Virus record (IMG/VR): IMGVR_UViG_3300044213_000107
Coordinates: 124,001 to 188,000 of that record
Reading direction: 5' to 3' (one strand)
Length of the DNA: 64,000 nucleotides
In this document: piece by piece, positions 1 to 64,000 of the stretch
How the letters are laid out: the number at the start of each line of letters is the position of its first letter
Numbering within the stretch: position 1 is the stretch's first letter
The notes under the pieces: model-generated
The model's database searches: none
The model's input: the letters and a program-made list of their open reading frames with translations, nothing else
Told to the model about the DNA's origin: nothing
Position numbers and translations under genes: made by a program

Positions 1-144
1 AAAAATAGTTTTAAGAGATTCAACTACAAATTCCATGGTTGTTTGGTTATCATTTAGATAAATGACATTAAACAATTTTGGAGGTGCAAGATCTAATTTT
101 GGTTCAATACAAGTACGAGTCAAAGTTTCTGTGTTAGTTGTCAT
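1..144 (-). CDS. clpS: ClpS N-degron adaptor; 5' part only, runs off the window edge; not in the ORF track
   Basis: Manual translation MTTNTETLTRTCIEPKLDLAPPKLFNVIYLNDNQTTMEFVVESLKTIF matches the ClpS P-x-x-(F/Y)-x-V-x-x-x-NDxxT-x-x-EFV motif. Confidence 0.85.
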   Translation of the reverse strand, partial: MTTNTETLTRTCIEPKLDLAPPKLFNVIYLNDNQTTMEFVVESLKTIF

Positions 145-163
145 AATTTGTCTTTAAGTTAGA

Positions 164-183
164 AAGGGGAGTTGCCTCCCCTT
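164..183 (-). terminator. Hairpin after hsp20 (terminator or stability element)
   Basis: aaggggag-ttgc-ctcccctt, a perfect 8-bp stem, followed by a short U tract on the minus strand. Confidence 0.5.
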
Positions 184-201
184 ATTATACTGCAACCTAG
201 A

Positions 202-642
202 TTATTTTGCAAATGTTATTGCAATTTTTTTAGGTTTGTCTTCTTCTGGAACTACTTGTTCAAGAGCAATAGCCAAAATACCATTTTTAACTGTTGCACC
301 ACGAACTTCAATGTGTTCGGCTAAAGGGAATGTGCGCACAAAATTGCGAGCCGAAATACCTTTGTGTAGATATTCTACATCATCGCGTTTTGCTTGCTCA
401 CCTTTAACTGTAAGCACATTTTCTTTGAGTTCTACGTCAATTTCACTTTCGTTAAAACCAGCGACTGCAACTTCGATTACATAATGTGTGTCATCAATTT
501 TGACTACATTATGTGGTGGATAATTGCCGTCTGTTTTGCTGTTTGCAAAAGTGCGATTTAACTGCTCAAACAAGTTGTCAAAGCCAATGGCATGACGGTG
601 TAAAGAGGGTAAATCAATCGTGTGAAGTGTAAAATTTGTCAT
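202..642 (-). CDS. Small heat-shock protein Hsp20 (IbpA-like)
   Basis: YPPHNVVK, EVAVAGF, YLHKGISARNF, NGILAI alpha-crystallin motifs; start reset to MTNFTL at 642, which has an AGGAG RBS. Confidence 0.95.
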   Translation of the reverse strand: MTNFTLHTIDLPSLHRHAIGFDNLFEQLNRTFANSKTDGNYPPHNVVKIDDTHYVIEVAVAGFNESEIDVELKENVLTVKGEQAKRDDVEYLHKGISARNFVRTFPLAEHIEVRGATVKNGILAIALEQVVPEEDKPKKIAITFAK

Positions 643-715
643 TTTTGTTTCTCCTTTATAAGCAAGTTTTATGACTAAGTTGTGTAGCCCACTATTGGCA
701 CTACACATTTATTTA
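643..715 (-). promoter_or_regulatory. ROSE-like RNA thermometer 5' UTR of hsp20
   Basis: CUUGCUU-AUA-AAGGAG (666-651) pairs over the SD with a bulged G; 5' hairpin at 707-681; TAAATA/TATAAT at 720-710. Confidence 0.55.
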
Positions 716-733
716 TTATACACAGAAAAAATC

Positions 734-973
734 TTAATACAATCTTTTTGGTAAACTATCTGCTTCGATTTTCTTTTGCCAGCGACGCTTGGCTTGACTA
801 CGTGCTTTTTTACGAGCAGTAGTGGGTTTTTCGTAAAATTCTTTTTCACGAAGTTCTTGTATTAATCCAGTTTCTTGGATTTTCTTTTTAAATTTGCGCA
901 GGGCTTTTTCTACGTTATCGTAGCTAACGTAAACTGTTAGACCTCGTTTGCGACTTCTATTATCGTATGTCAT
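734..973 (-). CDS. rpsU: Ribosomal protein bS21
   Basis: NVEKALRKFKKK...ELREKEFYEKPTTARKK signature; 79 aa, basic. Confidence 0.92.
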   Translation of the reverse strand: MTYDNRSRKRGLTVYVSYDNVEKALRKFKKKIQETGLIQELREKEFYEKPTTARKKARSQAKRRWQKKIEADSLPKRLY

Positions 974-974
974 A

Positions 975-2177
975 TTATGTGTAAATTGGTTCAGTTTTAT
1001 ATTTAACTGTTTCAGCAGTTATTTGTATTTTTTTATAGCCGGCTTGTTTAATTTCGGATATTTTATACAAAAATGGTTGTAAAGTTCTCTCTATGATGCT
1101 TTTTAATGCTCTAGCACCTATTTTCATGCTTGCAGCTTCTTCCGCAATGGTTTTTACAGCTTCTGGTGTAAATTCTAATGCAACCGAGTCTGCTTCAAAA
1201 TAAAACTGCATTTGTTTAATTAAATTGTTTTTTGGTTTAATCAGTATACTAACAAAATCATCTAGAGTTAATTTATTTACAGAAACCAAAACAGGAAATC
1301 TACCTACAAATTCAGGAATCATTCCATACTGTATAAAATCTTCCCAGTCAGCGGTGTCAGAAGTTTTTATGTTATTAGTAGTTGATCTAAACCCTATGCC
1401 GGTTCCGCGGCATCGTTGTTCTATAATTCGATCTAGATCACTAAATGCTCCACTGGCTATAAACAGTATGTTTGTTGTATCTATATCAATTTGGTCCAAG
1501 CTAGGATGTTTTTTGTTATTGCCAATTGGTACTCTGCATACTGTACCTTCAACTAGTTTTAATAGTGCCTGTTGTACACCCTCACCACTAACATCTCGAG
1601 TAATACTAGGCCCTTCGCTTTTACGGCCAATTTTATCTATTTCATCTAAAAATACAATTCCGCGTTGGCATGCTTCTACATCGTAATCTGCTTCAGCAAA
1701 TAAACGAGCAATCATGGTATCTACATCATCGCCAACATACCCCGACTCGGTTAATGTTGTTGCATCGGCAATAACAAACGGTACATTCAAGTATCGTGCA
1801 ATAGTTCGTGCTAATAATGTTTTCCCTGATCCAGTTGAACCAAATAACAATATATTACTTTTTTCTAATTCTACACGACTGTTAAAAAATACACGTTTAT
1901 AATGATTTGTGACCCCGACACTCAATGCTATTTTTGCAGCATCTTGGCCAATTACGTATAAATCTAAAAACTGTTTTATCTTAACAGGATCTAATGCTCG
2001 GTTTATTTTTTTGTCTGCTCTAAAGGTATCGTTGCGTTCTTTGTTTAATATCCCAGAACACAAATCTATACATTCATCGCAAATACCTGCATCGTTGGCA
2101 ACAATAAGTTTGTTTACATCGTTACGGGTTTTACCGCAAAAATTACAATGTATCAGCAGCGTGTTGTTGTCTTTCAT
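975..2177 (-). CDS. clpX: ATP-dependent Clp protease ATP-binding subunit ClpX
   Basis: C4 zinc domain (CNFC...CDEC), Walker A GSTGSGKT, GYVG pore loop, DEID, RDVSGEGVQQ, IGF loop, GARAL. Confidence 0.95.
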   Translation of the reverse strand: MKDNNTLLIHCNFCGKTRNDVNKLIVANDAGICDECIDLCSGILNKERNDTFRADKKINRALDPVKIKQFLDLYVIGQDAAKIALSVGVTNHYKRVFFNSRVELEKSNILLFGSTGSGKTLLARTIARYLNVPFVIADATTLTESGYVGDDVDTMIARLFAEADYDVEACQRGIVFLDEIDKIGRKSEGPSITRDVSGEGVQQALLKLVEGTVCRVPIGNNKKHPSLDQIDIDTTNILFIASGAFSDLDRIIEQRCRGTGIGFRSTTNNIKTSDTADWEDFIQYGMIPEFVGRFPVLVSVNKLTLDDFVSILIKPKNNLIKQMQFYFEADSVALEFTPEAVKTIAEEAASMKIGARALKSIIERTLQPFLYKISEIKQAGYKKIQITAETVKYKTEPIYT

Positions 2178-2526
2178 TGGCTCGTTGAGAAAAATAATCG
2201 AGTATATTGTTGATCTTATTTGCGTTTGCTAAAAAATTCTTAGGCCCATAATAATATGCCTGCGGTAGCGCAGCCAATCTATCTTTAACGGAACTAATTG
2301 TAGTTTCTTCGGTGTTTACAATCAACACATGGCTACGTGCAACTGCGGCATCTAACCATTCTAGATTGTCTAAATCGTATTTGTATAGATATACATTAAA
2401 TGATTCGTCATTGCCCGAACATAATATTGCTAGAGTTTCTACATCAACTGGACTAGCATCAATGATAGTCACTGTATGTTGTTCATCGTCAACAAAATCC
2501 GGGGGTGTAATAAAATTACTGGTCAT
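2143..2526 (-). CDS. Hypothetical protein
   Basis: 127-aa ORF on the majority strand that fills the gap. Confidence 0.65.
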   Translation of the reverse strand: MTSNFITPPDFVDDEQHTVTIIDASPVDVETLAILCSGNDESFNVYLYKYDLDNLEWLDAAVARSHVLIVNTEETTISSVKDRLAALPQAYYYGPKNFLANANKINNILDYFSQRANERQQHAADTL

Positions 2527-4075
2527 GTTTTACCTTTGCTAGATATGCTTCAATTTGGTCATGCTCGACATCAGTTAATAAGTCTGCATCGTATTTACCT
2601 GCGGCCAGTTGTTCTATTAACCAAGGAATATATGCTTCGTTGTAGGCATAACTGTCAGAATTGTTTCTATCCACTTCTACCCATTTTACTTTGTTCCACT
2701 TAAACAATCGAGGCGGTAAGTAATCAACTCGTAGGTACATATCACCTTTAGCAGGGCTTATCGGAAATGCAGTTCCAAATCCTGCAGAAATCTGCTGGTG
2801 CATTTCGTTGTCAGCTAACGCTGTTAAAAATGGCAGTTGCGATACATTTTTTTCTGCTATTTGATTGGGCTTTTCTATATTGCTGTCAAGCATGTCATCA
2901 ACTGCCGCCTGTTCCTCTTTGGTTAGCTCAGCAGACATCAAAGGAACATTGTCTTCGGGTTGACTGTTGGTAACCACCAAAGGTGGTTCTACCACAGGTT
3001 CTTCGGGCGTGTATACCAATGGTTTAACTTCAGTGCCTAGTCCTGTCCAAGGACGGTCCAAATAAGGATGTTTTTCAAACACTGACTTTTCGGGTTCTGG
3101 TTTAACAGGTTCATTAAACATCCATCCAGGCGGGTGCGGGTCAGAAAATGGTTCTGGCTCTACAGGATATTCTTCCTCCGATGCTGCCTGTGCTGCCTTG
3201 ATGTCTACTACATCCATTTGCTGGGACGGATCTTCTATTTCAGCTTTTTCTTCTGCGGTAGGAGGTTCTCCAACTTCTGCTACCCAAGAGTCGTGTTCAA
3301 CTTCTTGGGGTTCTTGTTCTTCGCGAATCCAAGCAAATGTCATTTGGCTGGCCAGTAACATCACAACTGCCAATGGGTCAAACACAATAACAATCAAAAT
3401 AATAACCCAAGTTACTGCTCGCTCCAGGATTGATGCATCTGGATTGTCCCCATACACAAATGCCGCAATGTATTTTATAGGACCAACTTCCGCTTCGACC
3501 TTTCGTACTTCGGCGGCAATAGGCGCACGGGCATCTGTAAGTTCCGCAATAGACTTCTGCGACTGTGATATTTCATTTTGAAGTCTAACACGTTCTTTCT
3601 GCTGGGACTTACGCAAAGCCACAGCTTTGTCGGCACCCTTTTCATCTGTTGAGCGGCCCAGTACTTGGTCCACTCCTTCATCCATCTGTTTAAGTGCCCG
3701 ACGGTCTGCTTCAATATTTTCCTTTTCGGTTTTAATTTTTTCATCATATATTGCTATTTTACTTTGAACATCACCTGATACTAATGTTTGGTCACTGTGT
3801 GCTTTCGAAAGGAAGCCAAATATACCTAAACTGGTAATAAACATTAGAATTGCCACTGCCGTAACTGCATAGGTTTTCATTAGTATGGGCAGTCGTGGCC
3901 AGTGTGCTTTAACCCAACTTGCGGTTACAAGTTTGCCAACTTCCAGGCTAATGCCCATAATAGCAATTGGTATGGCGGCGGCAGAGAAAATGGCCATTAG
4001 ACCCATTACCGAGTAGTAAATGGCCACGCCACTAATGGTTAAACCAGAAAGTAATAATAAGACTGCAAGTATCAT
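2516..4075 (-). CDS. Membrane-anchored coiled-coil protein with acidic/Pro-rich linker
   Basis: Three N-terminal hydrophobic helices, a coiled coil, a further TM segment and a PEPE-rich region; TAAATA 6 nt upstream of the ATG. Confidence 0.8.
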   Translation of the reverse strand: MILAVLLLLSGLTISGVAIYYSVMGLMAIFSAAAIPIAIMGISLEVGKLVTASWVKAHWPRLPILMKTYAVTAVAILMFITSLGIFGFLSKAHSDQTLVSGDVQSKIAIYDEKIKTEKENIEADRRALKQMDEGVDQVLGRSTDEKGADKAVALRKSQQKERVRLQNEISQSQKSIAELTDARAPIAAEVRKVEAEVGPIKYIAAFVYGDNPDASILERAVTWVIILIVIVFDPLAVVMLLASQMTFAWIREEQEPQEVEHDSWVAEVGEPPTAEEKAEIEDPSQQMDVVDIKAAQAASEEEYPVEPEPFSDPHPPGWMFNEPVKPEPEKSVFEKHPYLDRPWTGLGTEVKPLVYTPEEPVVEPPLVVTNSQPEDNVPLMSAELTKEEQAAVDDMLDSNIEKPNQIAEKNVSQLPFLTALADNEMHQQISAGFGTAFPISPAKGDMYLRVDYLPPRLFKWNKVKWVEVDRNNSDSYAYNEAYIPWLIEQLAAGKYDADLLTDVEHDQIEAYLAKVKHDQ

Positions 4076-4123
4076 AGAGTGTATTTATTGGTATTACTCT
4101 AACAGTTTACACAGAGTTTTTGA

Positions 4124-6334
4124 TTATGTCAAGACTTGCCAGCCGATTTCGCCCAAAACATCGGCATTATTTGATGTTGATGTGATTACTAAGGTAAGTG
4201 TATCCGAAACGTTGGCCAGTGTGCGACCAAGTTGGTATTGGAATATACCTTGACTTTCGAGTGTAATGGCAGTTCTGGCATCGGCATAGCCCGCGGCAAC
4301 TTCGGTGCCGCCCGAGACTGCGGTAGCGGCCGAGTCTACATCTACTGCACCAGTAGCAGTAGTACCGGTCCAGGTAGCACCAGTTAAGGTAGCATTCAAT
4401 AATAACGCCCACCGATAGTAGTTTACTGAAGGACTCAGGATGTCTACCTGTGTAGGGTTAACCACAGAATCTAATCTACTGCTATTCATTCTAATGCTGA
4501 CCAAAGGTATATATGTTCCTGCTGATGTAACACGTTTGGTAGTAACACCAGTGCCGGCTGTTTCGGTATAGCCAATTTCGTTGTAGCCGGCTTCGCTCAT
4601 TACACTACAACAAATCTGTTTCATTGTACTGGCCTGTGCGGTTGCACCAGTATTGGTTATTTCATAGCGTATGGGCAGAGTTGCTGTCTGCATATAGGTT
4701 GTGGTATAGTTAGTGCTGTTAGCGTGATGAAACTTGTGGCAACACACATATTGTCCATTGATCACAAAACCTGTGCGTACTGTGCCCACACCTAACCACT
4801 CAATGTCGCACCAGAATATTTGTGGTGCGGCTGTGTTAAGTGTAATGCCGCTAGGACCTGTGCCGTCTAATCGGTCATAGTTCCACGAACTCTGTGCTAT
4901 TCTTTCTTCGGCTAATGTTCCAGAACTTGAACTGCGAATAACCATATTCAGTGTACTGTTGGCCTGTTCAAAGTAAATGCCATTTGAGGCACCAAAGTAG
5001 CCCACACGCTGACGTAGGTTGTTTTGTGCTGGTGCCATAACAAAGGTACACAGGATAAGTAAACTCTTACCTGGCTGATAGTTGAACACACGCTTGGATT
5101 CACGTATGACCTCTGATCCTGAACTTGTGGTAACATTAAGATTACGTACATCGGCGTTGAAGTCGTAGGTAACAGTTCCGCCGGTGCTGACAGCATTACT
5201 AAACTGTCCTCGGGAGATATAACGCAAGGCACTATCAAATATAGTAACTGGTTCACTAACACGTAGTCGACCAAAAGCATCATAGGCAGTTGGTGTAAAT
5301 GTTACTGTTGGTGTGCCATTAATCGATACATTTGCATTAGAAGGAAATGTTGTAGTAATATTACCTGCAACTTGCCAAGGTGTTGTGCCTTGATTTACTG
5401 TAATAGGTTGGTCTGACCCACCAATGTTGCCGTAGATGTGTACGTTGCCAGTAATAGTAGGTAGTTGTGTTATTGATACATTACTTGGAAAGTTATTAAC
5501 ATTTACATTACCAGCAATAGTAGGTAGTTGTGTAATTGATACATTACCTGATACTCCTACACTACCTGTAACAGGTGGCATCTGTGTTATCGATACATTA
5601 CCTAAGGCAGGTAACTGTGTTATGCTTACATTACCACTTACACTAACTCCAGGTAGTTGTGTTATTGATATGTTACCTGATACACCAACATTACCTGTAA
5701 CAGCAGGCATCTGTGTAATGCTAACATTACTTGGGAAATTATCTACATTAACATTACCACGAACAGCAGGTAACTGTGTTATGCTTACGTTGCCAAGTGC
5801 TGGTAATTGAGAAATTGAAACGTTACCACTCACACCAACATTGCCACTTACTCCAACGTTGCCTGTGATAGACGGCATTGTGGTTATCGATACATTACTT
5901 GGAAATACAGGAAAATTATTTACATTAACATTACCAGTTATTGTTGGTAGTTGTGTGATACTTATATTACCAGGAAAGTTAGTAACCGCAACACCTGGCA
6001 TTTGTGTAATGCTAACATTACTGGGAAATGCTGGAAAGTTAGTTACAGCGACATTGCCAGCGACACGAACATTGGCGTTACCATCTAAACTTACTGGTAA
6101 CCAAGGTACTGTTAGTATACCAGATGTACCAATTTCATCAAGATGAACGTGTACTGCATTATCTGGAGTTGAATCAACTTGAACTACACCAGGAATATTT
6201 ACATTGCCACTAATGTTAATGTTGCCAGCAAAGCCTGTGCGTACAGTTACATCACCACCGTCATTTAGATAAAGAGCGTTGGTTAAATTTTGTAGTAACG
6301 GATTTACACCTGGGCCTTTGTTGCTGGTGCTCAT
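4124..6334 (-). CDS. Repeat-rich putative virion structural protein
   Basis: About 11 (G/S)N(V/I)SITQ(L/M)P units followed by a beta-rich C-terminal domain starting DAFGRLRVSEP. Confidence 0.75.
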   Translation of the reverse strand: MSTSNKGPGVNPLLQNLTNALYLNDGGDVTVRTGFAGNINISGNVNIPGVVQVDSTPDNAVHVHLDEIGTSGILTVPWLPVSLDGNANVRVAGNVAVTNFPAFPSNVSITQMPGVAVTNFPGNISITQLPTITGNVNVNNFPVFPSNVSITTMPSITGNVGVSGNVGVSGNVSISQLPALGNVSITQLPAVRGNVNVDNFPSNVSITQMPAVTGNVGVSGNISITQLPGVSVSGNVSITQLPALGNVSITQMPPVTGSVGVSGNVSITQLPTIAGNVNVNNFPSNVSITQLPTITGNVHIYGNIGGSDQPITVNQGTTPWQVAGNITTTFPSNANVSINGTPTVTFTPTAYDAFGRLRVSEPVTIFDSALRYISRGQFSNAVSTGGTVTYDFNADVRNLNVTTSSGSEVIRESKRVFNYQPGKSLLILCTFVMAPAQNNLRQRVGYFGASNGIYFEQANSTLNMVIRSSSSGTLAEERIAQSSWNYDRLDGTGPSGITLNTAAPQIFWCDIEWLGVGTVRTGFVINGQYVCCHKFHHANSTNYTTTYMQTATLPIRYEITNTGATAQASTMKQICCSVMSEAGYNEIGYTETAGTGVTTKRVTSAGTYIPLVSIRMNSSRLDSVVNPTQVDILSPSVNYYRWALLLNATLTGATWTGTTATGAVDVDSAATAVSGGTEVAAGYADARTAITLESQGIFQYQLGRTLANVSDTLTLVITSTSNNADVLGEIGWQVLT
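5380..6070 (-). repeat. Degenerate tandem coding repeat (GNVSITQLP family)
   Basis: Recurrent tgtgttat(c/g)...acattac DNA units that match the peptide repeat. Confidence 0.85.
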
Positions 6335-6335
6335 G

Positions 6336-7877
6336 TTATACTGCCACGTTGGCCCACTTGTTACGCAAGTACTTTTCTACAGAAATAATACTTGATGGGC
6401 TGAGTGCGGAGTTATACATAATAACTTCGCCTATGTTTAGACCTTGGGTTGAAGCTGTAGCATTAGTTAGATTTTTGCCACTTTGTGGAGGACGACCACT
6501 AAAAAATAAATTTGGTATTGGTGTGCCGGCAATAGTACCTTTAGTTGTTACACTACTTAATGTACCAGAAACACTAAATGATATACTGTTTGCGTTACAT
6601 GCCGTAACCGTTTGCGTACCATTTAATACCGCGGTCCCAACTGTAGTCCAGCTAGCTAATGTAATGTTTTGTCCTACTAAGTAAGGTGCCGTACCTTGGC
6701 TTGCTGACAGCATAACTGTACAAGTTCCACCGGAAACTGTAGTAGAGCTAACTGTAGAGCTAGCCAATGTAAATGTAGACGGTGGATTAGTTGTTGTGCC
6801 AACTGTGCCGGTAAATGTTAATGGGCAAGCATTACCGTCTAATCGTGCTTGGAAACGTGTGGCATTAGTTGCCTGTGTGCCATCAAACTTTAATACATGT
6901 ACGTGCCAACCTGTGGTACTTGCGGCATTACCTGTTGCAGTAGCACCGGATACAGTATAGTTATAGACACTGGCATTTGTACCAAAACTGATATCAACAC
7001 CTGCGTGGTCACTGCCTGTGATTGCTACGTTACCAGTAACTGATCCTACCTTGTATGCTATAGCCATAGTATAACCACTCAATGTACTGGCATTACCTAA
7101 CGGAACACGAAAAGCGTCGCCCGAGTTAAATCCCACATAAGGCATGTTAGCAGTAATGACACCTGATGTTTTTGTTTGACTTATACTTACATAATAAGTA
7201 CCAACGCCACCTACACCTGTGCCTAGTGCGGTAATATATGTTGCGGCGGTTACGCCTGTACCAACGATCATATTGTTTACACTGATTGTACCAGCGGATA
7301 TAGCAGATACTGTTAATACAATAGGAGTAACTGTTAATGTTTGGCTTGCTTGAGCGGGAATTGCTGTACCGGCCAAGTTGGTAATTGTCCAAGCACCGGT
7401 TGAGTTTGCTGTACCAGATTGATTAGCACTAATAATAGTGTTTGCAGGAATTGTACCACCACTTAATACATAGCCAATGACCACGCCACTGTTAGTTGGT
7501 GCTGTAGTAACGGTTAGAGTTGTTCCCGAAACTGAGCCAGTGAATGTACTTGCTGTGCCTGGAGCAATCGATCCTGTAAATGCTGCGGTACCTGGGACGG
7601 CAGTACCTGAGTTAAAATAAAAGTTTGGCAAGTTATACTGTGTTGTACCTAAGGCACCAAATCCATAGGTGCCCATTGGTGTACCGGAGTAGAACTTACT
7701 TAGCCAGCCTTGTACGGTATCGCCTGACTGAATTGGTGTGTGTGCAGCACCAGTAAAGTAACTTACCGAGCTGGCGTCATACCAGAAGTTAGCTTGTCCA
7801 AAACTGAACAAGTTACTACCAGTGGTGCTAACCGTAGGTGCGGCAATAACGTTCTTATGACGATGTAAGTTTAGCAT
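6336..7877 (-). CDS. Thr/Gly/Ser-rich putative fibre/decoration protein with a split LamG-like domain
   Basis: FWYDAS at the N-terminus and [12 protein letters not shown]...VEKYLRNKW at the C-terminus are typical of LamG/ConA-like phage proteins. Confidence 0.65.
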
Positions 7878-8842
7878 TAAGCAAATCCTGTAACCAAACT
7901 AGCAAGATATCCAATAGTACTATTAACGTATGTTACTGTTAATAAGTCTGTGGCATTGGCTGCAGTACTCAATGTTTTGTTTCCGCCAGCAAATTTCATA
8001 GAGCTTGTTAACAAGTAAGGACCGCCTGACGATGGTTGTGTTACTGCAAAGGTGACTGTTTGTCCACTCTGTGGATTATTAAACGCATTAAATGTAATGC
8101 TACCAGTTAATGTTAGTACTTGTAAGTCGCCGTTGGCTGGGTCTGGTGTGATAGTTCCTGTTGTTGTACCAGAGCCACTGGCAATAGTGTAAACTGTATC
8201 GCGAACATCACGAACTTGTAAAGTGTTGCCCATAATAACTGGAGTAATGTTAGTGAAAATCACATAACCACTTCCGTCTGGGTTTAGTGTAATGTTACCG
8301 TTAGTACCGCTAGGAGTTGTAATTTGTCCTGTGGCAGTTTGGATAATGTTAGCGGCCAATACGTTACCAGAATATACAGGCAAGTAACTTGCTACGTTAG
8401 CATTACTATAAGTAGATCCGCCGCCACCTAAGTTTACGTTGGCCCAGGTCTCGTATGCACCTACGTTAGCACTTAATGTTTGGATATTGGTAGCATTAGT
8501 AGCAATGTTGGTATTAGCACCAGTGATTTGATTTTGTAGTGATGTAACACTAGCATTAGCCCAGGTCTCGTATGCACCTACGTTAGCACTTAATGTTTGG
8601 ATATTGGTAGCATTAGTAGCAATGTTGGTATTAGCACCAGTGATTTGATTTTGTAGTGATGTAACACTAGCATTAGCCCAGGTCTCGTATGCACCTAAGT
8701 TGGCACTGATTGCCTGTGTAGCATAAGTCTTAACTGCTAATGCTGTTGTTTTTTGTGTTGTTCCACCATCTACTACTGGTAGTACTGTAGAGTCACTAAC
8801 ACTTGATAGTGATGATAGTGCTGAAATTTTTACATTTGCCAT
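7877..8842 (-). CDS. Short fibre-like structural protein with a 39-aa tandem repeat
   Basis: [10 protein letters not shown]...[16 protein letters not shown]-terminus, coiled repeats, and modules shared with the 1607-aa fibre. Confidence 0.7.
8442..8697. repeat. Exact 117-bp tandem repeat (2 full copies plus a partial)
   Basis: gcccaggtctcgtatgcacc recurs at 8442, 8559 and 8676. Confidence 0.95.
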
Positions 8843-8846
8843 TTTG

Positions 8847-9164
8847 TTATTCCGGTATTAAAATTAATCCGCTTTCTGTTGTTAATAGATCGCCTGTTTC
8901 TGCTTGTATGCCGTTGATAGGTGATAGTACACCTGCAATCCAAGGACGACCCAGAACAAGCCCCCCGGTGTTTGCGTTATCAACAATTGAGTTACCACTA
9001 TACTGTGTTGGCAACTCGGTAATGTCATATGTACTACGCAAATCTGCGTTAGTTGGGTTATCTCTATGTGCAAGATCAGCTGCACGTTTAGTAGCCGCTA
9101 GATCTAGTTTAGCTTTTTGCCGAGCTTCTCTAGTAGATAAATGTGCAATACCATTTGCTGACAT
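8847..9164 (-). CDS. Hypothetical (likely virion) protein
   Basis: 105-aa ORF coupled to its neighbours. Confidence 0.7.
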   Translation of the reverse strand: MSANGIAHLSTREARQKAKLDLAATKRAADLAHRDNPTNADLRSTYDITELPTQYSGNSIVDNANTGGLVLGRPWIAGVLSPINGIQAETGDLLTTESGLILIPE

Positions 9165-9478
9165 TATGGTTTCTCCGCTTGATATCCTGGATACATGCTA
9201 GGAGCATTAGTTCTTATATCTGCAGGATTTTTTCTATGGTGCATATCGTCGCCTCCAGGAAAGGCCGCCGAAAGTGGGGCAACAATTTCATTTGGTTTGT
9301 TCGCATATTCAAGCTCGTTTGTCATACCAGATAGTTGTTTAATGATTGTAAGTTCGTCGGTTGTTGAATCAGGAGGATTTATAACTAAGTCAACTGTTGC
9401 AATTTCTTGTTCTTGTTGCTCGGCTGAATTTTGATCAACTAGATCAATAACTGTTCTTATAATGTCTGTAATCTTCAT
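9164..9478 (-). CDS. Hypothetical late protein
   Basis: 104-aa ORF with TAAATA 4 nt upstream of the ATG. Confidence 0.7.
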   Translation of the reverse strand: MKITDIIRTVIDLVDQNSAEQQEQEIATVDLVINPPDSTTDELTIIKQLSGMTNELEYANKPNEIVAPLSAAFPGGDDMHHRKNPADIRTNAPSMYPGYQAEKP

Positions 9479-9513
9479 ATCGTATTTATGGATATTGCAG
9501 AGTATTTATAGTC

Positions 9514-9539
9514 AAAAGAAAACCCGCTTTTAGCGGGTT
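9514..9539 (-). terminator. Intrinsic terminator
   Basis: aacccgc-taaaa-gcgggtt followed by ttcttttg on the minus strand. Confidence 0.75.
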
Positions 9540-9558
9540 GATGATAAGTGTGCAAAAT

Positions 9559-9750
9559 TTAAAGATTTTTAATATAATTGATAACTGCTTTGGCTTCTTG
9601 ATATCCCGATTCTGTTAACATGGCTTCGTTTATTTCGTTTAGTAAAGCCTGCTCTTGAGCATAATTGTGCATTACAAATGTCTGTCGATCAGTCATGCGT
9701 ATGTTATACAACACCGAGAACTGCTTAAATTGGTTATCTTTATTTTCCAT
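9559..9750 (-). CDS. Hypothetical early protein
   Basis: 63 aa with an AAGGAA RBS. Confidence 0.65.
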   Translation of the reverse strand: MENKDNQFKQFSVLYNIRMTDRQTFVMHNYAQEQALLNEINEAMLTESGYQEAKAVINYIKNL

Positions 9751-9770
9751 AATAGCGTTCCTTTTTGCAA

Positions 9771-10121
9771 TTAATCTAAGCGTGATCCGGAGTAGGCCTT
9801 AAAGCCGTACTTTTCAAACACTTTGGCGGCCGCTTCTGCACCTGCTTCCAGTGTATCTACATTCTGTACAGCCAATCCGCTGGGATTCCATACGCTGAAT
9901 GCTCGGGTGTAGTCTTGACGCACACCTGCGGCCTTGAGCATTTTACCAAGTTTAGTATTGCCTTTGATACCCCAAATATTAACCCAAGCAAAGCCGCACA
10001 TGCCTTGATCAACACCATTAAGACGAGTGCGAAAGAACGTGTCTGCGGCTACATAAGCAGCCTGTCGAGCTTCTGCCACAATGGCGTCTATTTGATTTTG
10101 TGTAAAATTGAGTGCGGTCAT
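9771..10121 (-). CDS. Hypothetical early protein
   Basis: Start reset to MTALNF (AGGAG RBS); contains GMCGFAWV. Confidence 0.75.
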   Translation of the reverse strand: MTALNFTQNQIDAIVAEARQAAYVAADTFFRTRLNGVDQGMCGFAWVNIWGIKGNTKLGKMLKAAGVRQDYTRAFSVWNPSGLAVQNVDTLEAGAEAAAKVFEKYGFKAYSGSRLD

Positions 10122-10131
10122 TTTTTGCTCC

Positions 10132-10338
10132 TTAGTTATCACTTACTTGTAAAACGTCTTTGTGCTCAACAATAACAGATTCACGTACTGCACCGTAGAC
10201 TTGAATTGGGATATCCAAGTCAACATGATGTGCAACTGTTCCACCTAACTGAACACGACTTAGTCGTACTCGGCCTGACACAGGGAAATCTCCGAGATAC
10301 GTACCTTTGATTTTTAATCCTTCTAGATTCCAAGTCAT
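10132..10338 (-). CDS. Hypothetical early protein (small beta-barrel-like)
   Basis: 68 aa with an AGGAG RBS. Confidence 0.7.
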   Translation of the reverse strand: MTWNLEGLKIKGTYLGDFPVSGRVRLSRVQLGGTVAHHVDLDIPIQVYGAVRESVIVEHKDVLQVSDN

Positions 10339-10351
10339 AACGAACTCCTTT

Positions 10352-10627
10352 TTATGCAGCTTGCTTGCGATCTTCCATCATTTCGCCGAGTATGAATTTT
10401 GCACGGTTCAGCTCTTTGCGAGCTTGTTCGGTATCGCCAAAAGACATTAGTTCTTGAGCATCTGACAAAATGCTCATTACAACCATTTCCAAACCAGTCA
10501 TACGAGCGGTAAAGCTTTCCATGTATTGTTTGCGGATATCAGATTCAGACATACCGTAGCAGTTTTTTTCAAATTCAGTAATACTAGGATCTTTGCCAGT
10601 ATCTAACATGAGAGCTTCAATAGACAT
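10352..10627 (-). CDS. Hypothetical early protein
   Basis: 91 aa with an RBS and an upstream sigma70 promoter. Confidence 0.75.
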   Translation of the reverse strand: MSIEALMLDTGKDPSITEFEKNCYGMSESDIRKQYMESFTARMTGLEMVVMSILSDAQELMSFGDTEQARKELNRAKFILGEMMEDRKQAA

Positions 10628-10657
10628 ATTGTGTTCCTTTTTGTTTACTATGTGTTT

Positions 10658-10686
10658 ATTATACTAAAATGGGTGTTTTTGGTCAA
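10658..10686 (-). promoter_or_regulatory. Sigma70-type early promoter
   Basis: TTGACC-17 nt-TATAAT. Confidence 0.85.
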
Positions 10687-10703
10687 CCAAACGGTGTTGT
10701 ATT

Positions 10704-11018
10704 TTAGTGACTGTTCAACGCAGGGTTAAATCCATTGATTAACTCACGCTCTACGGCATGTGCGGGTTTGCGTCCACGCACAATGTCAACTAAAAGTACC
10801 GCAAAAGCTTCTGCACCATGCTCACGAATACTGCGGCATAAAGCCCACGATTTGTTTTCAGTTACTGCACGACGAACGTGCTTTTGAAAACGAACTTTTA
10901 GAGCTTTATTGATTTGTGCACCGCATACAGTAATACCAATATAACTTTCGTTAGTGTTAGTGTTCACTAACATGTATACTGCATGTTTTGTATCTTGGCG
11001 TCTTTTGCGTTTTATCAT
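10704..11018 (-). CDS. Small GIY-YIG nuclease-domain protein
   Basis: AVYML...YIGIT...RFQKH...E motif order; TATAAT 6 nt upstream of the ATG (leaderless). Confidence 0.75.
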   Translation of the reverse strand: MIKRKRRQDTKHAVYMLVNTNTNESYIGITVCGAQINKALKVRFQKHVRRAVTENKSWALCRSIREHGAEAFAVLLVDIVRGRKPAHAVERELINGFNPALNSH

Positions 11019-11053
11019 GTATTAATTATAACAGATTTTGGGCTCAAAAACGC

Positions 11054-11080
11054 AAAAACCCGCCAAAAAAGCGGGTTTTT
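11054..11080 (-). terminator. Intrinsic terminator
   Basis: aaaaacccgc-loop-gcgggttttt. Confidence 0.75.
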
Positions 11081-11120
11081 GTGGTAAAAATACTACAAAA
11101 AATGTAGTACTTTAGTACTA

Positions 11121-11252
11121 CTATCTTACAGTTTCTGTGTGTTTGTGTTTAATACTTTTTTTGAGTATTTTGAACCAGAATTTCTTCACACGTTCCATGT
11201 TGTGATCAAACTCGGCTCTATTCAGTTTCTGTATTAATTTTTTAAGTTTCAT
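11121..11252 (-). CDS. Small basic protein (43 aa), not in the ORF track
   Basis: MKLKKLIQKLNRAEFDHNMERVKKFWFKILKKSIKHKHTETVR with an AGGAA RBS. Confidence 0.55.
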   Translation of the reverse strand: MKLKKLIQKLNRAEFDHNMERVKKFWFKILKKSIKHKHTETVR

Positions 11253-11267
11253 GACGGGATTCCTTGG

Positions 11268-11675
11268 TTATTGTATCACTTGAGTAAACACACGACCTTG
11301 ATAACTAAAGGTGACAGTTTCACCTTGTTGTACTGTCACTGGCACCAGACGACACACCTGACGAGCTTCTGCTCTAGCCGAATCGTGCCCCACATTGTTG
11401 CCAATGGCTCCACCTATGAGTGCACCCACTACACCTCCGGCCAATCTATCACGGTTGTTGCCCCCAATGGTACTGCCAATGGCTGCACCGGCCAAGGCAC
11501 CAATGGTGCTGTCGGTTTGACTGTTGTCTTGTATCACTGACTGTACCGAACACTGTTGCTGGTATGTGGTCAGGTAGCGTGGCTGGCGAGCAATCACCAT
11601 GGCAACATCTGCAGCCTGTTGAGCATGAGATGCCACTGCAGACCATAATAAAAAGAATGTGATTAATGTTTTCAT
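11268..11675 (-). CDS. Glycine-zipper 2TM exported protein
   Basis: Signal peptide plus GALAGAAIGSTIGG...GGVVGALIGGAIG. Confidence 0.85.
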   Translation of the reverse strand: MKTLITFFLLWSAVASHAQQAADVAMVIARQPRYLTTYQQQCSVQSVIQDNSQTDSTIGALAGAAIGSTIGGNNRDRLAGGVVGALIGGAIGNNVGHDSARAEARQVCRLVPVTVQQGETVTFSYQGRVFTQVIQ

Positions 11676-11676
11676 A

Positions 11677-11985
11677 TTAATTTGGTACCGCTACAATTTT
11701 ATGCACACCAGTTTGTGGGTCAACCATTTCTTGCCAGTGGTATCCAACAGGTGGTGCTTGCACAACTGTTTGTGGCTGTTGAACAACAACACTTGGTTGC
11801 TCAACCACAACAGTATTCGGACGTGCTAGTTCATATCCAACTACCCCTCCGATCACTGCAGGTGCTACCCAGCATCCGCCACATCCATAATATCCGCTGT
11901 GCCACCCGCCAAAACGATATGGCCCATGTGCCTGGGTTAGACCAAATGATGTTAGTAGTAAAAATAAAGCAACAACTTTTTTCAT
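11677..11985 (-). CDS. Exported Gly/Tyr/Pro-rich protein
   Basis: Start reset to MKKVV (AGGAG RBS); signal peptide; PAVIGGVVGY. Confidence 0.75.
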   Translation of the reverse strand: MKKVVALFLLLTSFGLTQAHGPYRFGGWHSGYYGCGGCWVAPAVIGGVVGYELARPNTVVVEQPSVVVQQPQTVVQAPPVGYHWQEMVDPQTGVHKIVAVPN

Positions 11986-11995
11986 AAGATTCTCC

Positions 11996-12205
11996 TTAGT
12001 GTAGAACTCTTGTATTGCTAATGTCCTCAACATCATCAATACCGTATATATTTAGTATTTTACATACTTCGGCTGGATTTGTCAATGAAGTGGGCAAATA
12101 ACAACTTTTTAGTTCTCCGGTTTGCCCAATTACAAATACATAATCCGTTGGTTCTACTGTTGTTTGTTTTTCTTTAATCATAATATTATCTCTTGTAAAA
12201 GACAT
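11996..12205 (-). CDS. Hypothetical protein
   Basis: 69-aa ORF in the operon. Confidence 0.6.
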   Translation of the reverse strand: MSFTRDNIMIKEKQTTVEPTDYVFVIGQTGELKSCYLPTSLTNPAEVCKILNIYGIDDVEDISNTRVLH

Positions 12206-12794
12206 GATTGTCTATAACAGCAACTGGTGTAATTTTGTATCCAGTTTGCAAACTTTTTTCATGGAAGTATGTTGCACCACCAGTGATGTCAACTTGTGAT
12301 TTTTTGTCAACACTTAACAATGCATATGCTATGTCAACACTTTGTTTCCATGAACTACTTTTCATATTAATAGGCAACAAATTTTCTTCGCAGACCCATG
12401 AAAATTGACAAACGTTGTCTTGTGATTGGTGCACAACTCCGCAGACGCTGTGTGGAAATAATCTACTGCTCATGCGATTAAGAACAACATAGCCAACTGC
12501 CATTTTTCCTGCAGGGCTTTGTGTGCCGGCTTCTCTATAAATGTTTTCAGCCATGCATTGTAGTTCTTGATTGTTTACCGGTTTCTTAACTTCCTCTGCA
12601 ACTACCGGTTTTATGGATCCTGCCTTAAGCGGAGGAATCACCGTAGAAATAAATTCTGTTGTAGAATTTGTGACGGCTCTTAGGTCATTCAAATCTACAC
12701 TCAGTTTCAAAATAAAACTAACACTACACATCAACAATACAAATAACAAAATGATTGTTGGTGTTGGCAGAAGTTGATTTTGGTTTATGATCAT
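12186..12794 (-). CDS. Cell wall hydrolase, SleB family, with N-terminal membrane anchor
   Basis: CMAENIYREA, VVLNR, VCGVV, CQFSW, GATYFH, IDNHVFY. Confidence 0.9.
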   Translation of the reverse strand: MIINQNQLLPTPTIILLFVLLMCSVSFILKLSVDLNDLRAVTNSTTEFISTVIPPLKAGSIKPVVAEEVKKPVNNQELQCMAENIYREAGTQSPAGKMAVGYVVLNRMSSRLFPHSVCGVVHQSQDNVCQFSWVCEENLLPINMKSSSWKQSVDIAYALLSVDKKSQVDITGGATYFHEKSLQTGYKITPVAVIDNHVFYKR

Positions 12795-12911
12795 TGAGAT
12801 CTCCTTTCATCTATCCTGTAAGATATTTACAGACAGGTTTAGCCAGTTATAATACTATATAACAGGTTTTTTGGTGGTTATAGTGGGTTTTTATCGCCGT
12901 TAACTGCGTAG

Positions 12912-13217
12912 TTAACCAGCAATCACATCTGACGATCCGCCGACAATACTGCCCGAATCACAACTGTCTCCAATTCTTGCAAGCGCCTTGCCACCAACAA
13001 TTACAGTGCCAGAACCGGCATTGATTGCGGCAGTATGATGTGCAGAACAATTTTTTCCACCATAGGCATGATCCTGTGTTGGATCGCCTACGCACTCAAC
13101 TGCTATGCCATTAACATATACATGAGCAGACTCGCCGGTAGGGCCAGTTAAGGTTGTGGTAGAATCACAACCGTGACCTGTTGAAACTGAATCACCTTGT
13201 CTTGCTACTCCGGGCAT
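12912..13217 (-). CDS. PAAR-motif spike tip protein (T4 gp5.4-like)
   Basis: ARQGD...GH, VYVNG, IVGGKALARIGDSCD. Confidence 0.88.
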   Translation of the reverse strand: MPGVARQGDSVSTGHGCDSTTTLTGPTGESAHVYVNGIAVECVGDPTQDHAYGGKNCSAHHTAAINAGSGTVIVGGKALARIGDSCDSGSIVGGSSDVIAG

Positions 13218-13531
13218 TATCCAAATACTCCTCCGGCACTGACTGGTTGGATACCAGTTGTGGTTTGAATGTAATGATTTTTCATCTCGTCAATCACTGC
13301 CGCGGCCATCATCACATGTTGTTTGCTGATGGAGATATTTTGTTTGAGATCAGATGTCAACAAACTCTGCATGAGACCAATGCCCTTGGGACTGGGCATG
13401 ACTGTACAGGGTCGGCTCACTGTGTAGGCCATCATTTCATCTGCCACCACCTGTGCCACCACTTCATCACCATTCACCAGTTTCATGGCAATGATATCAC
13501 CTTTGTCAAATTTTTGTGTGTTTATCAGCAT
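13217..13531 (-). CDS. Conserved hypothetical protein (possible Sm-like barrel)
   Basis: DIIAMKLVNGDEVVA pattern; coupled to its neighbours. Confidence 0.65.
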   Translation of the reverse strand: MLINTQKFDKGDIIAMKLVNGDEVVAQVVADEMMAYTVSRPCTVMPSPKGIGLMQSLLTSDLKQNISISKQHVMMAAAVIDEMKNHYIQTTTGIQPVSAGGVFG

Positions 13532-13770
13532 TATGCATCCTTGAGTTGTTCTTCAGTGAGTCGGCGGAGACCGTTGAATCCACCTTCCACAAACAGTTTT
13601 CCATCTTTGTAGATCTGCGGAACTGTTCGATGGCCTTCGGCTAATATAAATTCTCTAGCTTCAGGAACTTCATCAATTTTAATTTCTTCAAAGGCCACGC
13701 CTCGATTTTTTAATAATGCTTTTGCTTGATCACAAAAGCCACAATGATTTTTTGAATATACAGTTAACAT
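13531..13770 (-). CDS. Glutaredoxin
   Basis: CGFC active site, TVPQI, GGF; lies next to nrdAB. Confidence 0.93.
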   Translation of the reverse strand: MLTVYSKNHCGFCDQAKALLKNRGVAFEEIKIDEVPEAREFILAEGHRTVPQIYKDGKLFVEGGFNGLRRLTEEQLKDA

Positions 13771-14081
13771 TATTCTCTTTCTTCTCGCACAGTAAAAATT
13801 GTCTGTGTCTCTAGTATATATCTATCAAAGAAGGCCTTCCATTCCAAATCTGTCCGTTTATTGCGTTCAGCAGTGGCTTCATCACGCCATACATACGTAT
13901 CAGGTCCAGCTATATCCATTAGACCTTCTGCGATTGCTTCTGCACGATACGCACGTTGTCTACGCTCTGATTCGTAGAACCGATCTTGTTCTTCTTTGCT
14001 GAGTGTTGCTACCCAATCATGTAATAACATGGGCCGAACACCTTCGGGCCATGCGTATTCAAAATGATGGCGAACCTGCAT
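13770..14081 (-). CDS. Hypothetical protein inserted between nrdB and glutaredoxin
   Basis: 103-aa ORF abutting both neighbours. Confidence 0.65.
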   Translation of the reverse strand: MQVRHHFEYAWPEGVRPMLLHDWVATLSKEEQDRFYESERRQRAYRAEAIAEGLMDIAGPDTYVWRDEATAERNKRTDLEWKAFFDRYILETQTIFTVREERE

Positions 14082-15209
14082 TTACAAACTAAATCCTTTA
14101 AATGTATTGGTGTCTACGTCTTGTTTTGTGCCACCAATAACATAACTACTAATTTCAGTTTCTTGTGGTGCAACCTGCACTTCACTGCCAGCAATCCATT
14201 TTTGTGTCCAAGGCAATGGATTACTGCCAGGTTTTAATCCGCAGTCTAAGCCTACTGCAGTCATTCGTTTGCAGGTCAACCAATCAACATAATCACACAA
14301 CAATTGTCTATTAAGACCGATCATCGATCCATCTTTAAACAAATACTCTGCCCATGCTTTTTCTTGTGCAGCAGCCTGTAAAAACATTGCTTCACATTCT
14401 GCCTTGGTTTCTTCTCTGATTTTGACGAAATCTGCATCGTCGCCGGGCAACAATTTAATAAGCATTTGAGTGCTTCCTAGATGCACATTCTCGTCGCGGC
14501 AGATCAATTTAATGATCTTGGCGTTGCCTTCCATCTTCTTTAACTCTGCAAATGCCCAACTACATGCAAAACTAACATAAAAACGAATACCTTCAAGTGC
14601 ATTTACCGAGTTAATCGCCAGCCATAGTTTCTTTTTTAGTTCGTAGGTGTCAACAACAACTTCTTTGCCGTTGACAGAGTGAGTCCCGGCACCTAATAAA
14701 TTATAATAGTTGCCATACTCAATAACATCATCGTAGTATCGACTGATGTCTCGAGCACAATTTGCAATTTCTTCAATGTCCAGTAGACCATCAAAGATTT
14801 CGCTAGGGTTGCTGTACACATTGCGAATAATATGTGTATAGCTTCTACTGTGGATAGTTTCGTTAAACGTCCACGTGTTGATCCAAGTTTCCAATTCAGG
14901 AATACTAACAAGTGGTAGCAAGGCCAAACTTGGACTACGGCCTTGTACGCTGTCTAATAATATTTGTCTTTTTAAATTACTAGTAAAAATGTGTTGTTCA
15001 AACGGTGTTAGTTCTTTAAAGTCCTTGGCATCACGAAGAACATCAACTTCCTCGGGACGCCAGAAGAAACCTAATTGTTTATCTGTTAGTTTATCAAATT
15101 GCCTGTATTTTAATGTTTCATAACGTTGTAGTGTTGTTGGGCCTGACGGGTCCAGAAACATAAGTGCTTCTGTATGTTTTGTTTTATTATTGATGTTAAA
15201 AACGCTCAT
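14082..15209 (-). CDS. nrdB: Ribonucleotide reductase class Ia beta subunit
   Basis: FFWRPEE, LLDSVQGR, ETIHSRSY, EGIRFYVSF, RDENVH, VAPQETE. Confidence 0.97.
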   Translation of the reverse strand: MSVFNINNKTKHTEALMFLDPSGPTTLQRYETLKYRQFDKLTDKQLGFFWRPEEVDVLRDAKDFKELTPFEQHIFTSNLKRQILLDSVQGRSPSLALLPLVSIPELETWINTWTFNETIHSRSYTHIIRNVYSNPSEIFDGLLDIEEIANCARDISRYYDDVIEYGNYYNLLGAGTHSVNGKEVVVDTYELKKKLWLAINSVNALEGIRFYVSFACSWAFAELKKMEGNAKIIKLICRDENVHLGSTQMLIKLLPGDDADFVKIREETKAECEAMFLQAAAQEKAWAEYLFKDGSMIGLNRQLLCDYVDWLTCKRMTAVGLDCGLKPGSNPLPWTQKWIAGSEVQVAPQETEISSYVIGGTKQDVDTNTFKGFSL

Positions 15210-15222
15210 TGTATTTTTGCCT

Positions 15223-17529
15223 TTAGATTACACAACTGTCGCAGTCTGCTTGATCTTCAACTGATGCAGTTAATTCTTGAATTGCTTTTGTTGCCATTCG
15301 GTCAACGTCTATTTCGCCTTGCTGATCGTTTGTTTGGAAATAATATAATTGTTTAAATCCATATTTGTAGCACATGATCAAATGCTTGAGCATCTCACTC
15401 ATTGGGATTTTTTCATCTTCGTAGAATTTGGGATTATACGAAGTGTTGACACTAATGCCTTGATCAACATATTTTTGCAATATTGCACATAATTTCAAAT
15501 AGCCTTCTGGTGATCGTTGGTCCCATAATAATTCATATTTGTTTTTAAGTCTACGGAATTCTGGTACTACCTGTCTCAATGCTCCATGTTTACTTTGTTT
15601 TACGCTTACATAACTTCTTGGTGGTTCAATTCCATTTGTACTGTTGCTGATTTGTGCAGATGTTTCTGCTGGCATAATTGCCATAAGTGTTGCATTGCGA
15701 ATGCCAGTGTCTAGAATCTGTTCACGGAGAGCACGCCAAGGCATACGCTCTTGGTGTTCAACTAATTCGTCTACTTCACGTTTGTATGTATCAACAGGCA
15801 AACGACCATCTGCATATTTTAGATCATGCCAACGTGTGCAAGGACCTTGTTCTCGAGCCAAATCTGCTGATGCTTTGATCAAGTAATAACTCCATGCTTC
15901 GGCATATTCATCAACCAATGACAATGCAGCAGGATCACTATAGCTAACGCCGTTTTTAGCCAGGAAGTAAGCAAAGTTGATGATACCAATACCCAGTGGA
16001 CGGAATTCTTGTGTGGCTAATTCGGCAGCACGAATAGGATAGTTTTGATAGCTTAACAATGCATCTAATCCGCGAACTGCTAGTCTACACATCTTTTCAA
16101 AGTCTGCGGGACCGCGAACATTACCCCAGTTGATTGCGCTTAATGTACATAATGCAATGCGGCCATTTTCGTCGTTAACATCGGTTAATGGTACAGTAGG
16201 TAAATCAATTTCACTGCACAAATTACTCATTTTGATTGGAGCAATTTCTTCTTTAAAAGGACTGTGGGTGTTGGCGTGATCAACATTCTGCAGATAGATA
16301 CGCCCAGTGTCTTTGCGTTCTTGCATAAATCTACTAAACAAATCAACTGCTTTAACAGTCTTTTTGCGTAGCTTGGTATTACGTTCTGCACGTTCATAAA
16401 GTTCTTTAAAACGCCCTTGGTCGTTAAAGAATGCTTCATACATTTCTGGTACATCATGGGGGCTAAAACAGGTAATATCGCCACCTGTAATTAGTCTTTC
16501 GTACATTAATTTGTTAAATTGGACGCCATAATCCATGTGACGTACACGATTATCCTCTGTGCCTTTATTGTTCTTTAAAACCAATAAATCGTCAATTTCC
16601 AAGTGCCAAATAGGATAGTAAATTGTTGCAGCACCATTACGCACACCACCTTGACTACAACTGCGTGTTGCTGCTTGAAATAATTTAAAGAATGGTGTTA
16701 CACCCGTGTGGTAGGCATCGCCGTTCCTGATAGGCGATCCCAAAGCCCGAATTCGTCCTGCACCGATTCCGATACCAGCCTTTTGGGATACATACTTGAC
16801 AATGCTACTAGCAGTAGCGTTAATACTATCGAGGCTGTCATCGCTCTCAATAAGAACACAACTACTGAACTGCTTTTGCGGAGTACGCACACCAGCCATG
16901 ACCGGAGTAGGTAAACTGATGTCGTGATTGCTGATAGCATCATAGTACTCTCTAATATAATGTAGTCTTTGATTTGTGGGATATTTTTGAAATAGTGTAG
17001 CTGCAATCAACACATAAGCAACTTGAGGAGTTTCCATGATAGTACCAGTTACACGATTTTGTACTAGATACTTTCCTCTCCATTGTTCCATTGCAACATA
17101 AGTAAAATTTTCATCACGTTCATGTTTAACAAAACTGTTAATTTGCTTCCATTCATCTTCTGAATAGGCATTGACTAGATCTTGATCATAAAATCCAACA
17201 GCGGCATTTTTACGAACAATATCTATTAACGGCCAAGGTTGATAGTTGTTGTATACTTCTTTACGTAGATGATAGTTAATTAAACGACCAGCTACATATT
17301 GATAATTAGGAGTTTCTTCACTGATAAGGTCTGCGGCACTTTTGATTAGTGTTTCCTGAATATCTGTAGTTTTAATTCCATTATAAAATTGTAAATGACT
17401 TTTTATCTCAACTTCACTAGCACTAACTCCTGTGATACCTTCTGTAGCCCAGAATACCACCTGGTGTAATTTTTCTAAATTTAAATTTTCTCGTGTTCCA
17501 TTGCGTTTGAGAACTTGTATTTCGCTCAT
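15223..17529 (-). CDS. nrdA: Ribonucleotide reductase class Ia alpha subunit with ATP cone
   Basis: ATP cone, QFSSCVL, SNLCSEI, MPAETSA, KQLYY, C-terminal CxxC. Confidence 0.97.
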   Translation of the reverse strand: MSEIQVLKRNGTRENLNLEKLHQVVFWATEGITGVSASEVEIKSHLQFYNGIKTTDIQETLIKSAADLISEETPNYQYVAGRLINYHLRKEVYNNYQPWPLIDIVRKNAAVGFYDQDLVNAYSEDEWKQINSFVKHERDENFTYVAMEQWRGKYLVQNRVTGTIMETPQVAYVLIAATLFQKYPTNQRLHYIREYYDAISNHDISLPTPVMAGVRTPQKQFSSCVLIESDDSLDSINATASSIVKYVSQKAGIGIGAGRIRALGSPIRNGDAYHTGVTPFFKLFQAATRSCSQGGVRNGAATIYYPIWHLEIDDLLVLKNNKGTEDNRVRHMDYGVQFNKLMYERLITGGDITCFSPHDVPEMYEAFFNDQGRFKELYERAERNTKLRKKTVKAVDLFSRFMQERKDTGRIYLQNVDHANTHSPFKEEIAPIKMSNLCSEIDLPTVPLTDVNDENGRIALCTLSAINWGNVRGPADFEKMCRLAVRGLDALLSYQNYPIRAAELATQEFRPLGIGIINFAYFLAKNGVSYSDPAALSLVDEYAEAWSYYLIKASADLAREQGPCTRWHDLKYADGRLPVDTYKREVDELVEHQERMPWRALREQILDTGIRNATLMAIMPAETSAQISNSTNGIEPPRSYVSVKQSKHGALRQVVPEFRRLKNKYELLWDQRSPEGYLKLCAILQKYVDQGISVNTSYNPKFYEDEKIPMSEMLKHLIMCYKYGFKQLYYFQTNDQQGEIDVDRMATKAIQELTASVEDQADCDSCVI

Positions 17530-17538
17530 TGATACCTC

Positions 17539-17991
17539 TTAATATTGTTCTAATTTTATGTCATTGCTGTTGTACGAATACTTCAGTACAAATTCTGTGT
17601 CTAATTGTTTTTTATTTACGATTTCCGTGTCAGTCAAATTAAGTATATATTTTCCCTCACGCAACCAAACTAAATTGTAATCATATCCCGTGGAACTGTC
17701 AAAATATATTTTTAACTCGGGTTTTAAGTCTTGGTTATGTTTTGTAAAAGCAATAGTATACACAATACCTAATGCTTTTGCAATATCACAGTAATAATTA
17801 TCAGAAATTAATTGCCATGGATCTGGCCATCCCTGCGGTGCCTTGGGATCAAGATAATATGGAACATAAGGGCAGGCAGCCCAAAACTGCTGTACTTGTT
17901 GTAAAGCAGTTAAGGTGTCAAGTTTATCTAGGCCGTCTCGAAAATGTTTCCAATGACTTATTCGTTCACTGGGTTTTAATTTGAACATCAA
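17539..17991 (-). CDS. Hypothetical protein
   Basis: 150-aa ORF coupled by an ATGA overlap. Confidence 0.7.
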   Translation of the reverse strand: MMFKLKPSERISHWKHFRDGLDKLDTLTALQQVQQFWAACPYVPYYLDPKAPQGWPDPWQLISDNYYCDIAKALGIVYTIAFTKHNQDLKPELKIYFDSSTGYDYNLVWLREGKYILNLTDTEIVNKKQLDTEFVLKYSYNSNDIKLEQY

Positions 17992-19304
17992 ACAAAAGTT
18001 TTTATGTTGTATTTAATTGTTGTATTAGTTGTGGTAGAATAACATGTTATTGTACCATTTTGTAAAAATAGGTTAGCAGATAATCCAGTACCAGTTTCAT
18101 TATAATTGTCACTGAACAAAACAGTTGTACCATCATAGGTATAATTTACTGTTCCGTATCTATAACTAACGCCGTTGGTTATAGAATAACTAATTTCGCC
18201 TCCGCCATTTGATACAGTGCCTAAGGTTGTAGTAGTGTTCTGCGGTAATCCTAGAGTTTTACCATTGCTGATTTTATAATCACCAGCATAAAATCCATGT
18301 TCTTTACTATAATATGTGTCACCAACACTGACATTGTTTGCATTAAATGTACGGTTAATGGGAATAGTTACATTCCCATAATAGTTGCTGACACTAGAAA
18401 AACCAACGGTAACGTTTGAAAGAACTGCGCCAGTTGTTAGATAATCAAACTCGGAATTTATAACACGTACACTACTTACATTATTGCCATTTAAATTAAT
18501 ACCGGTGGCACCATTTGAAAACACGCAATGATTGAACGTAACTGCTCGAGTGACGGTAGTAGAATCAATGTTTGCTAAAACTATGTTTGCAGCTGCTGCA
18601 AAACTGCAATTAAAAAATAACGCAGAATTAACAGAATCAATTTCTAAAACTGATTTAGTTGTGCTTACCGATGAATTATAAAGACCTATGCCTTCAACTG
18701 TGATGTTATTAGCAGGACCAGTTGTAGCAGTAAATCCAGCATTAACTGTTGACAATACTGGATATGATCCACCAGATTGTATTATTACTGTATTTAAAGG
18801 ACCTTCACCGTATAAAGTTGCATATGGCGGAACATTAACTGCACCAGAAATTAAATATTTTCCTGCGGGAAAATAAATTGCTCTTCTAGATCTATAGTTA
18901 ACAGGTGTTACGCTTGAATTATATATTTGTGTCAGTGCTTGATTGATAGCTGCAGTATCGTCGGCTACTCCATCGCCGATTGCACCAAAATCTCTGATAT
19001 TTACAAAATCATCTAACTTACTTTGTAGAGTTCTCGTTACTCCGCCTAATCCCGGGGAAGTTGCTACTGTATAACCAGTATCAGGTCCGACATATGAATA
19101 AGATTTAACAACACCTGCAATATTTGTATACTGAGTTAGAATTTCAGTAACACCTTCACTAGGTGCGCCTTCTTGAATGGTGCCATTGCCAATAAACAAT
19201 CTACGTTGGTCAAGACTCCACCCTAATTCTGCACTTGCTAACTGTGGTAAATCTTGTTGGTACCCACGTCTGTGTTGAATGCGTGATATTTGTACTACCG
19301 CCAT
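17988..19304 (-). CDS. Tailspike/fibre with a pectate-lyase-like beta-helix
   Basis: N-terminus QISRIQHRRG...ELGW; VNIRDFGAIGDGVADDTAAI...IYFPAGKYLI. Confidence 0.88.
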   Translation of the reverse strand: MAVVQISRIQHRRGYQQDLPQLASAELGWSLDQRRLFIGNGTIQEGAPSEGVTEILTQYTNIAGVVKSYSYVGPDTGYTVATSPGLGGVTRTLQSKLDDFVNIRDFGAIGDGVADDTAAINQALTQIYNSSVTPVNYRSRRAIYFPAGKYLISGAVNVPPYATLYGEGPLNTVIIQSGGSYPVLSTVNAGFTATTGPANNITVEGIGLYNSSVSTTKSVLEIDSVNSALFFNCSFAAAANIVLANIDSTTVTRAVTFNHCVFSNGATGINLNGNNVSSVRVINSEFDYLTTGAVLSNVTVGFSSVSNYYGNVTIPINRTFNANNVSVGDTYYSKEHGFYAGDYKISNGKTLGLPQNTTTTLGTVSNGGGEISYSITNGVSYRYGTVNYTYDGTTVLFSDNYNETGTGLSANLFLQNGTITCYSTTTNTTIKYNIKTFV

Positions 19305-19327
19305 GTCTAATCCTTGCTATTTTGTAT

Positions 19328-20326
19328 TTAGTCAGAATTTTGCAAGGGCTTGATCTTAAAATTGGACTTGGGTAAATGCCCTTGCATAGGCAGTCTAGCA
19401 TCTAATTTGTCAGGAGTTAAATAAAATCCGCATTGATTACAGGTATTCTCGGGCAATCTTTGTGTTTCAAACCAAGCATCTATTTCATTATCTTGGGAGT
19501 TAATGCCCACCGTTTTATAATCTGTGTAATAAGGTGCCCAGTCAGGATCTTCTGTTAAGTTATAACGCTCAAGTGTATCACCTATAGTTGCACGTACTGG
19601 ACATTTGTAAACATCTCCACGATAAATTTGTACATAGTTTTTAATATGACACATTGAATGATTTTGATTTTTTGCTTCTGTGTCAGTGTAAGGCCAAACA
19701 GGTTTTAAGGTGCTTCCGTATCCAGTATAATGCGGCACAAAAGGACTGTCGTGTTGAGCAGTTAAATTTAAAATAACATAATGATTATCATCGTTGGGCT
19801 TGCTCAGTATACTAAATTTTTTATAATCAGCATCCCAGGGTATATCTGTTTTCCAATACCAACCTTTTCCAGGCCATTTTGCTTCGTACGCGGCTATGAT
19901 CATGTCTTTTAATTTGGCATAGTTTGTAACTACTAAACTACTATATGGTTCAATATCACTGTGTTTAGTAACACTTAATGCCATGTTAACACCATTAGGA
20001 TCAACAAAACATTCATCAATTCGATCAAACAATTTTTCTAAATAATAGCCATTTGTATTAACCCATACATGACCATTTCGTGGCCATGTACGACGTGCGG
20101 CCAAATACCAATCTACCACCTGCGGATGCATCAGTGGTTCACCACCAAAGAGATTAACACGCTCAGGATTAATTCGTTTGCCCCAGAACGCCAACCACTC
20201 TTCAGCATCTTCTAATCGTACAGTGCCTTTTACACGATCATGATCACTAAATGTGCAACACCCTTCACATGCCAATTGGCAACTGCGTATAATAACTAAG
20301 TCTAAATGTTTTACTGGATGCTTCAT
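19328..20326 (-). CDS. Radical SAM protein with a C-terminal SPASM/twitch-like region
   Basis: CQLACEGC, FGGEPL, NTNG, C..YKCP..CNQC; start reset to MKHPV (ATGA overlap). Confidence 0.9.
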   Translation of the reverse strand: MKHPVKHLDLVIIRSCQLACEGCCTFSDHDRVKGTVRLEDAEEWLAFWGKRINPERVNLFGGEPLMHPQVVDWYLAARRTWPRNGHVWVNTNGYYLEKLFDRIDECFVDPNGVNMALSVTKHSDIEPYSSLVVTNYAKLKDMIIAAYEAKWPGKGWYWKTDIPWDADYKKFSILSKPNDDNHYVILNLTAQHDSPFVPHYTGYGSTLKPVWPYTDTEAKNQNHSMCHIKNYVQIYRGDVYKCPVRATIGDTLERYNLTEDPDWAPYYTDYKTVGINSQDNEIDAWFETQRLPENTCNQCGFYLTPDKLDARLPMQGHLPKSNFKIKPLQNSD

Positions 20327-21033
20327 GCGGTTAGATAATATAATTGTACACGTTTCAACCACTCGTCTGACCAGTGTTTAAATTCTTCTGTGTCTACCAC
20401 AAACTCTAGATATTCAGGAGTTGAATACGATCCATCTTCTAGTTGTTTAGGTTGTACACACATCATAATAACACCTTGGTCGATGTTGGTACCGTGTGTT
20501 TCGTTGTGTGCGGCTGCATAGGCTGCTAGTTGTAAAAAGTAATCGCCGATGTATTCACGCCGTTTAACTTTGTTACTTTGCTTGAAGTCTATGATCGCAG
20601 GACGACCTTTGTATACACCAATGCAGTCTGTGGTGCCGGCGTATAGTCCCGAATAATACACAGGAACTTCAACACCCCAGAATTCACTGACATTTTCTAG
20701 TCCTTGTAGAATAACCTGTGCAGCCATAAACCACGACGGGTGGGCATAAGGATTTGAAGGGAACTGCATCATCTGCTCACTTAGTATATACTGTTCTAAG
20801 TAGGCATGCATTCGTGTTCCACGATTTGCGGCTTCTGTGACAATTTGTTGTGCACGTTGTTCTCCCACAGCCTTTTTCCAATTGGCCAATGCTTGCCGAG
20901 ATTCTTCACTTTTGGTTTTATCTAAGATTGTTGTTACAGACGGAACTTTACTGCCATCTGGCAAACAATAATGTCTTTTACCCTCTATAGTTGTTCTACT
21001 AAGAGGGGCATAATTATATGGAGATTTTATCAT
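20323..21033 (-). CDS. PD-(D/E)XK exonuclease (Cas4/MGME1-like)
   Basis: PSVTTIL, RGTRMH, YAGTTDC, IIDFKQS, QLAAYA. Confidence 0.88.
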   Translation of the reverse strand: MIKSPYNYAPLSRTTIEGKRHYCLPDGSKVPSVTTILDKTKSEESRQALANWKKAVGEQRAQQIVTEAANRGTRMHAYLEQYILSEQMMQFPSNPYAHPSWFMAAQVILQGLENVSEFWGVEVPVYYSGLYAGTTDCIGVYKGRPAIIDFKQSNKVKRREYIGDYFLQLAAYAAAHNETHGTNIDQGVIMMCVQPKQLEDGSYSTPEYLEFVVDTEEFKHWSDEWLKRVQLYYLTA

Positions 21034-21036
21034 TCT

Positions 21037-21357
21037 TTATATTCGGAAACTTTGACCGCAACCGCATTTATCACGTTCATTTGGATTTTGAAATTCAAAG
21101 CCTTCATTTAGGCCATTTTTAACATAGTCTACAGTCATGCCTTGTAAGTATACACAACTTTTTGGATCTACAAATATTTTACAACCTGCACAGTCGATAA
21201 CTTGATCTTCAACAGTGGGTGTATCTACATATTCGAACACATACGCAAGACCACTACAACCAGTTGTTTTTACACCTAGCCGAATACCTTCACCATGTCC
21301 TCGGCGACTAATAACTTGTTTAATTTTACTGGCAGCGGTATCAGTTAATGTTATCAT
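21037..21357 (-). CDS. iscA: A-type Fe-S carrier IscA
   Basis: MITLTDTAA, GCSGLAY, F.NPNE..KCGCGQSF. Confidence 0.95.
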   Translation of the reverse strand: MITLTDTAASKIKQVISRRGHGEGIRLGVKTTGCSGLAYVFEYVDTPTVEDQVIDCAGCKIFVDPKSCVYLQGMTVDYVKNGLNEGFEFQNPNERDKCGCGQSFRI

Positions 21358-21740
21358 GTTTCTTTTTATAATCTTCTACTGCAGCTTTAATAGCGTCTTC
21401 GGCTAGAATTGAACAATGGATCTTTACTGGTGGTAGCGCAAGTTCTTGAGCGATATCTGAATTTTTGATCTGTGTTGCCTTATCAATGTGCATACCTTTG
21501 ACCCATTCGGTAATCAATGAACTTGATGCGATTGCACTGCCGCATCCATAGGTTTTAAATCTCGCATCTGTTATTGTTCCAGTTGCAGAGTCAACCTTAA
21601 TTTGGAGTCTCATTACATCTCCGTTAACCGCAAGCTGGGGCACCGACTAAGCCGGTCCCAACTTGCGCATCTCCTTTATCAAAAGTTCCCACATTACGTG
21701 GATTTTCAAAATGATCTATTACATCTTTACTGTAAGCCAT
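21341..21740 (-). CDS. iscU: Fe-S scaffold IscU interrupted by 7 extra nt (in-frame TAA plus frameshift) at APAC-G|D; recoded, split or pseudogene
   Basis: MAYSKDVIDHFENPRNVGTFDKGDAQVGTGLVGAPACG* (21740-21624), then GDVMRLQIK...GCGSAIAS...PPVKIHCS in the +1 frame. Confidence 0.9.
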
Positions 21741-21801
21741 AACTATCTCCCGTGTGAAATGTAGTATATAATATTTACATACTACAAGTCAAAATTTTTG
21801 A

Positions 21802-22248
21802 TTAACTAGCGGCTGCACGGCTGGCCATTGCAGCTACCGTTTTGTTTTCTTTATCAGCATCACCTAAACCAGCATTGGCAGCATCTAAATCTGATCCTGT
21901 TTCTGTTGGTTCATCTTCATATGGTTCCAAATATACATATTCTTCACCGTTTTCATCTGGTTCAATATTTTTGATTAGGTTTTTAACCGTATCATTTTGA
22001 CTATATGCATCTTTAAGCACTCGAGCATTGAACATTTCCGCGCCGGCATTACGAACTTGGTTAATAAGAGTTTTAACACTAACACGTGGAACACTATGGC
22101 CCATTTCGTTTGCACGATTTTGTAAGTATACCAATTGATCAACTAATATATTATCACCGCGCACATCAGCATGATCTTCAATACCATCAGTGTCATCTAG
22201 GCCAAGACCCAGATCATCGTCTTCAACAATAAAGTCGCGTGCTCTCAT
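21802..22248 (-). CDS. Acidic hypothetical protein, possible head-internal protein
   Basis: N-terminus MRARDFIVE. Confidence 0.7.
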   Translation of the reverse strand: MRARDFIVEDDDLGLGLDDTDGIEDHADVRGDNILVDQLVYLQNRANEMGHSVPRVSVKTLINQVRNAGAEMFNARVLKDAYSQNDTVKNLIKNIEPDENGEEYVYLEPYEDEPTETGSDLDAANAGLGDADKENKTVAAMASRAAAS

Positions 22249-22946
22249 TAGCGTTTGTCTCTTCCTAATTCTGCAGTCCCGCCTGCAGCAGCATCTGTTG
22301 CGGCAAATTCGTCTGAATCTAAATCACTGCCCATGTCCATGCCTTGATCTGCAGCACCTGGTACTGGACCTAGATCTGGAGCTGCGGGTTCGCCGCCCAT
22401 TGCCATTGGTTGTCCAACTTGTTCGCCAGCTAACGATCTAGCAGCTGTATCGGCTGCATCACGACCCGAATTCATGGCCTGATACAGAGTATCTAGTGTA
22501 GGACGAATAGCCGTTTTAAATGCTTCAGCTTGATCGGCACTGATCTGATCACGTATGGTATCAACCAATGCAGGAACTTGTTCGTTCTGCATTTTGCTGA
22601 GTTTTTCTATCATGTCTTGTATGGTGTCAACAATGTCTTTGGCTGCTAAAACTGCTTGGCTCTTGCCCATTTCACTTTCGGCAATCATTTGTTGACGATT
22701 ATCTATCATCCAGCGATGTAGATTTTCACGTACCATTAATAGTTCCATGTACTGGGGATTACGTTCTGCGGTATGTATACCATGTGTATGTTTGATTTTT
22801 TCTAGGCTTTCACTGAGATTTCTAGCTAAACTGTATGCTTTCTTAAAGCTCAAATTTGTATAATCAATAGCAAAACCAAAGCGGCTTTCCATGACTTTGT
22901 TGGCTTTTTTAGCATTAAACTTTGTGTTCATTTCTGATAATTTCAT
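22248..22946 (-). CDS. Helical hypothetical protein (head core/scaffold-like)
   Basis: Start reset to MKLSEM (ATGA overlap); acidic/Pro-rich tail. Confidence 0.7.
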   Translation of the reverse strand: MKLSEMNTKFNAKKANKVMESRFGFAIDYTNLSFKKAYSLARNLSESLEKIKHTHGIHTAERNPQYMELLMVRENLHRWMIDNRQQMIAESEMGKSQAVLAAKDIVDTIQDMIEKLSKMQNEQVPALVDTIRDQISADQAEAFKTAIRPTLDTLYQAMNSGRDAADTAARSLAGEQVGQPMAMGGEPAAPDLGPVPGAADQGMDMGSDLDSDEFAATDAAAGGTAELGRDKR

Positions 22947-23488
22947 GACGGTTCGTCCCATATTTTATAGTATTTAGCCAATCTCAAACTTTTCTCTAGT
23001 AGAGATTTTGCAGTATCCAATTGGAGTTGATGCTCAATTAATTTATTATTTAACACATCTACCTTGAAATAATCCTTTTTCTTTCGAGCACGTTCAATAG
23101 TTTTAATGGTGCACAACATGTTTGATTGTGCTCTATGTACCAATGTGTCGTTGTTAGATATGTCTCTAGCTAGATTATAATATCTTTTTATATCACACAA
23201 ACAATAATAAATTGCAGATTGTTTATTATTAAAATTTTTAACAACATCTCCATTATGATGATGAACTGACCATAATAAACTTTCTTTAGATTTTTGTATT
23301 TTATAATGGCCAACTAAAAACCCGTGATTATTAATTGGTATAACCACGGGTTGTTTTGCATATTTGTTTAATTGTTGTTGTGTCCAGCGTTTTATATAGG
23401 TTGTTGCTAAATCTATAGATAAATCTTTTACTAAATCTTTTGCGACTTTATTATATCTTTTTTCTGTAATTGATGTGCCCGTTTTCAT
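22943..23488 (-). CDS. Hypothetical protein
   Basis: 181-aa ORF. Confidence 0.7.
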   Translation of the reverse strand: MKTGTSITEKRYNKVAKDLVKDLSIDLATTYIKRWTQQQLNKYAKQPVVIPINNHGFLVGHYKIQKSKESLLWSVHHHNGDVVKNFNNKQSAIYYCLCDIKRYYNLARDISNNDTLVHRAQSNMLCTIKTIERARKKKDYFKVDVLNNKLIEHQLQLDTAKSLLEKSLRLAKYYKIWDEPS

Positions 23489-23657
23489 GTCGTCTGTATA
23501 GTACGTCTTTATTGACTAATTGATTTGCTATTACTTGTTCTCGTTCTGACAATTTAAGTTTATCAATTATGGGTGATTCTTCAAACTTACCTAGTACATC
23601 TGCTTCTTCATTGGTAATAGGTAGTTGTAATTTATTTAATAGTTCTACTATTTTCAT
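23451..23657 (-). CDS. Hypothetical late protein
   Basis: 68 aa with TAAATA 5 nt upstream of the ATG. Confidence 0.7.
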   Translation of the reverse strand: MKIVELLNKLQLPITNEEADVLGKFEESPIIDKLKLSEREQVIANQLVNKDVLYRRHENGHINYRKKI

Positions 23658-23661
23658 ATTT

Positions 23662-23922
23662 TTATTTAGTGGCTATGTGAACACCTAAAGTAATTAATCC
23701 TGTTATTAATACACCTATAATAGTAGTTCCGATTGCTACCAATGTTTTATATTGTCCGCTGTCGGCCGCAGATAAAGTATTTTTAATATCAACTAAATGA
23801 TCTTCAACTTTATCCATTCTTTCTTCAAGATTGCAAAGTTTTGTTTCCAAGTTACTATACCTTTCAGCGCATAACTCAACGTGCGCCTCTAGGCTTTTCT
23901 TTTCAATGTCTGTACCGGCCAT
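23662..23922 (-). CDS. Coiled-coil protein with C-terminal TM (holin/XhlA-like topology)
   Basis: Start reset to MAGTD (AGGAA RBS); heptads followed by one hydrophobic helix. Confidence 0.65.
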   Translation of the reverse strand: MAGTDIEKKSLEAHVELCAERYSNLETKLCNLEERMDKVEDHLVDIKNTLSAADSGQYKTLVAIGTTIIGVLITGLITLGVHIATK

Positions 23923-23949
23923 TTTCCTGTATCTTTCTATAGTGGGCAA

Positions 23950-24017
23950 GATGCTGTCTAAATAGTATGCCTTAATAATGTGCCGTAAAGAGTGAGCCTA
24001 AGTGGTGCCTGAGCATC
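23950..24017 (-). ncRNA. Candidate structured leader/small RNA with four GGC(A/U) repeats in a closing stem
   Basis: GAUGCU...AGCAUC stem enclosing UCAGGCAC, UUAGGCUC, UUACGGCAC and UUAAGGCAU; TAAATA just upstream. Confidence 0.4.
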
Positions 24018-24456
24018 AAATACTATTTAAGTCAAAGTGTCCAGGTTTAAAGTATGTATTTTTTATAGCACCATGGCAATAAAATATTGGCAACATAAAA
24101 CGTGCAGTTTCTTCCAGTCCTGTTATAACTGGAACTTGATTAAAATCTTCATGCAATAATGCTAAAGAGTCATTGTCTTTTAAATAAACATCTGCGTGTT
24201 CTATAGCAAAACTCCATACCCATACACGATGCTCACCAGCATACATTTCGCCAAACCCGCTATCAGCGTCTAGCTCAAATATATTATTAACAGGTTCGTT
24301 TAATATAACAGGTTGTGCACGTAGACTAACTGCTTGTATCGCAGTTTCCCAGTTACGTTGTTGATTGCGTGCAAGTATGTCGCCATTGTTTCGTGTGACT
24401 CCTGTGGCAGTTATATCCACTAAAGTAAATCCTGTATAAAACTGTAAGGTAGTCAT
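24016..24456 (-). CDS. Hypothetical late/virion protein
   Basis: Start reset to MTTLQ, 5 nt after TAAATA; TLVDITATG. Confidence 0.7.
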   Translation of the reverse strand: MTTLQFYTGFTLVDITATGVTRNNGDILARNQQRNWETAIQAVSLRAQPVILNEPVNNIFELDADSGFGEMYAGEHRVWVWSFAIEHADVYLKDNDSLALLHEDFNQVPVITGLEETARFMLPIFYCHGAIKNTYFKPGHFDLNSI

Positions 24457-24522
24457 GCAAGTATTTAGCGGCCAAGAAAAAAGGCACAAAAATGTGCCTT
24501 CTTTGTTGCGTACAATTAACTA

Positions 24523-24930
24523 TTAAGCTAGTTTGAAACCGCTTGTTGTAACTGTAACACCAGGACCTGCCCAAACGTTACCTGCAACGCCAATATTAGC
24601 GCCTACTGCAGCAATACGTGTAGCAATAGTTGTAGCTATTGGAGTAGCTGCACCTGTAGCTTCTAACATAACGCTCAATTGTGTACCATCATTTTGATAC
24701 ATAACGATTGTGCTGTCTTGGCCGATAAGACGTAAAATTGTCTCAACTGCACCACCAACTGCGCTTTCACCTGTAAAGCTTTGTGTGTTGCCTGGAACGA
24801 TCTTTAGGAACGTTGGGGCTTTTGTATTACCGCTATTTACAACGATACCAGCAGCTGTTCCGTGAACGCCTGTGTCTACATCTACTACGCCGGCTACATC
24901 GCCGTTAACTCTGATTTGTCCGATTGCCAT
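24523..24930 (-). CDS. Small Gly/Ala/Thr-rich virion protein
   Basis: Strong AAGGAG RBS, late promoter and a GUAA-tetraloop leader hairpin. Confidence 0.7.
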   Translation of the reverse strand: MAIGQIRVNGDVAGVVDVDTGVHGTAAGIVVNSGNTKAPTFLKIVPGNTQSFTGESAVGGAVETILRLIGQDSTIVMYQNDGTQLSVMLEATGAATPIATTIATRIAAVGANIGVAGNVWAGPGVTVTTSGFKLA

Positions 24931-24990
24931 TTTATTTCTCCTTAAATGTGTGCGTTACCGCATGTAAATATTTATCATCTTGTACAAAAA

Positions 24991-26943
24991 TCAAGGATTG
25001 TGTGCAAAGTTGGCTGCACTAAAAACTCCCCGATTAACTAGTTTTATTTGTCCAGCTGGAGTATTTACCACAAAACCTTCGCCTTCGGGTTTTCCGTTAA
25101 CCTGTTGATGTATACCAACAACTTGTCGGTTTAACTGTTGAACAAGATTTTCTTTTAATTGATATATTGCTGACCAAATTGATAATACCGCCATAGCCCC
25201 AGCGGACTGATATTTTACATAACCTGCTGCAGTTTCGTGTCCATTATTCTGCAACCAAGGCAATAAATCTTCTTGTGCTTGGCCGGTAATGCGTTTATTT
25301 GTATAGGTTTTTATCGCTTGTATAGTGTCAGTATCAGCAGATTTTAAGAATCCGTTAGCAGCCGAACCGTGTGTTTTAATTGCAGCCGCGGTGGCTTTTA
25401 ACAATTGCACAGGCTCATTTACACGGAATCGCAGGCCTGCGTTTGCAGTAAGTATTGCAACAGAATCATTCTTATTAAGGCCTTGCCCATTCCAAGGAAC
25501 TGACTTACTGCCGGGTTCGGCAAAATATTGATGTACAACTACTCCACCTGTGTGCGTGGCTATTTGTTTACCTAATGGACTATTAGCATCTACACTATAT
25601 TCTACTGTGTTAGGACGAAAATGATATTGTCCATTTGTGGGCGTTAATGCGCCGGCCCACAACAGATCACCCCAAAAATATCCTGGATTATTGCCAACTG
25701 CAGCTTCGAGGCCGGGCCATATGTGTCCTAATTTACGATATAAATCAGGTCTTAGATGCGCAGAAGATTTTTGTTGATCGTACTGTTCCCAGGCTCGTGG
25801 ACTATCTGCAAGTACACCCTTGTCAAACATGTACTTGTCGCTAACAGACAATTTTCCGTTGGCATCACGACCAAATACTAGTGCAGGTTTTCCGTCCCAT
25901 TTAATAGTAATACGATTTGGTTCTTGGACTGTTAACATTAATTCTTTTAATGCAGTAGTTGCAGAATCTACTCCTTCGAATATGCTGTCCTCGGGATGAG
26001 GGATTTCTCCGGGACGCATAATGCTTTCTATCATCTCACGAACTTGTCCGGCACGTGCTTGGCGTTCTGCAGCTTTGTGCGCTTTAAATTCGCTGGTTGT
26101 TACTTTAACCAAACGTCCATTAATGTTTAAAACTAAACCTTCAATGTTGGGTCCCAGTTTAAACTTGTCTAATATATTAGGATGCGTAAGTATGTACTCA
26201 GCTAGTTCATCTTTTACGGATTGTATAATTTGTTTTAAGTTTTCTTTTGCTGCTGCATCATCACGTTTACGACTTTGTAATGTAGCTGTAGCTTCAGGAC
26301 CGAGACTCATAATAGGATCAATAAAACCCGATATATCAATAGGACCTGCGGTTTTTAAATCAGCATTTACAAACTTTATGCTGTCATTGCTTTGTTTGAA
26401 CAAACTAACTAAAATAGCGTTAGAATCAGGATGCGATTCCCCAGTACTTGCAACCAGCACATCAAACGGCACTATAGTCATTACACGACCTAGTTTTTCT
26501 TGGTCGTAGTTAATGGTAACAAATTTAATGCCTTCACCGGATACCTCGCCCATGGGGTTATAAAATAATTCGCAGACTATTTTTGTATCAGGTGGTAGTG
26601 TTTGTACGAACTGTGATGAAGTTATTATACGCCATATTTCGTCATAATGCCCGGCACGCAATACAATCTCATCACTGCTACCGCGACTACGTGCATGTGC
26701 TGTAAATGCCCCAGGCTCAAATATAGGACCTGTACGTGATCCTTCAAAGAAAGGTCGACCATCGGAACTTACACCAAATCGTGCTCCAGCACCATCTACT
26801 TTTAAACTAACTTCTAGATTGCTGAGTTGTCCGTGTAGTGTTCGGCCAATGTGTTGAATAAACTGTACAAATTCGACATCGGGCATTTTCTGCAGATGCA
26901 GCATTCCTGTGCGAGCAGTTGTTTGCACTTCTTCATCGATCAT
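24991..26943 (-). CDS. Protein with two tandem ATP-dependent ligase/capping-type nucleotidyltransferase-like domains (DUF6267-like, from memory)
   Basis: LKVDG...CELF...PFDV...EGLVL..VKV and IKWDG...WGDLL...EGFVV..IKLV; the two KxDG motifs are 300 aa apart. Confidence 0.65.
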   Translation of the reverse strand: MIDEEVQTTARTGMLHLQKMPDVEFVQFIQHIGRTLHGQLSNLEVSLKVDGAGARFGVSSDGRPFFEGSRTGPIFEPGAFTAHARSRGSSDEIVLRAGHYDEIWRIITSSQFVQTLPPDTKIVCELFYNPMGEVSGEGIKFVTINYDQEKLGRVMTIVPFDVLVASTGESHPDSNAILVSLFKQSNDSIKFVNADLKTAGPIDISGFIDPIMSLGPEATATLQSRKRDDAAAKENLKQIIQSVKDELAEYILTHPNILDKFKLGPNIEGLVLNINGRLVKVTTSEFKAHKAAERQARAGQVREMIESIMRPGEIPHPEDSIFEGVDSATTALKELMLTVQEPNRITIKWDGKPALVFGRDANGKLSVSDKYMFDKGVLADSPRAWEQYDQQKSSAHLRPDLYRKLGHIWPGLEAAVGNNPGYFWGDLLWAGALTPTNGQYHFRPNTVEYSVDANSPLGKQIATHTGGVVVHQYFAEPGSKSVPWNGQGLNKNDSVAILTANAGLRFRVNEPVQLLKATAAAIKTHGSAANGFLKSADTDTIQAIKTYTNKRITGQAQEDLLPWLQNNGHETAAGYVKYQSAGAMAVLSIWSAIYQLKENLVQQLNRQVVGIHQQVNGKPEGEGFVVNTPAGQIKLVNRGVFSAANFAHNP

Positions 26944-28025
26944 TTTTTGTAGTAACTAGCGTGTAATTGTTGTATAGCAGCTTTATCATAAGGAACGGCT
27001 AATACACGTGTCATAAAGTTAAAGGCCGCAGTCTTTTCTTCATTGTCTCGTGTAGGATCATCTCGATAAAGTTCTTGCCCTTGTGGACCATATAATGTAT
27101 ATGCAAATCCTAGTATAACGCTGGCCTGTTGTTTGGCATTAAAATATTTTTTAACCAGTTCTAATGTTCCGACAAAACTCCAAAACTTGTTTACATCAGC
27201 AGGATCAAACTCATTGCCAAAGAATATGCGGCACATAGCCAACAAGTTTGTTTCGTATGTGCTTTCTTTAGTAGGAACTTCTTTAAACACAGGCAAGCCA
27301 TCTATTTCACGTTGTTGACCATTATCTACTACTGGTTTTAATTTATAGCGTAGGCCACGAGTTACTGCAAAAGCAAGATCAGTGGTTTTAACTTGTTTAG
27401 GTGTTTCTCGTTTGCCAGATAACACCACAACATCGCGCAGACTAGGTGTACTCAATGCTCGTAACAGGTATTTGTGGAATACACCTTTTACTCCCTGTTC
27501 TAGATCTTCCCAGGCACTGCTGTGACTAAAACGAGACCACTCAGTCGGTGCACCTTTTTCATATTGCACCTGCTCTAGATCAATCTGTACATTTTGGCCA
27601 AATTCTGTTAAATGCCATAGTGTAATAAACTGTTCAGCTGAAGTTTTATATCCAATGAATCTTGCTGGACCAATGGTTTTTCCTGCAGCAGAATCAAGGA
27701 ATTTTTGTATTGTTTCGGCGTTAGTTTCATCTACTTGTGTGTCTATGTCCCCGGCTTTGGTTTTCTTTGCACGTCTAAATGCATCGTCGGGCAACTCAAG
27801 ATTAAACCAATGTAAACTCGATCCACTTAAAAATTCTTGGCTCTTTAACAGTTTAGGATTCCATAGTGGATGTCCAGCAAATTTATGATATGCAGAATTT
27901 ACAGCGGCCAGTAATTGTTGTAACGTAGGTACCATTTGCTGACGTAGCTCAAGTTGCATTGCTTGTGCTTCTTGATCGCCAATTTGTACATTGCCACCTT
28001 CAATTAAAAATTCACGTGCTCTCAT
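26940..28025 (-). CDS. Pol-beta-superfamily nucleotidyltransferase-like protein
   Basis: LSGSS...AGDIDTQVD...VQIDL (GS, DxD and third Asp); N-terminus MRAREFLIE. Confidence 0.65.
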   Translation of the reverse strand: MRAREFLIEGGNVQIGDQEAQAMQLELRQQMVPTLQQLLAAVNSAYHKFAGHPLWNPKLLKSQEFLSGSSLHWFNLELPDDAFRRAKKTKAGDIDTQVDETNAETIQKFLDSAAGKTIGPARFIGYKTSAEQFITLWHLTEFGQNVQIDLEQVQYEKGAPTEWSRFSHSSAWEDLEQGVKGVFHKYLLRALSTPSLRDVVVLSGKRETPKQVKTTDLAFAVTRGLRYKLKPVVDNGQQREIDGLPVFKEVPTKESTYETNLLAMCRIFFGNEFDPADVNKFWSFVGTLELVKKYFNAKQQASVILGFAYTLYGPQGQELYRDDPTRDNEEKTAAFNFMTRVLAVPYDKAAIQQLHASYYKK

Positions 28026-29089
28026 TAACGGCTTTTCATCCTACGCCACAATGCTTCGGCTATGTCAACGGTTTCTTCGACTGGCACTTTTTCTAACGAT
28101 TGCATATAATTGCGTTGTTGTGGAGTCAAATTTGGTGCAGCAGGTGCCGCCGCAGCTATTGGAGATGCATATGGATTATTCATACTATAAGCACCTCTTG
28201 CTGTTGTTGCTTGTGGGAGTTTAGGCGTCTGAGGTTTTTTAGCTAACATACCTGTGTATGTTATATTAGGCTGTTGGCTAGACGCTGGAGTTGTTTGTGC
28301 TGTTGGCTCTACGGTAATAGAAGGTTCTGGTGTTGCTTGTTTAGTTCTTGAGCCGGTACCAGTACGTGCTCGTAGTGCATCACCAAATCTCCGATCTAGT
28401 CCCAAGGCATCTGCAGTACTGGCTGCATAACTTACTGGTGCTGATAACGTTCCCGGTGCTGCAGTTGGTGTATTGGCAGCAGCTGGTGTTGTTGCAGTTG
28501 GTGTATTTATAGCAGTCGGTTCTTCAATAGGTGCGCCACCAACTGCTTGTACTCCGGTGTTATAACCTTTCCTTGCAGCACGGCCTATGCCTTGTGGTAT
28601 ACCAGCTACCGCACCAACTGCTCCAGCAGCACCACCTAGAGCATTTGCTGCCCCTTTACCTACTGAGGTAACTGCTTTTCCTAAGTTAGTGCCTTTAGCA
28701 CCTAAATATTGTCCTGCTTGACCAACATCTTTTTCGACTGCGTCGTAAGCACCTGCACCTTTTTGAGCAATGTTTTTACCTGCATTGTATACACTTGAAA
28801 CAGGCCTTGCAACAGCTTGTCGAAATGTTTCTGCACCGGCATTGCCAAGTGCATTTGCGGCACCAGCAACTGCATTGCCAGTTTGTTGTAATCCTTTTGA
28901 GTACGCATTGGCTCCGCGCTCAATAGATTTTGCTCCGCGTTGTATGGCACCGGGCATTTTAGATAGTTTTTGGCCTGCCCATTTCGCACTTTTTCCTACA
29001 TTGTTTACCGCAGATTTTGCACCACGCCTAACATCATTCCAACTTAATTCATCTATTTGTTGTTCAGTTAAAACTTCATTTACTTTCAT
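28025..29089 (-). CDS. Ala/Gly/Thr-rich low-complexity protein, possible internal virion protein
   Basis: N-terminus MKVNEVLTE; amphipathic Gly/Ala repeats; PT-rich tail. Confidence 0.7.
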   Translation of the reverse strand: MKVNEVLTEQQIDELSWNDVRRGAKSAVNNVGKSAKWAGQKLSKMPGAIQRGAKSIERGANAYSKGLQQTGNAVAGAANALGNAGAETFRQAVARPVSSVYNAGKNIAQKGAGAYDAVEKDVGQAGQYLGAKGTNLGKAVTSVGKGAANALGGAAGAVGAVAGIPQGIGRAARKGYNTGVQAVGGAPIEEPTAINTPTATTPAAANTPTAAPGTLSAPVSYAASTADALGLDRRFGDALRARTGTGSRTKQATPEPSITVEPTAQTTPASSQQPNITYTGMLAKKPQTPKLPQATTARGAYSMNNPYASPIAAAAPAAPNLTPQQRNYMQSLEKVPVEETVDIAEALWRRMKSR

Positions 29090-29346
29090 TATTTCGTTTC
29101 GTGTCTACGCACGCCTCTAACAAATTTTTTGGGATCTTGGCTTTTAATGCTGTTAAGCAATCTGCGCTCTAGATCTAGTGCTTGCTGGTCGCCATAGTTT
29201 TCGCGAATAAAATTGATAAGATTTACAGCACTTTGTATAACATGCTGGGCGCGACTTTCAACTAAGTTTGCCGGATCTTTAACGGTTGGCATGCTGGCCA
29301 ATTCATCAAGAATACTACGGGTATGCTTCTGCAAGATAAACTCCAA
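29089..29346 (-). CDS. Hypothetical late protein
   Basis: 85 aa with TAAATA upstream. Confidence 0.7.
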   Translation of the reverse strand: MEFILQKHTRSILDELASMPTVKDPANLVESRAQHVIQSAVNLINFIRENYGDQQALDLERRLLNSIKSQDPKKFVRGVRRHETK

Positions 29347-29419
29347 TTTATTGTTATTTATGAGTGTTTATTAAAGATATCGGAATAGTAAATTGGCTAT
29401 ATTTTTAAACATAACATTG

Positions 29420-30874
29420 TTATACTCCATTTTTTAACCCAGCCAACATCTGTTTAAGTTTAGTGCTTTTTGCTTCGCCTGTGACCTTAGGTGCACCACC
29501 GGGAGCAATATCAAGTGGATCAGCAATACCTTCTTTTAACTTTGGGATTTCCCATTTAGTAGCTGGTTTAGTCTCGGCAGTAGGGTTCTTTATTTGATTC
29601 ATGATATTCATTGATTTTACCGGGCCACCTCCTGCTTCGTTAGCATCTACACCGGGATCAGTGATACGCATAGTTTCAACGTTGTATTCTAGATCAATCT
29701 TTTGTCCTACACCAGTACTATTACGTGATTTCATACATTGTATTTGATAGCGTCCACGTTCACGCATTGCTCTAGATGTAAAAATACCAAACACATTATC
29801 TGCTGTGTTAATTTTACTGATACCACCGGCAATATGGCTGTGATCAAACTCAGGTTCATCTACTGCACTACGATTTAACTGACTTGCAGTTACCATTAAC
29901 ACGCCTAGTTCTTTGGCCAAGTTACGTAATTCTTCTGACACATACTTGTCCTTGATAAACTGATCATTGGGATTGACTTTGACACTCACTGGCATCAACA
30001 AATCCAAGTAGTCAATCATCATAAAGTCAACTTGACGTCCTGTTTGTATTTGATACTCTTTTAAGAAACTGCGAATGTCGTTGATGTTGCTTTGTGCCGG
30101 CAATGCTTTGATCTGATATGTTCCAGACTTTTTACCCACCATACGAACTTTGAGTTCTGTGGTTTCAATGTCCTTGCGAATATCTTTAGTACTCATACTT
30201 GCTAACATTGCATCTGTTCTAAGTGCGGTCATTTCTTCTGACAATTCTAGACTGATGTATACACCATGCAGTCCTGCTTGCACCCAGCTCAGTGCTATGT
30301 TCATCATAACCAATGACTTGCCTGAACCTGAACCACCAGCAAAAATATTAAGTTCGCCGCGGCTAAAGCCACCGTATAACAATCTATCAAGTTGTGGCCA
30401 ACCTGTGCTGACTTGTCCACCAGAATTAAAGTACCGGTTAATACGCCCACTGGGATCTGCAAAGTAGTCTGTGCCCATGTCCTTGGTTAGACTAATTTGT
30501 ACAGCGTCTTTGATAAGTTTCTCCACAGGCTCATATTCGCCTTTTTCCAACAGGTCTGCGGACTTTAAAATTGCACGCTCCAGCTCTTGACGACGTGTGA
30601 ATTGTTCAAATTCATCCAAAAACCAATTGCTGTTTGCAGCTGATACAGGAACTGCTCGAAGTTCAACGTTTGTGGTTGCTTTGATTTGATCATATGTAGG
30701 CAGAGTCTTGTATTTGTCTGAATACTCAATGATGAACTTTGCAGTTTCTCTAAGACTGCGATCAAAGTTTTCTGGATTGTAAATATTCTGCACTCGCACA
30801 AAATCCTGTGCATCAGACAGCATGGTTTCTAATAATAATTTTTGTAATTCTGTTGTGTATTCTTTAGTCATCAA
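29420..30874 (-). CDS. Replicative DNA helicase (DnaB/T4 gp41-like)
   Basis: GGSGSGKS, ISLELSEE, IDYLDL, TASQLNR, SHIAGGI..INTAD, MKSR. Confidence 0.93.
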   Translation of the reverse strand: MMTKEYTTELQKLLLETMLSDAQDFVRVQNIYNPENFDRSLRETAKFIIEYSDKYKTLPTYDQIKATTNVELRAVPVSAANSNWFLDEFEQFTRRQELERAILKSADLLEKGEYEPVEKLIKDAVQISLTKDMGTDYFADPSGRINRYFNSGGQVSTGWPQLDRLLYGGFSRGELNIFAGGSGSGKSLVMMNIALSWVQAGLHGVYISLELSEEMTALRTDAMLASMSTKDIRKDIETTELKVRMVGKKSGTYQIKALPAQSNINDIRSFLKEYQIQTGRQVDFMMIDYLDLLMPVSVKVNPNDQFIKDKYVSEELRNLAKELGVLMVTASQLNRSAVDEPEFDHSHIAGGISKINTADNVFGIFTSRAMRERGRYQIQCMKSRNSTGVGQKIDLEYNVETMRITDPGVDANEAGGGPVKSMNIMNQIKNPTAETKPATKWEIPKLKEGIADPLDIAPGGAPKVTGEAKSTKLKQMLAGLKNGV

Positions 30875-31923
30875 TGTTCCTGTAAATTACTATATAGTTT
30901 CTTTTTCTTTAGTTCAATCTTTAAGCGGCTCGTTTCTTTAGCGGCTAAAATACTTTTTAGCACAAACAATTTTCCATAGCGATCAACTGCGGCCGATACA
31001 TCTTTAATGTCGGCTTCCCATTCGGGGAAACTAACCGACCAGCCGTACTCTATAGCGGCATCAATAAGTTTTACGCCAGCACGGTCTCGATCTGGTACAA
31101 CAATAACCTCACGAGTTAAACTGTCAATAACGTCGGCTTGAATTTCACTACATTCATTGCCTAGTATAGCAACACCGTCAATGGCCATTGCGTCAAACGG
31201 GCCTTCAACTACAACAACAAATTTAGCGTCTGGCAGTTGTAGATCTGTGTTAAACACATAGTTAGACTCGTAATTAGAATGATATTTGGGCTTAACATTA
31301 TCTTCAATGGCTCTGGCAGTGTATCCAATTATTTCTTTTTTCCAAGTGAACGGAACAATAACACGCTTGTGTAAGTTGTATGCAGTAGTTTCTGTCGTAT
31401 AAAACTCGTACTTTTTGAAATCAATGTTTCGTTTGTAGATATAGTCAAATGCTTGAACAAACTGTGGGTGAACCAGTTCGTCTTCGTCTTGAAGCGTCAA
31501 AAACGTTTTCCACTGACTAAAACTAACACTGCTGTCGGGTAATGCCCTGGGTTTAAAATCAATTTCCTGTTGTGCTTCTTCCGCAAACGTTTCTGGGGGT
31601 GCTACTAGATCTTTTACGCGGATTGCTTCGATTACCAGTCGTTTGACTTCGTTCTCTGACGCACCAAACCATGATAATAGTTTTCGAAATTTATAAGTTA
31701 AGTGCCGGCCAGGAATATAACTAGCTTTGAAATTGCAGTTAAAGCAATGATATGAAACACCACCATCTGAGTTTATAACAATACCACCACGCCCACGAGT
31801 GTCCGCAGATTCACCGTTATGGTGACAACAGGGTGCGTTAAAACTAGTCCATCCCGAAATAGCATTAGTTTTACGTTTTACTGGCAATAATAGTTGTACT
31901 GCGTCTTGTATAGGCGTAAGCAT
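30871..31923 (-). CDS. DNA primase (zinc finger plus TOPRIM)
   Basis: PCC..YHCFNC, IIGYTAR, VEGPFDA, PDRDRAG, KDVS; leaderless TATAAT-6 nt-ATG. Confidence 0.9.
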   Translation of the reverse strand: MLTPIQDAVQLLLPVKRKTNAISGWTSFNAPCCHHNGESADTRGRGGIVINSDGGVSYHCFNCNFKASYIPGRHLTYKFRKLLSWFGASENEVKRLVIEAIRVKDLVAPPETFAEEAQQEIDFKPRALPDSSVSFSQWKTFLTLQDEDELVHPQFVQAFDYIYKRNIDFKKYEFYTTETTAYNLHKRVIVPFTWKKEIIGYTARAIEDNVKPKYHSNYESNYVFNTDLQLPDAKFVVVVEGPFDAMAIDGVAILGNECSEIQADVIDSLTREVIVVPDRDRAGVKLIDAAIEYGWSVSFPEWEADIKDVSAAVDRYGKLFVLKSILAAKETSRLKIELKKKKLYSNLQEH

Positions 31924-31962
31924 ACTATGATTATACAGTAAATTTTGAAAAAATCAAATTAT

Positions 31963-32694
31963 TTAAATGCCGTATCTGCCGCGAATTGAATTATGATTGC
32001 TGGCCATTTCGGTAGCGGATAACACTCTACTGTATATAGCCGCAACACCCACATTACCATTCCAATAGTTATCGGCCGCCCCAACATTTTCACTAGTAGC
32101 TGATTGATATTGATAAAATGTTACGCCAGATGTTGATGTACCTAGTTGTTGTCCATTGAAATAATAAGTTTGTACTCCGGCAGTAGTATGTGTAACAGCA
32201 CATGTAAACCAGTTGCCTGTGGTATAAGGAAGGTTAGCACTAAGGGTACCTGACCAACCGTTGCTAGGTCCTGTACTCCAATGTAGTTGATAGGCTGAAC
32301 CAGAATTGTAGGCATAAAGACTAAAGTTTCTATTATTACCTCCATTATCTGTACCTATCATATTACGATAAGTACCCGATGATAATGAAGCTATTGTGCC
32401 AGCAAAAAATACTGTCTTGCCAGTATATGTTTTATTAAATTTACTACTAGCAGAACTTGAGTACTGATTGGTTCCATTTAGGGTAAAATATCCGCCGGTA
32501 CTGGCGCTGTAGGAGGGTGAATTTTGTAGAGTACCATTGGCACCGTTACCGCTTAGGTCATACCAAGTTGAGCCGGTGCCGGGATAACTTGTGATATTAC
32601 CAGCATCAAGATATAACAATGTCGAACTGTCTTTAATAAAGTGTGCGTCGTTAACGAATCCAACGTTACGTAATGTTACGCCTTGAATAATCAT
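31963..32694 (-). CDS. LamG/Concanavalin-A-like lectin domain virion protein
   Basis: LYLDAGNITSYPGTGSTWYDLSGNG...YSRVLSATE...RYGI. Confidence 0.85.
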   Translation of the reverse strand: MIIQGVTLRNVGFVNDAHFIKDSSTLLYLDAGNITSYPGTGSTWYDLSGNGANGTLQNSPSYSASTGGYFTLNGTNQYSSSASSKFNKTYTGKTVFFAGTIASLSSGTYRNMIGTDNGGNNRNFSLYAYNSGSAYQLHWSTGPSNGWSGTLSANLPYTTGNWFTCAVTHTTAGVQTYYFNGQQLGTSTSGVTFYQYQSATSENVGAADNYWNGNVGVAAIYSRVLSATEMASNHNSIRGRYGI

Positions 32695-35600
32695 TACAAT
32701 CTCTCGATGGTTACAAAGTTGCCGTATGGACTTGAAGCACTAGTTGTCATCCAAGTGATGCGATACATTTTGTTAGCAGTTGTATCTGTGAGTACAGTTG
32801 TAGCAGATGACCCTGCTGCACTAAACCACCATCCAGCGACTCCTAACAGAGCAGGAGTTGTAGTTGCTGACATAGTGCTATTCGTACCTTGAGCGTTAGC
32901 AACTGTGCCACTACCAAGTTGATAAGTTATAGCATAAGCATAAGTGGTAGTACCACTTACTGTGCCAGCATAAATCCATACACCGCTACCTGATGTTTTG
33001 ATTTGTATCGCTAAGTTGTCTAATGACAATGTAGTGTTAAGTGCTAAGTTTGCTGCTGAAGCCTTGGCAATCCTTCCGCCACCAGGAACAACAACATCGC
33101 CGCCCACTGGATTTAGCACAATAGCGTATGGTGTGGCATTGCCACCATAACCACTTTGTATCCATTGAGCATAACTAACACTAGTGCCGTTTAATGTAGC
33201 ACCCGACGGATACTGACCAAAGGTCAAGTAGTTGCCACCAGCACCACCTAACACTATACCAGCACCTGTTTGAATAGCACTGGCAGTTGGAGCAACTTGA
33301 ACCCCGCTTAAAATACTATGTTGTTGTACAAGATTGTTATTGCCAACAGTTAAGTTGCCAGCAACACTAACAGTATTGCCAAACCAAGCTGGAGTAATAC
33401 TAGTAACTACAAACTGTCCTATGCCATCTGGATTAACAGTAATATTACCGTTGGTACCACTGGTACTAGTAAGTGTGGTATTGCCACCAAACACAAGATC
33501 ACTGTTTGTTGGCATTGTCAAGTTGCCGGTGTTATCAAATGTAAATGCGTAACTACCAGCCACCAAGGTAACGTTAGAACTTGATCCTGTAATGTTTCCG
33601 GTACTGTTGTAGTTTAAGTTAGTCAGGTATTGACCACTACCAACAAAGTTAGCGGCCGTGACGTTACCGGAGTAAGTTGATGTGGTGCCAATACTGTTGC
33701 CGTATTGTGTGCCCGAAATATTACCCGCTGTGATATTGCCTAGTAAGTAAGCGGCTACTTGTGTATTACCGTAACTGATCGATGTAAATGGAGTTCCATT
33801 AGCATAGAAAAATCCAGAAGCCAACACATTGCCTGCTGTGATGTTGCCGGTTGTCGAGACTGTGTTGCTACCAAAGCCGGACAATAGTGCTGTAACATTG
33901 GCATTACCATAGATTGTCTGCGGTGCAGCCAGTTCAATAAACTCCCATTGTGGTCCACCAGCTTCACCGAATGTAAATGACCCACTCCAGGCGCCAACAC
34001 TACGAACTGTGTATGTATGTGAGCCTGCTGCGGGAGTATCAATGGTTGAAATGTTGTAACTGACATTCATACCACTTACACCGCTTTCAAGCCAGAATTG
34101 ATTTCCTATTGCAGTGCCATCTCTGTAAAACTGTATTTTACCGTATTGGCTTGATCCGCCAGGATTAGCATCACCGTTCAAACTAATATAAACAGGGAAT
34201 CCATATGTGGTAAATGTTGCTGTGGCAATAGTTTGACCAGTAGCTGTAATACTTCCACTAATGCTGTTAGTCTGAATACTATAGTTCATTGGCACTTGAA
34301 TATTGCCAGTGTTTAAGGGACCAAATGTACCGTTAGCATACAACACATTTGTTGCACTACCTGTCAAGTTGATTGCACTGATATTACCCAAATTAGTTGC
34401 TGAGATATTACCAACTGAGATGTTGCCCGATAGGTAAGCCGCTACGTTAGTGTTGCTGTATGTACCTGTTTGTGGATTAGCAACAAGGTAGGCAGCTACT
34501 TGTGTGTTGCCATAGTTACTTGACGCAAACGGAGTTCCGTTGGCCCAGAAGTAACCAGATGCCAGAATATTTCCAGCCGATACATTACCAGAATATGTTG
34601 GCAAATAACTTGCTACGTTAGCGTTGCCGTATGTTCCACCAATACCAGACAATATTGAAACGCCATTTGCAGCCCAATAGTAACCGCTGCCATAAAAACT
34701 TTGTGCATTGCTGTTTTGGCCTACACTAATATTGCTGTTAAATTGTGCATTACTAGACACTGTTAGTCCCAGATTCACCGCCGAGCCATTAACGTTAATT
34801 CGGTTGTTGAAACTAATGCCACTTCCGTTGTCAGTAGTAATAGTATTATCTAAACTGTGGAACTGCATATGACCTATAGTCAAATTGCCAGTAGATACAT
34901 TTCCAGATAACAAAGCATTTACATTGGTATTACTATATGTTGAGCCAGTAGCAAAGTTTGTATTAGCCCAAGTATAAAAACTACCAACGTTGGCATTTAA
35001 TGTCTGAATACTTGTGTTGGCTGCAGTTACGTTAGAGTTAATGCCTGTGATGATACTGCTTGTTGGCAAATAACTTGCTACATTACTATCATTATAGTTA
35101 CCGGTAGAACCAGACAATGCGGTTCCGTTAGCATAAAAATAACCCGAGGCAAATACATTACCAGAGTAAATATTGCCCATAATCACCGAACCATTAGCCT
35201 GAACTGCAATAGGTGCAGTGGCTGCGGCTGCATTAGCATCAAATGTAATTAGTGCACGAGTCACACCTGACCCTGGTGCACCATTGTATCTGTATAATCC
35301 AAATGTATTGTGTACGGTACTGCTGTTGTTGGTATGACCAACCCCGGCTGCGTCCCACCAATCCCAATCCCAGAGTACGGTATTCTTAAATCCCGATGCA
35401 GGATTACCAAAACTAACTGCAAGATTTCCGGTGTTAACCCCATCACTCCAGTTGCCAATTTCTAACCAGGTGCTAGGGTTTGTGTTGTTTATACCAGTAT
35501 AACTTTGTATATGTATTTTACCAGCACCGCCACTATTTAAATTAATACCTACGCCCGAGTCCAGACTACTAATTGTATCGCCCGAAAAAGTAATGTTTCC

Positions 35601-37517
35601 AGTGTTGCCTGCAACAATAATTTGTGAGTCAACATAGCTCTTCATTGCAGTGTTAGCTGATATAATAGCCGCATTAGCTGCTGTCACATTAGCGTTGATG
35701 CCTGTTATGATACTACTTGTTGGCAAGTATGCCGCAACCTGTGTATTTCCATAGTTACTTGACGCAAACGGAGTTCCATTGGCCCAGAAGTAGCCAGTTG
35801 CACTAACATTACCTGTTGTAATATTACCTGTTAGGTATGCCGCAACGTTAGTGTTGCTATATGTAGAATTACTAAAATGTGCATTAGCCCAAGTTTCATA
35901 TGCTCCAATGTTGGCATCTAATGTATTAACGTGGTTGAATACACTACCTAAGTTTGCATTAATTGTATTTTCATATGCACCAACGTTGGCATTTAATGTT
36001 TGTATGCTTGCGTTGGCTGCCGTAACGTTTGCATTAATTGAGGTAATGCTATTTGTAATCGAGCCAATGGCTCCGGCTTCTGCGGCTAAGTTTGCAGCAA
36101 TCTCAGAAAGAGTATCCAATGTACCTGGAGCAGAGTTAATTAAATTATTAATTGCCGTACTAATCTGATAATCAGTATACCCTTTTAATGCGGTGTTAGC
36201 CGTAGTAACTTGATTATTAACATAGTTAGTCATCACTGTATTACCACTGTCAACATAACTCTTCATTGCTGTATTAGCAGTTACAATTGAGGTATTGGCA
36301 CTTGTGATTCCTGATTGTAGTAAAACATCTTGAGCATTGACATAACTAACTACTGCGGCATTGGCAGTAATAATTGCGGCGTTGATTGCTGTAATGTTGG
36401 CACGTAAGCCGGTGATTTCTGACTCTTGTAATGCGGCATTACTTTGTAGTCCGGCGATAACTGAACTGGTAGGTAAGTAACTGGCTACATTTGAGTTACT
36501 GTATGTACCAGCATATGGTTGACCATTTGCATATGTAAATGAACTAGCCGAAATGTTATTAATAACAATAATATTTCCGCTGCCAATATTACCAGTTGTT
36601 GTAATTACTCCGTTGTTTGGAATTTGAATATTAGTTAATAAACCACCATCACCAACAAATTGATTGGCATTTACAGTAGCAAATGTAACTGTGTCACTAG
36701 TGCCCAGTGTTTGATTAATACCAGAGCCGGCTCCAAGATAAGCGGTGTATTGACTTGAATTATCACTGTAGTTGATGCCCATAGTGGTCAAGGAGCCCAG
36801 GCCGGTGATCACTGCAGGACTACCAACAAAATTTATGGTTCCGTCATAATTGCCCAAATATGTGGCCACATTGACATTGGCGTAGGTGCTGGCCACGAGA
36901 GAATTAATTTGTGTCTGTTGTGCGGATACATTGGAAGCAACAGAAACCAGACTGTCATTTTGTGTCACTGCATTGGACCACAAATTTGATATCTGCAAGT
37001 TAGCTGCAGTTTGTCCGCCAAGTATAGTCCCGATACTATTTTCATCATTTTGAATAGCAGTAGCAATCTGACCTAGTGTGTCTAAAATTGCAGGTGCATT
37101 GGCCAACAAAGCAATCTTATTATTAACATAAGATACCACCGCGGTATTAGCAGTCACAATGCTAGATTCAATTCCGGTAATTGTTGGGTCAGATGGCAAG
37201 TATGCGGCTACATTGGCGTTAGTATAAACCAATGATTGCAGACTAGAGATATTAGCATTGATTCCAGTTACATCTGTCTGGTGTATGTTAGCCACTGTTG
37301 CTGTTAATGCGGCTACGTTTGCTGCAATAGTTGACAATTGTGCAACCTGAGCTGTAGTAGCCAAAGGAAATCCGCCAGGGGTTAATCCATCTTGTAACCG
37401 CAGGGTGTTTAATCCTGTATCAATGACTACTTCACCTATTGGGCCAGTATATGCGGCCACATTAGCGGTTGGTCCACGCTTTAATAAAATTTGAGTCAAG
37501 CGAATATTGCCCGCCAT
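32694..37517 (-). CDS. Long tail fibre (1607 aa) with an Mtd-N-like N-terminus
   Basis: ILLKRG..YTGPIGEVVIDT..LRLQDG.T.GG; about 12 Y-x-N-x-(N/Q)V-(A/T)-x-(Y/L)L units; APGTLDTL.EIA linkers. Confidence 0.85.
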   Translation of the reverse strand: MAGNIRLTQILLKRGPTANVAAYTGPIGEVVIDTGLNTLRLQDGLTPGGFPLATTAQVAQLSTIAANVAALTATVANIHQTDVTGINANISSLQSLVYTNANVAAYLPSDPTITGIESSIVTANTAVVSYVNNKIALLANAPAILDTLGQIATAIQNDENSIGTILGGQTAANLQISNLWSNAVTQNDSLVSVASNVSAQQTQINSLVASTYANVNVATYLGNYDGTINFVGSPAVITGLGSLTTMGINYSDNSSQYTAYLGAGSGINQTLGTSDTVTFATVNANQFVGDGGLLTNIQIPNNGVITTTGNIGSGNIIVINNISASSFTYANGQPYAGTYSNSNVASYLPTSSVIAGLQSNAALQESEITGLRANITAINAAIITANAAVVSYVNAQDVLLQSGITSANTSIVTANTAMKSYVDSGNTVMTNYVNNQVTTANTALKGYTDYQISTAINNLINSAPGTLDTLSEIAANLAAEAGAIGSITNSITSINANVTAANASIQTLNANVGAYENTINANLGSVFNHVNTLDANIGAYETWANAHFSNSTYSNTNVAAYLTGNITTGNVSATGYFWANGTPFASSNYGNTQVAAYLPTSSIITGINANVTAANAAIISANTAMKSYVDSQIIVAGNTGNITFSGDTISSLDSGVGINLNSGGAGKIHIQSYTGINNTNPSTWLEIGNWSDGVNTGNLAVSFGNPASGFKNTVLWDWDWWDAAGVGHTNNSSTVHNTFGLYRYNGAPGSGVTRALITFDANAAAATAPIAVQANGSVIMGNIYSGNVFASGYFYANGTALSGSTGNYNDSNVASYLPTSSIITGINSNVTAANTSIQTLNANVGSFYTWANTNFATGSTYSNTNVNALLSGNVSTGNLTIGHMQFHSLDNTITTDNGSGISFNNRINVNGSAVNLGLTVSSNAQFNSNISVGQNSNAQSFYGSGYYWAANGVSILSGIGGTYGNANVASYLPTYSGNVSAGNILASGYFWANGTPFASSNYGNTQVAAYLVANPQTGTYSNTNVAAYLSGNISVGNISATNLGNISAINLTGSATNVLYANGTFGPLNTGNIQVPMNYSIQTNSISGSITATGQTIATATFTTYGFPVYISLNGDANPGGSSQYGKIQFYRDGTAIGNQFWLESGVSGMNVSYNISTIDTPAAGSHTYTVRSVGAWSGSFTFGEAGGPQWEFIELAAPQTIYGNANVTALLSGFGSNTVSTTGNITAGNVLASGFFYANGTPFTSISYGNTQVAAYLLGNITAGNISGTQYGNSIGTTSTYSGNVTAANFVGSGQYLTNLNYNSTGNITGSSSNVTLVAGSYAFTFDNTGNLTMPTNSDLVFGGNTTLTSTSGTNGNITVNPDGIGQFVVTSITPAWFGNTVSVAGNLTVGNNNLVQQHSILSGVQVAPTASAIQTGAGIVLGGAGGNYLTFGQYPSGATLNGTSVSYAQWIQSGYGGNATPYAIVLNPVGGDVVVPGGGRIAKASAANLALNTTLSLDNLAIQIKTSGSGVWIYAGTVSGTTTYAYAITYQLGSGTVANAQGTNSTMSATTTPALLGVAGWWFSAAGSSATTVLTDTTANKMYRITWMTTSASSPYGNFVTIERL

Positions 37518-38017
37518 TATAGTGTTCCCCCGTCAACAACGATTTCAGTACCAACAGTTGGTGCCGGTGCTTGTGTGGCATAATAAGCAGGTAAAACCAT
37601 TAAATCTAATGGAACCCCGTAGTTATCATCAATATACACCGGACTTGCTACGTTGGTTCCGGTGTTTATTTGTTTTACTGTAAGTTTGTATAGTCTTTGT
37701 TCTAAACTGTCGATTGTGGTTTGATCTAACACTATTGACCCTTGTCCTTTTGTGATAGTACTAAATGAAACTGCATAACTGCCAACGGTTAATTGATTTG
37801 TGGGATCTTGTATGTCTACTTGAAGTGCATAACCAGTTAAATCAACCGATTTTTGGTCTTGATTTAGGCAAACGATTTGTATAGGATTATCTATACCCTG
37901 ATATACTTTTATTGTTCTGTTATACACGACTCTGTTTCTCCCACCCGTGAACAATGTTGGGTCCAAAAATTGAACCATCAATGAATTCGGATATAAATAT
38001 GTTTTGATGCATTGCAT
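37517..38017 (-). CDS. Baseplate/fibre attachment-type protein (BppU-N-like)
   Basis: IKVYQGIDNPIQI..NQDQKSVDLTG; start reset to MQCIK downstream of TAAATA. Confidence 0.6.
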   Translation of the reverse strand: MQCIKTYLYPNSLMVQFLDPTLFTGGRNRVVYNRTIKVYQGIDNPIQIVCLNQDQKSVDLTGYALQVDIQDPTNQLTVGSYAVSFSTITKGQGSIVLDQTTIDSLEQRLYKLTVKQINTGTNVASPVYIDDNYGVPLDLMVLPAYYATQAPAPTVGTEIVVDGGTL

Positions 38018-38052
38018 AATTTGCGATCTTAATAACATATTTATCGTATACA

Positions 38053-38424
38053 GTGGAAGAAATAAAACAGCTTTTAGAACGTTATCCCTACTTAACTTAC
38101 CTTACGTACGGTGGTAATGATTATGTAGGTATCGTGCAAAATGTAGATGATATTATCACCACGATCTATGATTATTCTATACTGCGAACTGCAGAGGAAA
38201 AGGCAAGATTCTTAGAATTAGGTGATGTTTGGTGGTGGGAAAGCAATCGCGGAATACCTATTAATCTATTTTTAAAACAAGATTGGACACCATTTAAAGC
38301 TGTTTTACGCACAATGAACAGCAAAGACGTAGAAATAAAATTAGGCCCTTATGTGAGCCTAAAAGAAATGAGTGCAAAACGCAGCAAACGTCGAAGTATT
38401 ACTTTGATTAGGAAGCTGACGTAA
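38053..38424 (+). CDS. Conserved hypothetical protein; lone plus-strand gene (GTG start)
   Basis: 123 aa, globular composition (YPYLT, YVGIVQN, WWWESNR.IPI); converges on mini-dnaE. Confidence 0.75.
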   Translation: MEEIKQLLERYPYLTYLTYGGNDYVGIVQNVDDIITTIYDYSILRTAEEKARFLELGDVWWWESNRGIPINLFLKQDWTPFKAVLRTMNSKDVEIKLGPYVSLKEMSAKRSKRRSITLIRKLT

Positions 38425-38983
38425 TCAAGTTCATATGAACAACTACAAGATGTGCATATCCTACTGCATGTGCTTTTTTAAATACATAGCCATCTTCAGT
38501 TTTATCCCATATAGTTTTAGCCGCTTCTGTCCAAGGCAATCCAATTAAATGACGTTTACCCGGACGTATAATAGCTAAAAACATAGCCATGCGCGGTATA
38601 GTGTTTACTGCTTCAGGCATTTTTAGTAATGTATCATAGTGATTGCCAATATGTATCAGTTTACTGCAAAATTCAGGATCATATAGTTTATCCCATGCAG
38701 GCTCAGTGTTCATTAACTTGATTAAATGTTCTTCGTTCTTTATCTGTGTATATAATGACACATTTAAAAAGTCTAACTTTGTATAACCTAAATCTTCTGC
38801 ACGTTTGTAATCTATACTAGCCGCACCTAAAAATGGATCTGTGGCTATGTCTGTGGGATACACTCCAGTATTGTGTTTAATTAGCGCACCGTCACGCAAT
38901 ATACTCGCAGGAGTTAGATCAAGCAGTTCTATTGCTTGTGTTCTATCTCCAAAGTCTATGTCAATATCTGATTTAAATTTCAT
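38408..38983 (-). CDS. dnaE: Miniature DNA polymerase III alpha (DnaE) palm-like protein
   Basis: SDIDIDF, HNTGV, KLDFL, AIIRPG, YVFKKAHAVGY in 191 aa. Confidence 0.8.
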   Translation of the reverse strand: MKFKSDIDIDFGDRTQAIELLDLTPASILRDGALIKHNTGVYPTDIATDPFLGAASIDYKRAEDLGYTKLDFLNVSLYTQIKNEEHLIKLMNTEPAWDKLYDPEFCSKLIHIGNHYDTLLKMPEAVNTIPRMAMFLAIIRPGKRHLIGLPWTEAAKTIWDKTEDGYVFKKAHAVGYAHLVVVHMNLITSAS

Positions 38984-39221
38984 TTCCTGCCCATTTTAAT
39001 GCAAACATAGTTGAATAGCTTTCTTTATTCCCAAAAAAACGAAAATGTATTTCTTTTTTACCAGTCATGAATGTCCAGTCGTAATCGGTGTTTCGTTCTA
39101 ATCCCATATCCCTACACCACTGGCTCATTGCGATGGCTTCTCCCGCAGCGTCTCTTTGATTATTATATGGGACCACAATTAATTTCACAGGCCGGCCTTT
39201 GCCAAAATATCCTTGACCCAT
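38973..39221 (-). CDS. Hypothetical protein
   Basis: 82-aa ORF coupled to its neighbours. Confidence 0.6.
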   Translation of the reverse strand: MGQGYFGKGRPVKLIVVPYNNQRDAAGEAIAMSQWCRDMGLERNTDYDWTFMTGKKEIHFRFFGNKESYSTMFALKWAGNEI

Positions 39222-39895
39222 TCAGTGTCTGCTAGGTAATCTTGAAACTTCTTTTGCCAAAAGTCTGGATCTATGTATTTGATGATCATTCCAATCTGTG
39301 TTTCATCTAGTCGTTCAAGCAAATCCCTGCCACTGGCACAATTGAATATCACCCAAGGACTGATCCTGCCATTTACAATATGATGACAAATGCGATTTGT
39401 GTTACCAAATCTAAAATAGTCCCGAAAACCGTTTCGTAGATCTGGATGTGCGTCTGCATAATCCTGCATTTCTTTTAGTGCTCGTTCTAATGCATCTTGT
39501 ACCGATTCTCGTTTGAGGTATTCAAATAACCACTCATCATACAAACTATCTTTACACCAATAGTCTAGTTTTTTATTATTCTTCAATAACCAATCTGCAA
39601 AACTTGAAAAGTTAATGCAACGTATACTAACACAATACCTGCCAAACTTAACAAACGCATTATAGTAAGGACTTGCCGCAAAATCTGTATAGCTCTTTAG
39701 TTTTGCCGATCCTTGAGTAACTTCGTAAAATCGCAGATATGATCTTAATCCAAACTGTACGCCAGTTTCATTTTCCTGTTGCCAACGACGTTTTTGCTCG
39801 CAGAGATGCGCACTAAGTGTAGATTCCCGGCCGTATTCTTTTTCGCAGTATTTACACTTATAACTCTTTTTTAATTCGTTCGTCTGTGAATCCAT
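39185..39895 (-). CDS. C2H2-type zinc-finger protein
   Basis: YKCKYCEKEY..ESTLSAHLC; start reset to MDSQT. Confidence 0.7.
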   Translation of the reverse strand: MDSQTNELKKSYKCKYCEKEYGRESTLSAHLCEQKRRWQQENETGVQFGLRSYLRFYEVTQGSAKLKSYTDFAASPYYNAFVKFGRYCVSIRCINFSSFADWLLKNNKKLDYWCKDSLYDEWLFEYLKRESVQDALERALKEMQDYADAHPDLRNGFRDYFRFGNTNRICHHIVNGRISPWVIFNCASGRDLLERLDETQIGMIIKYIDPDFWQKKFQDYLADTEWVKDILAKAGL

Positions 39896-40340
39896 GTTCT
39901 CTAGCCAACTGCTTAAGACTGCTTGTATCGTTGAGTTCTCGGAGTAAGTCAATTTCGTCTTCTTTTAAATGTGGATAAATTTCTCGTAAAAACTTTGAAG
40001 CTTTGCTGTCACTGCCTTCTTTCTTTTTCATACCAATCCATTTATGGTATTGTTTTCCGAGCCCGGGACTTACTGTTGTTGCCGATAACCATTGTAGTTT
40101 AGGATGCTTTGCAATAGCAAAAAAGTTTTTGTTTAATTGTTCATTGGTGCACATAAGATAATATTCCTGCAAATCAATCTTGCCTTGCACACTACTGCCC
40201 CACCGTATCATAAGATAGTTGCTGAACTTTTTCTTTTCTTCGTCAGTTAAGCTATCATAAAAGTCTCTGTTCTTACGATCAAACTGCAACATTTCATTGG
40301 CTATGTTTAGTTTGTCCGATTTATCTATACTGGATGCCAT
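39858..40340 (-). CDS. Clamp-loader small subunit (T4 gp62-like), tentative
   Basis: FYDSLTDEEKK.FSNYLMIRW.S...N..F...HPKLQW pattern. Confidence 0.55.
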   Translation of the reverse strand: MASSIDKSDKLNIANEMLQFDRKNRDFYDSLTDEEKKKFSNYLMIRWGSSVQGKIDLQEYYLMCTNEQLNKNFFAIAKHPKLQWLSATTVSPGLGKQYHKWIGMKKKEGSDSKASKFLREIYPHLKEDEIDLLRELNDTSSLKQLAREHGFTDERIKKEL

Positions 40341-40651
40341 AACAATCCTTTTTTGTCATCATTGTTATTTTCTTTGCTTAAATGATATACTATTATAGCA
40401 CGTTCTAGTGCATCTTGTACAGCAGGATTTGTCCGGGCTTCTCGACGTATATCGGCCCATAGTTGATCTTCTTTCATCCTTTTAAGCCGATCTTCTGCAG
40501 GTTCATCTATGGGCCGGCGGTGCCCGTTAATGGGATTGTAGTCCCAGCCTATTGCAACTCTAGTGTTGGGATCTGCACCCATTTCACGTGCATAAGTTAC
40601 GTCACCATCTCGTTCATATATGTATGTTGCGCCTGGTTTAAGTTGACTCAT
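40325..40651 (-). CDS. Hypothetical protein
   Basis: 108 aa, LKPGATYIYER. Confidence 0.7.
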   Translation of the reverse strand: MSQLKPGATYIYERDGDVTYAREMGADPNTRVAIGWDYNPINGHRRPIDEPAEDRLKRMKEDQLWADIRREARTNPAVQDALERAIIVYHLSKENNNDDKKGLLWHPV

Positions 40652-40652
40652 A

Positions 40653-41159
40653 TTACCATGCCTTTGAATAATCTATAACCTCACTGTGTCGACTGATATC
40701 TTTTATAAAATACGCACACAAGGGTTTTTCTACTCCGGATTCTAACGGCACCGCCAGTAATTGCCCGGGTTTGAGTTTGGGGAAATACCATTTTACATCT
40801 GAGTAAATGTCTGTGATTTCTACTTTTAAAAATTCTGGCCTAAAACTTGATAGTGGATTAAAACAAAATACACTAAATCCACGGTCATTAATACTGGTAA
40901 GTGGAACTACTTCTAGGTCTCCGAGATCAGGTTCTCCAATCAGCACACTCCAATCCACTGGCATATTGATTGTGTGTTCTCCGACTTTTAATACTAGCGC
41001 CGGACTGTTAAACGACTCTAAAAATATAAGAGGAATGTAAAAGTAATCGGGATTTTTAGGATCGCTGTTATCAAGAACAGCAAATCTCATGTCATCTATT
41101 TCTTCTGGGATGTCGTTTAACTCATACGCACTGTTGTTATCTAGTGTTAATATTCTCAT
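40653..41159 (-). CDS. Conserved hypothetical protein
   Basis: 168 aa, YFYIPLIFLESF. Confidence 0.75.
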   Translation of the reverse strand: MRILTLDNNSAYELNDIPEEIDDMRFAVLDNSDPKNPDYFYIPLIFLESFNSPALVLKVGEHTINMPVDWSVLIGEPDLGDLEVVPLTSINDRGFSVFCFNPLSSFRPEFLKVEITDIYSDVKWYFPKLKPGQLLAVPLESGVEKPLCAYFIKDISRHSEVIDYSKAW

Positions 41160-41770
41160 TTTAATATTTCTTCTTTTAATATTTTTGCTGCCAATTCTTG
41201 TGTGGCTGTGTCTGTGTGAAAACTTGGGAAATCAATATTATTTCCGTTAACAAAAAATTCATAATATATGCAAAAATCTCTTGGCAGTACTTTATACCTA
41301 ATATTATTTTTTTCTATTTGATTAGTCCAATAACCAATTAACCAATTATTTTTTATTTCATCTATTTCTTGTATATGTATATGACTGATATACATTTTCA
41401 TAGCATCAACAACTTGATTAGACAGTTTAAATTCAGTTTTTCTATCTAATAGACTTACAATATTCCTAGAAATAAAATGCTTATCTTTGCCTGGTCTAAA
41501 ATTCTTTAATGATATATCAGATGATAATTGAAAAGGTGATGAAGCAGGATCTATAATTTCTACCCTGGGACCGTGTGTTGGCCCTATTATGATATAATCA
41601 ACTTTTTGTAGAATTGCTTCTTCAATTTGCAGGCAAATGTCAAATGTGCTGACCCCAGGTAATGCTAAATTTATTATATCAAATTGATTTGTCAATAATT
41701 CACTGAAATGTTTCCCAGGAAGGCGATGGTCAACAGCCATAAAACTATCGCCACATACTGCTATTTTCAT
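41156..41770 (-). CDS. SGNH/GDSL-like protein
   Basis: IAVCGDSF, NLALPG, C-terminal FH. Confidence 0.6.
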   Translation of the reverse strand: MKIAVCGDSFMAVDHRLPGKHFSELLTNQFDIINLALPGVSTFDICLQIEEAILQKVDYIIIGPTHGPRVEIIDPASSPFQLSSDISLKNFRPGKDKHFISRNIVSLLDRKTEFKLSNQVVDAMKMYISHIHIQEIDEIKNNWLIGYWTNQIEKNNIRYKVLPRDFCIYYEFFVNGNNIDFPSFHTDTATQELAAKILKEEILK

Positions 41771-42373
41771 TTATTTTATTCTCCAGGTTGTGTAATACGC
41801 AAATCTTTTTTTTCGGTCTAATGGAGTTGGGTCAAATACACTAGTAATATCAAAATCTCCAATTTTTTCGTAGCCCAGGCTATCCATTGCAAAGTTAAGA
41901 TGATTTTGACCATATGACATAACTATATTAGAAGTTTTATAATCACTGTATCTCATACCAGGGCCATTTGGTAGTTCATAAGCTGCAATTATTCGGTCTT
42001 CTGAGTCAATACCTAAAAGATTTTCTAATAAAATATACTTTGGTTTTATAAAATTTACAACATGTTCTATGATATTCAGCGGAGATGGACTATGGTATAA
42101 AATACCATAAAGTACTACCGCATCAAATTCTCCCACAGAATTTAAACAATGGTTAAAATCATCTACTATAACATTAACAGTGGGAAAATTATTTTTTAAT
42201 CGTTGAGCAGCATCACGATTTAATTCAATTACCGTTAGATTATTGGTATATTTTAATATATGTTTTGTAAAAGCACCTTCAAATGGACCGAGTTCCAACA
42301 CTTTTAAATCAGTTAAAATAGGGAAATTTCTTTCGCTGATGACTCGAAAACGTTCTATATCATCTTGTTGCAT
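41771..42373 (-). CDS. Class I SAM-dependent methyltransferase
   Basis: VLELGPFEG, FDAVVLYGILYH..P. Confidence 0.85.
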   Translation of the reverse strand: MQQDDIERFRVISERNFPILTDLKVLELGPFEGAFTKHILKYTNNLTVIELNRDAAQRLKNNFPTVNVIVDDFNHCLNSVGEFDAVVLYGILYHSPSPLNIIEHVVNFIKPKYILLENLLGIDSEDRIIAAYELPNGPGMRYSDYKTSNIVMSYGQNHLNFAMDSLGYEKIGDFDITSVFDPTPLDRKKRFAYYTTWRIK

Positions 42374-42383
42374 AATATTGTTC

Positions 42384-43841
42384 TCATTGCCACTCGGCTT
42401 TTTCTACAGTAAACGGATATTCGGCTTCCGTATAAAATTTCTTGCGTGCAGTCAGATGTCTCTTCGCAAATTTGCAAGTACTTGTGATATCCCAGATTTG
42501 TACAAAGTCCTTGTCCTCCGCTTTCCTAATACCTCGCCCAATTGATTGTATAACCCTGACAAAGCTTTTTCCGGGCTCCACAAGAACCAAATTAAAAATC
42601 CTAGGGATATTAATACCCACAGCGGCCACACCATAAGTCGCCACAATAATCTTATCAGATGACACTGCCACTTCGTCATATTCTTCCTTTCGATCTTTTG
42701 CTTTAGTTGAACCACTTACAAATACTGCTCGATCACCCAGGCGTTCTACTAATAACTTTCCTGTAGCAATACGATCCACCAGAACAAGCGTGTTGCCAGT
42801 TTCATTTACACGGGTGATTAGATTACGCATATAATCTAGTCTGCCATCGGTTTCTAGTAGGTATTTTAATTCTGTTTGATAGTCTCGATATTCAACGTGA
42901 TCGACTAATTGTACTATATTTACATGGCAGTTAGCAAGATGGCCGGCATCCTGAAGATCACTAGCACTTAGTTTTCCCACTACCGGGCCAAGGCTACAAA
43001 ATATACTAACTCGAGCATATTCTTCTTTGGGAATAGTTCCTGTTAGTCCCCAACGTATTGGCACGTGGGCGAACACTCCGGTAAGCAAAACTTTTAATGC
43101 ATCTGCCTTGGCCATGTGCACTTCATCAACAATAACACAAACCACATCTTCAATAAAGTCCCCGATAGTAACATCTGCTTCGTAGTTCTTTGTATTTTTT
43201 AATAATACATTTAGGCTTTGCCAAGTACATATTGTATGAGTATGCCCAAACTCTTTACGGTCTCCGAAATAAACACCGGTGTCAAGACCTAGATTACGAT
43301 AGTCATCTTCAGTTTGTGTTACTAGACTTTTGTTTGGTACGATAACAATGCTACGCCCATATGTTTCTACGCTCCTACTCAGTGCTGCCGTCATAATTGT
43401 TTTACCTGCACCTGTGGCAACTTCCTGGAGGCTCTGGGGATTAGTAAAAAAGTTATTTAGAATAGGAACTTGGTAATCCCTGAGCCAAATAGGTTCCCCG
43501 GCTCGGGGGTGCCCTTTAGGCCAAGTACGGTCAGCAAACATATCTTCTGAGGCTTCAGGGAATTCAAATTTGGTAGAGTATTCACGTAGGTCCTCTACTT
43601 CAATGTCGTAGCCTTCGCTGTCTAGAAAAGTGAGAATGTCCGGGAGTAAGTTAATGTAGGTACTACCACCAAGTTGAAAGAACGCAACTTTACCATCCCA
43701 ACGTCCTAATCGCACACTTGGCTGATATCGCGCTCCAGGGATTTCGTACTTGAATTTGTCCACTAGTTTTTTTCTAGTTGACAATTCTAAGCCTTCTATC
43801 TTTACGTTTACTTCATCTCGTATAATTAGTTTTGCAGTCAT
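42384..43841 (-). CDS. uvsW: SF2 DNA helicase, UvsW-like
   Basis: LRDYQ, ATGAGKT, IVDEVH, GLTGT, ATYGVAAVGINIP, QSIGRGIR. Confidence 0.9.
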   Translation of the reverse strand: MTAKLIIRDEVNVKIEGLELSTRKKLVDKFKYEIPGARYQPSVRLGRWDGKVAFFQLGGSTYINLLPDILTFLDSEGYDIEVEDLREYSTKFEFPEASEDMFADRTWPKGHPRAGEPIWLRDYQVPILNNFFTNPQSLQEVATGAGKTIMTAALSRSVETYGRSIVIVPNKSLVTQTEDDYRNLGLDTGVYFGDRKEFGHTHTICTWQSLNVLLKNTKNYEADVTIGDFIEDVVCVIVDEVHMAKADALKVLLTGVFAHVPIRWGLTGTIPKEEYARVSIFCSLGPVVGKLSASDLQDAGHLANCHVNIVQLVDHVEYRDYQTELKYLLETDGRLDYMRNLITRVNETGNTLVLVDRIATGKLLVERLGDRAVFVSGSTKAKDRKEEYDEVAVSSDKIIVATYGVAAVGINIPRIFNLVLVEPGKSFVRVIQSIGRGIRKAEDKDFVQIWDITSTCKFAKRHLTARKKFYTEAEYPFTVEKAEWQ

Positions 43842-43847
43842 TGATTA

Positions 43848-45008
43848 TTATTTTTTCTTACTAGTATACACATCTTCTGCAAAGAATACAACCTTCTCGG
43901 CACGTTGGAGTAGCAGAGATTTTTCGCCGCCAAACATCATTCCTTGTGTGCTTACCAGCAACGGTATTGTATTTTCCATGTTTACATTATACTTATTCAT
44001 AAACACCAGCTTTTTTTCACCTTTTGGTAAAAATTCTACGACGTCTTTACCCATTCCTGCATCAATAATTTGATCCTGCGGCAACAACGACAATACTGTT
44101 TTCTTAAATGAATCTCTCAGGCTAGGATCATATACATAAATTGGCCAACGGTCAGTAAGGTCAGCATACTCTACGATTTCTTCTAACACAATATTTTCAA
44201 TTTTTGATTTTGTCTTTATATGTCTGTCTACTAGATATCCACTTAGAGATCTGCGTTCTGTTTCTATAGCGTTGTAGATTTCACTGCTAACTGTATAACC
44301 TAGCACACTTGAGTAATCCACTAAACGATATAGATTATCATGAGCAAATCCACCAAGATATTCGTTGATGTATTCGGTCATTGTCACAGGTGCATTTGTA
44401 ATCACACAACCTTGATCTGTTAACTGTAACTCAATTGCATACGGTTCTGCTTCTGCGGTCTGTACTAGTTTATACAAATCCAGAACTTCTTGATCTATAG
44501 TAAACCCATGTCTTTGTGCAATGTCAACAGCAATTATAAGTATAGGTTCTGTTAGGCCAGCAAGCCAGACCTTAAGATTACTGTTCCATTTTAGTGTTCC
44601 ATTTGCTATTTTAGCTGCTTCTTTAAGATCTGTGATTATTTGGTTATTGTAGGAAAATCGTAGATGTAAAAAATTATCTTTTAAGTACAGACTGCGAGTA
44701 CGATCTATTTCCCTGAGTGGCAATCTGTATATTGGACGATTAACAGGTTCAACATCTATGCCTTTTTTTGCCAATTGACGACTATATTTTAATAAAATCT
44801 TGCAGGTTAATTCAGCTTGTCGATCAGTTAGTGGTTGATTGGCTATGGTAGTTTGAGAAACCGTATCGACAAAATTAACATCGTACCTGGCTAGGTTAAC
44901 GATCGGTTCACTGGCAAACATCCATCCCGATTTAACATTGCCCGATACTACGTCCCTGAGTCCGGCTAATACTTCTAAATACTCTTCAACAGTACTAAAT
45001 TGTTTCAT
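43848..45008 (-). CDS. Hypothetical protein (leaderless)
   Basis: 386-aa ORF; TTGACT...TAATAT promoter immediately upstream and no SD. Confidence 0.75.
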   Translation of the reverse strand: MKQFSTVEEYLEVLAGLRDVVSGNVKSGWMFASEPIVNLARYDVNFVDTVSQTTIANQPLTDRQAELTCKILLKYSRQLAKKGIDVEPVNRPIYRLPLREIDRTRSLYLKDNFLHLRFSYNNQIITDLKEAAKIANGTLKWNSNLKVWLAGLTEPILIIAVDIAQRHGFTIDQEVLDLYKLVQTAEAEPYAIELQLTDQGCVITNAPVTMTEYINEYLGGFAHDNLYRLVDYSSVLGYTVSSEIYNAIETERRSLSGYLVDRHIKTKSKIENIVLEEIVEYADLTDRWPIYVYDPSLRDSFKKTVLSLLPQDQIIDAGMGKDVVEFLPKGEKKLVFMNKYNVNMENTIPLLVSTQGMMFGGEKSLLLQRAEKVVFFAEDVYTSKKK

Positions 45009-45042
45009 AGGTGTATATTAACACATTTGTTAAATGCAAGTC

Positions 45043-45068
45043 AAAAAAATCCCTGCCGAAGCAGGGAT
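45043..45068 (-). terminator. Intrinsic terminator with UUCG loop
   Basis: ATCCCTGC-TTCG-GCAGGGAT-TTTTTT. Confidence 0.9.
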
Positions 45069-45071
45069 AAA

Positions 45072-45112
45072 ATATCGCCCAAAGAAAGGAGCTAGAAAAA
45101 CACGGGCGATAT
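45072..45112 (-). ncRNA. Hairpin with an anti-Shine-Dalgarno loop; candidate 3'-UTR sRNA
   Basis: AUAUCGCCC-GUGUUUUUCUAGCUCCUUUCUUU-GGGCGAUAU. Confidence 0.45.
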
Positions 45113-45117
45113 AAAAA

Positions 45118-46149
45118 TTATACTTTCATACAGGTTGTTTGAGCCATTAGTTTCCATTTAATTGGAAAGCTCTTACGCAATTGTGCAACCTTGATTGCCA
45201 TGCGCAAACTCATTTCACGCAATTTATTTTGATTGACTTCCATAAACTCAATCACTTCATCTTGTGCAATCTGCTCTAGGTCCATGTCTGCAAACAATGC
45301 ACCGTCTTGCGCAATCTGCTTGATACGCAAAATCTTATCACGCATTGTATCCAATGTCAAATCAAGATAGTGACAACGGCTTTGTAACGCATCTAAATGA
45401 TCACGAAGTTTTTGACTCTTGAGTCCATCAAACTTGAGATTAGTGATAAAAATCACACTTCCTTTAAACTCAAAACTATCAGGGATGCCTTCTCTACGCA
45501 GGGTAGAGCTTTCTGACAACCAACTAATTTTGCGTTTCTTACCAGAGTCCAATGCACCTTTAAGCAAGTTAAGTGACACGTCATCTAATAAAATGCTATC
45601 ACAGTCGTCAAACACAACTACACAATTGGGATCCGAATACTTGTACAAAGTTTGATACAAACCAATCGGTGTAGCACTACCTTTAACAACTTCTGCACGT
45701 AAACGCTTGCCAGCAATTTGGTCAAACAAACATGCTTTCTCGATGATTTGCTCTACACCAAAACTCTTACCTACTCCAGGAGGACCCGACACAATCATAG
45801 CACGAATTTCGCCATTGGTTGCGGCTTTTGTCATTTCGTCTAGGATCTCAAAACGCTCACGGATACGTGCAATAACTTCTTCGTCGGTTTCAACAGGAGC
45901 AGCCGTATGTGTAGGAGCAACTGCGACTGACGCAGGTACATCGGCACCAGCGACAAACTCATAGTCTGCAGGACTAGAAACTTTAACACGAATCTGCTCA
46001 GGAAAGCCCGGAAAGATACCGCCATTCATAACAGTAACATATCCACCTTTGGCAGTAGATTTGTACTGCTCAACAAGTTGGAATACTAACCCGGAAACAT
46101 CTGTTGTGCGATATGCACCTGAAGTAATACGAATAAATGCGTTTGACAT
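45118..46149 (-). CDS. AAA-family ATPase
   Basis: SGPPGVGKS, VFDDCD, FITN, ALQSR; start reset to MSNAF (AGGAG RBS). Confidence 0.88.
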   Translation of the reverse strand: MSNAFIRITSGAYRTTDVSGLVFQLVEQYKSTAKGGYVTVMNGGIFPGFPEQIRVKVSSPADYEFVAGADVPASVAVAPTHTAAPVETDEEVIARIRERFEILDEMTKAATNGEIRAMIVSGPPGVGKSFGVEQIIEKACLFDQIAGKRLRAEVVKGSATPIGLYQTLYKYSDPNCVVVFDDCDSILLDDVSLNLLKGALDSGKKRKISWLSESSTLRREGIPDSFEFKGSVIFITNLKFDGLKSQKLRDHLDALQSRCHYLDLTLDTMRDKILRIKQIAQDGALFADMDLEQIAQDEVIEFMEVNQNKLREMSLRMAIKVAQLRKSFPIKWKLMAQTTCMKV

Positions 46150-46242
46150 TTCAGCTCCTGTTTTGTTTAATATGTGTATATTATAACATGATTTAAAAAC
46201 CCGAGCAAGCATCGGGTTTTTGAGTGTTGCATTTTTGCAACA
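46150..46242 (-). promoter_or_regulatory. Early regulatory cassette, copy A (palindrome, terminator, sigma70 promoter, leader)
   Basis: TGTTG-N8-CAACA 46225-46242; hairpin 46195-46221; TTGCTC-17-TATAAT. Confidence 0.85.
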
Positions 46243-46455
46243 TTATTTTTCTGTGGGTTTTTCAGTTTCTAGCGTAAAAAGTACCAATTTGTAAAGGTAA
46301 AAAATAACCAGGCCCAGAAAAAAATTGTTTACAAGGTGGTGCATTGTTTCCGGGGAAACATTATCCGTTATAAAATTAAGAATGTATGCTACCGCTGTAA
46401 GTAGAATTAACATTCCTGCAGTGATAATTGCGGCTTTAAGTTTAAGGTTTCTCAT
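46243..46455 (-). CDS. Small 2-TM membrane protein
   Basis: Two hydrophobic helices; GGAG RBS; TTGCCC-17-TATAAT promoter upstream. Confidence 0.7.
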   Translation of the reverse strand: MRNLKLKAAIITAGMLILLTAVAYILNFITDNVSPETMHHLVNNFFLGLVIFYLYKLVLFTLETEKPTEK

Positions 46456-46530
46456 GTGGTTCTCCAAAGTTAAGTATGATTTAATTCCTGTACGTGTATT
46501 ATAGCAAAATGCCCATTGCAGGGCAAATTG

Positions 46531-46911
46531 TTATACTTCTAAGTTGTAGTCTTTTCGCAACACTTCTAGGCATTGCTCGCGGGTGCGCTTGGTTACAACA
46601 ACTTTTCCACCAAAAAATCCCACGTAAAGATTACGGTGCTCAACAAACTTCACTTCGCCATCTGCGCCTGTGTGTTTTTGACGCACAGGCGCTTTTTTGA
46701 CTGCAGCTTTGGCTTGTGGGATTTTTGCAACTTTTTCCATGGGTTTGGAAGGTAATACTTTGGTATTAGTTTTTGTTTCAGTTTTGAACCCGTGTTTTTT
46801 GTCGTACTTGGCAATAAATGCTTCGTCTTTGCCCCATGTTGCCAAAAGACGACGAACTTCAGTACCGGGCAGTTGATTCCAATGAATAACAGGGTCTGTC
46901 CAATTTGTCAT
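46531..46911 (-). CDS. Basic early protein
   Basis: 126 aa with a strong RBS and promoter. Confidence 0.75.
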   Translation of the reverse strand: MTNWTDPVIHWNQLPGTEVRRLLATWGKDEAFIAKYDKKHGFKTETKTNTKVLPSKPMEKVAKIPQAKAAVKKAPVRQKHTGADGEVKFVEHRNLYVGFFGGKVVVTKRTREQCLEVLRKDYNLEV

Positions 46912-47004
46912 TTAGGGCTCCTTTTTGTTTCGTATGTGTGTATTATAGCACCAGAAAGAAACCCGCACAATCTGCGGGTTTTTGAGTGTTGTTTTTAGAC
47001 AACA
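46912..47004 (-). promoter_or_regulatory. Early regulatory cassette, copy B
   Basis: TGTTG-N8-CAACA 46987-47004; hairpin; TTGTGC-17-TATAAT. Confidence 0.85.
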
Positions 47005-47005
47005 A

Positions 47006-47227
47006 TTAAAATTTGTTATCCATGTCTATTTTATAGACTTTGGCTAACGCGGCCGTTAACTGTCGATAATTTTCTTGAGCCGCTCGATACCCATCGTCGT
47101 ATCCTTCTTGGTATCGTGGGTCAGTGGTTAATTTTTCCTCGTCTTCGTTTAGACTTCGAAGTAGTGCACGGAGTTGTCCTGCTCCGCCTCGAGGCATTTG
47201 TGGAAAATTATTACTATCAAGGGACAT
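47006..47227 (-). CDS. Hypothetical protein
   Basis: 73 aa with an AGGAG RBS. Confidence 0.65.
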   Translation of the reverse strand: MSLDSNNFPQMPRGGAGQLRALLRSLNEDEEKLTTDPRYQEGYDDGYRAAQENYRQLTAALAKVYKIDMDNKF

Positions 47228-47465
47228 TTTTAATCTCCTCTACACGTATGCCTTTCATTATAAGCAGAATGGCTTCTTGCTCATCAACAATGCGTTCCTT
47301 TTGGAATTTTTTAGCATTTAAAATAATTACACGGTGAGTGATATCTCCGTTAATGTCCGTTTCTTTTTTGTGAACAATAAAACGTTCTTCATTGTCGTGT
47401 TTTATTTCACAATCGGGGTCATTACGGTATCGATTCCTGTCATCAACAACTCGATATTGTTTCAT
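47217..47465 (-). CDS. Hypothetical protein
   Basis: Start reset to MKQYR (AAAGGA RBS). Confidence 0.6.
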   Translation of the reverse strand: MKQYRVVDDRNRYRNDPDCEIKHDNEERFIVHKKETDINGDITHRVIILNAKKFQKERIVDEQEAILLIMKGIRVEEIKNVP

Positions 47466-47489
47466 TTTGAAACATCCTTTTATAAATGT

Positions 47490-47635
47490 TGCTGATTTGC
47501 CGTTGATCTTGTACCGGCCTATCCGGCCAAGACCTACCATTGATACGATCGCTGGACTCGCTGTATGTTCGCATCTGACATTGCATCAGGGGCCAGCGAG
47601 TGACTCCAATCAGCCTGGAGTTATTTGTATTATTT
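47490..47635. ncRNA. Candidate structured RNA in a GC-richer intergenic gap
   Basis: ctcgctg/cagcgag stem enclosing atg-ttcg-cat and ctga-cattgca-tcag hairpins; flanking hairpins. Confidence 0.35.
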
Positions 47636-47645
47636 GCTACTTTTA

Positions 47646-48374
47646 TCAGGTATTTGATTGAACCTGTGGGGCAACGATTGTTTTATCTTTTCGTTTAGTG
47701 CCCGGTCTTTGGAATTTTTTGGGCTTACTGGTTTTGATTTCATTTTCGAGTCCTTCTCCTGTAAATACAGATAGATTTGGTTTAAGTTTTTCTTTAGGTT
47801 TTTTTGGCTCTGCCGAAGTTATCTTGTTAATAATAACTCCAAGTTTCTTAAGAGTTGCGGTTAATTCCTTTTCTCTTAATTTCTTCTTTTCTTCTTTTAA
47901 TCGTTTTTCTTTTGCTTTTGTTTCTTTTTTTCTTCTTCTTTCTTCTTTTAATTTTCGTTTTTTGTCCATTTGATTAAACTTATAATCAAATTTTAATGCA
48001 TCAGCACAGTATATATTCTGTTCTACAATCGGGCGTAAATCTTCTCTACCACATAGCAATCGTTCTCTGCATAAGTCCACATTGTCCTGCATAAGGTCAA
48101 CACCGTAGATGGTAGATAATGCTTCTTCAAAGGTAGCACCATTCTCCATTTTACGGATTAACACTTCGCCAAGGAACTGTCCATCACCACAACTAGGATC
48201 TAAATATGTTTTTGTAGAATCTGTAAACAATTCAGTAGGTAATTGATCTAATATTTCTTGCACAAGCAGAGTGGGGGTAAAGACTTCTCCTGTTGCCTTT
48301 ACCCTTGTTTGTTCTCGCTCAACACCGCCCATGTAAGTGCGATTGCGGATATAGTCAATTACCTTACTTAACAT
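47646..48374 (-). CDS. N6-adenine DNA methyltransferase SAM-binding half with a Lys-rich tail
   Basis: RVKATGEVFTP (motif X), LDPSCGDGQF (motif I), YGVD, ADAL; no NPPY. Confidence 0.8.
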   Translation of the reverse strand: MLSKVIDYIRNRTYMGGVEREQTRVKATGEVFTPTLLVQEILDQLPTELFTDSTKTYLDPSCGDGQFLGEVLIRKMENGATFEEALSTIYGVDLMQDNVDLCRERLLCGREDLRPIVEQNIYCADALKFDYKFNQMDKKRKLKEERRRKKETKAKEKRLKEEKKKLREKELTATLKKLGVIINKITSAEPKKPKEKLKPNLSVFTGEGLENEIKTSKPKKFQRPGTKRKDKTIVAPQVQSNT

Positions 48375-51300
48375 TTGCTTCAATGTAATCAATTTCTTCT
48401 TGTGTTAGGCCAAAGTGAGTATATAGTTCTGCGTCAGTCCAGATCTTACTAGCGAGTTTAGGCAATGATGACAACACTTTTCCATTAAGGAAACCGCTCC
48501 ATTTACCTGTGTTTACGACAAATTTGTAAAGTTTGCTATTAAGATAACTTAGAATATGTTGCGATTCTGCTGAGTTTGTTAAAATATATTGGCATACTTC
48601 TGAGGTTCCTAGATGGCCTTCACTATAGAAAGGTTTAAAATAACCACTTGTAGTCCAAATAATCTTAGACTTTAAAAAGTCTTTTGATTGTTTTTTACAA
48701 AATTTTGTTTGAGCATTAGTATGGAATGTTTCATACTTGTAAGTCGAGTCTTTAGTGTCAGAAAAATTCTTATGCTTATGGTCGCTATGGCACGATGTAT
48801 CGCAAAGAATATCTAACTTGGAGTGAGCTGAGTTAATTACTTTATCATGTATAGGAAATGTTTTAGAGAAATTTCTCGGAAGATATTGGAGTTTAGCAAG
48901 GTCAACTTCTAGTCCGTCAATTAATGCCGTTGAGGTATTCTTATTTTTTTGCATAACCCATGCTGTAAAACTACTACCAACTGTAAAATATTTTCCAACT
49001 TCAGTATCGACCCAAATCAAAGAGTTATCTTTAAACATTTTAAGGACTTGACTGTTTGGGCTCATCCAACTGTCGGGGGTAACAAATGCAATATACCCAT
49101 TTGTGTTGAGTAGTTCGACCCCTTTGTCAACAAACTTACTCCACAAATTATGACTCTTGGGTTGTTTTGTCCCCTTGTCATTGTTACCTTGATAAGGAGG
49201 ATTACCTACTACTACATCAAATTTCATATCAAACTCCAATTCTGTAAAATCGCCTTTCACTACTGTGATGCTAGGGTATTTGCGTTTAATCTGATTGCAG
49301 AAAAAACTGTATTTGTCATTATACACAATCTTGTCTACAATATCAACGCCAAACATATCCACAAGCACGTCAATCTCCGATCCGTGACCACCGGCCGCTA
49401 CAAGTATCTTTTTGCAATGTTTACTTTTAATAAAACGCTTTAGTTCTTTATTATCAAAAATATCAAACCAAAGTTTAGTATCATCTTTAAGAATGGCCAA
49501 GGCATTATTCTCAATATGCTTCTGTTTATTATTATATTTACTCATCCGCACAATCATATCCAGAGTAGAAATTTCTAGTCTAGGTGACAGTCGTTTGATA
49601 GACGCAGGCTTAATTCCGTAAAGTTCTGCAAACTCTCTGCTCATTTCTGCATCAGCATCAATGATGTCCACACACTCAAGGAAACTCTCACCTTGATAAT
49701 TACTCAAAGCCAAGACAGTTGTGGCACTTCCGTTGATCATACGGATTGCTTTTTCTACGATTGCTTTAAGAGGATTTTTTTTTGGACGGCCCGATGCTGT
49801 ATTGCCCGAATCAAAAGTCTTGCCAGTGGCAACGACTTTGTCAATTTTAGATTTCTCTGCCTTGCTTCCAGATGATCGTTTAGCCAATTCGCTAAGGTCT
49901 TCTATCTCTTCCGAAGTCAAATCTTCAATAGTAAGACGAGTATGTGCATTAGCAATTTCTAACAGTTTATTGTTGTCTTCAAACTGATTAATAACTTCTT
50001 CAGCATCAATCCATTGCCCGGAAATCATGTCCTTGATGTTGACGCTATTCATTACTGTCCGTACAGCATCAGGGTAGGTCATACCCTTTTGCCGAATTAG
50101 CAATGCCGCTTCTACTGCTACGCTCATAACAGTATTACGAGTCTTACTTTGATCAAATGCAAAGTCAAAGATGTGACCAAACTTCTTGCCAAAGCCAGGT
50201 GTAAGGCAACGGCTATATTTTTGCATGTAAGGATAGACATCGCCGCCTTCTTGCATAAACAAACAGGCTTGGATCTCAGGAATACTATAACTACGAGTAC
50301 CCATCATATTAGTAATCACTAACAGTTTATCACGTCCCGGATAGTATCCGTTTTGCAAACGCACCAATTCTTCTTTGGTAAGACCTTCGGCTTCTTTGTT
50401 ATCTGTATAATCGCCGTTAAGAATCAACACCTTGTGTTCTGCACAATGCTTCTCAATGATTTCTGCCAAAGCCTCCATTGCCTTTTTAGAGATGTTAACA
50501 AACAACATAAGATTGTTAATAATCTCACCTGCGGCTTGGCTCAGGTTCATTCCGTAGATAGGCTGATACCCTAACAAGTCTTGGAAAACTGCGGCAATAA
50601 ATTTTTCTTGCGAACGAGCCTTTTCGAGGATTTTATTAATGTTTGGCAACACATCCTTGTCAAAGTCTTCCAATAGTTTGTTCATCTTTGGATTAAACAA
50701 CATATTGTAGAATCGACGCACTACTACATTAGGAATGCTCGGATCTTGTTCTACCATACAGTAAGGAACACTAATAATTTCGTCAATGGCATTCTTACCA
50801 AATGCCTTTGCTAGTCGACCAATATTAGTACCACTAGCATTGATCCGTGTTACAGTCTTGTTTGCTAGAATGTATTCAACTTTTTCGACTTGGCTGTCAG
50901 TATGAGTACCAAAGTCTGTTTCCTCTAGCAAGGCAATATGGGTGCCTTGTAGTTGATTAATCCATTCATATTTTTCTTCTACTTCGGGGTTAAGGCTGAT
51001 AAACACAACGGGCATCTTACCATCTGCGATAGCCTGTTGATACTGTTGTTCTGCGTCCGATTCAGCGGCATCGATAAATGTCACGTCAGCGAAGTCAACG
51101 TATTTAGAAACTTCGTCTTTGTATGATGTTTTAACACTAAGACCGACACCGTAGGCCATGATAAACATAGACTCGTGGCCAAATTCTTCTCGCATGTTTT
51201 TTGCAAGAGACAGGAACAAGATAGTTTTACCAATTCGGGCAGCAAGTTCGCAGACAAAATTAGTTACAACTCCATTTTGTCGAAGAGCAGACAATACCTT

Positions 51301-51786
51301 TTTAATAACAAGAATCTGAATATCTCGTAAATTTACAGCCTGCTTTTCATGATCGGGGTTAAGTTTTGCGGCACACCTGCGGATTTTCTCATTGAGCCAA
51401 ACACGTATGGGTTCAAAATCTTTTGACTTAACAAAATCCTCAATAAAATATTTTTCTACTGCAATCTTAAACAATTCTGAATGGCGATTAGAATCAGGGC
51501 GAGGCAATTGAGCGGCAATAGATTGACGAACTATTTCATGCAAAGCATGATCACGATATCCGGGTTCAGGAATCGTATCTAGCAAATACTTTTGCCAAGA
51601 AACATTTTTAGAACTAGAAAGACTTAATTGTCGTTCGGCAATAGTGCCTTCAACTGTATCACCGATACCAAACTGTAAGAAACCAGTAGACACCATCGCG
51701 TCAATCCAAGTTTCTTCAGTCATTACGTAGATACCTGTAGTGTCAGTTGCAAGACCAAATTCTACAGGACTTTTAACGTAACTCAT
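48364..51786 (-). CDS. SF2-helicase-like plus N6-adenine methyltransferase plus target-recognition fusion (Type IIG/ISP-like)
   Basis: AARIGKT, LLEETD, MQKYSR; VKGDF, DVVVGNPPY; Eco57I-like C-terminus ending FGLTQEEIDYI; start reset to MSYVK. Confidence 0.8.
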   Translation of the reverse strand: MSYVKSPVEFGLATDTTGIYVMTEETWIDAMVSTGFLQFGIGDTVEGTIAERQLSLSSSKNVSWQKYLLDTIPEPGYRDHALHEIVRQSIAAQLPRPDSNRHSELFKIAVEKYFIEDFVKSKDFEPIRVWLNEKIRRCAAKLNPDHEKQAVNLRDIQILVIKKVLSALRQNGVVTNFVCELAARIGKTILFLSLAKNMREEFGHESMFIMAYGVGLSVKTSYKDEVSKYVDFADVTFIDAAESDAEQQYQQAIADGKMPVVFISLNPEVEEKYEWINQLQGTHIALLEETDFGTHTDSQVEKVEYILANKTVTRINASGTNIGRLAKAFGKNAIDEIISVPYCMVEQDPSIPNVVVRRFYNMLFNPKMNKLLEDFDKDVLPNINKILEKARSQEKFIAAVFQDLLGYQPIYGMNLSQAAGEIINNLMLFVNISKKAMEALAEIIEKHCAEHKVLILNGDYTDNKEAEGLTKEELVRLQNGYYPGRDKLLVITNMMGTRSYSIPEIQACLFMQEGGDVYPYMQKYSRCLTPGFGKKFGHIFDFAFDQSKTRNTVMSVAVEAALLIRQKGMTYPDAVRTVMNSVNIKDMISGQWIDAEEVINQFEDNNKLLEIANAHTRLTIEDLTSEEIEDLSELAKRSSGSKAEKSKIDKVVATGKTFDSGNTASGRPKKNPLKAIVEKAIRMINGSATTVLALSNYQGESFLECVDIIDADAEMSREFAELYGIKPASIKRLSPRLEISTLDMIVRMSKYNNKQKHIENNALAILKDDTKLWFDIFDNKELKRFIKSKHCKKILVAAGGHGSEIDVLVDMFGVDIVDKIVYNDKYSFFCNQIKRKYPSITVVKGDFTELEFDMKFDVVVGNPPYQGNNDKGTKQPKSHNLWSKFVDKGVELLNTNGYIAFVTPDSWMSPNSQVLKMFKDNSLIWVDTEVGKYFTVGSSFTAWVMQKNKNTSTALIDGLEVDLAKLQYLPRNFSKTFPIHDKVINSAHSKLDILCDTSCHSDHKHKNFSDTKDSTYKYETFHTNAQTKFCKKQSKDFLKSKIIWTTSGYFKPFYSEGHLGTSEVCQYILTNSAESQHILSYLNSKLYKFVVNTGKWSGFLNGKVLSSLPKLASKIWTDAELYTHFGLTQEEIDYIEANVK

Positions 51787-51958
51787 CTTCATCTCCAAAA
51801 TCTGCAGAATCAATTTGATCTTGCCAGTATACACGAGCCTCGGCTTCATTGTCAAAGGTTTCCAACACCTTCATTCCACCAAGAGGATGCGGAAACCACA
51901 CCAAGAATTTTCCGCTGTCCTCATCTTGTGTACAGTACAATTCTACCGGTTCGTTCAT
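51773..51958 (-). CDS. Small acidic early protein
   Basis: 61 aa directly downstream of a consensus promoter. Confidence 0.65.
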   Translation of the reverse strand: MNEPVELYCTQDEDSGKFLVWFPHPLGGMKVLETFDNEAEARVYWQDQIDSADFGDEDELR

Positions 51959-52050
51959 ACAACCACCGCTTTCGTTAATATGTGTATATTATAACACCAA
52001 AAGAAAACCCTGTCAAACACAGGGTTTTTGGGTGTTGTACAAAAACAACA
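51959..52050 (-). promoter_or_regulatory. Early regulatory cassette, copy C
   Basis: TGTTG-N8-CAACA 52033-52050; hairpin; perfect TTGACA-17-TATAAT. Confidence 0.9.
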
Positions 52051-52821
52051 CTAGAAATACTGGCAATTTGTGCGTGGAAAAAAGCACTCATTTTGGCGCA
52101 AAGGCTTTCCCTTCCAAGTTTCGCAAATTGCGGCTTTTCCAAGTCCCATGGCCAAACTATAAACAAAATTTTGATTTGCCATTACCAAATTTGCACCTGC
52201 AACAATGCCAGCAAGTTCTAAAAAGTCTGCTACCGGGCGATACTCAATCGCCACACCCACGGTCTGGACAAACTCTGCATGCTCGGCCGGGCTGCCTACA
52301 AATATGCCGTTGGCGCCAAGATCACCATCGGCCACAATTTCACGCCATAGAGCATCACCGTTTGGATCTCGATAACGTGCAGTTCTTGAGACCACAATTG
52401 GTTGAGTTTCAATTGGGTCTGCTTCCAACCAAGGTGTATCATAGTCCTGCATGGCAAATGGCAAACCAAAAGTACGGTGATATGCCTCCACATAGTTGCC
52501 TTCAAAGCCTCGCCACAGCACACCTCTAAAACGATCCAGATCCACATCGGGTTCTGACATGCCGGTTCTCCAATCGCCAAAGCTCTGAATATATGATTGT
52601 CGCCGCAACAAAGGTACTAACTGATAGTAATCTTGTTCTGTGAGACGTCCTCGATGTGCTGGATCAACTTCGTCGGGACGATATCCATACTGGCTTACAC
52701 AATTTTCAATGTTGTTTAATGCCACTAGAAACATGGCATTGTTTTCTGCTGCCATTTTTTTTACTACAGAGAGAGAATAAATCAAGTCTCCCAAGGTTCC
52801 TGAGTGCCGATAAGTTGTCAT
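52051..52821 (-). CDS. GT9 (heptosyltransferase)-like glycosyltransferase
   Basis: HSGTLGDLIYSL, DFLELAGIVAGANLVMANQ..YSLA.GLGK; start reset (ATGA overlap). Confidence 0.6.
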   Translation of the reverse strand: MTTYRHSGTLGDLIYSLSVVKKMAAENNAMFLVALNNIENCVSQYGYRPDEVDPAHRGRLTEQDYYQLVPLLRRQSYIQSFGDWRTGMSEPDVDLDRFRGVLWRGFEGNYVEAYHRTFGLPFAMQDYDTPWLEADPIETQPIVVSRTARYRDPNGDALWREIVADGDLGANGIFVGSPAEHAEFVQTVGVAIEYRPVADFLELAGIVAGANLVMANQNFVYSLAMGLGKAAICETWKGKPLRQNECFFPRTNCQYF

Positions 52822-53372
52822 GGTTTTGTATACTTCCAAAGTCCAAGATGTGGGTTGATGTCTGCATCAGGCAACAGTTCTGCAACTGCTTGTTTCACTC
52901 CAGGCCATGCCCAATCATCACCGGCCAACATACTGCCAGGTTTGACTTTCTGGAGCCACTTTGTGATGTCGTTGACAACATCTTCATACTCGTGACTGCC
53001 GTCAATCAATACAAAGTCTAAACTATTGTCGGCGTATTGTTCGACTGCTGCCATGCTAGATAAACGAACAGGATGCAGAATATGGCTTAGGCTTCGTGTG
53101 TTAGTTAAAAACTCATCATAAAGCGTATCATTGACCACTGCAGGATCTTGTTGATGAACATCTTCTGCCAAGCTGCCTTTCCATGTATCTACACAATCAA
53201 CACGAATGTTTTTTCCACTATTAGCAATTACTACTCCAAGATAACAACTGCTTCGTCCGCGCCAGGATCCTATTTCAACAAAGTGTGCTGTGTCTGGCGC
53301 TAGTTGTACCGCAGCGTCGTATATAGATTCGTAGTTAAACCAGCCTTGTATGTTTTGATAAAAATGTTCCAT
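52818..53372 (-). CDS. Class I SAM methyltransferase (Methyltransf_24-like)
   Basis: VEIGSWRGRS, FVLIDGSH.Y..V..DI..W..KVKPG..LAGDD. Confidence 0.88.
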   Translation of the reverse strand: MEHFYQNIQGWFNYESIYDAAVQLAPDTAHFVEIGSWRGRSSCYLGVVIANSGKNIRVDCVDTWKGSLAEDVHQQDPAVVNDTLYDEFLTNTRSLSHILHPVRLSSMAAVEQYADNSLDFVLIDGSHEYEDVVNDITKWLQKVKPGSMLAGDDWAWPGVKQAVAELLPDADINPHLGLWKYTKP

Positions 53373-54247
53373 TATAGTACCTTTAAAATTTCTTCGGTTA
53401 TTTTTGCAGTATCAAAGTTATTATTGCAAGGTGTGTTGCCTTTACTGCATACTAAATGACTCACTGGACGCTGTTGATGATCATTACAACCACGACAATC
53501 TTCTAGCGTTTGTACGGCAACACCACGGGATCCTGGAGGTAGTATTACTTCGGGGCGCAGATGTGTAAGTAGTGCAATAATCTGTGTACCACTGGCAGCT
53601 GCACACCAGTATGGTCCCGAGTCTATACCCGCAAAGGCTCGGGCACCGTTGCATAGCCACATTAGTTCTTGATTGTTAAATCGTGCACGTGCATCAACAA
53701 ATAAAGGATGATCAACAAAATTATCAGTCTGACCGCCAACACACACAACCTTAAAGTCAGCACGTTCTTCAAACAGTTTTGTAAATACATCTAACCAAAC
53801 CGCCATTGTAATGTTTTTAGCAGTCCAGTGCCAGTTACGCATGTGCACAACAATATATCTATCAAGTTCATTTTCATAACAAAAATTCAATACACGTGTT
53901 TTATCTTCGTCGCCGGGAAACAACTCAATCTGTGGAATTAAAGTGTTTGCGCCAAACGCACGGAACATATAGCTCGAAAGATAATTTTCAGTTGGATTTA
54001 ACTCATAGGCATTATCTAAATTTATAAACAAGTCCCAGCGATCAACGTCAGGCACCTGGTTAACAGGGAAAATATTTCTAATATGTGGGTTGTTGCGATA
54101 TACTTCAGCAAAGTCTGTAGCAATATCAATATTTGCGTTAGATCCATATCTGGTTTTTAATTCACGTACAACCGCCGTGCTCATAATAACATCACCGATA
54201 GCGGCACGTCGTTGTACTAATATATTAATAGGTTGTTCTAATTTCAT
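53372..54247 (-). CDS. Glycosyltransferase family 9-like
   Basis: RRAAIGDVIMST, FAGIDSGP..CAAA. Confidence 0.85.
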   Translation of the reverse strand: MKLEQPINILVQRRAAIGDVIMSTAVVRELKTRYGSNANIDIATDFAEVYRNNPHIRNIFPVNQVPDVDRWDLFINLDNAYELNPTENYLSSYMFRAFGANTLIPQIELFPGDEDKTRVLNFCYENELDRYIVVHMRNWHWTAKNITMAVWLDVFTKLFEERADFKVVCVGGQTDNFVDHPLFVDARARFNNQELMWLCNGARAFAGIDSGPYWCAAASGTQIIALLTHLRPEVILPPGSRGVAVQTLEDCRGCNDHQQRPVSHLVCSKGNTPCNNNFDTAKITEEILKVL

Positions 54248-55296
54248 CTGTCAAGTGCTTGTGCAATTAAATTGGTAAATTCGTGATCGGGTCTTTGCCG
54301 TAATAATAAATTCTTGTTATGTTGCAGAATAGGCATTGATTGTTGATACGCAGACTTTATAACAGATTTTGGTTGTTGTAAAAACGCTAACATACTTTGT
54401 GTAAATCTAAATAATCGTTCAGCATTGTCTTCAATGTCATCATAACTTTCGTCAATTATACTACTAAATGTAATATAACCCAAACTTCTTAGATACCGTA
54501 ATGAATAAGCAGGGCCCAGATACATAAACAATTGGTAATAGTGAATGGCATTAAAAACTTTTTCACTTAAAAATACACCAGTGTCGTAGAATGTATCTGT
54601 AATTATGCCTAGATAACTGTCAAGATAAAACTTTCTAGGAGTTTGGTAAAACTCAATGGTATCATCTAATGGTGGTAATGGCACACGATTTTGTATGGTG
54701 TTGCAGGTTTCAATGATATGGCTGTGTGCAGACTCGGGAAAACGAGCAATTAAAAAATCACTGGGTATACGACTGACCACGCATTTGTAATTTACTAGAT
54801 TGTCTTTTATCAAATCATTTTTTATAAGATTGGCTAAAATATATCTGCGTGGATAAAGATCTTTGCTGCTGGCCCAATAAAACTTGTGCGGTCTTTCTAC
54901 AGGAAAGTCTTGCCAATTGGTATATGATGATTGATTAACATACTCTTGCCAGTGTAGTGTACTAACATAATCAAATATCAACATTCTGTAGTAAGGAAAT
55001 TTTGGTTTGACGGTTATGCGAAAATCATCACCAGTTAATCTTCCGTTGAATACGATTATGGGATTTGGTCTTGCAGAATAAAAATCATTTATTGGCTTAA
55101 ACCAATGATCGTATTCTTCTAGATTTTGAAACAGGCCCATGAACACAATCAGTGTGTGATCGTTGGCAATTGACGCTTCAACTTCGGGCATAAAATCCCA
55201 CATGTATTCGGTGTGTTGTGTAAAGAATTTATGTACAACAAAATTATCTGTGGGTATTTCTAATCTAAGTTCATACTCACCAGTATTGTAAATCAT
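54244..55296 (-). CDS. Putative glycosyltransferase (GT10-like SEK motif)
   Basis: IITDT..FLSEKV..AI...LRSLGY.TF..IDESYD. Confidence 0.5.
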   Translation of the reverse strand: MIYNTGEYELRLEIPTDNFVVHKFFTQHTEYMWDFMPEVEASIANDHTLIVFMGLFQNLEEYDHWFKPINDFYSARPNPIIVFNGRLTGDDFRITVKPKFPYYRMLIFDYVSTLHWQEYVNQSSYTNWQDFPVERPHKFYWASSKDLYPRRYILANLIKNDLIKDNLVNYKCVVSRIPSDFLIARFPESAHSHIIETCNTIQNRVPLPPLDDTIEFYQTPRKFYLDSYLGIITDTFYDTGVFLSEKVFNAIHYYQLFMYLGPAYSLRYLRSLGYITFSSIIDESYDDIEDNAERLFRFTQSMLAFLQQPKSVIKSAYQQSMPILQHNKNLLLRQRPDHEFTNLIAQALDR

Positions 55297-55652
55297 TGGC
55301 TTGCGTGGTCCTGTTTTATTTCACGCACAGGGTCATTGAGTATTTCAGCGATGGCATTTTTATATCTAACACGATAATTATTAATATCTCTTATTTCTAG
55401 CGCACGGCGTCCTATCTCAGCAAGATCAACTCCGTCTAAACGACATTTTTTAAAATCGTCTTCGAGATTCCAAATACTAAAATGAATACGTTCTAGTTCA
55501 TATAAATTATCTTGTATTAGCTCTATTGGCAATTTATCGATTTCAGTTTGATAAAAATCCAATTCTGCTTGATTTGCTCCATTGGTTTTTGTGTGCTTTA
55601 CACGAGCAATGGTATACCTATCAACTAATTCAATTACCGGGAACTTGAACAT
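55293..55652 (-). CDS. Helical hypothetical protein typical of glycan loci (DUF6165-like, from memory)
   Basis: ELVDRYTI...IWNLED...A..I...N..R...KN pattern. Confidence 0.55.
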   Translation of the reverse strand: MFKFPVIELVDRYTIARVKHTKTNGANQAELDFYQTEIDKLPIELIQDNLYELERIHFSIWNLEDDFKKCRLDGVDLAEIGRRALEIRDINNYRVRYKNAIAEILNDPVREIKQDHASQ

Positions 55653-56856
55653 CTATAGTGGCCTTTGGAAAATATTTTACAAATACATCATTTGCATTGT
55701 TTCTACGTTCTAGAATCCTGCGTTTAATTTCTGTATAAAAATTCCAAGCAAGTGGCACAAATGCTATTCGATCATTATTTGTAAAACTATCTAGGTATTC
55801 TGATCCCACAATAAGACATTTTTGTCCCGGAGTATAGTGTCCTTGTTTAAGTGGATTATCGTCGACAACACAGTCTAATGGAAATTTAATATAGTTCAAT
55901 ACAGTATTGCCTTTGGCAGCTGCGCCATAACCAACTAGATGATAGCCCTGCGACTTTAAATCTTGTAAAGTGTTTGTTAATACCGTCATGTTTTCTTTGA
56001 CTTCTTGGGCCCATTGATGATAGTAGTCTGCAGATAACAACCCTAGTTCACATTCGCGAGCAATTAAGTTTTCGATGCGAGCAGGATTTCCACGTTCGTG
56101 GCTTATAACAAATATATAACTTGTTCCATGTATTGGTGTTTTTTGCACATCAACTAGGTGCATACCTGCTCTTTTACAAAGCTCATGCATGCTGTTGATA
56201 TTGTAAAAATTTACATGCTCATGGTATATTGTATCAAATTCACCGTTTGGTACCATATCTGCTTGGCTTGTCTGTACAAAAAACAAGCCGCCGGGTGCTA
56301 GTAAAGGTCGAAGTGCTTGCAAATACTCCAACGGAGCAGGATTATGTGCAAAACTGTTTTGTGCGACAATTATGTCAAACTTTTGATCAATTGTTTTTGC
56401 TAGATCTGGGCCAAAAAAATCACACCAGACCTGATGGTTTGCACTACTCGACGGGTAAAGATTTTCAGCAGGGTCTATGCCATATGTGTTTAAGCCTAAT
56501 TTTTTAAAAGCATTTAACTGGCTACCATCGTTGCAGCCAATATCAAGCACATTACCGGGCCAATGGTGAATGTATTCACGAGCAAATCTAGCAAACCATT
56601 CCATGTAGTCAAGATATGTTTTGGTTGTACCACTAACATACAGATAATTTTTGTAGATAATCTCGGGATCAACTACATGTGTTAGTTGTAGATGAAAGCA
56701 ATGACTGCACCTATTAACTGCCAGTGGATAAGAGCTTTCAGTGTCATCTTTGTTGACGTAATTATTTGCTAATGGTTGGTCTGTTAGATCTAATGTTAAT
56801 TCTAAATCTTCTGAGCCACAAGCAAGACATTCATTTAATTCCGTTAATGTGTTCAT
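55630..56856 (-). CDS. NDP-hexose C-methyltransferase family protein
   Basis: Zn-binding CLACG..C..C, LDIGCNDG, YHEHVNFY, GYGAAAKG; start reset to MNTLT. Confidence 0.88.
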   Translation of the reverse strand: MNTLTELNECLACGSEDLELTLDLTDQPLANNYVNKDDTESSYPLAVNRCSHCFHLQLTHVVDPEIIYKNYLYVSGTTKTYLDYMEWFARFAREYIHHWPGNVLDIGCNDGSQLNAFKKLGLNTYGIDPAENLYPSSSANHQVWCDFFGPDLAKTIDQKFDIIVAQNSFAHNPAPLEYLQALRPLLAPGGLFFVQTSQADMVPNGEFDTIYHEHVNFYNINSMHELCKRAGMHLVDVQKTPIHGTSYIFVISHERGNPARIENLIARECELGLLSADYYHQWAQEVKENMTVLTNTLQDLKSQGYHLVGYGAAAKGNTVLNYIKFPLDCVVDDNPLKQGHYTPGQKCLIVGSEYLDSFTNNDRIAFVPLAWNFYTEIKRRILERRNNANDVFVKYFPKATIDVQVPGN

Positions 56857-56857
56857 A

Positions 56858-57568
56858 TTAGTTTTTAATAGCAGCTCCGTTGGGAGCAATGGCACCTTCT
56901 ACGCCAAGTAAAGGTACTTCTTGTACATGTTCGGCGTTTAAAAAACGATATAGTACATGTTCAATGTCAGTGTATCCACCTTGCGCAACACGTTCGGCAA
57001 AAAAGTTTAAACTATCATCATATACTTGAATGATTTCTTCTGTTAGTGCAGTGGGCCATGACCAAAGTCTAGCCATATACTGTGCTGCAGTTTGTGTTAC
57101 TTCAAAAGGAAACTGGCTTTTATATTTTGGCCCAATAACTATTTTTGAGTTATCGTCATACAAGGACAAATTAAAATCACTGTTTAACAAGTATCTACCA
57201 GACATTTTGTGTATGCGGTCAACATCTGCAAAATCGCCGTCATCTTGACATTGCCTAATGGTCCTACCAAAACACATAATCTCAGTGGAGTTTTTTACTA
57301 CATCCCAGTTGTCTGTTCCGTTATAGATTGATTGCACTGCAGCATCTGTAGTATAGTCAATGAACACATCACTGTTATCTTCTAATATTTGGCTTTGTTC
57401 GTCGGTTAACGGTACTCCAGTGCATTCCATAATCACTATCTTGCTACCAGGAGCATGTTGATGTATGCTCTGAATAGTTGCCAGTGTTTGTACCAAACGT
57501 TCTTCGGGCGTGTATACCCCAAATCTGCTGTTAATAGCAGAAGTTACAATAAAACAATGTCGTGTCAT
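56858..57568 (-). CDS. Putative glycan-related protein (GT-like)
   Basis: FIVTSAI..., HKMSGRY; located in the cluster. Confidence 0.55.
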   Translation of the reverse strand: MTRHCFIVTSAINSRFGVYTPEERLVQTLATIQSIHQHAPGSKIVIMECTGVPLTDEQSQILEDNSDVFIDYTTDAAVQSIYNGTDNWDVVKNSTEIMCFGRTIRQCQDDGDFADVDRIHKMSGRYLLNSDFNLSLYDDNSKIVIGPKYKSQFPFEVTQTAAQYMARLWSWPTALTEEIIQVYDDSLNFFAERVAQGGYTDIEHVLYRFLNAEHVQEVPLLGVEGAIAPNGAAIKN

Positions 57569-58599
57569 TTGCTTAACCACCTATCATTAGCAAGAGTCCA
57601 ACGAACTACTTCTTCGATTCTATCGCTGAGTTTAATCTTTGGCTCCCACCCTAGCGATTTTAACAGTCCGCCATCTAACGCATATCGTAAATCATGCCCG
57701 GGACGTGATCCGTGGAAGTCTACCATTTCATAGTTTAACACACGGTCCTGCGCACGAGCAATCATTTGTGCTAGGGTTAGGTTATCAATTTCTTCTGTGC
57801 CTACTAGGTTAAATTTAGGACAATGTGCATGCCCATAATCACCTTGGTGTTTGTAGTCTTTAAGACTTAAAATAAACATTAAACCTTCAGCAACATCCCG
57901 AGCATGAATATACATGCGTGTGCCAGCGTGTCTACGTGTAGGATCGGCATGAATAAACACCTTTTCGCCGTCTCTTGCACGTTGGATAACCATTGGGATA
58001 AATTTTTCTGGATGTTGACGTTCGCCAAACACATTCATTGTATGTGTTACCACAATTGGCATCTTGTATGTGTTTTCGTAGGCTACACAAAATTCCTCTG
58101 CGGCTGCTTTACTTGCTGAATAAGGGTTTGTGCTGTTATAGCGATCGTATTCTTTATACGAAACACCCGGAGGTGCTACACCAAAGATCTCATCTGTAGA
58201 GAAATATACAAATCGTTCTAGGTCAGGCAAATGTCGACGTGCGTAATCTAACATGTTTACAGTACCAACTACGTTGTCTTGCACAAACTCCATAGGGTAT
58301 TGGATGCTACGATCAACGTGCGATCCTGCAGCTAGATGTAAAATAATATCAACTGCACCAATTTGTTTTACAATCATTTCATTAAGCTCGGCTTTGAGAT
58401 CATGAAATACAATCCGTAGTCTACCAGCAACTTCTGCAGGGTCATGTTCTTGTAGCATGTCGTGTAGTCGGTTTAGGTTTCCGCTGATATCTAATCGATC
58501 CAAACATACAATATTCCAGTCTGTGTCTCTTAAGATCTTATCAATAACATGGTGCGCAATAAAACCGGCACCGCCAGTAATCAATACATTTTTTGTCAT
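57565..58599 (-). CDS. NDP-glucose 4,6-dehydratase (RmlB-like)
   Basis: GGAGFI, HLAAGSHVDRS, STDE, YSASK, RPGHDLRYA. Confidence 0.92.
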   Translation of the reverse strand: MTKNVLITGGAGFIAHHVIDKILRDTDWNIVCLDRLDISGNLNRLHDMLQEHDPAEVAGRLRIVFHDLKAELNEMIVKQIGAVDIILHLAAGSHVDRSIQYPMEFVQDNVVGTVNMLDYARRHLPDLERFVYFSTDEIFGVAPPGVSYKEYDRYNSTNPYSASKAAAEEFCVAYENTYKMPIVVTHTMNVFGERQHPEKFIPMVIQRARDGEKVFIHADPTRRHAGTRMYIHARDVAEGLMFILSLKDYKHQGDYGHAHCPKFNLVGTEEIDNLTLAQMIARAQDRVLNYEMVDFHGSRPGHDLRYALDGGLLKSLGWEPKIKLSDRIEEVVRWTLANDRWLSK

Positions 58600-58614
58600 A
58601 GTTTCTTTCAATTG

Positions 58615-59472
58615 TTAATTATAGCAATAGGGCGGCAATAGGTCAACTGCTGTAGTATCAGCTGATTCAATTACCCATTTACTAAATTTTGGGTCCTGCA
58701 TGGCTCGGGGAAAATAACTGTCTAACTGCACAGGTTGGTAGCTGTCGTTGGCAGTACGTGCCCAACTCTTGCCTTCTCGAACACTGGCTTCGGGATCAAT
58801 TTGTGCAATAAATTCTGGATAGTTTACTTCTTGGTGTGCAAAACTCTGTGCTTTGTTTACTAGCCAATCCCGATCGCCCATGTAGCCAAAATGCCACCCC
58901 GCATGTTCAACCACGGCAATACCGTCTCGACGATACTGATAAGGATGATCAAAAAACTGAAAACGCATCTGTCTAAATGAATCTGGCAACAAGGTATCAA
59001 ACACTGCACGACGCCCGGCCATGGACCAAATGCCATATCTGTCAGGATCAAGTTTCATGTTGTTGAATTTAAAATTATACAGTGGCATGCGCAGTGCATA
59101 CACAGTTTCCGGAGTATTGATCATGTATCGTACTGCGTCAGCACGTACGATTTCATCACAGTCAGAAATCATAATAAGATCATTTGGATTAGCTTGTTCA
59201 ATGCCACGAAAGATTTGGTTGCGTTGATATATGTCATTGACCCAAGCATCGGGGTTCCTTGGCATATCCTCAACTTGTATATAAATGATTTTATCAGCCC
59301 AGGGTTTATACCGATCGGCATTTTCTTGGTAATAAAAAGGTTTGTCCCGACTAGTGAATGTAGTATTGGATTCAACCAAAACAAAATGGTCAACCACATC
59401 ATATAGTTCACGTAGTCTAATTTCAAGTAAATCAAATTCGTTGTGGAATGGAAAACAGTCGTAGATTTTCAT
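58615..59472 (-). CDS. Glycosyltransferase family 17 (beta-1,4-GlcNAc transferase-like)
   Basis: YDCFPFHNEFDLLEIRL.EL...VD.FVLVES; ISDCDEI; GWHFGY. Confidence 0.88.
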   Translation of the reverse strand: MKIYDCFPFHNEFDLLEIRLRELYDVVDHFVLVESNTTFTSRDKPFYYQENADRYKPWADKIIYIQVEDMPRNPDAWVNDIYQRNQIFRGIEQANPNDLIMISDCDEIVRADAVRYMINTPETVYALRMPLYNFKFNNMKLDPDRYGIWSMAGRRAVFDTLLPDSFRQMRFQFFDHPYQYRRDGIAVVEHAGWHFGYMGDRDWLVNKAQSFAHQEVNYPEFIAQIDPEASVREGKSWARTANDSYQPVQLDSYFPRAMQDPKFSKWVIESADTTAVDLLPPYCYN

Positions 59473-59477
59473 ATACA

Positions 59478-59496
59478 TATTTAACTATAATAAATA
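59478..59496. promoter_or_regulatory. Back-to-back TAAATA late-type promoter motifs at a strand switch
   Basis: Minus-strand TAAATA at 59483-59478; plus-strand TATAATAAATA at 59486-59496. Confidence 0.55.
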
Positions 59497-59522
59497 CTTG
59501 ATGTCAAATTTTCAAGGATCAT

Positions 59523-60164
59523 ATGCACGCCGTAGCTTCAATTAATACCAGTGATTACCAAGTTTTAGCCGATCTAACAGATGCTCCAAAACGTGAGTTT
59601 TGCGACCGTTATGGCTACGAATTCTTTGTGTTAAAAGAATTAAAATACAGCCCAATTATGGGTTTTAATAAAGTTGCTTATGTACTTGATATTTTTCAGC
59701 AACGTCCGGACATTGAATGGTTGTTGTTTAGTGAGTGCGATGCTACAATAACAAATCTAACTATTAGCATTGATGACAAGATCGACGATGATTACCATTT
59801 TATTATTCCTGTGGATCGTTTGAACCTAAATGCCGGAAACTTTTTGGCTCGCAACACTGAGCAGGGTCGTGCGTATCTGCAGATGATTGTGGACTCAGAA
59901 GACCAATACAAATCTGCAGAATGGGCCGAGCAACAGGTAATAATTGATACTATAGATCAATACACTGACATAGTTAAAATTGTAGCACAAAGAGAAATGA
60001 ACAGTTATGAACCGGCGATTTACGATTATTGTGATGCTCGCTTTGATATATTGGGCAACAGCGGTGCCTGGGAACCCGGAGACTGGATCGTACACTGGCC
60101 AGGAACTTACTTACCAACTAGGCTTGCACGAGCACAAGCAATTGCTCAGGAGATCGTTCGATGA
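59523..60164 (+). CDS. Glycosyltransferase family 34 (GMA12/MNN10-like)
   Basis: K.EFCDRYGY.F, WLLFSECDA.ITN, NAGNFL.RN, WAEQQ, DWIVHWPG. Confidence 0.8.
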   Translation: MHAVASINTSDYQVLADLTDAPKREFCDRYGYEFFVLKELKYSPIMGFNKVAYVLDIFQQRPDIEWLLFSECDATITNLTISIDDKIDDDYHFIIPVDRLNLNAGNFLARNTEQGRAYLQMIVDSEDQYKSAEWAEQQVIIDTIDQYTDIVKIVAQREMNSYEPAIYDYCDARFDILGNSGAWEPGDWIVHWPGTYLPTRLARAQAIAQEIVR

Positions 60165-60988
60165 AAATACTTATTACCGGAGTAACAGGATTTTTGGGTC
60201 GTAGCCTACAAGAGTTTTATGACCATAAAAAACACGATATTTGTCTTGTGTATAGAGGTTTTAATTTAACAAATACACTCAACAGTTATAAACCAGATTT
60301 GATCTTACATTGTGCTGGAGAAATTTACAAACCCGATTTGATGTACCGTACTAACATTGGCATGGTGGAAGAAATATTAGAATGGGTTAGACGCAATCCT
60401 GCTGCAAGAATGGTACAAATAGGATCAAGCAGCGAATATGGTACTGTTAAGCGTGCCACACGAGAAACCGATGCTATTGCTCCTGTTGATGTGTATTCTG
60501 CTACCAAAGGAGCCGCAACACTGCTGTGTCAAGGATACAGTCGCCAATTTGATTTACAAGTTGCAGTGGCTCGTATATACTCAGGGTATGGTGCGCATGA
60601 ACGTCCACACAGATTATTTCCACGTTTATATCGTGCATTTTTTCAAGATGAACCAATGACGTTATTTGATGGGGTACATGATTTTATCTACATAGATGAT
60701 TTTTTACGTGGCATTGATCTGTTGGTAAACGCAGAACGTTGGCCATCGGGAGAAATAGTAAACTTTGGGTCAGGCACACAATATCGTAATATTACTGTAT
60801 TAAAACTTTGGGAAAATATTACAGGACGTACTGCCCCCGTTGAATACATCAATAGATTTAGCAAGCCGTTTGAAACTGATTTTTGGCAATGCGATACCAC
60901 TTATGCTAAACAGCAATATGGATTTGTAACCGAATACAGTTTAGAACAAGGCATAGAAGATTTTATAAAGAAAATGGAAGTTAAGTAA
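60161..60988 (+). CDS. NAD-dependent sugar epimerase/reductase
   Basis: GVTGFLG, GSSSEYG, YSATK, HDFIYIDD. Confidence 0.9.
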   Translation: MKILITGVTGFLGRSLQEFYDHKKHDICLVYRGFNLTNTLNSYKPDLILHCAGEIYKPDLMYRTNIGMVEEILEWVRRNPAARMVQIGSSSEYGTVKRATRETDAIAPVDVYSATKGAATLLCQGYSRQFDLQVAVARIYSGYGAHERPHRLFPRLYRAFFQDEPMTLFDGVHDFIYIDDFLRGIDLLVNAERWPSGEIVNFGSGTQYRNITVLKLWENITGRTAPVEYINRFSKPFETDFWQCDTTYAKQQYGFVTEYSLEQGIEDFIKKMEVK

Positions 60989-61548
60989 TGTTTTGCCAAC
61001 CAGGATATAATTTTTTTGCAAGAGAACTAGCATCGAGTACATACAACTATTTAGAAATTGGGGTGTTCAACGGTGATAGCATAGCAGGTCTAGCTAAAAT
61101 TCACCCAAATAAAATTGTATTTGGAGTAGACCCTTTTATCGAAGATGGATGCACAACCGAACACACACAAGTCAGTGAAAATGAAACAATGACCACCCAA
61201 CGTGAAAACACCTATGCTAACACCAACGGATTAGAAAATATTGTTTTATTTGAAATGTTAAGTTCAGATTTTGCAAATATGTTAACTGATGAAATGATCG
61301 CCGACATGAATGTAGCATGGGTGTTAATTGATGGCAGTCATCATTATCCAGATGTAATTAGTGATGTGCACTTGGCTATGAGACTTATCGGGGATCGAGA
61401 AGGCGGAATAGTTTTTGACGATTTAAATTTAGAAGGTGTTGCTCAAGCGCACAAAGAATTTTTAAACACATACCAAGATCGTATATCAAGTGCACGTGAT
61501 ATTTACGATACTCATCCCGGACACATCATTGCATATAAAATAAATTAA
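60988..61548 (+). CDS. Class I SAM methyltransferase
   Basis: YLEIGVFNG, LIDGSH.Y..V..D, IVFDD. Confidence 0.85.
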   Translation: MFCQPGYNFFARELASSTYNYLEIGVFNGDSIAGLAKIHPNKIVFGVDPFIEDGCTTEHTQVSENETMTTQRENTYANTNGLENIVLFEMLSSDFANMLTDEMIADMNVAWVLIDGSHHYPDVISDVHLAMRLIGDREGGIVFDDLNLEGVAQAHKEFLNTYQDRISSARDIYDTHPGHIIAYKIN

Positions 61549-61549
61549 C

Positions 61550-62167
61550 ATGACTGCACTAGAACGAAGAATTATTGATATAACGTATCAAGAACGCCTA
61601 AGTCATTTGAGCAGTACGCTAAGTGCGGCACCAATACTTGAAGAAATATATAACATCCGTAAACCCGATGAAGTTTTTGTACTTAGTAACGGGCATGCAG
61701 GATTGGCATTATATTGTGTACTCGAACAAAGATTTACCACTGTAAACGCAGTGGAACTACTGCACCGACATGGAATACACCCAAGTCGCGACATAGACCA
61801 TCATTTGTATTGTTCAACTGGCAGTTTAGGGTCGGGACTGCCTATTGCTGTTGGGCATGCACTAGCAACTCCAGATAAAAAAGTATACTGTATGATCAGC
61901 GACGGAGAATGTGCCGAAGGATCAATTTGGGAATCATTACGTTTTGTCTACGAGCATAAAATTGACAATTTAGAAATATACGCAAATATAAATGGCTTAG
62001 GTGCATACGATGCCATTAACATAGATTATCTTGTGCGTAGACTACAAAGTTTTTTACCACGCATAAACATTAGGATCAGCAAACCATTAAAATGGTCGTT
62101 TGCCCAGGATCTTCTTACACATTATTATGTGCTTAAAAAACAAGACTACCAGGAGATCATGGCATGA
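61550..62167 (+). CDS. Transketolase-like N-terminal (ThDP-binding) subunit
   Basis: SHLSS, LSNGHA, TGSLGSGL..AVG, SDGEC.EG..WE..N. Confidence 0.9.
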   Translation: MTALERRIIDITYQERLSHLSSTLSAAPILEEIYNIRKPDEVFVLSNGHAGLALYCVLEQRFTTVNAVELLHRHGIHPSRDIDHHLYCSTGSLGSGLPIAVGHALATPDKKVYCMISDGECAEGSIWESLRFVYEHKIDNLEIYANINGLGAYDAINIDYLVRRLQSFLPRINIRISKPLKWSFAQDLLTHYYVLKKQDYQEIMA

Positions 62168-62646
62168 GAAAAGAATGTGCTCAACTGTTGTTAGAAGAAA
62201 TGTCAGTAAATGATAAAATTCGTGTGATCACTGCTGATCTCGGGTTTGGCATTCTAGACCACATACGAAATGCTTACCCAGATCGTTTTTATAATGTGGG
62301 TGCTGCAGAACAACTAATGATTGGTGTTGGCATAGGAATGGCCGAAGAAGGTCTTGTACCTGTTTGCTATTCAATGAGTAGTTTTTTATTGTATAGGCCT
62401 TTTGAGTTTTTGCGTAACTATGTCAACTACGAGCACATACCAGTTAAGTTATTAGGGTCTGGTCGCGATCAAGATTATAGTCACGATGGTGTTAGTCACT
62501 GGGCACACGACGACGAGCTAGTATTAAACGCATTACCAAATATTAAAATGTATAAGCCTAATAATTTAGATGAGTTAAACATTAATTTTAATGAATACAT
62601 TAATAGTTCCAATCCTGCTTATTTAAATCTAAGGAGAGCAATTTGA
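62164..62646 (+). CDS. Transketolase-like pyrimidine-binding subunit
   Basis: TADLG, NVGAAEQ.MIG...G.A..G, RPFEF.R, DG.SH. Confidence 0.9.
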   Translation: MRKECAQLLLEEMSVNDKIRVITADLGFGILDHIRNAYPDRFYNVGAAEQLMIGVGIGMAEEGLVPVCYSMSSFLLYRPFEFLRNYVNYEHIPVKLLGSGRDQDYSHDGVSHWAHDDELVLNALPNIKMYKPNNLDELNINFNEYINSSNPAYLNLRRAI

Positions 62647-63572
62647 GTACTAAAGTAGTTTATGTAACAGGATGTCTTGGATTTATTGGATATCATGTAA
62701 CTGTTGCTTGTTTAGAACGTGGTTGGTATGTTAGAGGCATTGACAATATAACTTATGCAAGTAATATTGATTTTTTGCCTAAATTACAAGCATACCCAAG
62801 ATTTTATTTTGAGCAAACAGATATAAACAACATTGAAAAGTTATACGAGTGCGATTATATTATAAACACCGCCGCAGAAACTCACGTCGACAATAGTATT
62901 GTTAGCAGTGATGTATTCTTGCGTAGCAATATTAATGGCGTACACCGACTATTAGAATTAATTAAAGCCAGTAAACAAAAACCTACTTTATTGCATTTTA
63001 GCACAGATGAAGTCTACGGAGACATTGTCGAAGGTGCACACACAGAAACAGATTTGCTAAAACCAAGTAATCCATACTCAGCAACCAAAGCTGCAGCTGA
63101 TATGTTGATTAGTGCCTGGGCCAGAACATTTGATGTACCATATGTTATGGTTCGGCCAACAAATAACTATGGTATAGGACAATACACAGAAAAGTTCATT
63201 CCTCATAGTATCAAATACTATATGCTAGGTCGAGCTATTCCTTTACACAATGCCGGTACTCCTAGACGAACATGGCTGCACGTAAGCGATACCGCTAGTG
63301 CAATTATTGCTATTATCGATGCCGGCGTAAAAAATGAAATTTATAACATCTCAGGAAACTACGAAACTGATAATTTAACTGTTGCTCAACGTATTGTTGA
63401 ACTAGCAGGCGGTGCAGGAGAATTTGATTTGAGCATTACTCGCCCTGGCCAAGATGTGCGTTACGCTGTTGATGACACCAAAATAAAAGCCCTAGGTTGG
63501 CAACCTAGAGCTGATTTTGACACTGAACTTGCATTAATTGTAGATTACTACAAAAACAAGTTTGTTTGGTAA
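62643..63572 (+). CDS. Second NDP-glucose 4,6-dehydratase (RmlB-like), TTG start
   Basis: GCLGFIG, AAETHVDNS, STDEVYG, YSATK, RPGQDVRYA. Confidence 0.92.
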   Translation: MSTKVVYVTGCLGFIGYHVTVACLERGWYVRGIDNITYASNIDFLPKLQAYPRFYFEQTDINNIEKLYECDYIINTAAETHVDNSIVSSDVFLRSNINGVHRLLELIKASKQKPTLLHFSTDEVYGDIVEGAHTETDLLKPSNPYSATKAAADMLISAWARTFDVPYVMVRPTNNYGIGQYTEKFIPHSIKYYMLGRAIPLHNAGTPRRTWLHVSDTASAIIAIIDAGVKNEIYNISGNYETDNLTVAQRIVELAGGAGEFDLSITRPGQDVRYAVDDTKIKALGWQPRADFDTELALIVDYYKNKFVW

Positions 63573-63737
63573 TTAATCAACAATTTCGTCTTTGCTGACT
63601 TTTTCACCTAAGTATTGTTTAATAACTCTGATTAACTTACGCTCAGTATCATAAACAAACTCATTTGCGTCATCTTCGGTATTTACTACAAGAATAAAGC
63701 CATTTGCGGCTCTGCGTATTTCGATAGATTCAAACAT
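63573..63737 (-). CDS. Small hypothetical protein (54 aa), not in the ORF track
   Basis: MFESIEIRRAANGFILVV...; AGGAG RBS. Confidence 0.7.
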   Translation of the reverse strand: MFESIEIRRAANGFILVVNTEDDANEFVYDTERKLIRVIKQYLGEKVSKDEIVD

Positions 63738-63781
63738 TGAAAAACTCCTGGATTATTGATAGTATAAGTATAGCAGATTTT

Positions 63782-64000
63782 TTATTCTGTGTCTACAGGA
63801 TATTCTTTTAAATCTAATAAATGGTAATCGAATTTAACAATTTGATTTTCGTAATTGTCGTAATTCTTAATAAGGTTGCCCATATATTTTGCGAATCGTG
63901 TATGATTTGCTTCTTCCAGGTGGCCTTTTCTATCATCCATACAAGGCATAGGATCAGTTGCCGAATTTTCATTATTAGTTATGGTTTCAAATGCAAAATC
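63782..64000 (-). CDS. 3' end of a gene running in from beyond the window
   Basis: Open frame DFAFE...MDDRKGHLEEANH...YPVDTE*. Confidence 0.55.
   Translation of the reverse strand, partial: DFAFETITNNENSATDPMPCMDDRKGHLEEANHTRFAKYMGNLIKNYDNYENQIVKFDYHLLDLKEYPVDTE

What the first reader, a model, noticed from the sequence alone, without database searches (positions are those of the whole stretch)
643..715. ROSE-like RNA thermometer in front of the phage Hsp20
Seen: the leader reads ...AAACUUGCUU-AUA-AAGGAG-AAACAAAAAUG. CUUGCUU pairs with AAGGAG leaving a bulged G, and a long 5' hairpin (707-681) precedes it. Known: bacterial ROSE elements upstream of sHsp genes carry U(U/C)GCU paired to the SD with a bulged G. 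Inference: the phage carries its own temperature-gated translation switch. I do not recall this being described in phages.
Basis: partly seen in the sequence, partly recalled or inferred. Interest (0 to 1): 0.65.

Follow-up and report, generated by a model that had tools for sequence, protein, structure and literature searches.

The report
ROSE-type leader on phage hsp20
The small heat-shock gene of this freshwater giant phage keeps the same two-hairpin "ROSE" RNA leader that gates translation of bacterial ibpA by temperature. The leader is conserved in front of hsp20 in more than 140 other phages, including cultured cyanophages, but its response to temperature has not been tested.

Summary
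On the minus strand, a 27-nt hairpin (707-681) is followed by CUUGCUU (666-660), which can pair with the Shine-Dalgarno AAGGAG (656-651) and leave G663 bulged. This lies 8 nt upstream of the AUG (642-640) of an IbpA-like hsp20.

In one genome the motif is no rarer than chance: 3 copies in 260 kb against 3.2 in shuffles. Rfam ROSE_3 scores only 27 bits, below its threshold of 43. The support comes from comparison:
- 135 of 142 distinct viral hsp20 leaders with a GGAG SD carry U(U/C)GCU in the bulged-G register, with 98-100% of core pairs intact.
- Both hairpins show covariation.
- The anti-SD is as conserved as the SD (0.94 and 0.90), against 0.50 at third codon positions.

The same architecture precedes hsp20 in S-PM2, P-SSM4, HTVC008M, Melnitz, HTVC103P and Phosso. 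It also precedes chromosomal ibpA in Polynucleobacter, there behind a sigma-32-type promoter. The phages instead have a TATAAT or TATAAATA box.

I therefore read it as a ROSE-like leader of the short Pseudomonas ibpA type that was captured together with ibpA. Temperature gating is the likeliest function but is not shown. Nearest-neighbour modelling is inconclusive, and autorepression by the sHsp is a live rival. I found no earlier report of a ROSE element in phages.

The parts
710..720 (-). Promoter-like box TATAATAAATA. It contains both a TATAAT -10 hexamer and the ATAAATA core of T4-type late promoters, and it predicts a transcript start at about 708-704, at the foot of hairpin I.
   Evidence: Sequence read. 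The box is the most conserved leader segment in the clade (pairwise identity 0.95; alignment A1). ATAAATA is depleted in the window (10 copies against 25.6 expected), and several copies lie just 5' of ORF starts. No transcript start has been mapped, so this is inferred.
681..707 (-). Hairpin I: a stable 5'-terminal stem-loop (8 pairs, a bulged G, 3 pairs, 4-nt loop). Its inner module 5'-UGCC/GGG-3' (U.G, bulged G, C-G, C-G) is nearly identical to hairpin I of the Pseudomonas ibpA ROSE.
   Evidence: Fold. The Rfam ROSE_3 alignment covers model positions 1-27. Covariation and a paired A/U indel (20 leaders with both, 34 with neither, 1 exception) appear. All 10 pairs show compensatory changes in the broad set (that alignment is fitted to the model).
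671..675 (-). GUCAU, complementary to AUGAC (642-638). It is a candidate outer clamp that would sequester the start codon.
   Evidence: The MFE structure pairs these at all temperatures from 5 to 50 C. GUCA is present in 55 of 55 clade leaders with identity 0.84, against 0.27-0.30 in the flanking spacers. Covariation is not possible because AUGAC is coding, so the pairing is inferred. The clamp is not conserved outside this clade.
660..666 (-). Anti-SD CUUGCUU, containing the ROSE motif UUGCU. G663 is the bulged G.
   Evidence: Read. Identity in the clade is 0.94. YGCU is found in 135 of 142 distinct viral hsp20 leaders, and the core pairs are 98-100% intact only in the bulged-G register.
657..659 (-). 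Terminal loop AUA of hairpin II.
   Evidence: Read. The loop varies in sequence and length among relatives (identity 0.30), as expected for a loop.
651..656 (-). Shine-Dalgarno AAGGAG, the 3' strand of hairpin II.
   Evidence: Read. It lies 8 nt upstream of the AUG. Identity in the clade is 0.90.
202..642 (-). hsp20 / ibpA-like small heat-shock gene (146 aa). AUG at 642-640, stop at 204-202.
   Evidence: Pfam HSP20, E 1.5e-20. It is 49% identical to Salmonella IbpA, 44% to P. aeruginosa IbpA and 44-46% to Polynucleobacter IbpA. The in-frame ATG at 708 is not the start: an open upstream in-frame ATG occurs in only 4 of 55 relatives.

Best explanation
The 65-nt 5' leader of the phage hsp20 mRNA (about 707-643, minus strand) is a homologue of the short two-hairpin ROSE-like leader of proteobacterial ibpA, the Rfam ROSE_3 type. 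It was acquired together with the gene, and it has been kept while the bacterial sigma-32 promoter was replaced by a phage TATAAT/TATAAATA-type promoter.

Proposed mechanism:
- Transcription starts at the foot of hairpin I.
- Hairpin I is a stable 5'-terminal stem that does not melt. It protects the mRNA and nucleates its folding.
- Hairpin II masks the SD by imperfect pairing with CUUGCUU across the bulged G663. In this clade it also masks the AUG, through the GUCAU/AUGAC clamp.
- Because the helix is AU-rich and imperfect it is only marginally stable. Warming or stress opens it and lets the 30S subunit bind, so the phage sHsp is translated mainly when proteins are at risk of aggregating.

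Shown: the anatomy, the conservation, the covariation, the homology to bacterial leaders and the promoter swap. Inferred: the transcript start, the role of the clamp, and the response to temperature.
For: 1. Rfam ROSE_3 is the only family to match here. The match is full length and lies exactly at the hsp20 start (27 bits). Relatives score 24-36 bits at the same place.
2. In the 55 distinct leaders of the clade, 93.8% of cells are paired against 45-53% for slid controls. Hairpin I shows compensatory changes and a paired indel.
3. Across 145 distinct viral hsp20 leaders, 135 of 142 have YGCU 5-22 nt upstream of GGAG, and the six core pairs are 98-100% intact only in the bulged-G register. The next outer pair covaries: C occurs only opposite G (17 of 17) and U only opposite A (33 of 33). 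Only 1 leader has a perfect CUCC anti-SD.
4. Selection acts on the leader. Identity is 0.94 for the anti-SD, 0.90 for the SD and 0.95 for the promoter box, against 0.50 at third codon positions and 0.27-0.30 in spacers and loops.
5. A covariance model built from the clade (R1) finds the element once in the 260-kb genome. It also finds it at the 5' end of hsp20 in most of 82 diverse viral loci and in Melnitz, HTVC103P, C48C1, P-SSM4, S-PM2, Phosso and HTVC008M.
6. Two Polynucleobacter chromosomes carry ibpA behind a CTTGAAA...CCTTAAAT sigma-32-like promoter followed by the same AU-rich two-hairpin leader. So the low-GC form occurs in bacteria too, and only the promoter differs in phages.
7. The Pseudomonas version has been shown by experiment to be a thermometer, with hairpin II melting and hairpin I staying closed (PMC3669281).
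8. Two-state Turner estimates put the phage helices well below the validated mesophile controls: window 22 C, or 39 C with the clamp; median of 135 phage leaders 41 C; P. aeruginosa 58 C; Salmonella 68 C. This fits cold-water hosts.
Against: - There are no experimental or transcript data. All 12 public runs that hold this DNA are DNA metagenomes.
- Every phage copy is below Rfam's gathering score.
- Turner partition functions predict almost no change in SD accessibility for this leader between 5 and 42 C (0.40 to 0.43). The minimum-energy fold uses a shifted 3-pair register rather than the canonical one.
- The predicted cost of opening this ribosome-binding site is only median among SD-bearing ORFs of the window (rank 13 of 23).
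- The upper G-C pair, whose loss abolished repression in P. putida, is absent here. The helix may therefore be open at most temperatures.
- The core motif alone occurs at the chance rate in this genome.
- The SD side cannot covary freely, so most support for hairpin II is conservation and one-sided changes.
- The sequences are related, so the counts are not independent events.
Confidence: 0.6

Rival explanations
1. The leader is an autorepression platform. The phage sHsp binds the structured 5' UTR of its own mRNA and blocks translation, as E. coli IbpA does. When aggregating proteins titrate the sHsp, translation resumes. On this view the leader senses aggregation rather than temperature. This is compatible with the thermometer and could act on top of it.
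For: - IbpA of E. coli, Cedecea and Vibrio represses its own translation by binding its ROSE-type 5' UTR. This requires R93, an aromatic residue at Y34, and positive charge at R97 and K98 (PMC10474464).
- The equivalents R99, Y41 and R103 are invariant in the phage clade. The Arg is conserved in at least 90% of the diverse phage Hsp20 aligned, and the aromatic residue is kept as Y or F in every one of them.
- The inner sequence of hairpin I (AUGCC...GGGU) is conserved from Pseudomonas to phages well beyond what pairing alone needs. That suggests recognition by a factor.
- A sensor of aggregation load makes sense for a phage in cold water, where heat shock is rare.
Against: - The K98 equivalent is Thr in the window clade.
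- R93 lies in a generally conserved part of the alpha-crystallin domain, so its presence discriminates weakly.
- Binding has not been tested for any phage sHsp.
- It does not by itself explain why the bulged-G, imperfect anti-SD is kept in 135 of 142 leaders and a perfect one in only 1.
Confidence: 0.2
2. The leader is constitutive. Hairpin I stabilises the mRNA 5' end, and the weak anti-SD pairing merely sets a fixed, modest translation rate. In this reading it is an inherited structure with no conditional switching in the phage.
For: - The Turner model predicts flat SD accessibility from 5 to 42 C and a median opening cost.
- The canonical helix has dG37 of +1.8 kcal/mol.
- 5'-terminal stem-loops are known mRNA stabilisers, as discussed for Pseudomonas hairpin I in PMC3669281.
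Against: - The anti-SD is as conserved as the SD itself, and far more than neutral sites (0.94 against 0.50), across phage lineages whose Hsp20 proteins are only 31-44% identical.
- The specifically imperfect bulged-G geometry is retained, where a fixed attenuator could drift.
- A second chaperone gene (dnaK) in a marine viral contig carries the same motif. This links the motif to stress proteins rather than to hsp20 mRNA housekeeping.
Confidence: 0.17
3. The resemblance is chance: an AU-rich intergenic region that happens to contain UUGCU near an SD.
For: The core pattern occurs 3 times in the genome against 3.2 expected. YGCU lies within 23 nt of GGAG in 7 of 23 SD-bearing ORFs of the window. 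The Rfam score is below threshold.
Against: The motif is conserved in 135 of 142 distinct leaders, both hairpins covary, the alignment to ROSE_3 is position-exact and full length, and bacterial ibpA leaders share the architecture.
Confidence: 0.02

Closest known systems
Short two-hairpin ROSE-like thermometer of Pseudomonas ibpA (Rfam RF02523 ROSE_3; Krajewski et al. 2013, PMC3669281)
   Same: - It is the 5' UTR of an ibpA-type sHsp gene, about 60-65 nt long, with two hairpins.
- Hairpin I sits at the 5' end and has the same inner module (A-U, U.G, bulged G, C-G, C-G; AUGCC...GGGU).
- Hairpin II pairs U(U/C)GCU with the SD across a bulged G.
- The C-G pair closing the outer end of the core is present.
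- ROSE_3 aligns to the phage leader over its full length.
   Different: - It scores 27 bits here (24-36 in relatives) against 69 bits for genuine P. aeruginosa and a threshold of 43.
- Hairpin II is AU-rich and lacks the upper G-C pair (Turner dG37 +1.8 against -3.3 kcal/mol).
- The AUG is predicted to be clamped by GUCAU, whereas the Pseudomonas AUG is free.
- The promoter is phage-type rather than sigma-32.
- Temperature response has been shown for Pseudomonas and is untested here.
Chromosomal ibpA leaders of Polynucleobacter (not annotated; found here, L223 and L224)
   Same: They have the same AU-rich two-hairpin architecture, the same AACUUGCUU...AAGGAG, a similar hairpin I (GAUGCC...GGGU) and an outer clamp helix around hairpin II. 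They are also below threshold for ROSE_3, at 33-35 bits.
   Different: They are bacterial, on long chromosomal contigs, and sit behind a sigma-32-like CTTGAAA...CCTTAAAT promoter. Their proteins are only 44-46% identical to the window Hsp20. The match was found in only 2 of 31 genomes searched.
Enterobacterial ibpA ROSE (RF01832 ROSE_2) and rhizobial ROSE (RF00435)
   Same: The same UYGCU/SD bulged-G thermosensing hairpin sits upstream of sHsp genes. In Salmonella ibpA, CUCGCUGAUUUCAGGAG shows the same register.
   Different: They have 3-4 hairpins and are longer and GC-richer. Neither family matched the phage leader even at E up to 10.
Previously reported phage RNA thermometers: lambda cIII, the SPbeta blyA fourU, and a sigma-70 fourU in a gut Caudoviricetes (PMC11182007, PMC10586365)
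   Same: They are cis-acting 5' UTR structures in phage genes that are proposed or shown to gate translation by temperature.
   Different: They belong to different structural classes (an alternative-structure switch, and fourU), sit on different genes, and are each confined to one or a few phages. None is ROSE-type, none is on hsp20, and none is conserved across phage families.

Membership tests
ROSE-like RNA thermometer (literature definition) | Located in the 5' UTR of a small heat-shock (ibpA/hsp20-type) gene | tested here: met
   It lies directly upstream of a gene matching Pfam HSP20 (E 1.5e-20) that is 49% identical to Salmonella IbpA. The transcript start is inferred from the promoter box, not mapped.
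ROSE-like RNA thermometer (literature definition) | [quoted passage not shown] | tested here: met
   There are two hairpins. 93.8% of cells are paired in 55 leaders against 45-53% for slid controls, and hairpin I shows compensatory changes. In the broad set 90% are paired against about 52% (alignment fitted to the model).
ROSE-like RNA thermometer (literature definition) | A conserved U(U/C)GCU motif imperfectly paired with the SD, with a bulged G | tested here: met
   UUGCU lies at 665-661 and G663 is bulged. 135 of 142 distinct viral hsp20 leaders have the motif, core pairs are 98-100% intact only in the bulged-G register, and the outer pair covaries.
ROSE-like RNA thermometer (literature definition) | Temperature-dependent melting of the SD hairpin and temperature-dependent translation | not testable with these tools
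   The Turner model is inconclusive: SD accessibility runs from 0.40 to 0.43 between 5 and 42 C, and the two-state Tm is 22 C, or 39 C with the clamp. The model omits the non-canonical pairs known from ROSE. Reporter assays and structure probing are needed.
Rfam RF02523 ROSE_3 | Covariance-model score at or above the curated gathering threshold (43 bits) | tested here: not met
   The window scores 27 bits. Relatives and cultured phages score 21-36 bits. The control, P. aeruginosa ibpA, scores 69 bits. All matches are full length and at the hsp20 start. Chromosomal Polynucleobacter ibpA leaders also fall short, at 33-35 bits, so the model appears tuned to GC-rich Pseudomonas.
Rfam RF02523 ROSE_3 | G-C pairs flanking the SD/anti-SD core on both sides (Krajewski 2013) | tested here: not met
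   The lower C-G pair is present (C666-G651; C-G in 107 and U.G in 25 of 135 leaders). The upper side closes with U-A pairs and has no G-C pair.
Bacterial ibpA heat-shock module | Sigma-32-type promoter (CTTGAA-N13-18-CNCCATAT) in front of the leader | tested here: not met
   The phage has TATAATAAATA at 720-710 and no CTTGAA. Polynucleobacter ibpA does have CTTGAAA...CCTTAAAT.
fourU RNA thermometer | A run of four U residues paired with the SD | tested here: not met
   The anti-SD is CUUGCUU, interrupted by G and C. No fourU-type Rfam family matched.
IbpA self-repressed 5' UTR (Miwa and Taguchi) | The sHsp carries R93, an aromatic residue at position 34 and basic residues at 97/98, and it binds its own structured leader | tested here: inconclusive
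   The equivalents R99, Y41 and R103 are invariant in the clade, and the K98 equivalent is Thr (PMC10474464). Binding cannot be tested here.

The most novel reading that the evidence does not exclude
A ROSE-type translational sensor is a conserved, near-universal partner of the hsp20 auxiliary gene across T4-like cyanophages, pelagiphages, OM43 phages and freshwater or soil giant phages. It responds to temperature, and possibly also to aggregation load through sHsp autorepression. Phages kept the host's post-transcriptional stress sensor but replaced the sigma-32 promoter with their own, and tuned the helix to the low temperatures of aquatic hosts. This would be the first widespread class of RNA thermometer in viruses. 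It would also mean that the enigmatic core cyanophage gene hsp20 is translated conditionally rather than as a fixed part of the infection programme.
Probability: 0.5. Interest if true: 0.75.

Novelty: new member of a known kind. Interest (0 to 1): 0.6.

Why it matters
hsp20 is a core gene of T4-like cyanophages and is common in large freshwater phages. Its role is still debated: protection of the host under stress, or a scaffolding aid during capsid assembly (PMC7674155). A conserved ROSE-type leader implies that its translation is conditional, which favours a stress-linked role.

The idea can be tested directly in cultured systems: S-PM2 on Synechococcus WH7803, P-SSM4 on Prochlorococcus, HTVC008M on Pelagibacter, and Melnitz on OM43.

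Three further points follow:
- Only three RNA thermometers have been reported in phages. This would add a fourth class that spans several phage families.
- It is a clean example of regulatory capture, in which the gene and its riboregulator are kept while the promoter is exchanged.
- Rfam's ROSE_3 model misses low-GC versions, both in phages and in Polynucleobacter.

If the tuning to low temperature is real, these leaders would also be a natural set of cold-range thermosensors.

Tried and rejected
- Megablast of window 1-6000 against cultured phages found nothing.
- RNAalifold on the MAFFT alignment A1 returned no structure because the alignment is gappy. I specified the structure by hand and counted pairs instead.
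- The genome search with RF02523 on the window's own genome reported nothing even at E up to 10, although cmscan finds the 27-bit match. I treat that as a miss of the tool's fast first look.
- Single-protein searches with S-PM2 and HTVC008M Hsp20 reached only close relatives. The alignment-based search worked.
- The scan of genome contigs returned mostly short MAG contigs that carry the phage-type promoter box, so they are probably mis-binned phage DNA and give no reliable host assignment.
- The covariance model R1 did not match the bacterial controls L102 and L103 at E up to 1. It encodes clade-specific features such as the promoter box and GUCAU.
- No RNA run holds the region, so I did not use read laying, because contigs cannot show a transcript start.
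- Alternative start at ATG 708 (a 168-aa ORF): rejected. It has no SD, and an open in-frame upstream ATG occurs in only 4 of 55 relatives.
- Hairpin I as terminator of the upstream S21 gene: rejected. It has no U tract, the terminator scan does not list it, and the conserved promoter box lies between the S21 stop (734) and the hairpin.
- fourU class: rejected, because there is no U4 run.
- One literature query timed out and two calls were malformed.
- No structure prediction, complex prediction or large protein search was needed.

Full report
WHAT IS THERE. The window is part of a 260,723-nt linear viral record estimated to be 74% complete. Relatives reach 354 kb. All public runs that hold this DNA are freshwater metagenomes.

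At its left end the minus strand carries, in order of transcription:
- ClpX, 2177-975
- ribosomal protein S21, 973-734
- a 91-nt intergenic region
- an IbpA-like hsp20, 642-202
- the start of a ClpS-like gene, 144-1

Read on the minus strand, the intergenic region contains:
- TATAATAAATA, 720-710
- a 27-nt hairpin, 707-681
- GUCAU, 675-671
- CUUGCUU, 666-660
- AUA, 659-657
- AAGGAG, 656-651
- eight nucleotides, then AUG at 642-640

CUUGCUU can pair with AAGGAG as C-G, U-A, U.G, bulged G663, C-G, U-A, U-A.

IS IT MORE THAN CHANCE? Taken alone, no. The pattern YUYGCU-N(2-12)-AGGAG occurs three times in the phage genome against 3.2 in shuffles. YGCU lies near a GGAG in 7 of 23 SD-bearing ORFs of the window.

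Rfam's ROSE_3 model (RF02523, built on the short Pseudomonas ibpA thermometers) is the only family that matches here. The match covers the whole model and puts the model's AUG on the hsp20 AUG. It scores 27 bits against a gathering score of 43 (E 0.009 for 3 kb). Nothing in the window reaches any gathering score.

COMPARATIVE EVIDENCE. A search of IMG/VR with the Hsp20 protein returned 80 loci at 63-89% amino-acid identity. Their upstream regions give 55 distinct leaders, and almost all contain:
- a (G)TATAA(TAA)ATA box
- hairpin I, with the core GUAG(A)UGCC...GGG(U)CUAC
- GUCA (55 of 55)
- YUUGCUU (54 of 55)
- a variable loop
- A(A)GGAG and AUGAC

On a MAFFT alignment that was not fitted to any structure, my 22-pair structure is 93.8% paired against 45-53% when the 3' partners are slid. 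Hairpin I shows compensatory changes, for example one pair that occurs as G-C 19 times, C-G 18 times and A-U 3 times. It also shows a paired insertion of an A-U pair, present on both sides in 20 leaders and absent on both sides in 34.

The SD helix is 99.4% paired, but it varies only on the anti-SD side (C to U, which keeps a wobble pair). This is expected when the other strand is an SD.

Pairwise identity by segment shows selection on the leader: promoter box 0.95, anti-SD 0.94, SD 0.90 and GUCAU 0.84, against 0.50 at hsp20 third codon positions and 0.27-0.30 in spacers and loops.

A covariance model built from these leaders (R1) finds exactly one strong match in the phage genome, the hsp20 leader.

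THE ELEMENT IS GENERAL TO PHAGE hsp20. R1 and ROSE_3 also match immediately upstream of hsp20 in cultured phages:
- Methylophilales phage Melnitz (R1 50 bits, ROSE_3 34 bits)
- Pelagibacter phages HTVC103P and HTVC008M
- phage C48C1
- Prochlorococcus phage P-SSM4
- Synechococcus phage S-PM2
- the 469-kb Sinorhizobium phage Phosso

An alignment-based scan returned 80 more diverse viral loci; together with the S-PM2 and HTVC008M relatives these give 82 distinct leaders. Of these 82, 72 carry U(U/C)GCU 18-45 nt before the AUG, and R1 hits the 5' end of hsp20 in most of them.

Pooling everything gives 145 distinct leaders. Of these, 142 have a GGAG SD and 135 have YGCU 5-22 nt upstream. In the register that leaves the G bulged, the core pairs are 98-100% intact, and shifted registers break them. 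The first pair outside the core covaries: a 5' C occurs only opposite G (17 of 17) and a 5' U only opposite A (33 of 33). Only one leader has a perfect CUCC anti-SD.

Several exceptions are variants of the same idea, for example GACGCUC...GAGGUC, which again pairs around a bulged G.

On the model-fitted alignment of the broad set, all ten pairs of hairpin I show compensatory changes (90% paired against about 52% slid). That alignment leans towards the structure.

ORIGIN. The inner part of hairpin I (GAUGCCGA..GUCGGGUC in many phages) is almost identical to the ROSE_3 consensus. The protein is 44-49% identical to the proteobacterial IbpAs compared here (Salmonella, P. aeruginosa, Polynucleobacter) and 41% identical to S-PM2 Hsp20.

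Two Polynucleobacter genomes carry ibpA on long contigs. In both, a sigma-32-like promoter (CTTGAAA, a spacer, CCTTAAAT) is followed by the same AU-rich two-hairpin leader (GAUGCC...GGGU, then AACUUGCUU, loop, AAGGAG). Their minimum-energy fold shows an outer clamp helix around hairpin II; in one of them (L224) the ROSE-type core helix is also predicted.

So the phage element is the low-GC aquatic form of the bacterial ibpA leader. What phages changed is the promoter. The conserved TATAAT or TATAAATA box sits 5-9 nt before hairpin I, which puts the predicted 5' end at the foot of that hairpin. ATAAATA is depleted in the window (10 copies against 25.6 expected), and several copies lie just upstream of ORF starts. 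This is what a T4-type late promoter motif would look like, but no start site has been mapped.

HOW IT PROBABLY WORKS. In Pseudomonas, hairpin II melts between 25 and 42 C and frees the SD. Hairpin I stays closed and is needed for proper folding and probably for mRNA stability (PMC3669281). By homology I propose the same here, with one clade-specific addition: GUCAU can pair with AUGAC and so also mask the start codon. The minimum-energy fold contains this clamp at every temperature from 5 to 50 C.

The thermodynamics are not decisive:
- With Turner parameters the canonical window helix has dG37 of +1.8 and dG15 of -0.7 kcal/mol. Its two-state Tm is about 22 C, or 39 C with the clamp.
- The validated controls give 58 C for P. 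aeruginosa and 68 C for Salmonella. The median of 135 phage leaders is 41 C.
- This ordering fits hosts that live at 5-25 C.
- However, the partition function predicts almost flat SD accessibility (0.40 to 0.43 between 5 and 42 C).
- The cost of opening the ribosome-binding site is only median for the window (rank 13 of 23).
- The upper G-C pair that matters in P. putida is missing.
- The Turner model also ignores the non-canonical pairs known from the ROSE structure.

I score this test as inconclusive.

RIVALS. The strongest rival, which is also compatible with the thermometer, is autorepression. E. coli, Cedecea and Vibrio IbpA bind their own ROSE-type 5' UTR and repress translation until aggregates titrate them. 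This depends on R93, an aromatic residue at position 34 and basic residues at 97 and 98 (PMC10474464). The phage proteins keep the equivalents R99, Y41 and R103, although the K98 equivalent is Thr. The sequence-level conservation of hairpin I hints at a bound factor.

A purely constitutive leader is hard to reconcile with an anti-SD that is conserved like the SD, and with the retention of the imperfect geometry. Chance is excluded by the comparative data.

NOVELTY. In the searchable literature only three phage RNA thermometers are reported: lambda cIII, the SPbeta blyA fourU, and a sigma-70 fourU in a gut phage (PMC11182007). Searches that combined phage or cyanophage, hsp20 and thermometer found nothing relevant. 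Papers on phage HSP20 discuss only the protein. The library is incomplete, so this is absence of evidence.

I classify the element as a new member of the ROSE-like class in a new, broad viral setting. It is not a member of Rfam ROSE_3 as curated, because its score is below threshold and one flanking G-C pair is missing.

VERDICT.
ROSE-type identity has confidence about 0.9, and temperature gating about 0.55-0.6.
- Interest is 0.6. The element itself is a known kind. Its near-universal association with a core phage gene of unknown role, the promoter swap, and the availability of cultured systems make it a worthwhile finding that can be tested directly.

Noticed in passing
window 1-2177, minus strand: A proteostasis and translation cluster in a giant freshwater phage: ClpX (2177-975), ribosomal protein S21 (973-734), hsp20 (642-202) and a ClpS-like gene (144-1), all on one strand. 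S21 directly upstream of hsp20 recurs in some relatives and in a Haliscomenobacter-MAG contig (L218).
   Followed up: partly
L167:744-830 (IMGVR_UViG_3300020424_000003, an 80.7-kb marine viral contig): Immediately after the hsp20 stop there is a GC-rich hairpin, then CUUUGCUU-AAU-AAGGAGG, then the ATG of a DnaK-like ORF (MSKIIGIDLGTTNSC...). So a second phage chaperone gene carries the same ROSE-like anti-SD motif (R1 23 bits; sequence).
   Followed up: partly
window 710-716, 4082-4088, 9483-9509, 24969-24975, 29355-29361 and others: ATAAATA is under-represented in the window (10 copies against 25.6 expected). Eight of the ten are on the minus (coding) strand, and several lie a few to about 40 nt upstream of ORF starts. 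This makes it a candidate T4-type late promoter motif for this phage.
   Followed up: partly
window 681-707 and 651-666; also all related leaders: Both hairpins contain the same small module: a U.G pair, a bulged G and a C-G pair. It reads 5'-UGC/GG-3' as AUGCC/GGGU in hairpin I and UUGCU/AGGA in hairpin II. In hairpin I the U.G alternates with C-G across phages (U.G 34, C-G 27). Whether this repeated module is a recognition element is unknown.
   Followed up: no
L223:1496-1563 and L224:1496-1562 (Polynucleobacter chromosomal contigs): Chromosomal ibpA genes with a sigma-32-like promoter and a two-hairpin ROSE-like leader score only 33-35 bits on Rfam ROSE_3, below the threshold of 43. Rfam therefore appears to miss low-GC betaproteobacterial ROSE elements. 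Only 2 of 31 Polynucleobacter genomes gave a hit.
   Followed up: partly
L081/L219, L222 (Polynucleobacter MAG); L082/L221, L218 (Haliscomenobacter MAG); L084-L091: hsp20 loci carrying the phage-type ATAAATA box and leader sit in bacterial MAGs of very different phyla. Those in the Polynucleobacter, Derxia and Rhodobacteraceae MAGs are on short contigs (2-7 kb), while others, such as the Haliscomenobacter locus L082, are on contigs of 17-142 kb. The short ones are most likely mis-binned phage contigs. The Polynucleobacter association (74% amino-acid identity) is at best a weak hint about the host.
   Followed up: partly
window 706-708, minus strand: An ATG in frame with hsp20 lies inside hairpin I and extends the mechanical ORF to 168 aa. 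It has no SD, and an open in-frame upstream ATG is found in only 4 of 55 relatives. Gene callers could mis-annotate the start here.
   Followed up: yes

What the first reader, a model, noticed from the sequence alone, without database searches (positions are those of the whole stretch)
21341..21740. iscU broken by exactly 7 nt at the catalytic Cys-Gly-Asp: candidate ribosomal bypass, frameshift or naturally split scaffold
Seen (minus strand): GCT TGC GGT TAA C GGA GAT GTA ATG. The N-terminal 38 aa (MAYS...GAPACG) stop at TAA 21626-21624, and the rest of a motif-complete IscU (GDVM, GCGSA, PPVKIHCS) continues in the +1 frame. Removing 7 nt restores the canonical APACGDVM. Both halves are otherwise undecayed, and the gene has a promoter, an RBS and an intact iscA partner. 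Known: the equivalent Cys37 and Asp39 of E. coli IscU govern cluster binding and release; T4 gene 60 bypassing uses a Gly take-off codon, a stop and a matching Gly landing codon; prfB shifts +1 at a stop. Inference, three testable models: (a) a 7-nt hop from GGU to GGA giving wild-type IscU; (b) a +1 shift at GGU-UAA-C giving ...CGNGDVM; (c) two cistrons, since the insertion creates a GGAG SD 5 nt before ATG 21613, giving a 38-aa peptide plus a 90-aa chain. RNA-level excision by a phage nuclease/ligase is a fourth, weaker option. A stop placed right after the Fe-S-ligand Cys could make expression responsive to Fe-S, cysteine or release-factor status.
Basis: partly seen in the sequence, partly recalled or inferred. 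Interest (0 to 1): 0.87.

Follow-up and report, generated by a model that had tools for sequence, protein, structure and literature searches.

The report
Mobile stop-hop bypass cassette in phage iscU
The 7-base break in this phage's iron-sulfur scaffold gene is one copy of a widespread element that ribosomes most likely hop over, helped by a conserved RNA hairpin, and that probably shields the gene from a homing nuclease.

Summary
On the minus strand iscU reads TGC GGT TAA C GGA GAT GTA ATG, and both pieces match Pfam NifU_N.

It is neither an artefact nor a private mutation. About 145 distinct phage iscU sequences from viral and metagenome contigs are broken at the same codon. None of the cellular genomes scanned is.

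The inserts are 6 to 10 nt long and almost all follow one grammar: Gly codon, stop, 0-4 nt, Gly codon, then Asp-Val. Only a hop of peptidyl-tRNA-Gly from the first GGN to the second fits every insert length.

- **Two-cistron model:** fourteen relatives have Leu instead of Met after Gly-Asp-Val and no nearby start codon. This rules the model out for them.
- **RNA hairpin:** every interrupted gene tested, and no intact one, has a hairpin whose 3' arm ends in the take-off codon. Its pairs covary at synonymous sites.
- **Selection:** both halves stay under strong purifying selection.
- **Mobility:** the 5' part of the gene with the insert is mobile. It needs 2 state changes on its own tree but 18 on the 3'-part tree.
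- **Nuclease gene:** an HNH-like nuclease gene lies directly upstream in 130 of 181 interrupted loci. It is absent from this window.

This parallels T4 gene 60/MobA. No protein or RNA data exist yet.

The parts
21763..21792 (-). Promoter-like site (TTGACT, 18 nt, TATACT) upstream of iscU
   Evidence: 10 of 12 consensus matches. This is a consensus match only, not tested.
21747..21751 (-). Ribosome-binding site GGGAG, 6 nt before the iscU ATG
   Evidence: read directly. The identical GGAGATAGTT-ATG is found in L086/L087.
21627..21740 (-). iscU ORF1: 38 codons from Met1 to Gly38. The last codon, GGT (21629-21627), is the proposed take-off codon.
   Evidence: NifU_N profile positions 1-35. Across interrupted relatives dN/dS is 0.10-0.11.
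21671..21676 (-). [quoted passage not shown]
   Evidence: GGAG/GAGG at -49..-45 in 107 of 115 interrupted genes and in 0 of 71 intact genes at that place. Its role is inferred only.
21629..21667 (-). Conserved 5' stem-loop. The outer stem pairs 21657-21667 with 21629-21639. The inner stem pairs 21651-21656 with 21642-21647. The last paired base is the first G of the take-off codon.
   Evidence: -27.9 kcal/mol, z -3.7; 10 of 10 outer pairs in 115 of 115 interrupted genes versus 3-7 of 10 in 71 intact genes; compensatory changes at synonymous sites, 94.9% paired versus 31-42% for slid controls.
21620..21626 (-). 7-nt coding gap: stop TAA (21626-21624), spacer C (21623) and landing codon GGA (21622-21620)
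   Evidence: The same grammar (GGN, stop, N0-4, GGN, GAY, GTN) holds in about 145 distinct relatives, found with search patterns that did not require it.
21341..21619 (-). iscU ORF2: translation resumes at GAT (Asp39) and runs to the TGA stop at 21343-21341. It carries the GCGSA and PPVKIHCS motifs.
   Evidence: NifU_N profile positions 38-124. dN/dS is 0.06-0.12 inside all-interrupted clades.
21037..21357 (-). iscA, overlapping the 3' end of iscU by 17 nt
   Evidence: Fe-S_biosyn, E 6e-22.

Best explanation
The interruption is a programmed short translational bypass, a 'stop-hop'. The proposed sequence of events is as follows. A ribosome decodes Gly38 (GGU) and finds UAA in its A site. Peptidyl-tRNA-Gly lets go of the codon and the mRNA slides 7 nt. 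The tRNA re-pairs with GGA and decoding resumes at GAU (Asp39). One ordinary IscU chain is made from two reading frames.

[quoted passage not shown] I infer that it drives or biases the forward slide by refolding as its 3' arm leaves the ribosome, as proposed for the 5' stem-loop of T4 gene 60. I also infer why the insert exists: it breaks the DNA target of an HNH-like homing endonuclease. That gene sits immediately upstream of iscU in most relatives. The nuclease gene, the 5' part of iscU and the insert spread together by gene conversion into intact phage iscU genes. The window's copy keeps the insert and hairpin but has no nuclease gene.

Shown: the grammar, the hairpin covariation, purifying selection, the mosaicism and the linkage to the upstream ORF. 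Inferred: the hop itself, the hairpin's role, and the nuclease activity and its target.
For: 1. Grammar. Search patterns that imposed nothing on the insert found 6-10-nt inserts at this one site. 113 of 122 unique sequences read GGN-stop-N0-4-GGN-GAY. A second pattern imposed nothing downstream of the stop. All 28 further genuine iscU junctions it added have stop-N0-4-GGN-GAY-GTN.
2. One mechanism for all lengths. Insert lengths switch between 7, 8, 9 and 10 nt among sequences whose N parts are 95% or more identical.
3. No second start. 17 of 118 unique sequences have Leu after Gly-Asp-Val, and 14 of those have no in-frame start for 30 or more codons.
4. Translated landing codons. The Gly, Asp and Val codons after the stop vary only synonymously.
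5. Hairpin. It is fully paired in 115 of 115 interrupted genes. Compensatory pairs are AT62/CG43/TA9/GC1 and TA68/CG24/TG10/GC10. Intact genes pair only 15-27% at those positions. Mean folding energy is -25.2 versus -10.8 kcal/mol. The independent count agrees.
6. Selection. dN/dS is 0.06-0.12 for both pieces, with synonymous divergence of about 1-2.
7. Weak stops. At the site the stops are TGA 61, TAG 37 and TAA 20, and TGA-C is the commonest context. Long ORFs in the window end in TAA 34, TGA 19 and TAG 2.
8. Mobility. L087 combines a window-like N part with an L084-like C part and has an extra ORF upstream. 43 pairs are discordant in one direction and none in the other. The breakpoint lies about 21 nt past the junction. 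The state needs 18 changes on the C-part tree and 2 on the N-part tree.
9. Upstream ORF. It is present in 130 of 181 interrupted loci against 1 of 72 intact loci. It has an invariant D-H...N...N motif and NUMOD3 and weak HNH matches. Its relatives sit between conserved genes of T4-like phages.
10. Not cellular. 185,579 bacterial and archaeal species genomes gave a single hit, which is not iscU.
Against: - There is no peptide, ribosome-profiling or transcript evidence, and efficiency is unknown.
- In the window the take-off GGU and landing GGA would be read by different tRNA-Gly species under standard wobble rules. Across the family only about 67% of pairs are cognate, against about 53% expected by chance.
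- The hairpin's 3' arm lies inside the ribosome at take-off, so its role depends on a refolding model that is untested here.
- The nuclease call is weak. Pfam HNH E-values are 0.02-0.06, and the PDB sequence and fold searches were empty.
- The window has no copy of that ORF.
- Seven distinct sequences carry TGT instead of a stop.
- Hairpin, insert and N part are physically linked, so their co-occurrence alone does not prove function. Only the covariation inside the hairpin does.
Confidence: 0.72

Rival explanations
1. Split scaffold. Translation ends at the stop and starts again at the conserved Met41 ATG, using GGAGAT as the SD. This would give a 38-aa peptide and a 90-aa chain that assemble.
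For: In the window an ATG lies 10 nt after the stop, with GGAG 5 nt before it. Both pieces are under purifying selection.
Against: 14 relatives with the same grammar and hairpin have Leu at that position and no in-frame start for 30 or more codons. The landing codon is GGC, which is not SD-like, in about a third of cases. The Gly-Asp-Val codons ahead of the ATG vary only synonymously, so they appear to be translated. Both chains would lack Asp39 and Val40.
Confidence: 0.07
2. Length-specific recoding without a hop: a +1 frameshift at GGN-stop for 7- and 10-nt inserts, stop readthrough for 6- and 9-nt inserts, and a +2 or -1 shift for 8-nt inserts. Each would add 2-3 residues next to the cluster-binding Cys.
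For: UGA-C, the commonest context, is also the prfB shift context (from my own knowledge). For the window a +1 shift would give ...CGNGDVM...
Against: It needs three different mechanisms in sequences that share one hairpin and swap insert lengths while their N parts stay 95% or more identical. GGN cannot re-pair at +1 on GNU/GNA. The second Gly codon would have no reason to be invariant.
Confidence: 0.06
3. The 6-10 nt are removed from the RNA, either by nuclease and ligase or by polymerase realignment between the two GG, with the hairpin acting as the signal.
For: A conserved hairpin abuts the insert. The flanking GG repeats could guide realignment.
Against: RNA removal does not explain why a stop codon in the upstream frame always follows the first Gly codon directly, nor why weak stops are preferred. 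No RNA family matches. I know of no precedent for excision of so short a segment.
Confidence: 0.05
4. Selfish disruption. The cassette inactivates iscU, the phage manages with the host's IscU, and the apparent constraint is inherited from recently invaded intact genes.
For: The cassette repeatedly invades intact genes, so part of the C-part divergence predates invasion.
Against: C-part dN/dS is 0.06-0.12 inside clades of 4-20 all-interrupted members, with synonymous divergence of about 1-2. The N part, which always travels with the insert, has dN/dS of 0.10 outside the hairpin and the ORF overlap. There are no internal stops in 93 interrupted genes. The hairpin is maintained by compensatory change.
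Confidence: 0.05

Closest known systems
Phage T4 gene 60 bypass with the MobA homing endonuclease cassette
   Same: - Gly take-off and Gly landing codons.
- A stop directly after the take-off codon.
- A 5' stem-loop upstream of take-off.
- An insert in a highly conserved coding site.
- An HNH-type free-standing nuclease gene immediately upstream.
- Spread by gene conversion.
- Copies that keep the bypass after losing the nuclease.
Sources: bioRxiv 10.1101/2022.08.31.505936 and 10.1101/2024.12.09.627546, and here.
   Different: - The gap is 6-10 nt, not 50, so there is no room for the A-site or extended stem-loop inside it.
- The hairpin abuts the take-off codon instead of lying 9 nt upstream.
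- The host gene is iscU and is not split into two genes.
- No nascent-peptide signal has been identified.
- Take-off and landing codons often differ at the wobble base.
- The nuclease is about 200 aa, and no homology to MobA was shown.
Synthetic 'stop-hops' in E. coli (Weiss, Dunn, Atkins and Gesteland 1987, as cited in PMC5009743)
   Same: [quoted passage not shown]
   Different: Those were engineered, low-efficiency events without stimulators. The 2016 review states that no natural occurrences were known. Here the arrangement is natural, conserved and accompanied by a covarying hairpin.
Streptomyces phage phiHau3 terminase short bypass (PMC10732093)
   Same: Natural 10-nt inserts, and a 7-nt one in a relative, in a phage gene. 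Bypassing was supported by mass spectrometry in E. coli when UAA replaced the slow codon.
   Different: The trigger is the rare UUA sense codon, not a stop. It occurs in 3 of 100 terminase genes. No homing nuclease link and no covariation-supported hairpin were reported.
prfB +1 programmed frameshift
   Same: A weak UGA-C stop in the A site makes the pause.
   Different: prfB uses re-pairing on an overlapping codon and an SD 3 nt upstream. Here the codons do not overlap, the distances are 6-10 nt, and the SD-like motif lies 45 nt upstream.
Bypass elements ('byps') of Magnusiomyces mitochondria (mentioned in PMC5009743)
   Same: Many short mobile inserts in coding sequence are skipped by ribosomes.
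   Different: Those are 27-55 nt long, mitochondrial and scattered over many genes. This is a single site in one gene family.

Membership tests
IscU / NifU_N Fe-S scaffold | Match to the NifU_N profile along its whole length | tested here: met
   The N piece covers profile positions 1-35 and the C piece 38-124 of 127. The two pieces were searched apart.
IscU / NifU_N Fe-S scaffold | Three cluster-binding Cys and Asp39 (the CGD, GCGSA and HCS motifs) | tested here: met
   The motifs are present in the window and are 95% or more conserved in interrupted relatives. Cys37-Gly38 and Asp39 lie on opposite sides of the gap.
Programmed translational bypassing (gene 60 type) | Take-off and landing codons for the same amino acid or tRNA, flanking a non-coding gap | tested here: met
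   GGN sits on both sides in about 138 of 145 sequences. The first two bases always match and the wobble base matches a single tRNA in about 67%.
Programmed translational bypassing (gene 60 type) | A slow-to-decode codon (a stop) directly 3' of the take-off codon | tested here: met
   The exceptions are 7 distinct TGT variants.
Programmed translational bypassing (gene 60 type) | Stimulatory mRNA structure 5' of take-off | tested here: met
   Searches show a hairpin supported by covariation. That it stimulates bypassing is inferred.
Programmed translational bypassing (gene 60 type) | Stem-loop within the gap that occupies the A site | tested here: not met
   The gap is 6-10 nt, which leaves no room.
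Programmed translational bypassing (gene 60 type) | Nascent-peptide signal acting in the exit tunnel | not testable with these tools
   The upstream peptide is ordinary IscU sequence, so no separate signal can be told apart.
Programmed translational bypassing (gene 60 type) | A single polypeptide made from the two ORFs | not testable with these tools
   This needs mass spectrometry or a reporter assay.
Homing-endonuclease mobile cassette | Nuclease gene adjacent to the protected site | tested here: inconclusive
   Met in relatives: 130 of 181 interrupted loci against 1 of 72 intact loci. Not met in the window, where tblastn finds no homolog in 64 kb.
Homing-endonuclease mobile cassette | Co-conversion tracts and phylogenetic incongruence around the site | tested here: met
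HNH endonuclease (the upstream ORF of relatives) | A beta-beta-alpha-metal motif with His and Asn residues, and significant family matches | tested here: inconclusive
   D143, H144, N166 and N175 are invariant. Pfam HNH matches are only E 0.02-0.06, and NUMOD3 reaches 7.7e-8 in 2 of 12 members. PHROG HNH and homing families score 1e-4 to 7e-3 in a few members. The PDB searches were empty.
prfB-type +1 frameshift | P-site codon able to re-pair at +1, an SD about 3 nt upstream, and a fixed +1 geometry | tested here: not met
   Inserts of 6, 8 and 9 nt occur in the same family. No SD lies near the site.

The most novel reading that the evidence does not exclude
This would be the first natural, widespread family of stop-hops. 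It would be a minimal bypass element in which one hairpin, refolding behind the ribosome, is enough to carry peptidyl-tRNA-Gly 6-10 nt over a stop at useful efficiency. It would have evolved as the immunity half of a homing-nuclease cassette that targets the most conserved codons of a metabolic gene carried by giant freshwater phages. The fast turnover of spacer length would then reflect an arms race with the nuclease.
Probability: 0.5. Interest if true: 0.9.

Novelty: new variant of a known kind. Interest (0 to 1): 0.85.

Why it matters
T4 gene 60 has been the main model of efficient bypassing for decades. The 2016 review says shorter counterparts have 'long been presumed' to exist, yet no natural stop-hops were known.

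This family supplies more than a hundred natural variants of a much simpler element. It has three stop codons, five gap lengths, and matched or mismatched landing codons. It also has a hairpin whose pairs are defined by covariation, which makes it a ready-made mutational series for testing the idea that refolding of exiting mRNA drives the ribosome forward.

It would also be a second, independent case in which a bypass insert travels with a homing nuclease. That would suggest a general way for mobile elements to protect a conserved coding target without damaging the protein.

For annotation, such genes are currently called as truncated or broken iscU.

Tried and rejected
- **Assembly error or private mutation:** rejected, because the same site is interrupted in many independent assemblies.
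- **Close cultured relatives:** megablast and blastn against 50,697 phage records found none. tblastn of the C piece found only intact iscU.
- **tRNA genes in the window**, to look for a phage tRNA-Gly or a suppressor: none found.
- **Rfam on the region:** nothing.
- **Other hop-like sites in the window:** none carry the full signature.
- **Structure-based naming of the upstream ORF:** the PDB profile search and PDB Foldseek search were empty. BFVD gave only uncharacterised phage proteins.
- **Synonymous-site entropy as a general scan for RNA elements:** it showed little except at the hairpin's 5' arm.
- **Literature:** searches for an iscU bypass or an iscU homing nuclease found nothing relevant.

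The pieces of IscU were always given to the search tools separately. The tree matrix joined the two coding blocks without the junction columns.

Full report
**1. The observation.** On the minus strand the window reads GCC CCA GCT TGC GGT TAA C GGA GAT GTA ATG. A 38-codon ORF (21740-21627) ends at TAA 21626-21624. The rest of the gene continues one base out of frame to a stop at 21343-21341. Searched apart, the N piece matches Pfam NifU_N positions 1-35 and the C piece positions 38-124 of 127. iscA follows and is intact. A promoter-like site and a GGGAG ribosome-binding site precede the gene.

**2. Origin of the window.** The window is part of a 260,723-bp viral contig. It has no close relative among 50,697 deposited phage records. 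The nearest DNA matches for iscU in that collection are records labelled as an Acinetobacter phage, and these carry a whole bacterial isc operon.

**3. The interruption is shared.**
- I ran tblastn with both pieces on loci fetched through the C piece and through a neighbouring phage protein. About 80 loci had the canonical TGY GGN GAY GTN ATG. Eight loci, two of them copies of the window's own contig, had inserts of 7, 8 or 9 nt at exactly this place.
- I then scanned with a pattern that fixed only the flanking codons (Val-Gly-Ala-Pro-Ala-Cys-Gly, then Asp-Val-Met) and left 2-32 free bases between them.
- Viral contigs gave 93 hits and metagenome contigs gave 75. One genome from each of 185,579 bacterial and archaeal species gave a single hit, which is not iscU.
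- Among 122 unique sequences the insert is 6, 7, 8, 9 or 10 nt long, and 113 read GGN, stop, 0-4 nt, GGN, GAY.
- A third scan fixed only the upstream codons plus T-R-R and imposed nothing downstream. All 28 further genuine iscU junctions it found have stop, 0-4 nt, GGN, GAY, GTN.
- In total about 145 distinct junction contexts obey this grammar.

**4. What the grammar excludes.**
- A +1 shift could serve only the 7- and 10-nt inserts, and readthrough only the 6- and 9-nt inserts. Yet sequences whose N parts are 95% or more identical differ in insert length, for example 7, 8 and 10 nt in L128, L258 and L292.
- A hop of peptidyl-tRNA-Gly from the first GGN to the second serves every length and restores Cys-Gly-Asp-Val.
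- The two-cistron idea fails on 17 of 118 unique sequences that have Leu instead of Met after Gly-Asp-Val. Fourteen of them have no in-frame ATG, GTG or TTG for 30 or more codons, which is beyond the second Cys motif.
- The Gly, Asp and Val codons that lie after the stop vary only synonymously: GGA/GGC/GGT, GAT/GAC and GTA/GTC/GTT/GTG. They therefore behave as translated codons.
- The stops at the site are TGA 61, TAG 37 and TAA 20, with TGA-C the commonest context. Long ORFs in the window end in TAA 34, TGA 19 and TAG 2.
- This fits selection for slow termination. That UGA-C is a weak termination context in E. coli is from my own knowledge.

**5. A conserved RNA hairpin.**
- In all 115 interrupted contexts examined, ten consecutive bases pair with the ten bases that end at the first G of the take-off codon. 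The 5' arm lies in the Ala-Gln/His-Val-Gly codons.
- The 71 intact genes form only 3-7 of these 10 pairs.
- Two pairs join third-codon positions and change in step. One is AT 62, CG 43, TA 9 and GC 1. The other is TA 68, CG 24, TG 10, GC 10, GT 2 and AT 1. Neither has an unpaired case. The same positions pair in 15% and 27% of intact genes.
- I counted with the dedicated tool on 45 diverse sequences:

| Measure | Observed | Control |
|---|---|---|
| Cells forming a standard pair | 94.9% | 31-42% with the 3' partner slid by 1-3 columns |
| Covariation score | 0.238 | 0.122 in shuffles (0 of 500 reached the observed value) |

- Mean folding energy of the 44-nt stretch is -25.2 kcal/mol in interrupted genes and -10.8 in intact ones.
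- In the window the hairpin spans 21667-21629 and folds at -27.9 kcal/mol, z -3.7.
- An SD-like GGAG or GAGG lies 45-49 nt before the take-off codon, just 5' of the hairpin base. It is present in 107 of 115 interrupted genes and in none of the intact genes at that place.
- No Rfam family matches the region.

**6. How the hairpin may act (inference).**
- With the take-off codon in the P site, the 3' arm lies inside the ribosome, so only the inner stem can be folded.
- A forward slide of 6-10 nt releases about that many bases of the 10-11-nt arm and lets the outer stem zip up.
- This is the 'pairing of exiting mRNA as driver' model proposed for the 5' and extended stem-loops of T4 gene 60 (bioRxiv 10.1101/2024.12.09.627546).
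- The role of the SD-like motif is open. It could be brought near the landing site by the folded hairpin, or it could space the following ribosomes.

**7. The genes are functional.**
- None of the 93 complete interrupted genes has an extra stop.
- dN/dS is 0.11 for the N piece and 0.08 for the C piece, against 0.09 for both pieces of intact phage genes, with synonymous divergence above 1.
- The cassette moves (see section 8), so I repeated the test inside clades of the C-part tree whose 4-20 members are all interrupted. There dN/dS is 0.06-0.12 with dS 0.9-1.9.
- For N-piece codons 6-22, which lie outside the hairpin and outside the overlap with the upstream ORF, dN/dS is 0.10.

**8. The cassette is mobile.**
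- L087 (interrupted) and L084 (intact) come from syntenic, closely related phages. Their C parts are 94% identical but their N parts only 64%.
- About 155 nt of L087 are almost identical to the window. This stretch runs from the ribosome-binding site through the junction and about seven codons further.
- Among interrupted genes, 43 pairs have N parts 95% or more identical with C parts under 85%, and no pair shows the reverse. Among intact genes one pair does.
- Identity breaks down a median of 21 nt into the C part.
- The interrupted/intact state needs 18 changes on a tree of the C part but only 2 on a tree of the N part.
- A single cassette lineage has therefore entered many iscU lineages by recombination just 3' of the insert.

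**9. The linked ORF.**
- L087 has an extra 199-codon ORF inserted directly upstream of iscU and overlapping its start. L084 lacks it.
- A homolog occupies that position in 130 of 181 interrupted loci that have enough upstream sequence. Among 72 intact loci only one has it, as a 50-residue remnant.
- The proteins are about 195-215 aa long. They have a Cys cluster, two PWNKG repeats and an invariant D-H...N...N block.
- Family matches are weak. Pfam HNH scores E 0.02-0.06, NUMOD3 reaches 7.7e-8 in 2 of 12 members, and PHROG HNH or homing-endonuclease families score 1e-4 to 7e-3 in a few members.
- A model with pLDDT 74 found nothing in the PDB. It did find uncharacterised proteins of T4-like phages in BFVD.
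- By tblastn those relatives are ORFs lodged between the tail sheath and tail tube genes, and one is annotated as a homing endonuclease.
- I therefore call the ORF an HNH-like free-standing homing endonuclease candidate, not a proven one.
- The window has no homolog in its 64 kb. It carries the insert and hairpin without the nuclease, as some gene 60 relatives do.

**10. Comparison with what is known.**
- The closest system is T4 gene 60 with MobA. There a bypass insert protects a conserved coding target from the nuclease encoded just upstream, and the whole unit homes.
- The iscU element shares the following:
  - the Gly-stop take-off;
  - the Gly landing;
  - a 5' stem-loop;
  - the nuclease linkage;
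  - the mosaic signature of homing.
- It differs in the gap length (6-10 nt against 50), in lacking a stem-loop within the gap, in hairpin position and in the gene targeted.
- Engineered stop-hops have been known since 1987, but the 2016 review states that no natural ones were known.
- Phage phiHau3 terminase offers a short natural bypass triggered by a rare UUA codon.
- I found no paper on an iscU bypass or an iscU-linked homing nuclease in the library searched.

**11. Open points.**
- Seven distinct sequences nested inside a TAG-TTA-GGT clade read GGT TGT T GGA with no stop. The four loci of this type that had enough upstream sequence to judge lack the nuclease ORF.
- One sequence, L199, has no landing Gly.
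- Take-off and landing codons are cognate for one tRNA in only about two thirds of cases, and the window's GGU to GGA pair is not one of them.
- Efficiency, any regulation and the actual nuclease target are unknown.
- No cultured phage carries the element.

**12. Verdict.** The window holds a nuclease-less copy of a mobile stop-hop cassette. I put about 0.8 on translational bypassing as the decoding mechanism and about 0.65 on the homing-immunity origin.

Noticed in passing
L127, L146, L159, L170, L228, L234 (junction region): Some variants read GGT TGT T GGA: a Cys codon replaces the stop, and the hairpin looked intact in one variant checked by eye. They nest inside a TAG-TTA-GGT clade. The four of these loci with enough upstream sequence to judge (L159, L170, L228, L234) lack the upstream nuclease ORF. 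They could be decaying copies or could hop at a sense codon.
   Followed up: partly
L199 (junction region): One sequence reads GGT TGT TGA C GAT and has no second Gly codon before Asp. It is the only clear breach of the landing-codon rule.
   Followed up: no
L024:2739-2888: This intact iscU has a 50-residue remnant of the nuclease-like ORF directly upstream. It may be a hit-and-run case or a resistant target.
   Followed up: no
L128, L258, L292: The N parts are 95% or more identical, yet the inserts are 7, 8 and 10 nt (TGA C, TGA CG, TAA CTTT). The spacer changes much faster than its flanks.
   Followed up: partly
window 19328-20362 (-) and L087:6772-8094: Radical SAM genes lie beside iscU and iscA in the window and between them in L087. 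The phage-borne Fe-S assembly genes may serve phage radical SAM enzymes.
   Followed up: no
window 20323-21033 (-): A PD-(D/E)XK / DUF2800-like nuclease gene lies just downstream of iscA. The Pfam matches are at about the curated threshold. No link to the cassette was seen.
   Followed up: no
L001 (CAKLQF020000009.1 34382-43101): Records named 'Acinetobacter phage MD-2021a' in the phage collection carry a full bacterial isc operon (iscR-iscS-iscU-iscA-hscB-hscA-fdx) next to ppiD and hupB. They look like bacterial contigs filed as phage.
   Followed up: no
L333:2150-2770 and L334:2018-2737: Relatives of the nuclease-like ORF in T4-like Klebsiella and Aeromonas phages sit between the tail sheath and tail tube genes. 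This position is typical of free-standing homing endonucleases.
   Followed up: partly
window 21671-21676 (-): An SD-like AAGGAG 3 nt 5' of the hairpin base is present in 107 of 115 interrupted genes and absent at that place from all 71 intact genes. Its function is unexplained.
   Followed up: partly

Follow-up and report, generated by a model that had tools for sequence, protein, structure and literature searches.

The window analyzed here, a 64,000-nucleotide stretch of viral DNA (positions 124,001 to 188,000 of IMG/VR record IMGVR_UViG_3300044213_000107), carries two open reading frames (ORFs), P0002 and P0001, whose lengths agreed with the preliminary description when the coordinates were read from the sequence (Table 1). 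Direct reading also verified that the two ORFs overlap by ATGA (aaaaaATGAtcg). A further ORF lies immediately upstream and is likewise coupled to P0002, in this case via TAATG. This ORF had no match in Pfam or PHROG, and it showed no significant similarity to the proteins found at the equivalent position in relatives. Its N terminus, MKVNEVLTE, is a leader of the same kind as that of P0002 (see below), and the ORF probably encodes a co-packaged protein. The phage that carries these genes is a jumbo phage, and a DNA-level search of known phages returned no close relative.

Table 1. Features of the P0002/P0001 locus, in window coordinates
Feature	Position	Strand	Description
Upstream coupled ORF, 354 aa	28025..29089	(-)	Ala/Gly/Lys-rich, low complexity, leader MKVNEVLTE
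P0002, 361 aa	26940..28025	(-)	ORF; predicted Pol-beta-superfamily nucleotidyltransferase; phrog_19290, no Pfam family
Leader MRAREFLIE, P0002 residues 1-9	27999..28025	(-)	Putative capsid-targeting propeptide, prohead-protease cleavage
NTase motif G68-S69	27819..27824	(-)	Invariant, 66 homologues
NTase motif D93-I-D95	27741..27749	(-)	Invariant, 66 homologues
Third carboxylate D149 (Q147-I-D149)	27579..27581	(-)	Invariant, 66 homologues
P0001, 650 aa	24991..26943	(-)	ORF; two tandem predicted ligase-like (covalent nucleotidyltransferase) domains
N-terminal ligase-like domain, residues 1 to ~300	26044..26943	(-)	No Pfam family
N domain motif I, K48-V-D-G	26791..26802	(-)	K, D and G invariant, 26 relatives
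N domain motif III E125, motif IV E268-G269, motif V K280		(-)	Conservation in 26 relatives
C-terminal ligase-like domain, residues ~310-650	24991..26016	(-)	Pfam DUF6267 (PF19782)
C domain motif I, K348-W-D-G	25891..25902	(-)	K, D and G invariant, 43 relatives
C domain PHPED (H316), motif III D426, motif IV E622-G623, motif V K634		(-)	Conservation in 43 relatives

P0002 had been proposed to be a Pol-beta-type nucleotidyltransferase (NTase) with a GS/DxD/D triad, and both the predicted structure and the homologues supported this proposal. When the AF2 model of P0002 (pLDDT 93.5, pTM 0.88) was compared with 48,161 PDB chains in an unbiased fold search, 27 of the top 28 matches were Pol-beta-superfamily NTases; the sole other match, ranked 26th, was a small alarmone synthetase. 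The residues S67-G68-S69, G92-D93-x-D95, and Q147-x-D149-x-E151 were invariant in 66 of 66 aligned homologues, and P0002 has the Pol-beta pattern hG[GS] ... [DE]h[DE]h ... h[DE]h, with a gap of 24 residues between GS and DxD that is longer than the approximately 10 residues usual in Pol-beta NTases. No Pfam match was obtained for P0002 up to an E value of 1, and the profile of its family matched 751 clusters at 50% identity. By modeled fold and conserved motifs, P0002 is a Pol-beta-superfamily NTase.

The best-scoring structural matches of P0002 included TUTases, Trf4, and Pol X, although the Z-scores obtained for both proteins of the pair, about 7 to 8.6, are rated middling by the tool. The core (residues 25..162) was structurally closest to TUT7, Trf4, and GLD-2, with an rmsd of 2.6 Å over 97 residues for TUT7 (Z 8.0). 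The longest alignments were to Pol X enzymes, namely TdT, Pol beta, Pol lambda, Pol mu, and ASFV Pol X (162 to 193 residues, Z 7.0 to 7.5); with ASFV Pol X, 162 of 176 residues were aligned (Z 7.2). There was no sequence-level match of P0002 to the Pol X Pfam families, and neither an 8-kDa nor a fingers domain was identified. In the model, the palm-plus-thumb layout resembles that of a minimal Pol X, and the predicted catalytic core resembles that of terminal uridylyl/adenylyl transferases.

At its N terminus, P0002 bears a putative capsid-targeting leader of the T4 IPIII type that ends in a prohead-protease site, and the invariant GGN just past the leader would become the mature N terminus. 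A leader of 7 to 14 aa ending in [LIVMF]xE right before GGN was present in 133 of 266 members of the NTase family. Among the 47 leaders of 10 aa, F4 and F/Y7 each occurred in 45, L/I8 in 46, and E10 in all 47; the leader of P0002 itself is one residue shorter than this form. T4 IPII and IPIII start with MKTYQEFIAE|A (read from NC_000866); in the T4 leader, targeting depends on residues 4 and 7 and processing on residues 8 and 10 (PMC9026906). A gp21-type prohead protease (PF03420) is encoded in this genome, and the leader pattern was found in 8 of its ORFs versus 0 in a reversed-sequence control. The earlier suggestion that the pair is possibly virion delivered was thus strengthened for P0002 but not for P0001, which is itself without a targeting leader. 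Moreover, since the NTase of Moby, BUDD, and a Vibrio phage starts with MGGN and has no leader, packaging is not universal.

The preliminary description had also recognized two tandem ligase-like domains in P0001, each with motifs I, III, IV, and V, and this held for both halves. In the AF2 model of P0001 (pLDDT 85.2), each half folds as a ligase or capping-type domain, and all 50 of the 50 best Foldseek PDB matches were RNA/DNA ligases or a capping enzyme. The C domain (model residues 310..647) aligned with residues 143..339 of the Naegleria RNA ligase over 186 residues (Z 8.6), and the N domain (6..292) aligned with residues 122..338 of the same enzyme (Z 7.1) and with T4 Rnl2 (Z 6.7). The closest solved structures to both domains were RNA ligases (NgrRnl/Rnl5, T4 Rnl2, Rnl3, and Trl1), and an AFDB match of the N domain was a "RNA ligase domain-containing protein" (E 2.4e-6). 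The motifs were conserved in 26 relatives of the N domain and 43 relatives of the C domain; the motif IV glutamate E622 and motif V lysine K634 were invariant, and their counterparts E268 and K280 were nearly invariant (at least 90% for K280). With the register counted back from the aligned C-terminal ends, that is, from aligned ranges and not from a residue-level alignment, E268 and E622 were placed no more than two residues from NgrRnl E312, and K280 and K634 fell exactly on K326. As modeled, P0001 consists of two complete domains of the predicted lysyl-NMP ligase type, and the nick-sealing RNA ligases of the Rnl5 group are the nearest to them.

At the sequence level, PF19782 matched residues 315-647 of P0001 (E 4.7e-35, 122.1 bits versus a cut-off of 27), and this is the only DUF6267 copy in the genome. 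DUF6267 is present in hundreds of T4-like cyanophage genomes, and a literature search on it returned no papers. P0001 gave no Pfam ligase match, including to PF01068 and PF01653, nor did any of the 26 N-domain relatives scanned, and PDB sequence and profile searches with P0001, P0002, and their alignments gave no matches. In each domain, motif I is reached after only 30 to 45 residues, a helical insert separates motifs IIIa and IV, and each domain ends shortly past motif V, with no OB domain in the secondary structure of P0001. In the six-frame ORFs of at least 100 aa of this genome, K.DG was counted 15 times among 92,670 residues, which corresponds to about 0.1 per 650 aa, and P0001 was the only ORF with two copies. 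The two lysines lie at the positions described earlier, K48 and K348; their separation by exactly 300 codons is coincidental, since it is 306 codons in P0004 and 304 in P0005, both full-length relatives. Because hhalign aligned the N-domain and DUF6267 profiles in the motif I region only (probability 5%), the case for a common ancestor of both halves is made by their fold and shared architecture and not by sequence.

A survey of relatives bore out the link between the two proteins. The NTase was fused to an N-type ligase-like domain in 45 of 150 NTase-family representatives (about 30%), and gene fusions of this kind in other phages indicate a functional link between the two. In 38 of the 45 fused representatives, an HxGH motif followed directly after the ligase-like domain, and this third partner carries the NadM/NMNAT signature GRFQPxHxGH. 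DUF6267 was in turn fused to a second, shorter NTase ("EGGNVF..GS..GDLDL") in at least 14 of 120 relatives, and 7 further relatives had an unassigned segment of the same kind (256 to 272 residues) after DUF6267; in 5 of those, an HxGH domain came next as well. The match between the P0002 family and the shorter NTase was weak by hhalign (probability 26%). In Moby, gp048 is the NTase, gp050 is the N-type ligase-like protein (hhalign 95.5%), and gp051 is the HxGH protein; none of the profiles gave a match to gp049 or, in S-RIM2, to SWTG_00142, two proteins encoded within the module. The P0001/P0002 pair is part of a widespread phage three-enzyme system with a NadM/NMNAT-like HxGH adenylyltransferase, the gene for which lies 115 kb from the pair in this genome. 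A "cytidylyltransferase" that corresponds to the HxGH partner has been detected in cyanophage virion proteomes (PMC10665884). The module adjoins DnaB/gp41 helicase and primase genes in the window, in L007, L009, Moby, BUDD, and S-RIM2, and the ATGA coupling of the NTase and ligase-like genes recurs in L009, a syntenic relative. The NTase, N-type ligase-like, and DUF6267 families all look virus-only. The NadM-like HxGH nucleotidyltransferase, as a third conserved partner, had been missed in the preliminary description.

P0001 and P0002 are members of an uncharacterized set of phage enzymes whose probable role is to mend or edit nucleic acid ends early in infection. Our preferred reading, which we put forward tentatively and with somewhat less than even confidence, is that they form a virion-delivered end-processing kit that extends 3' ends and seals breaks on the incoming phage genome. 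P0002, and possibly its partners too, would enter the prohead, be cut there to leave Gly-Gly-Asn as the N terminus, and be injected with the DNA. Inside the cell, P0002 would put one or a few nucleotides, likely ribonucleotides by analogy with Pol mu and the polymerase domain of LigD, on the 3'-OH at a break or gap, and a ligase-like domain of P0001 would proceed from Lys-AMP via an adenylylated 5'-phosphate to a sealed 3'-OH/5'-PO4 junction. The favored substrate would be the incoming genome with its nicks, gaps, and nuclease cuts, before phage gene expression, although RNA is favored as much as DNA, since RNA ligases and RNA 3'-tailing enzymes were the best structural matches. The HxGH member may supply NAD+ as adenylyl donor or make another dinucleotide; a scheme of filling and sealing alone does not account for its role. 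Elsewhere, this phage genome also encodes a canonical ATP-dependent DNA ligase, which rules out P0001 as the only or replicative ligase. In favor of a DNA setting are the adjoining helicase and primase genes, the long alignments of P0002 to Pol X enzymes, and the cyanophage S-RIM2, which has DUF6267 and lacks a canonical ligase adenylation domain. Clean complementarity of the module with Rnl1/Rnl2 or DNA ligase was ruled out, since Moby, CP220, and BUDD have both the module and canonical ligases.

The main rival to this preferred reading is RNA repair in the manner of RlaP and RNA ligases, in which the NTase would restore 3' nucleotides lost to anticodon nucleases or ribotoxins and the ligase-like domains would reseal the RNA; injected enzymes could start such repair even with translation already blocked. 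The RNA ligases nearest to both P0001 domains, the RNA-ligase-domain match in AFDB, the likeness of the P0002 core to TUT7, Trf4, and GLD-2, and the lack of an OB domain in either ligase-like domain are all consistent with this possibility, as is the absence of Rnl1 and Rnl2 from this genome fragment and from S-RIM2. There is also precedent, since Pol-beta NTases work beside RNA ligases in jumbo phages (PMC7824862) and RlaP attaches 1 or 2 NMP to an RNA 3'-OH (PMC12776372). However, P0002 is not RlaP (no PF10127 match), no end-healing kinase, phosphatase, or 2H phosphoesterase was seen in the module, and Rnl1 is already present in Moby, CP220, and BUDD, the last of which has Rnl2 as well. The module also travels with replication genes and not with tRNA clusters, there being no tRNA gene in the window, and its three families look virus-only, unlike RlaP systems. 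We rate RNA repair as less likely than the preferred reading, though not far behind it.

That the three nucleotidyltransferases instead make or recycle NAD+, Ap(n)A, or a signaling nucleotide, and so resist NAD+-depleting defenses or disturb host signals, with the ligase-like domains serving as adenylyl carriers and not as polynucleotide joiners, seems quite improbable. The NadM/NMNAT signature right behind the ligase-like domain in the fused representatives and the lack of a recognizable nucleic-acid-binding OB domain would fit this idea, and OAS, cGAS-like, and CD-NTase structures were among the P0002 matches, but the OAS and CD-NTase matches were no better than those to polymerases or TUTases, and the module showed no salvage genes (Nampt, Nudix, or others). 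Ligase motifs IV and V serve the nucleic acid steps, and their conservation within full motif sets likewise argues against small-molecule synthesis. Less probable still is the placement of a blocking group (AppN, an NAD-like cap, or a short untemplated tail) on genome or RNA ends against host exonucleases or sensors. The packaging leader of the P0002 family, the NMNAT-like partner, and the annotated precedent of gp2, the packaged DNA-end protector of T4, are compatible with such a role, and either of the two ligase-type domains could halt after step 2 (5'-adenylylation); on the other side, both domains conserve the motif V lysine that acts in the later nucleic acid steps, and several lineages have no leader.

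The phrog_19290 NTase, N-type ligase-like, and DUF6267 families are common and have no described function, and the fusion data yield a clear, testable three-enzyme hypothesis. If these are packaged repair or end-editing enzymes, they would represent a new kind of phage-injected cargo, would include a candidate for the ligase that marine cyanomyoviruses are missing, and would provide biotechnology with new ligases and terminal transferases of compact size. In its boldest form, which we consider unlikely, the proposal would be a new class of phage ejection proteins, in which a capsid-packaged and injected Pol X/TUTase-like NTase, one or more Rnl5-like ligase domains, and a NadM-like adenylyltransferase with its own NMN-to-NAD+ recycling repair or cap ends before phage gene expression, and in which DUF6267 may be the long-missing DNA ligase of T4-like cyanophages, which have no canonical ligase.

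The preliminary description knew of no functional account of such a pairing, but analogues do exist in RlaP with RNA ligases and in Pol X with ligase (PMC7824862, PMC12776372). Structurally, both P0001 domains matched Rnl5 (Naegleria gruberi NgrRnl and Deinococcus DraRnl) best, over about 185 aligned residues, but sequence identity is only 7 to 13%, and P0001 lacks the N-terminal OB-like module, the alignments covering only NgrRnl ~122-339. P0001 further differs from Rnl5 in the long helical insertions that separate motif IIIa from motif IV and in a conserved His motif (HL.., PHPED) about 32 residues ahead of the lysine. Unlike classical DNA ligases, it has neither an OB-fold after the NTase domain nor a match to PF01068 or PF01653.

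The leader places the P0002 family beside T4 IPI, IPII, IPIII, and Alt, with which it shares the determinants at positions 4 (aromatic), 7 (F), 8 (I/L), and 10 (E) and an accompanying gp21-type protease. The T4 internal proteins are small basic anti-restriction proteins and Alt is an ADP-ribosyltransferase, whereas the cargo here would be nucleotidyltransferases. ASFV Pol X with the ASFV ligase, the Pol X-ligase fusions of giant viruses, and LigD likewise link or fuse a small polymerase-type NTase to an ATP-dependent ligase, although the LigD polymerase domain has a primase-type and not a Pol-beta fold. In the ESM-Atlas, a cluster of ligase-Pol X fusions from giant viruses was a weak structural neighbor, with TM values (0.39 by query and 0.24 by hit) short of the 0.5 that marks a shared fold. 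P0002 departs from these pairs in having an additional helical domain at its C terminus and a GGN element at its N terminus, and the ligase part of P0001 is without OB and DNA-binding domains. The systems of RlaP (PF10127) and ATP-dependent RNA ligase (Burroughs and Aravind 2016; PMC7824862; PMC12776372) are similar in their genetic coupling of a Pol-beta NTase with a KxDG ligase, which occurs in large phages, and in the proposed 3'-OH addition followed by sealing. PF10127 was absent from this genome and from four other module-carrying phages, and the present system differs from those of RlaP in that its ligase-like domains are neither Rnl1 nor Rnl2 and stand two in tandem, and in its NadM-like HxGH third partner, the putative capsid-targeting leader of its NTase family, and its apparently virus-only families.

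P0002, the 361-amino-acid nucleotidyltransferase (NTase) of the module, matched no Pfam family and belongs to phrog_19290, a PHROG family with no function assigned. A profile of 66 P0002 relatives, searched at E values of up to 0.001, found 751 clusters (50% identity), and GGN (residues 10 to 12), SGS (67 to 69), GDxD (92 to 95), QxDxE (147 to 151), K180, K185, and R226 were invariant in these relatives. The AlphaFold model was confident (pLDDT 93.5, pTM 0.88), and its best-scoring structural matches, both with Foldseek and in a Foldseek-independent scan of 48,161 PDB chains, were almost all Pol-beta-superfamily enzymes; ESM-Atlas neighbors were consistent with this result. The catalytic core of about 100 residues matched TUT7, Trf4, OAS2, GLD-2, and PAP with an rmsd of 2.6 to 3.2 Å (Z of about 7.5 to 8), and residues 1 to 285 of the model aligned with TdT, Pol beta, Pol lambda, Pol mu, and ASFV Pol X over 162 to 193 residues (Z = 7.0 to 7.5). 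Therefore, the model, the structural matches, and the invariant motifs together establish a Pol-beta fold and catalytic triad for P0002, a placement that reaches the superfamily and not a subfamily. Its identification as RlaP was ruled out.

The 650-amino-acid partner, P0001, is the only ORF in the genome with two K.DG motifs, the frequency of which is about 0.1 per 650 residues. Both motifs lie at precisely the sites reported in the preliminary description; the exact 300-codon spacing noted there proved to be an accident, as in full-length relatives the motifs are 306 and 304 codons apart. Residues 315 to 647 correspond to Pfam DUF6267 (E = 4.7e-35), for which no publication was found in the literature, and the N-terminal half matched no Pfam family. 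Relatives mark the two halves as independent modules: DUF6267 usually stands alone, as a protein of about 362 amino acids, the N-type ligase-like domain is part of a fusion or of a protein with about 495 amino acids, and the arrangement seen in P0001 is rare (4 of 120 relatives). For the P0001 model (pLDDT 85.2), all 50 of the 50 best Foldseek matches in the PDB were RNA or DNA ligases or capping enzyme, and with VIA-align each half matched ligase NTase domains independently. Residues 310 to 647 aligned with residues 143 to 339 of Naegleria RNA ligase (NgrRnl; Z = 8.6) and residues 6 to 292 with residues 122 to 338 (Z = 7.1); T4 Rnl2, T4 DNA ligase, ASFV ligase, and human Lig1/3/4 gave Z scores of 5.5 to 7. 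The N-terminal half also matched an AFDB "RNA ligase domain-containing protein" cluster (E = 2.4e-6). Motifs I, III, IV, and V are kept in both halves. When positions are counted from the ends of the alignments, the lysine of motif V coincides with NgrRnl K326 in both halves, and the glutamate of motif IV lies no more than 2 residues from E312. In each half, a helical insert separates motifs IIIa and IV, and a histidine some 32 residues ahead of the motif I lysine is conserved; neither half has an OB domain, and a profile comparison of the two halves gave no link beyond motif I. The earlier structural reading of the pair, a Pol-beta-type NTase and two ligase-like domains, was thus correct.

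Features of the module and its surroundings (IMG/VR source virus record of 260,723 bp, estimated completeness 74%; window, record positions 124001-188000)
Feature	Coordinates	Strand	Remarks
P0002 ORF	window 26940..28025	minus	361 aa
GGN, P0002 G10-G11-N12	window 27990..27998	minus	invariant
P0001 ORF	window 24991..26943	minus	650 aa; overlaps P0002 ORF by ATGA
Third ORF, leader-bearing	window 28025..29089	minus	overlaps P0002 ORF via TAATG
Leader-bearing ORF	window 21802..22248	minus	
Class Ia ribonucleotide reductase subunits	window 14082..17529	minus	
Tail-spike-like pectate-lyase protein	window 17988..19304	minus	Mtd_N domain
Radical-SAM protein	window 19328..20362	minus	weak QueE-like matches
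PD-(D/E)XK exonuclease	window 20323..21033	minus	
DnaB-type helicase and primase	window 29420..31923	minus	
Fibre-like protein	window 32694..37517	minus	1607 aa
Module-type HxGH member, NadM/NMNAT-like	record ~34055..34438	minus	362 aa; outside window
Canonical ATP-dependent DNA ligase, PF01068	record ~84289..84846	minus	447-aa ORF; outside window
Second HxGH enzyme, glycerol-3-phosphate cytidylyltransferase or RfaE type	record ~122563..122937	minus	164 aa; outside window
Leader-bearing ORFs elsewhere	record 32633..33130; 67244..67789; 90038..90928; 90928..92562; 220465..220839		

Fusions and gene order tie these domains together and to a third enzyme. Of 150 P0002-family representatives, 101 were single-domain proteins and 45 were fused to the N-type ligase-like domain, which in 38 of the 45 is followed directly by an HxGH nucleotidyltransferase motif (GSFxGHxGH). 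DUF6267 was likewise found fused to a shorter NTase with EGGN, GS, GDxD, and QxD motifs, sometimes also with an HxGH domain. In T4-like phages the module genes are neighbors downstream of a gp41-type helicase. Stenotrophomonas phage Moby encodes the NTase (gp048), the N-type ligase-like protein (gp050; hhalign, 95.5%), and the HxGH enzyme (gp051); in Xanthomonas phage BUDD a P0002-like NTase downstream of the helicase is followed two genes on by an HxGH cytidylyltransferase-family gene; and in cyanophage S-RIM2 DUF6267 precedes a 1021-amino-acid "cytidyltransferase." Two related jumbo contigs syntenic with the window encode one of two pairs at the position of the module: an NTase with the N-type ligase-like domain, or DUF6267 with an "EGGW" NTase-like protein. 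The order helicase, module, pectate-lyase protein is common to the window and the related contigs L007 and L009. In the present genome the module-type HxGH member lies about 115 kb from the module; it has the NadM/NMNAT-type motif GRFQPFHRGH, is homologous to the C terminus of the fusion protein P0087, and bears a leader like a capsid-targeting sequence (MFIAEMFIKE). Polyproteins of up to 2078 amino acids in relatives (P0250, P0251, and others) chain P0002-like NTase, N-type ligase-like, and HxGH domains. The tail of P0250, the sole tail examined, is a further minimal GS/DxD nucleotidyltransferase, and a few of these polyproteins also have Amidoligase_2, DUF6934, or ParB_N domains. The radical-SAM and exonuclease genes lie 4 to 5 kb downstream of the module, and radical-SAM/QueE genes are beside it also in Campylobacter phage CP220, Moby, and BUDD.

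P0002 begins with MRAREFLIE, followed by the invariant GGN. A leader of 7 to 14 residues ending in [LIVMF]xE directly before GGN was present in 133 of 266 family members; a further 55 have longer leaders that also end in this way, and 53 (20%) have a leaderless MGGN start. The leaders of ten residues (n = 47) have F at position 4 in 45 cases, F or Y at position 7 in 45, L or I at position 8 in 46, and E at position 10 in all 47. T4 IPII and IPIII start with MKTYQEFIAE|A (NC_000866), and in such leaders residues 4 and 7 serve capsid targeting and residues 8 and 10 processing (PMC9026906). The pattern M[KR]x2-4[ED][FVILM][ILVFMT]xE identified 8 ORFs in the genome, P0002 included, and none in a reversed-sequence control, which suggests that several proteins of this jumbo phage are targeted to the capsid and processed by the protease as a group. 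A gp21-type prohead protease is also encoded. In the P0002 family, GGN would be the mature N terminus after leader cleavage, or after methionine removal in MGGN starters. Similar leaders are often found on stand-alone DUF6267 and HxGH proteins, and "cytidylyltransferases" are frequently detected in cyanophage virion proteomes (PMC10665884). The earlier guess of virion delivery has therefore gained support at the sequence level from the leader on P0002 and the protease. Since P0001 itself has no leader and NTases in several T4-like phages are leaderless, packaging appears to be lineage-dependent and is putative in this phage.

As to function, we tentatively favor a delivered fill-and-seal kit that would act on breaks in nucleic acid, with the incoming genome as the most likely substrate; DNA is preferred because the module is syntenic with replication genes and because P0002 aligns with Pol X enzymes over long stretches. 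Action in RNA repair, for which the RNA-ligase and TUTase similarities and the RlaP precedent argue, is possible with a lower probability. Redundancy cannot choose between DNA and RNA, because a canonical DNA ligase is encoded here and Rnl1/Rnl2 are present in some carriers of the module. In S-RIM2, a T4-like cyanophage with DUF6267, no adenylation domain of an ATP-dependent or NAD-dependent ligase was found. The NadM-like partner is explained by neither the DNA nor the RNA reading and leaves some room for NAD-linked or small-molecule chemistry and for end-capping, both of which we regard as unlikely.

Together, these results indicate that the module is a genuine phage enzyme set, conserved but as yet uncharacterized. 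Pol X with ligase and LigD are among its known analogues. Another is the pairing of RlaP and RNA ligases that serves RNA repair (PMC7824862, PMC12776372). The module resembles such NTase-plus-ligase repair systems in its pairing of an NTase with a ligase; unlike them, it has tandem ligase-like domains, a third, HxGH enzyme, and a T4-type capsid-targeting leader.
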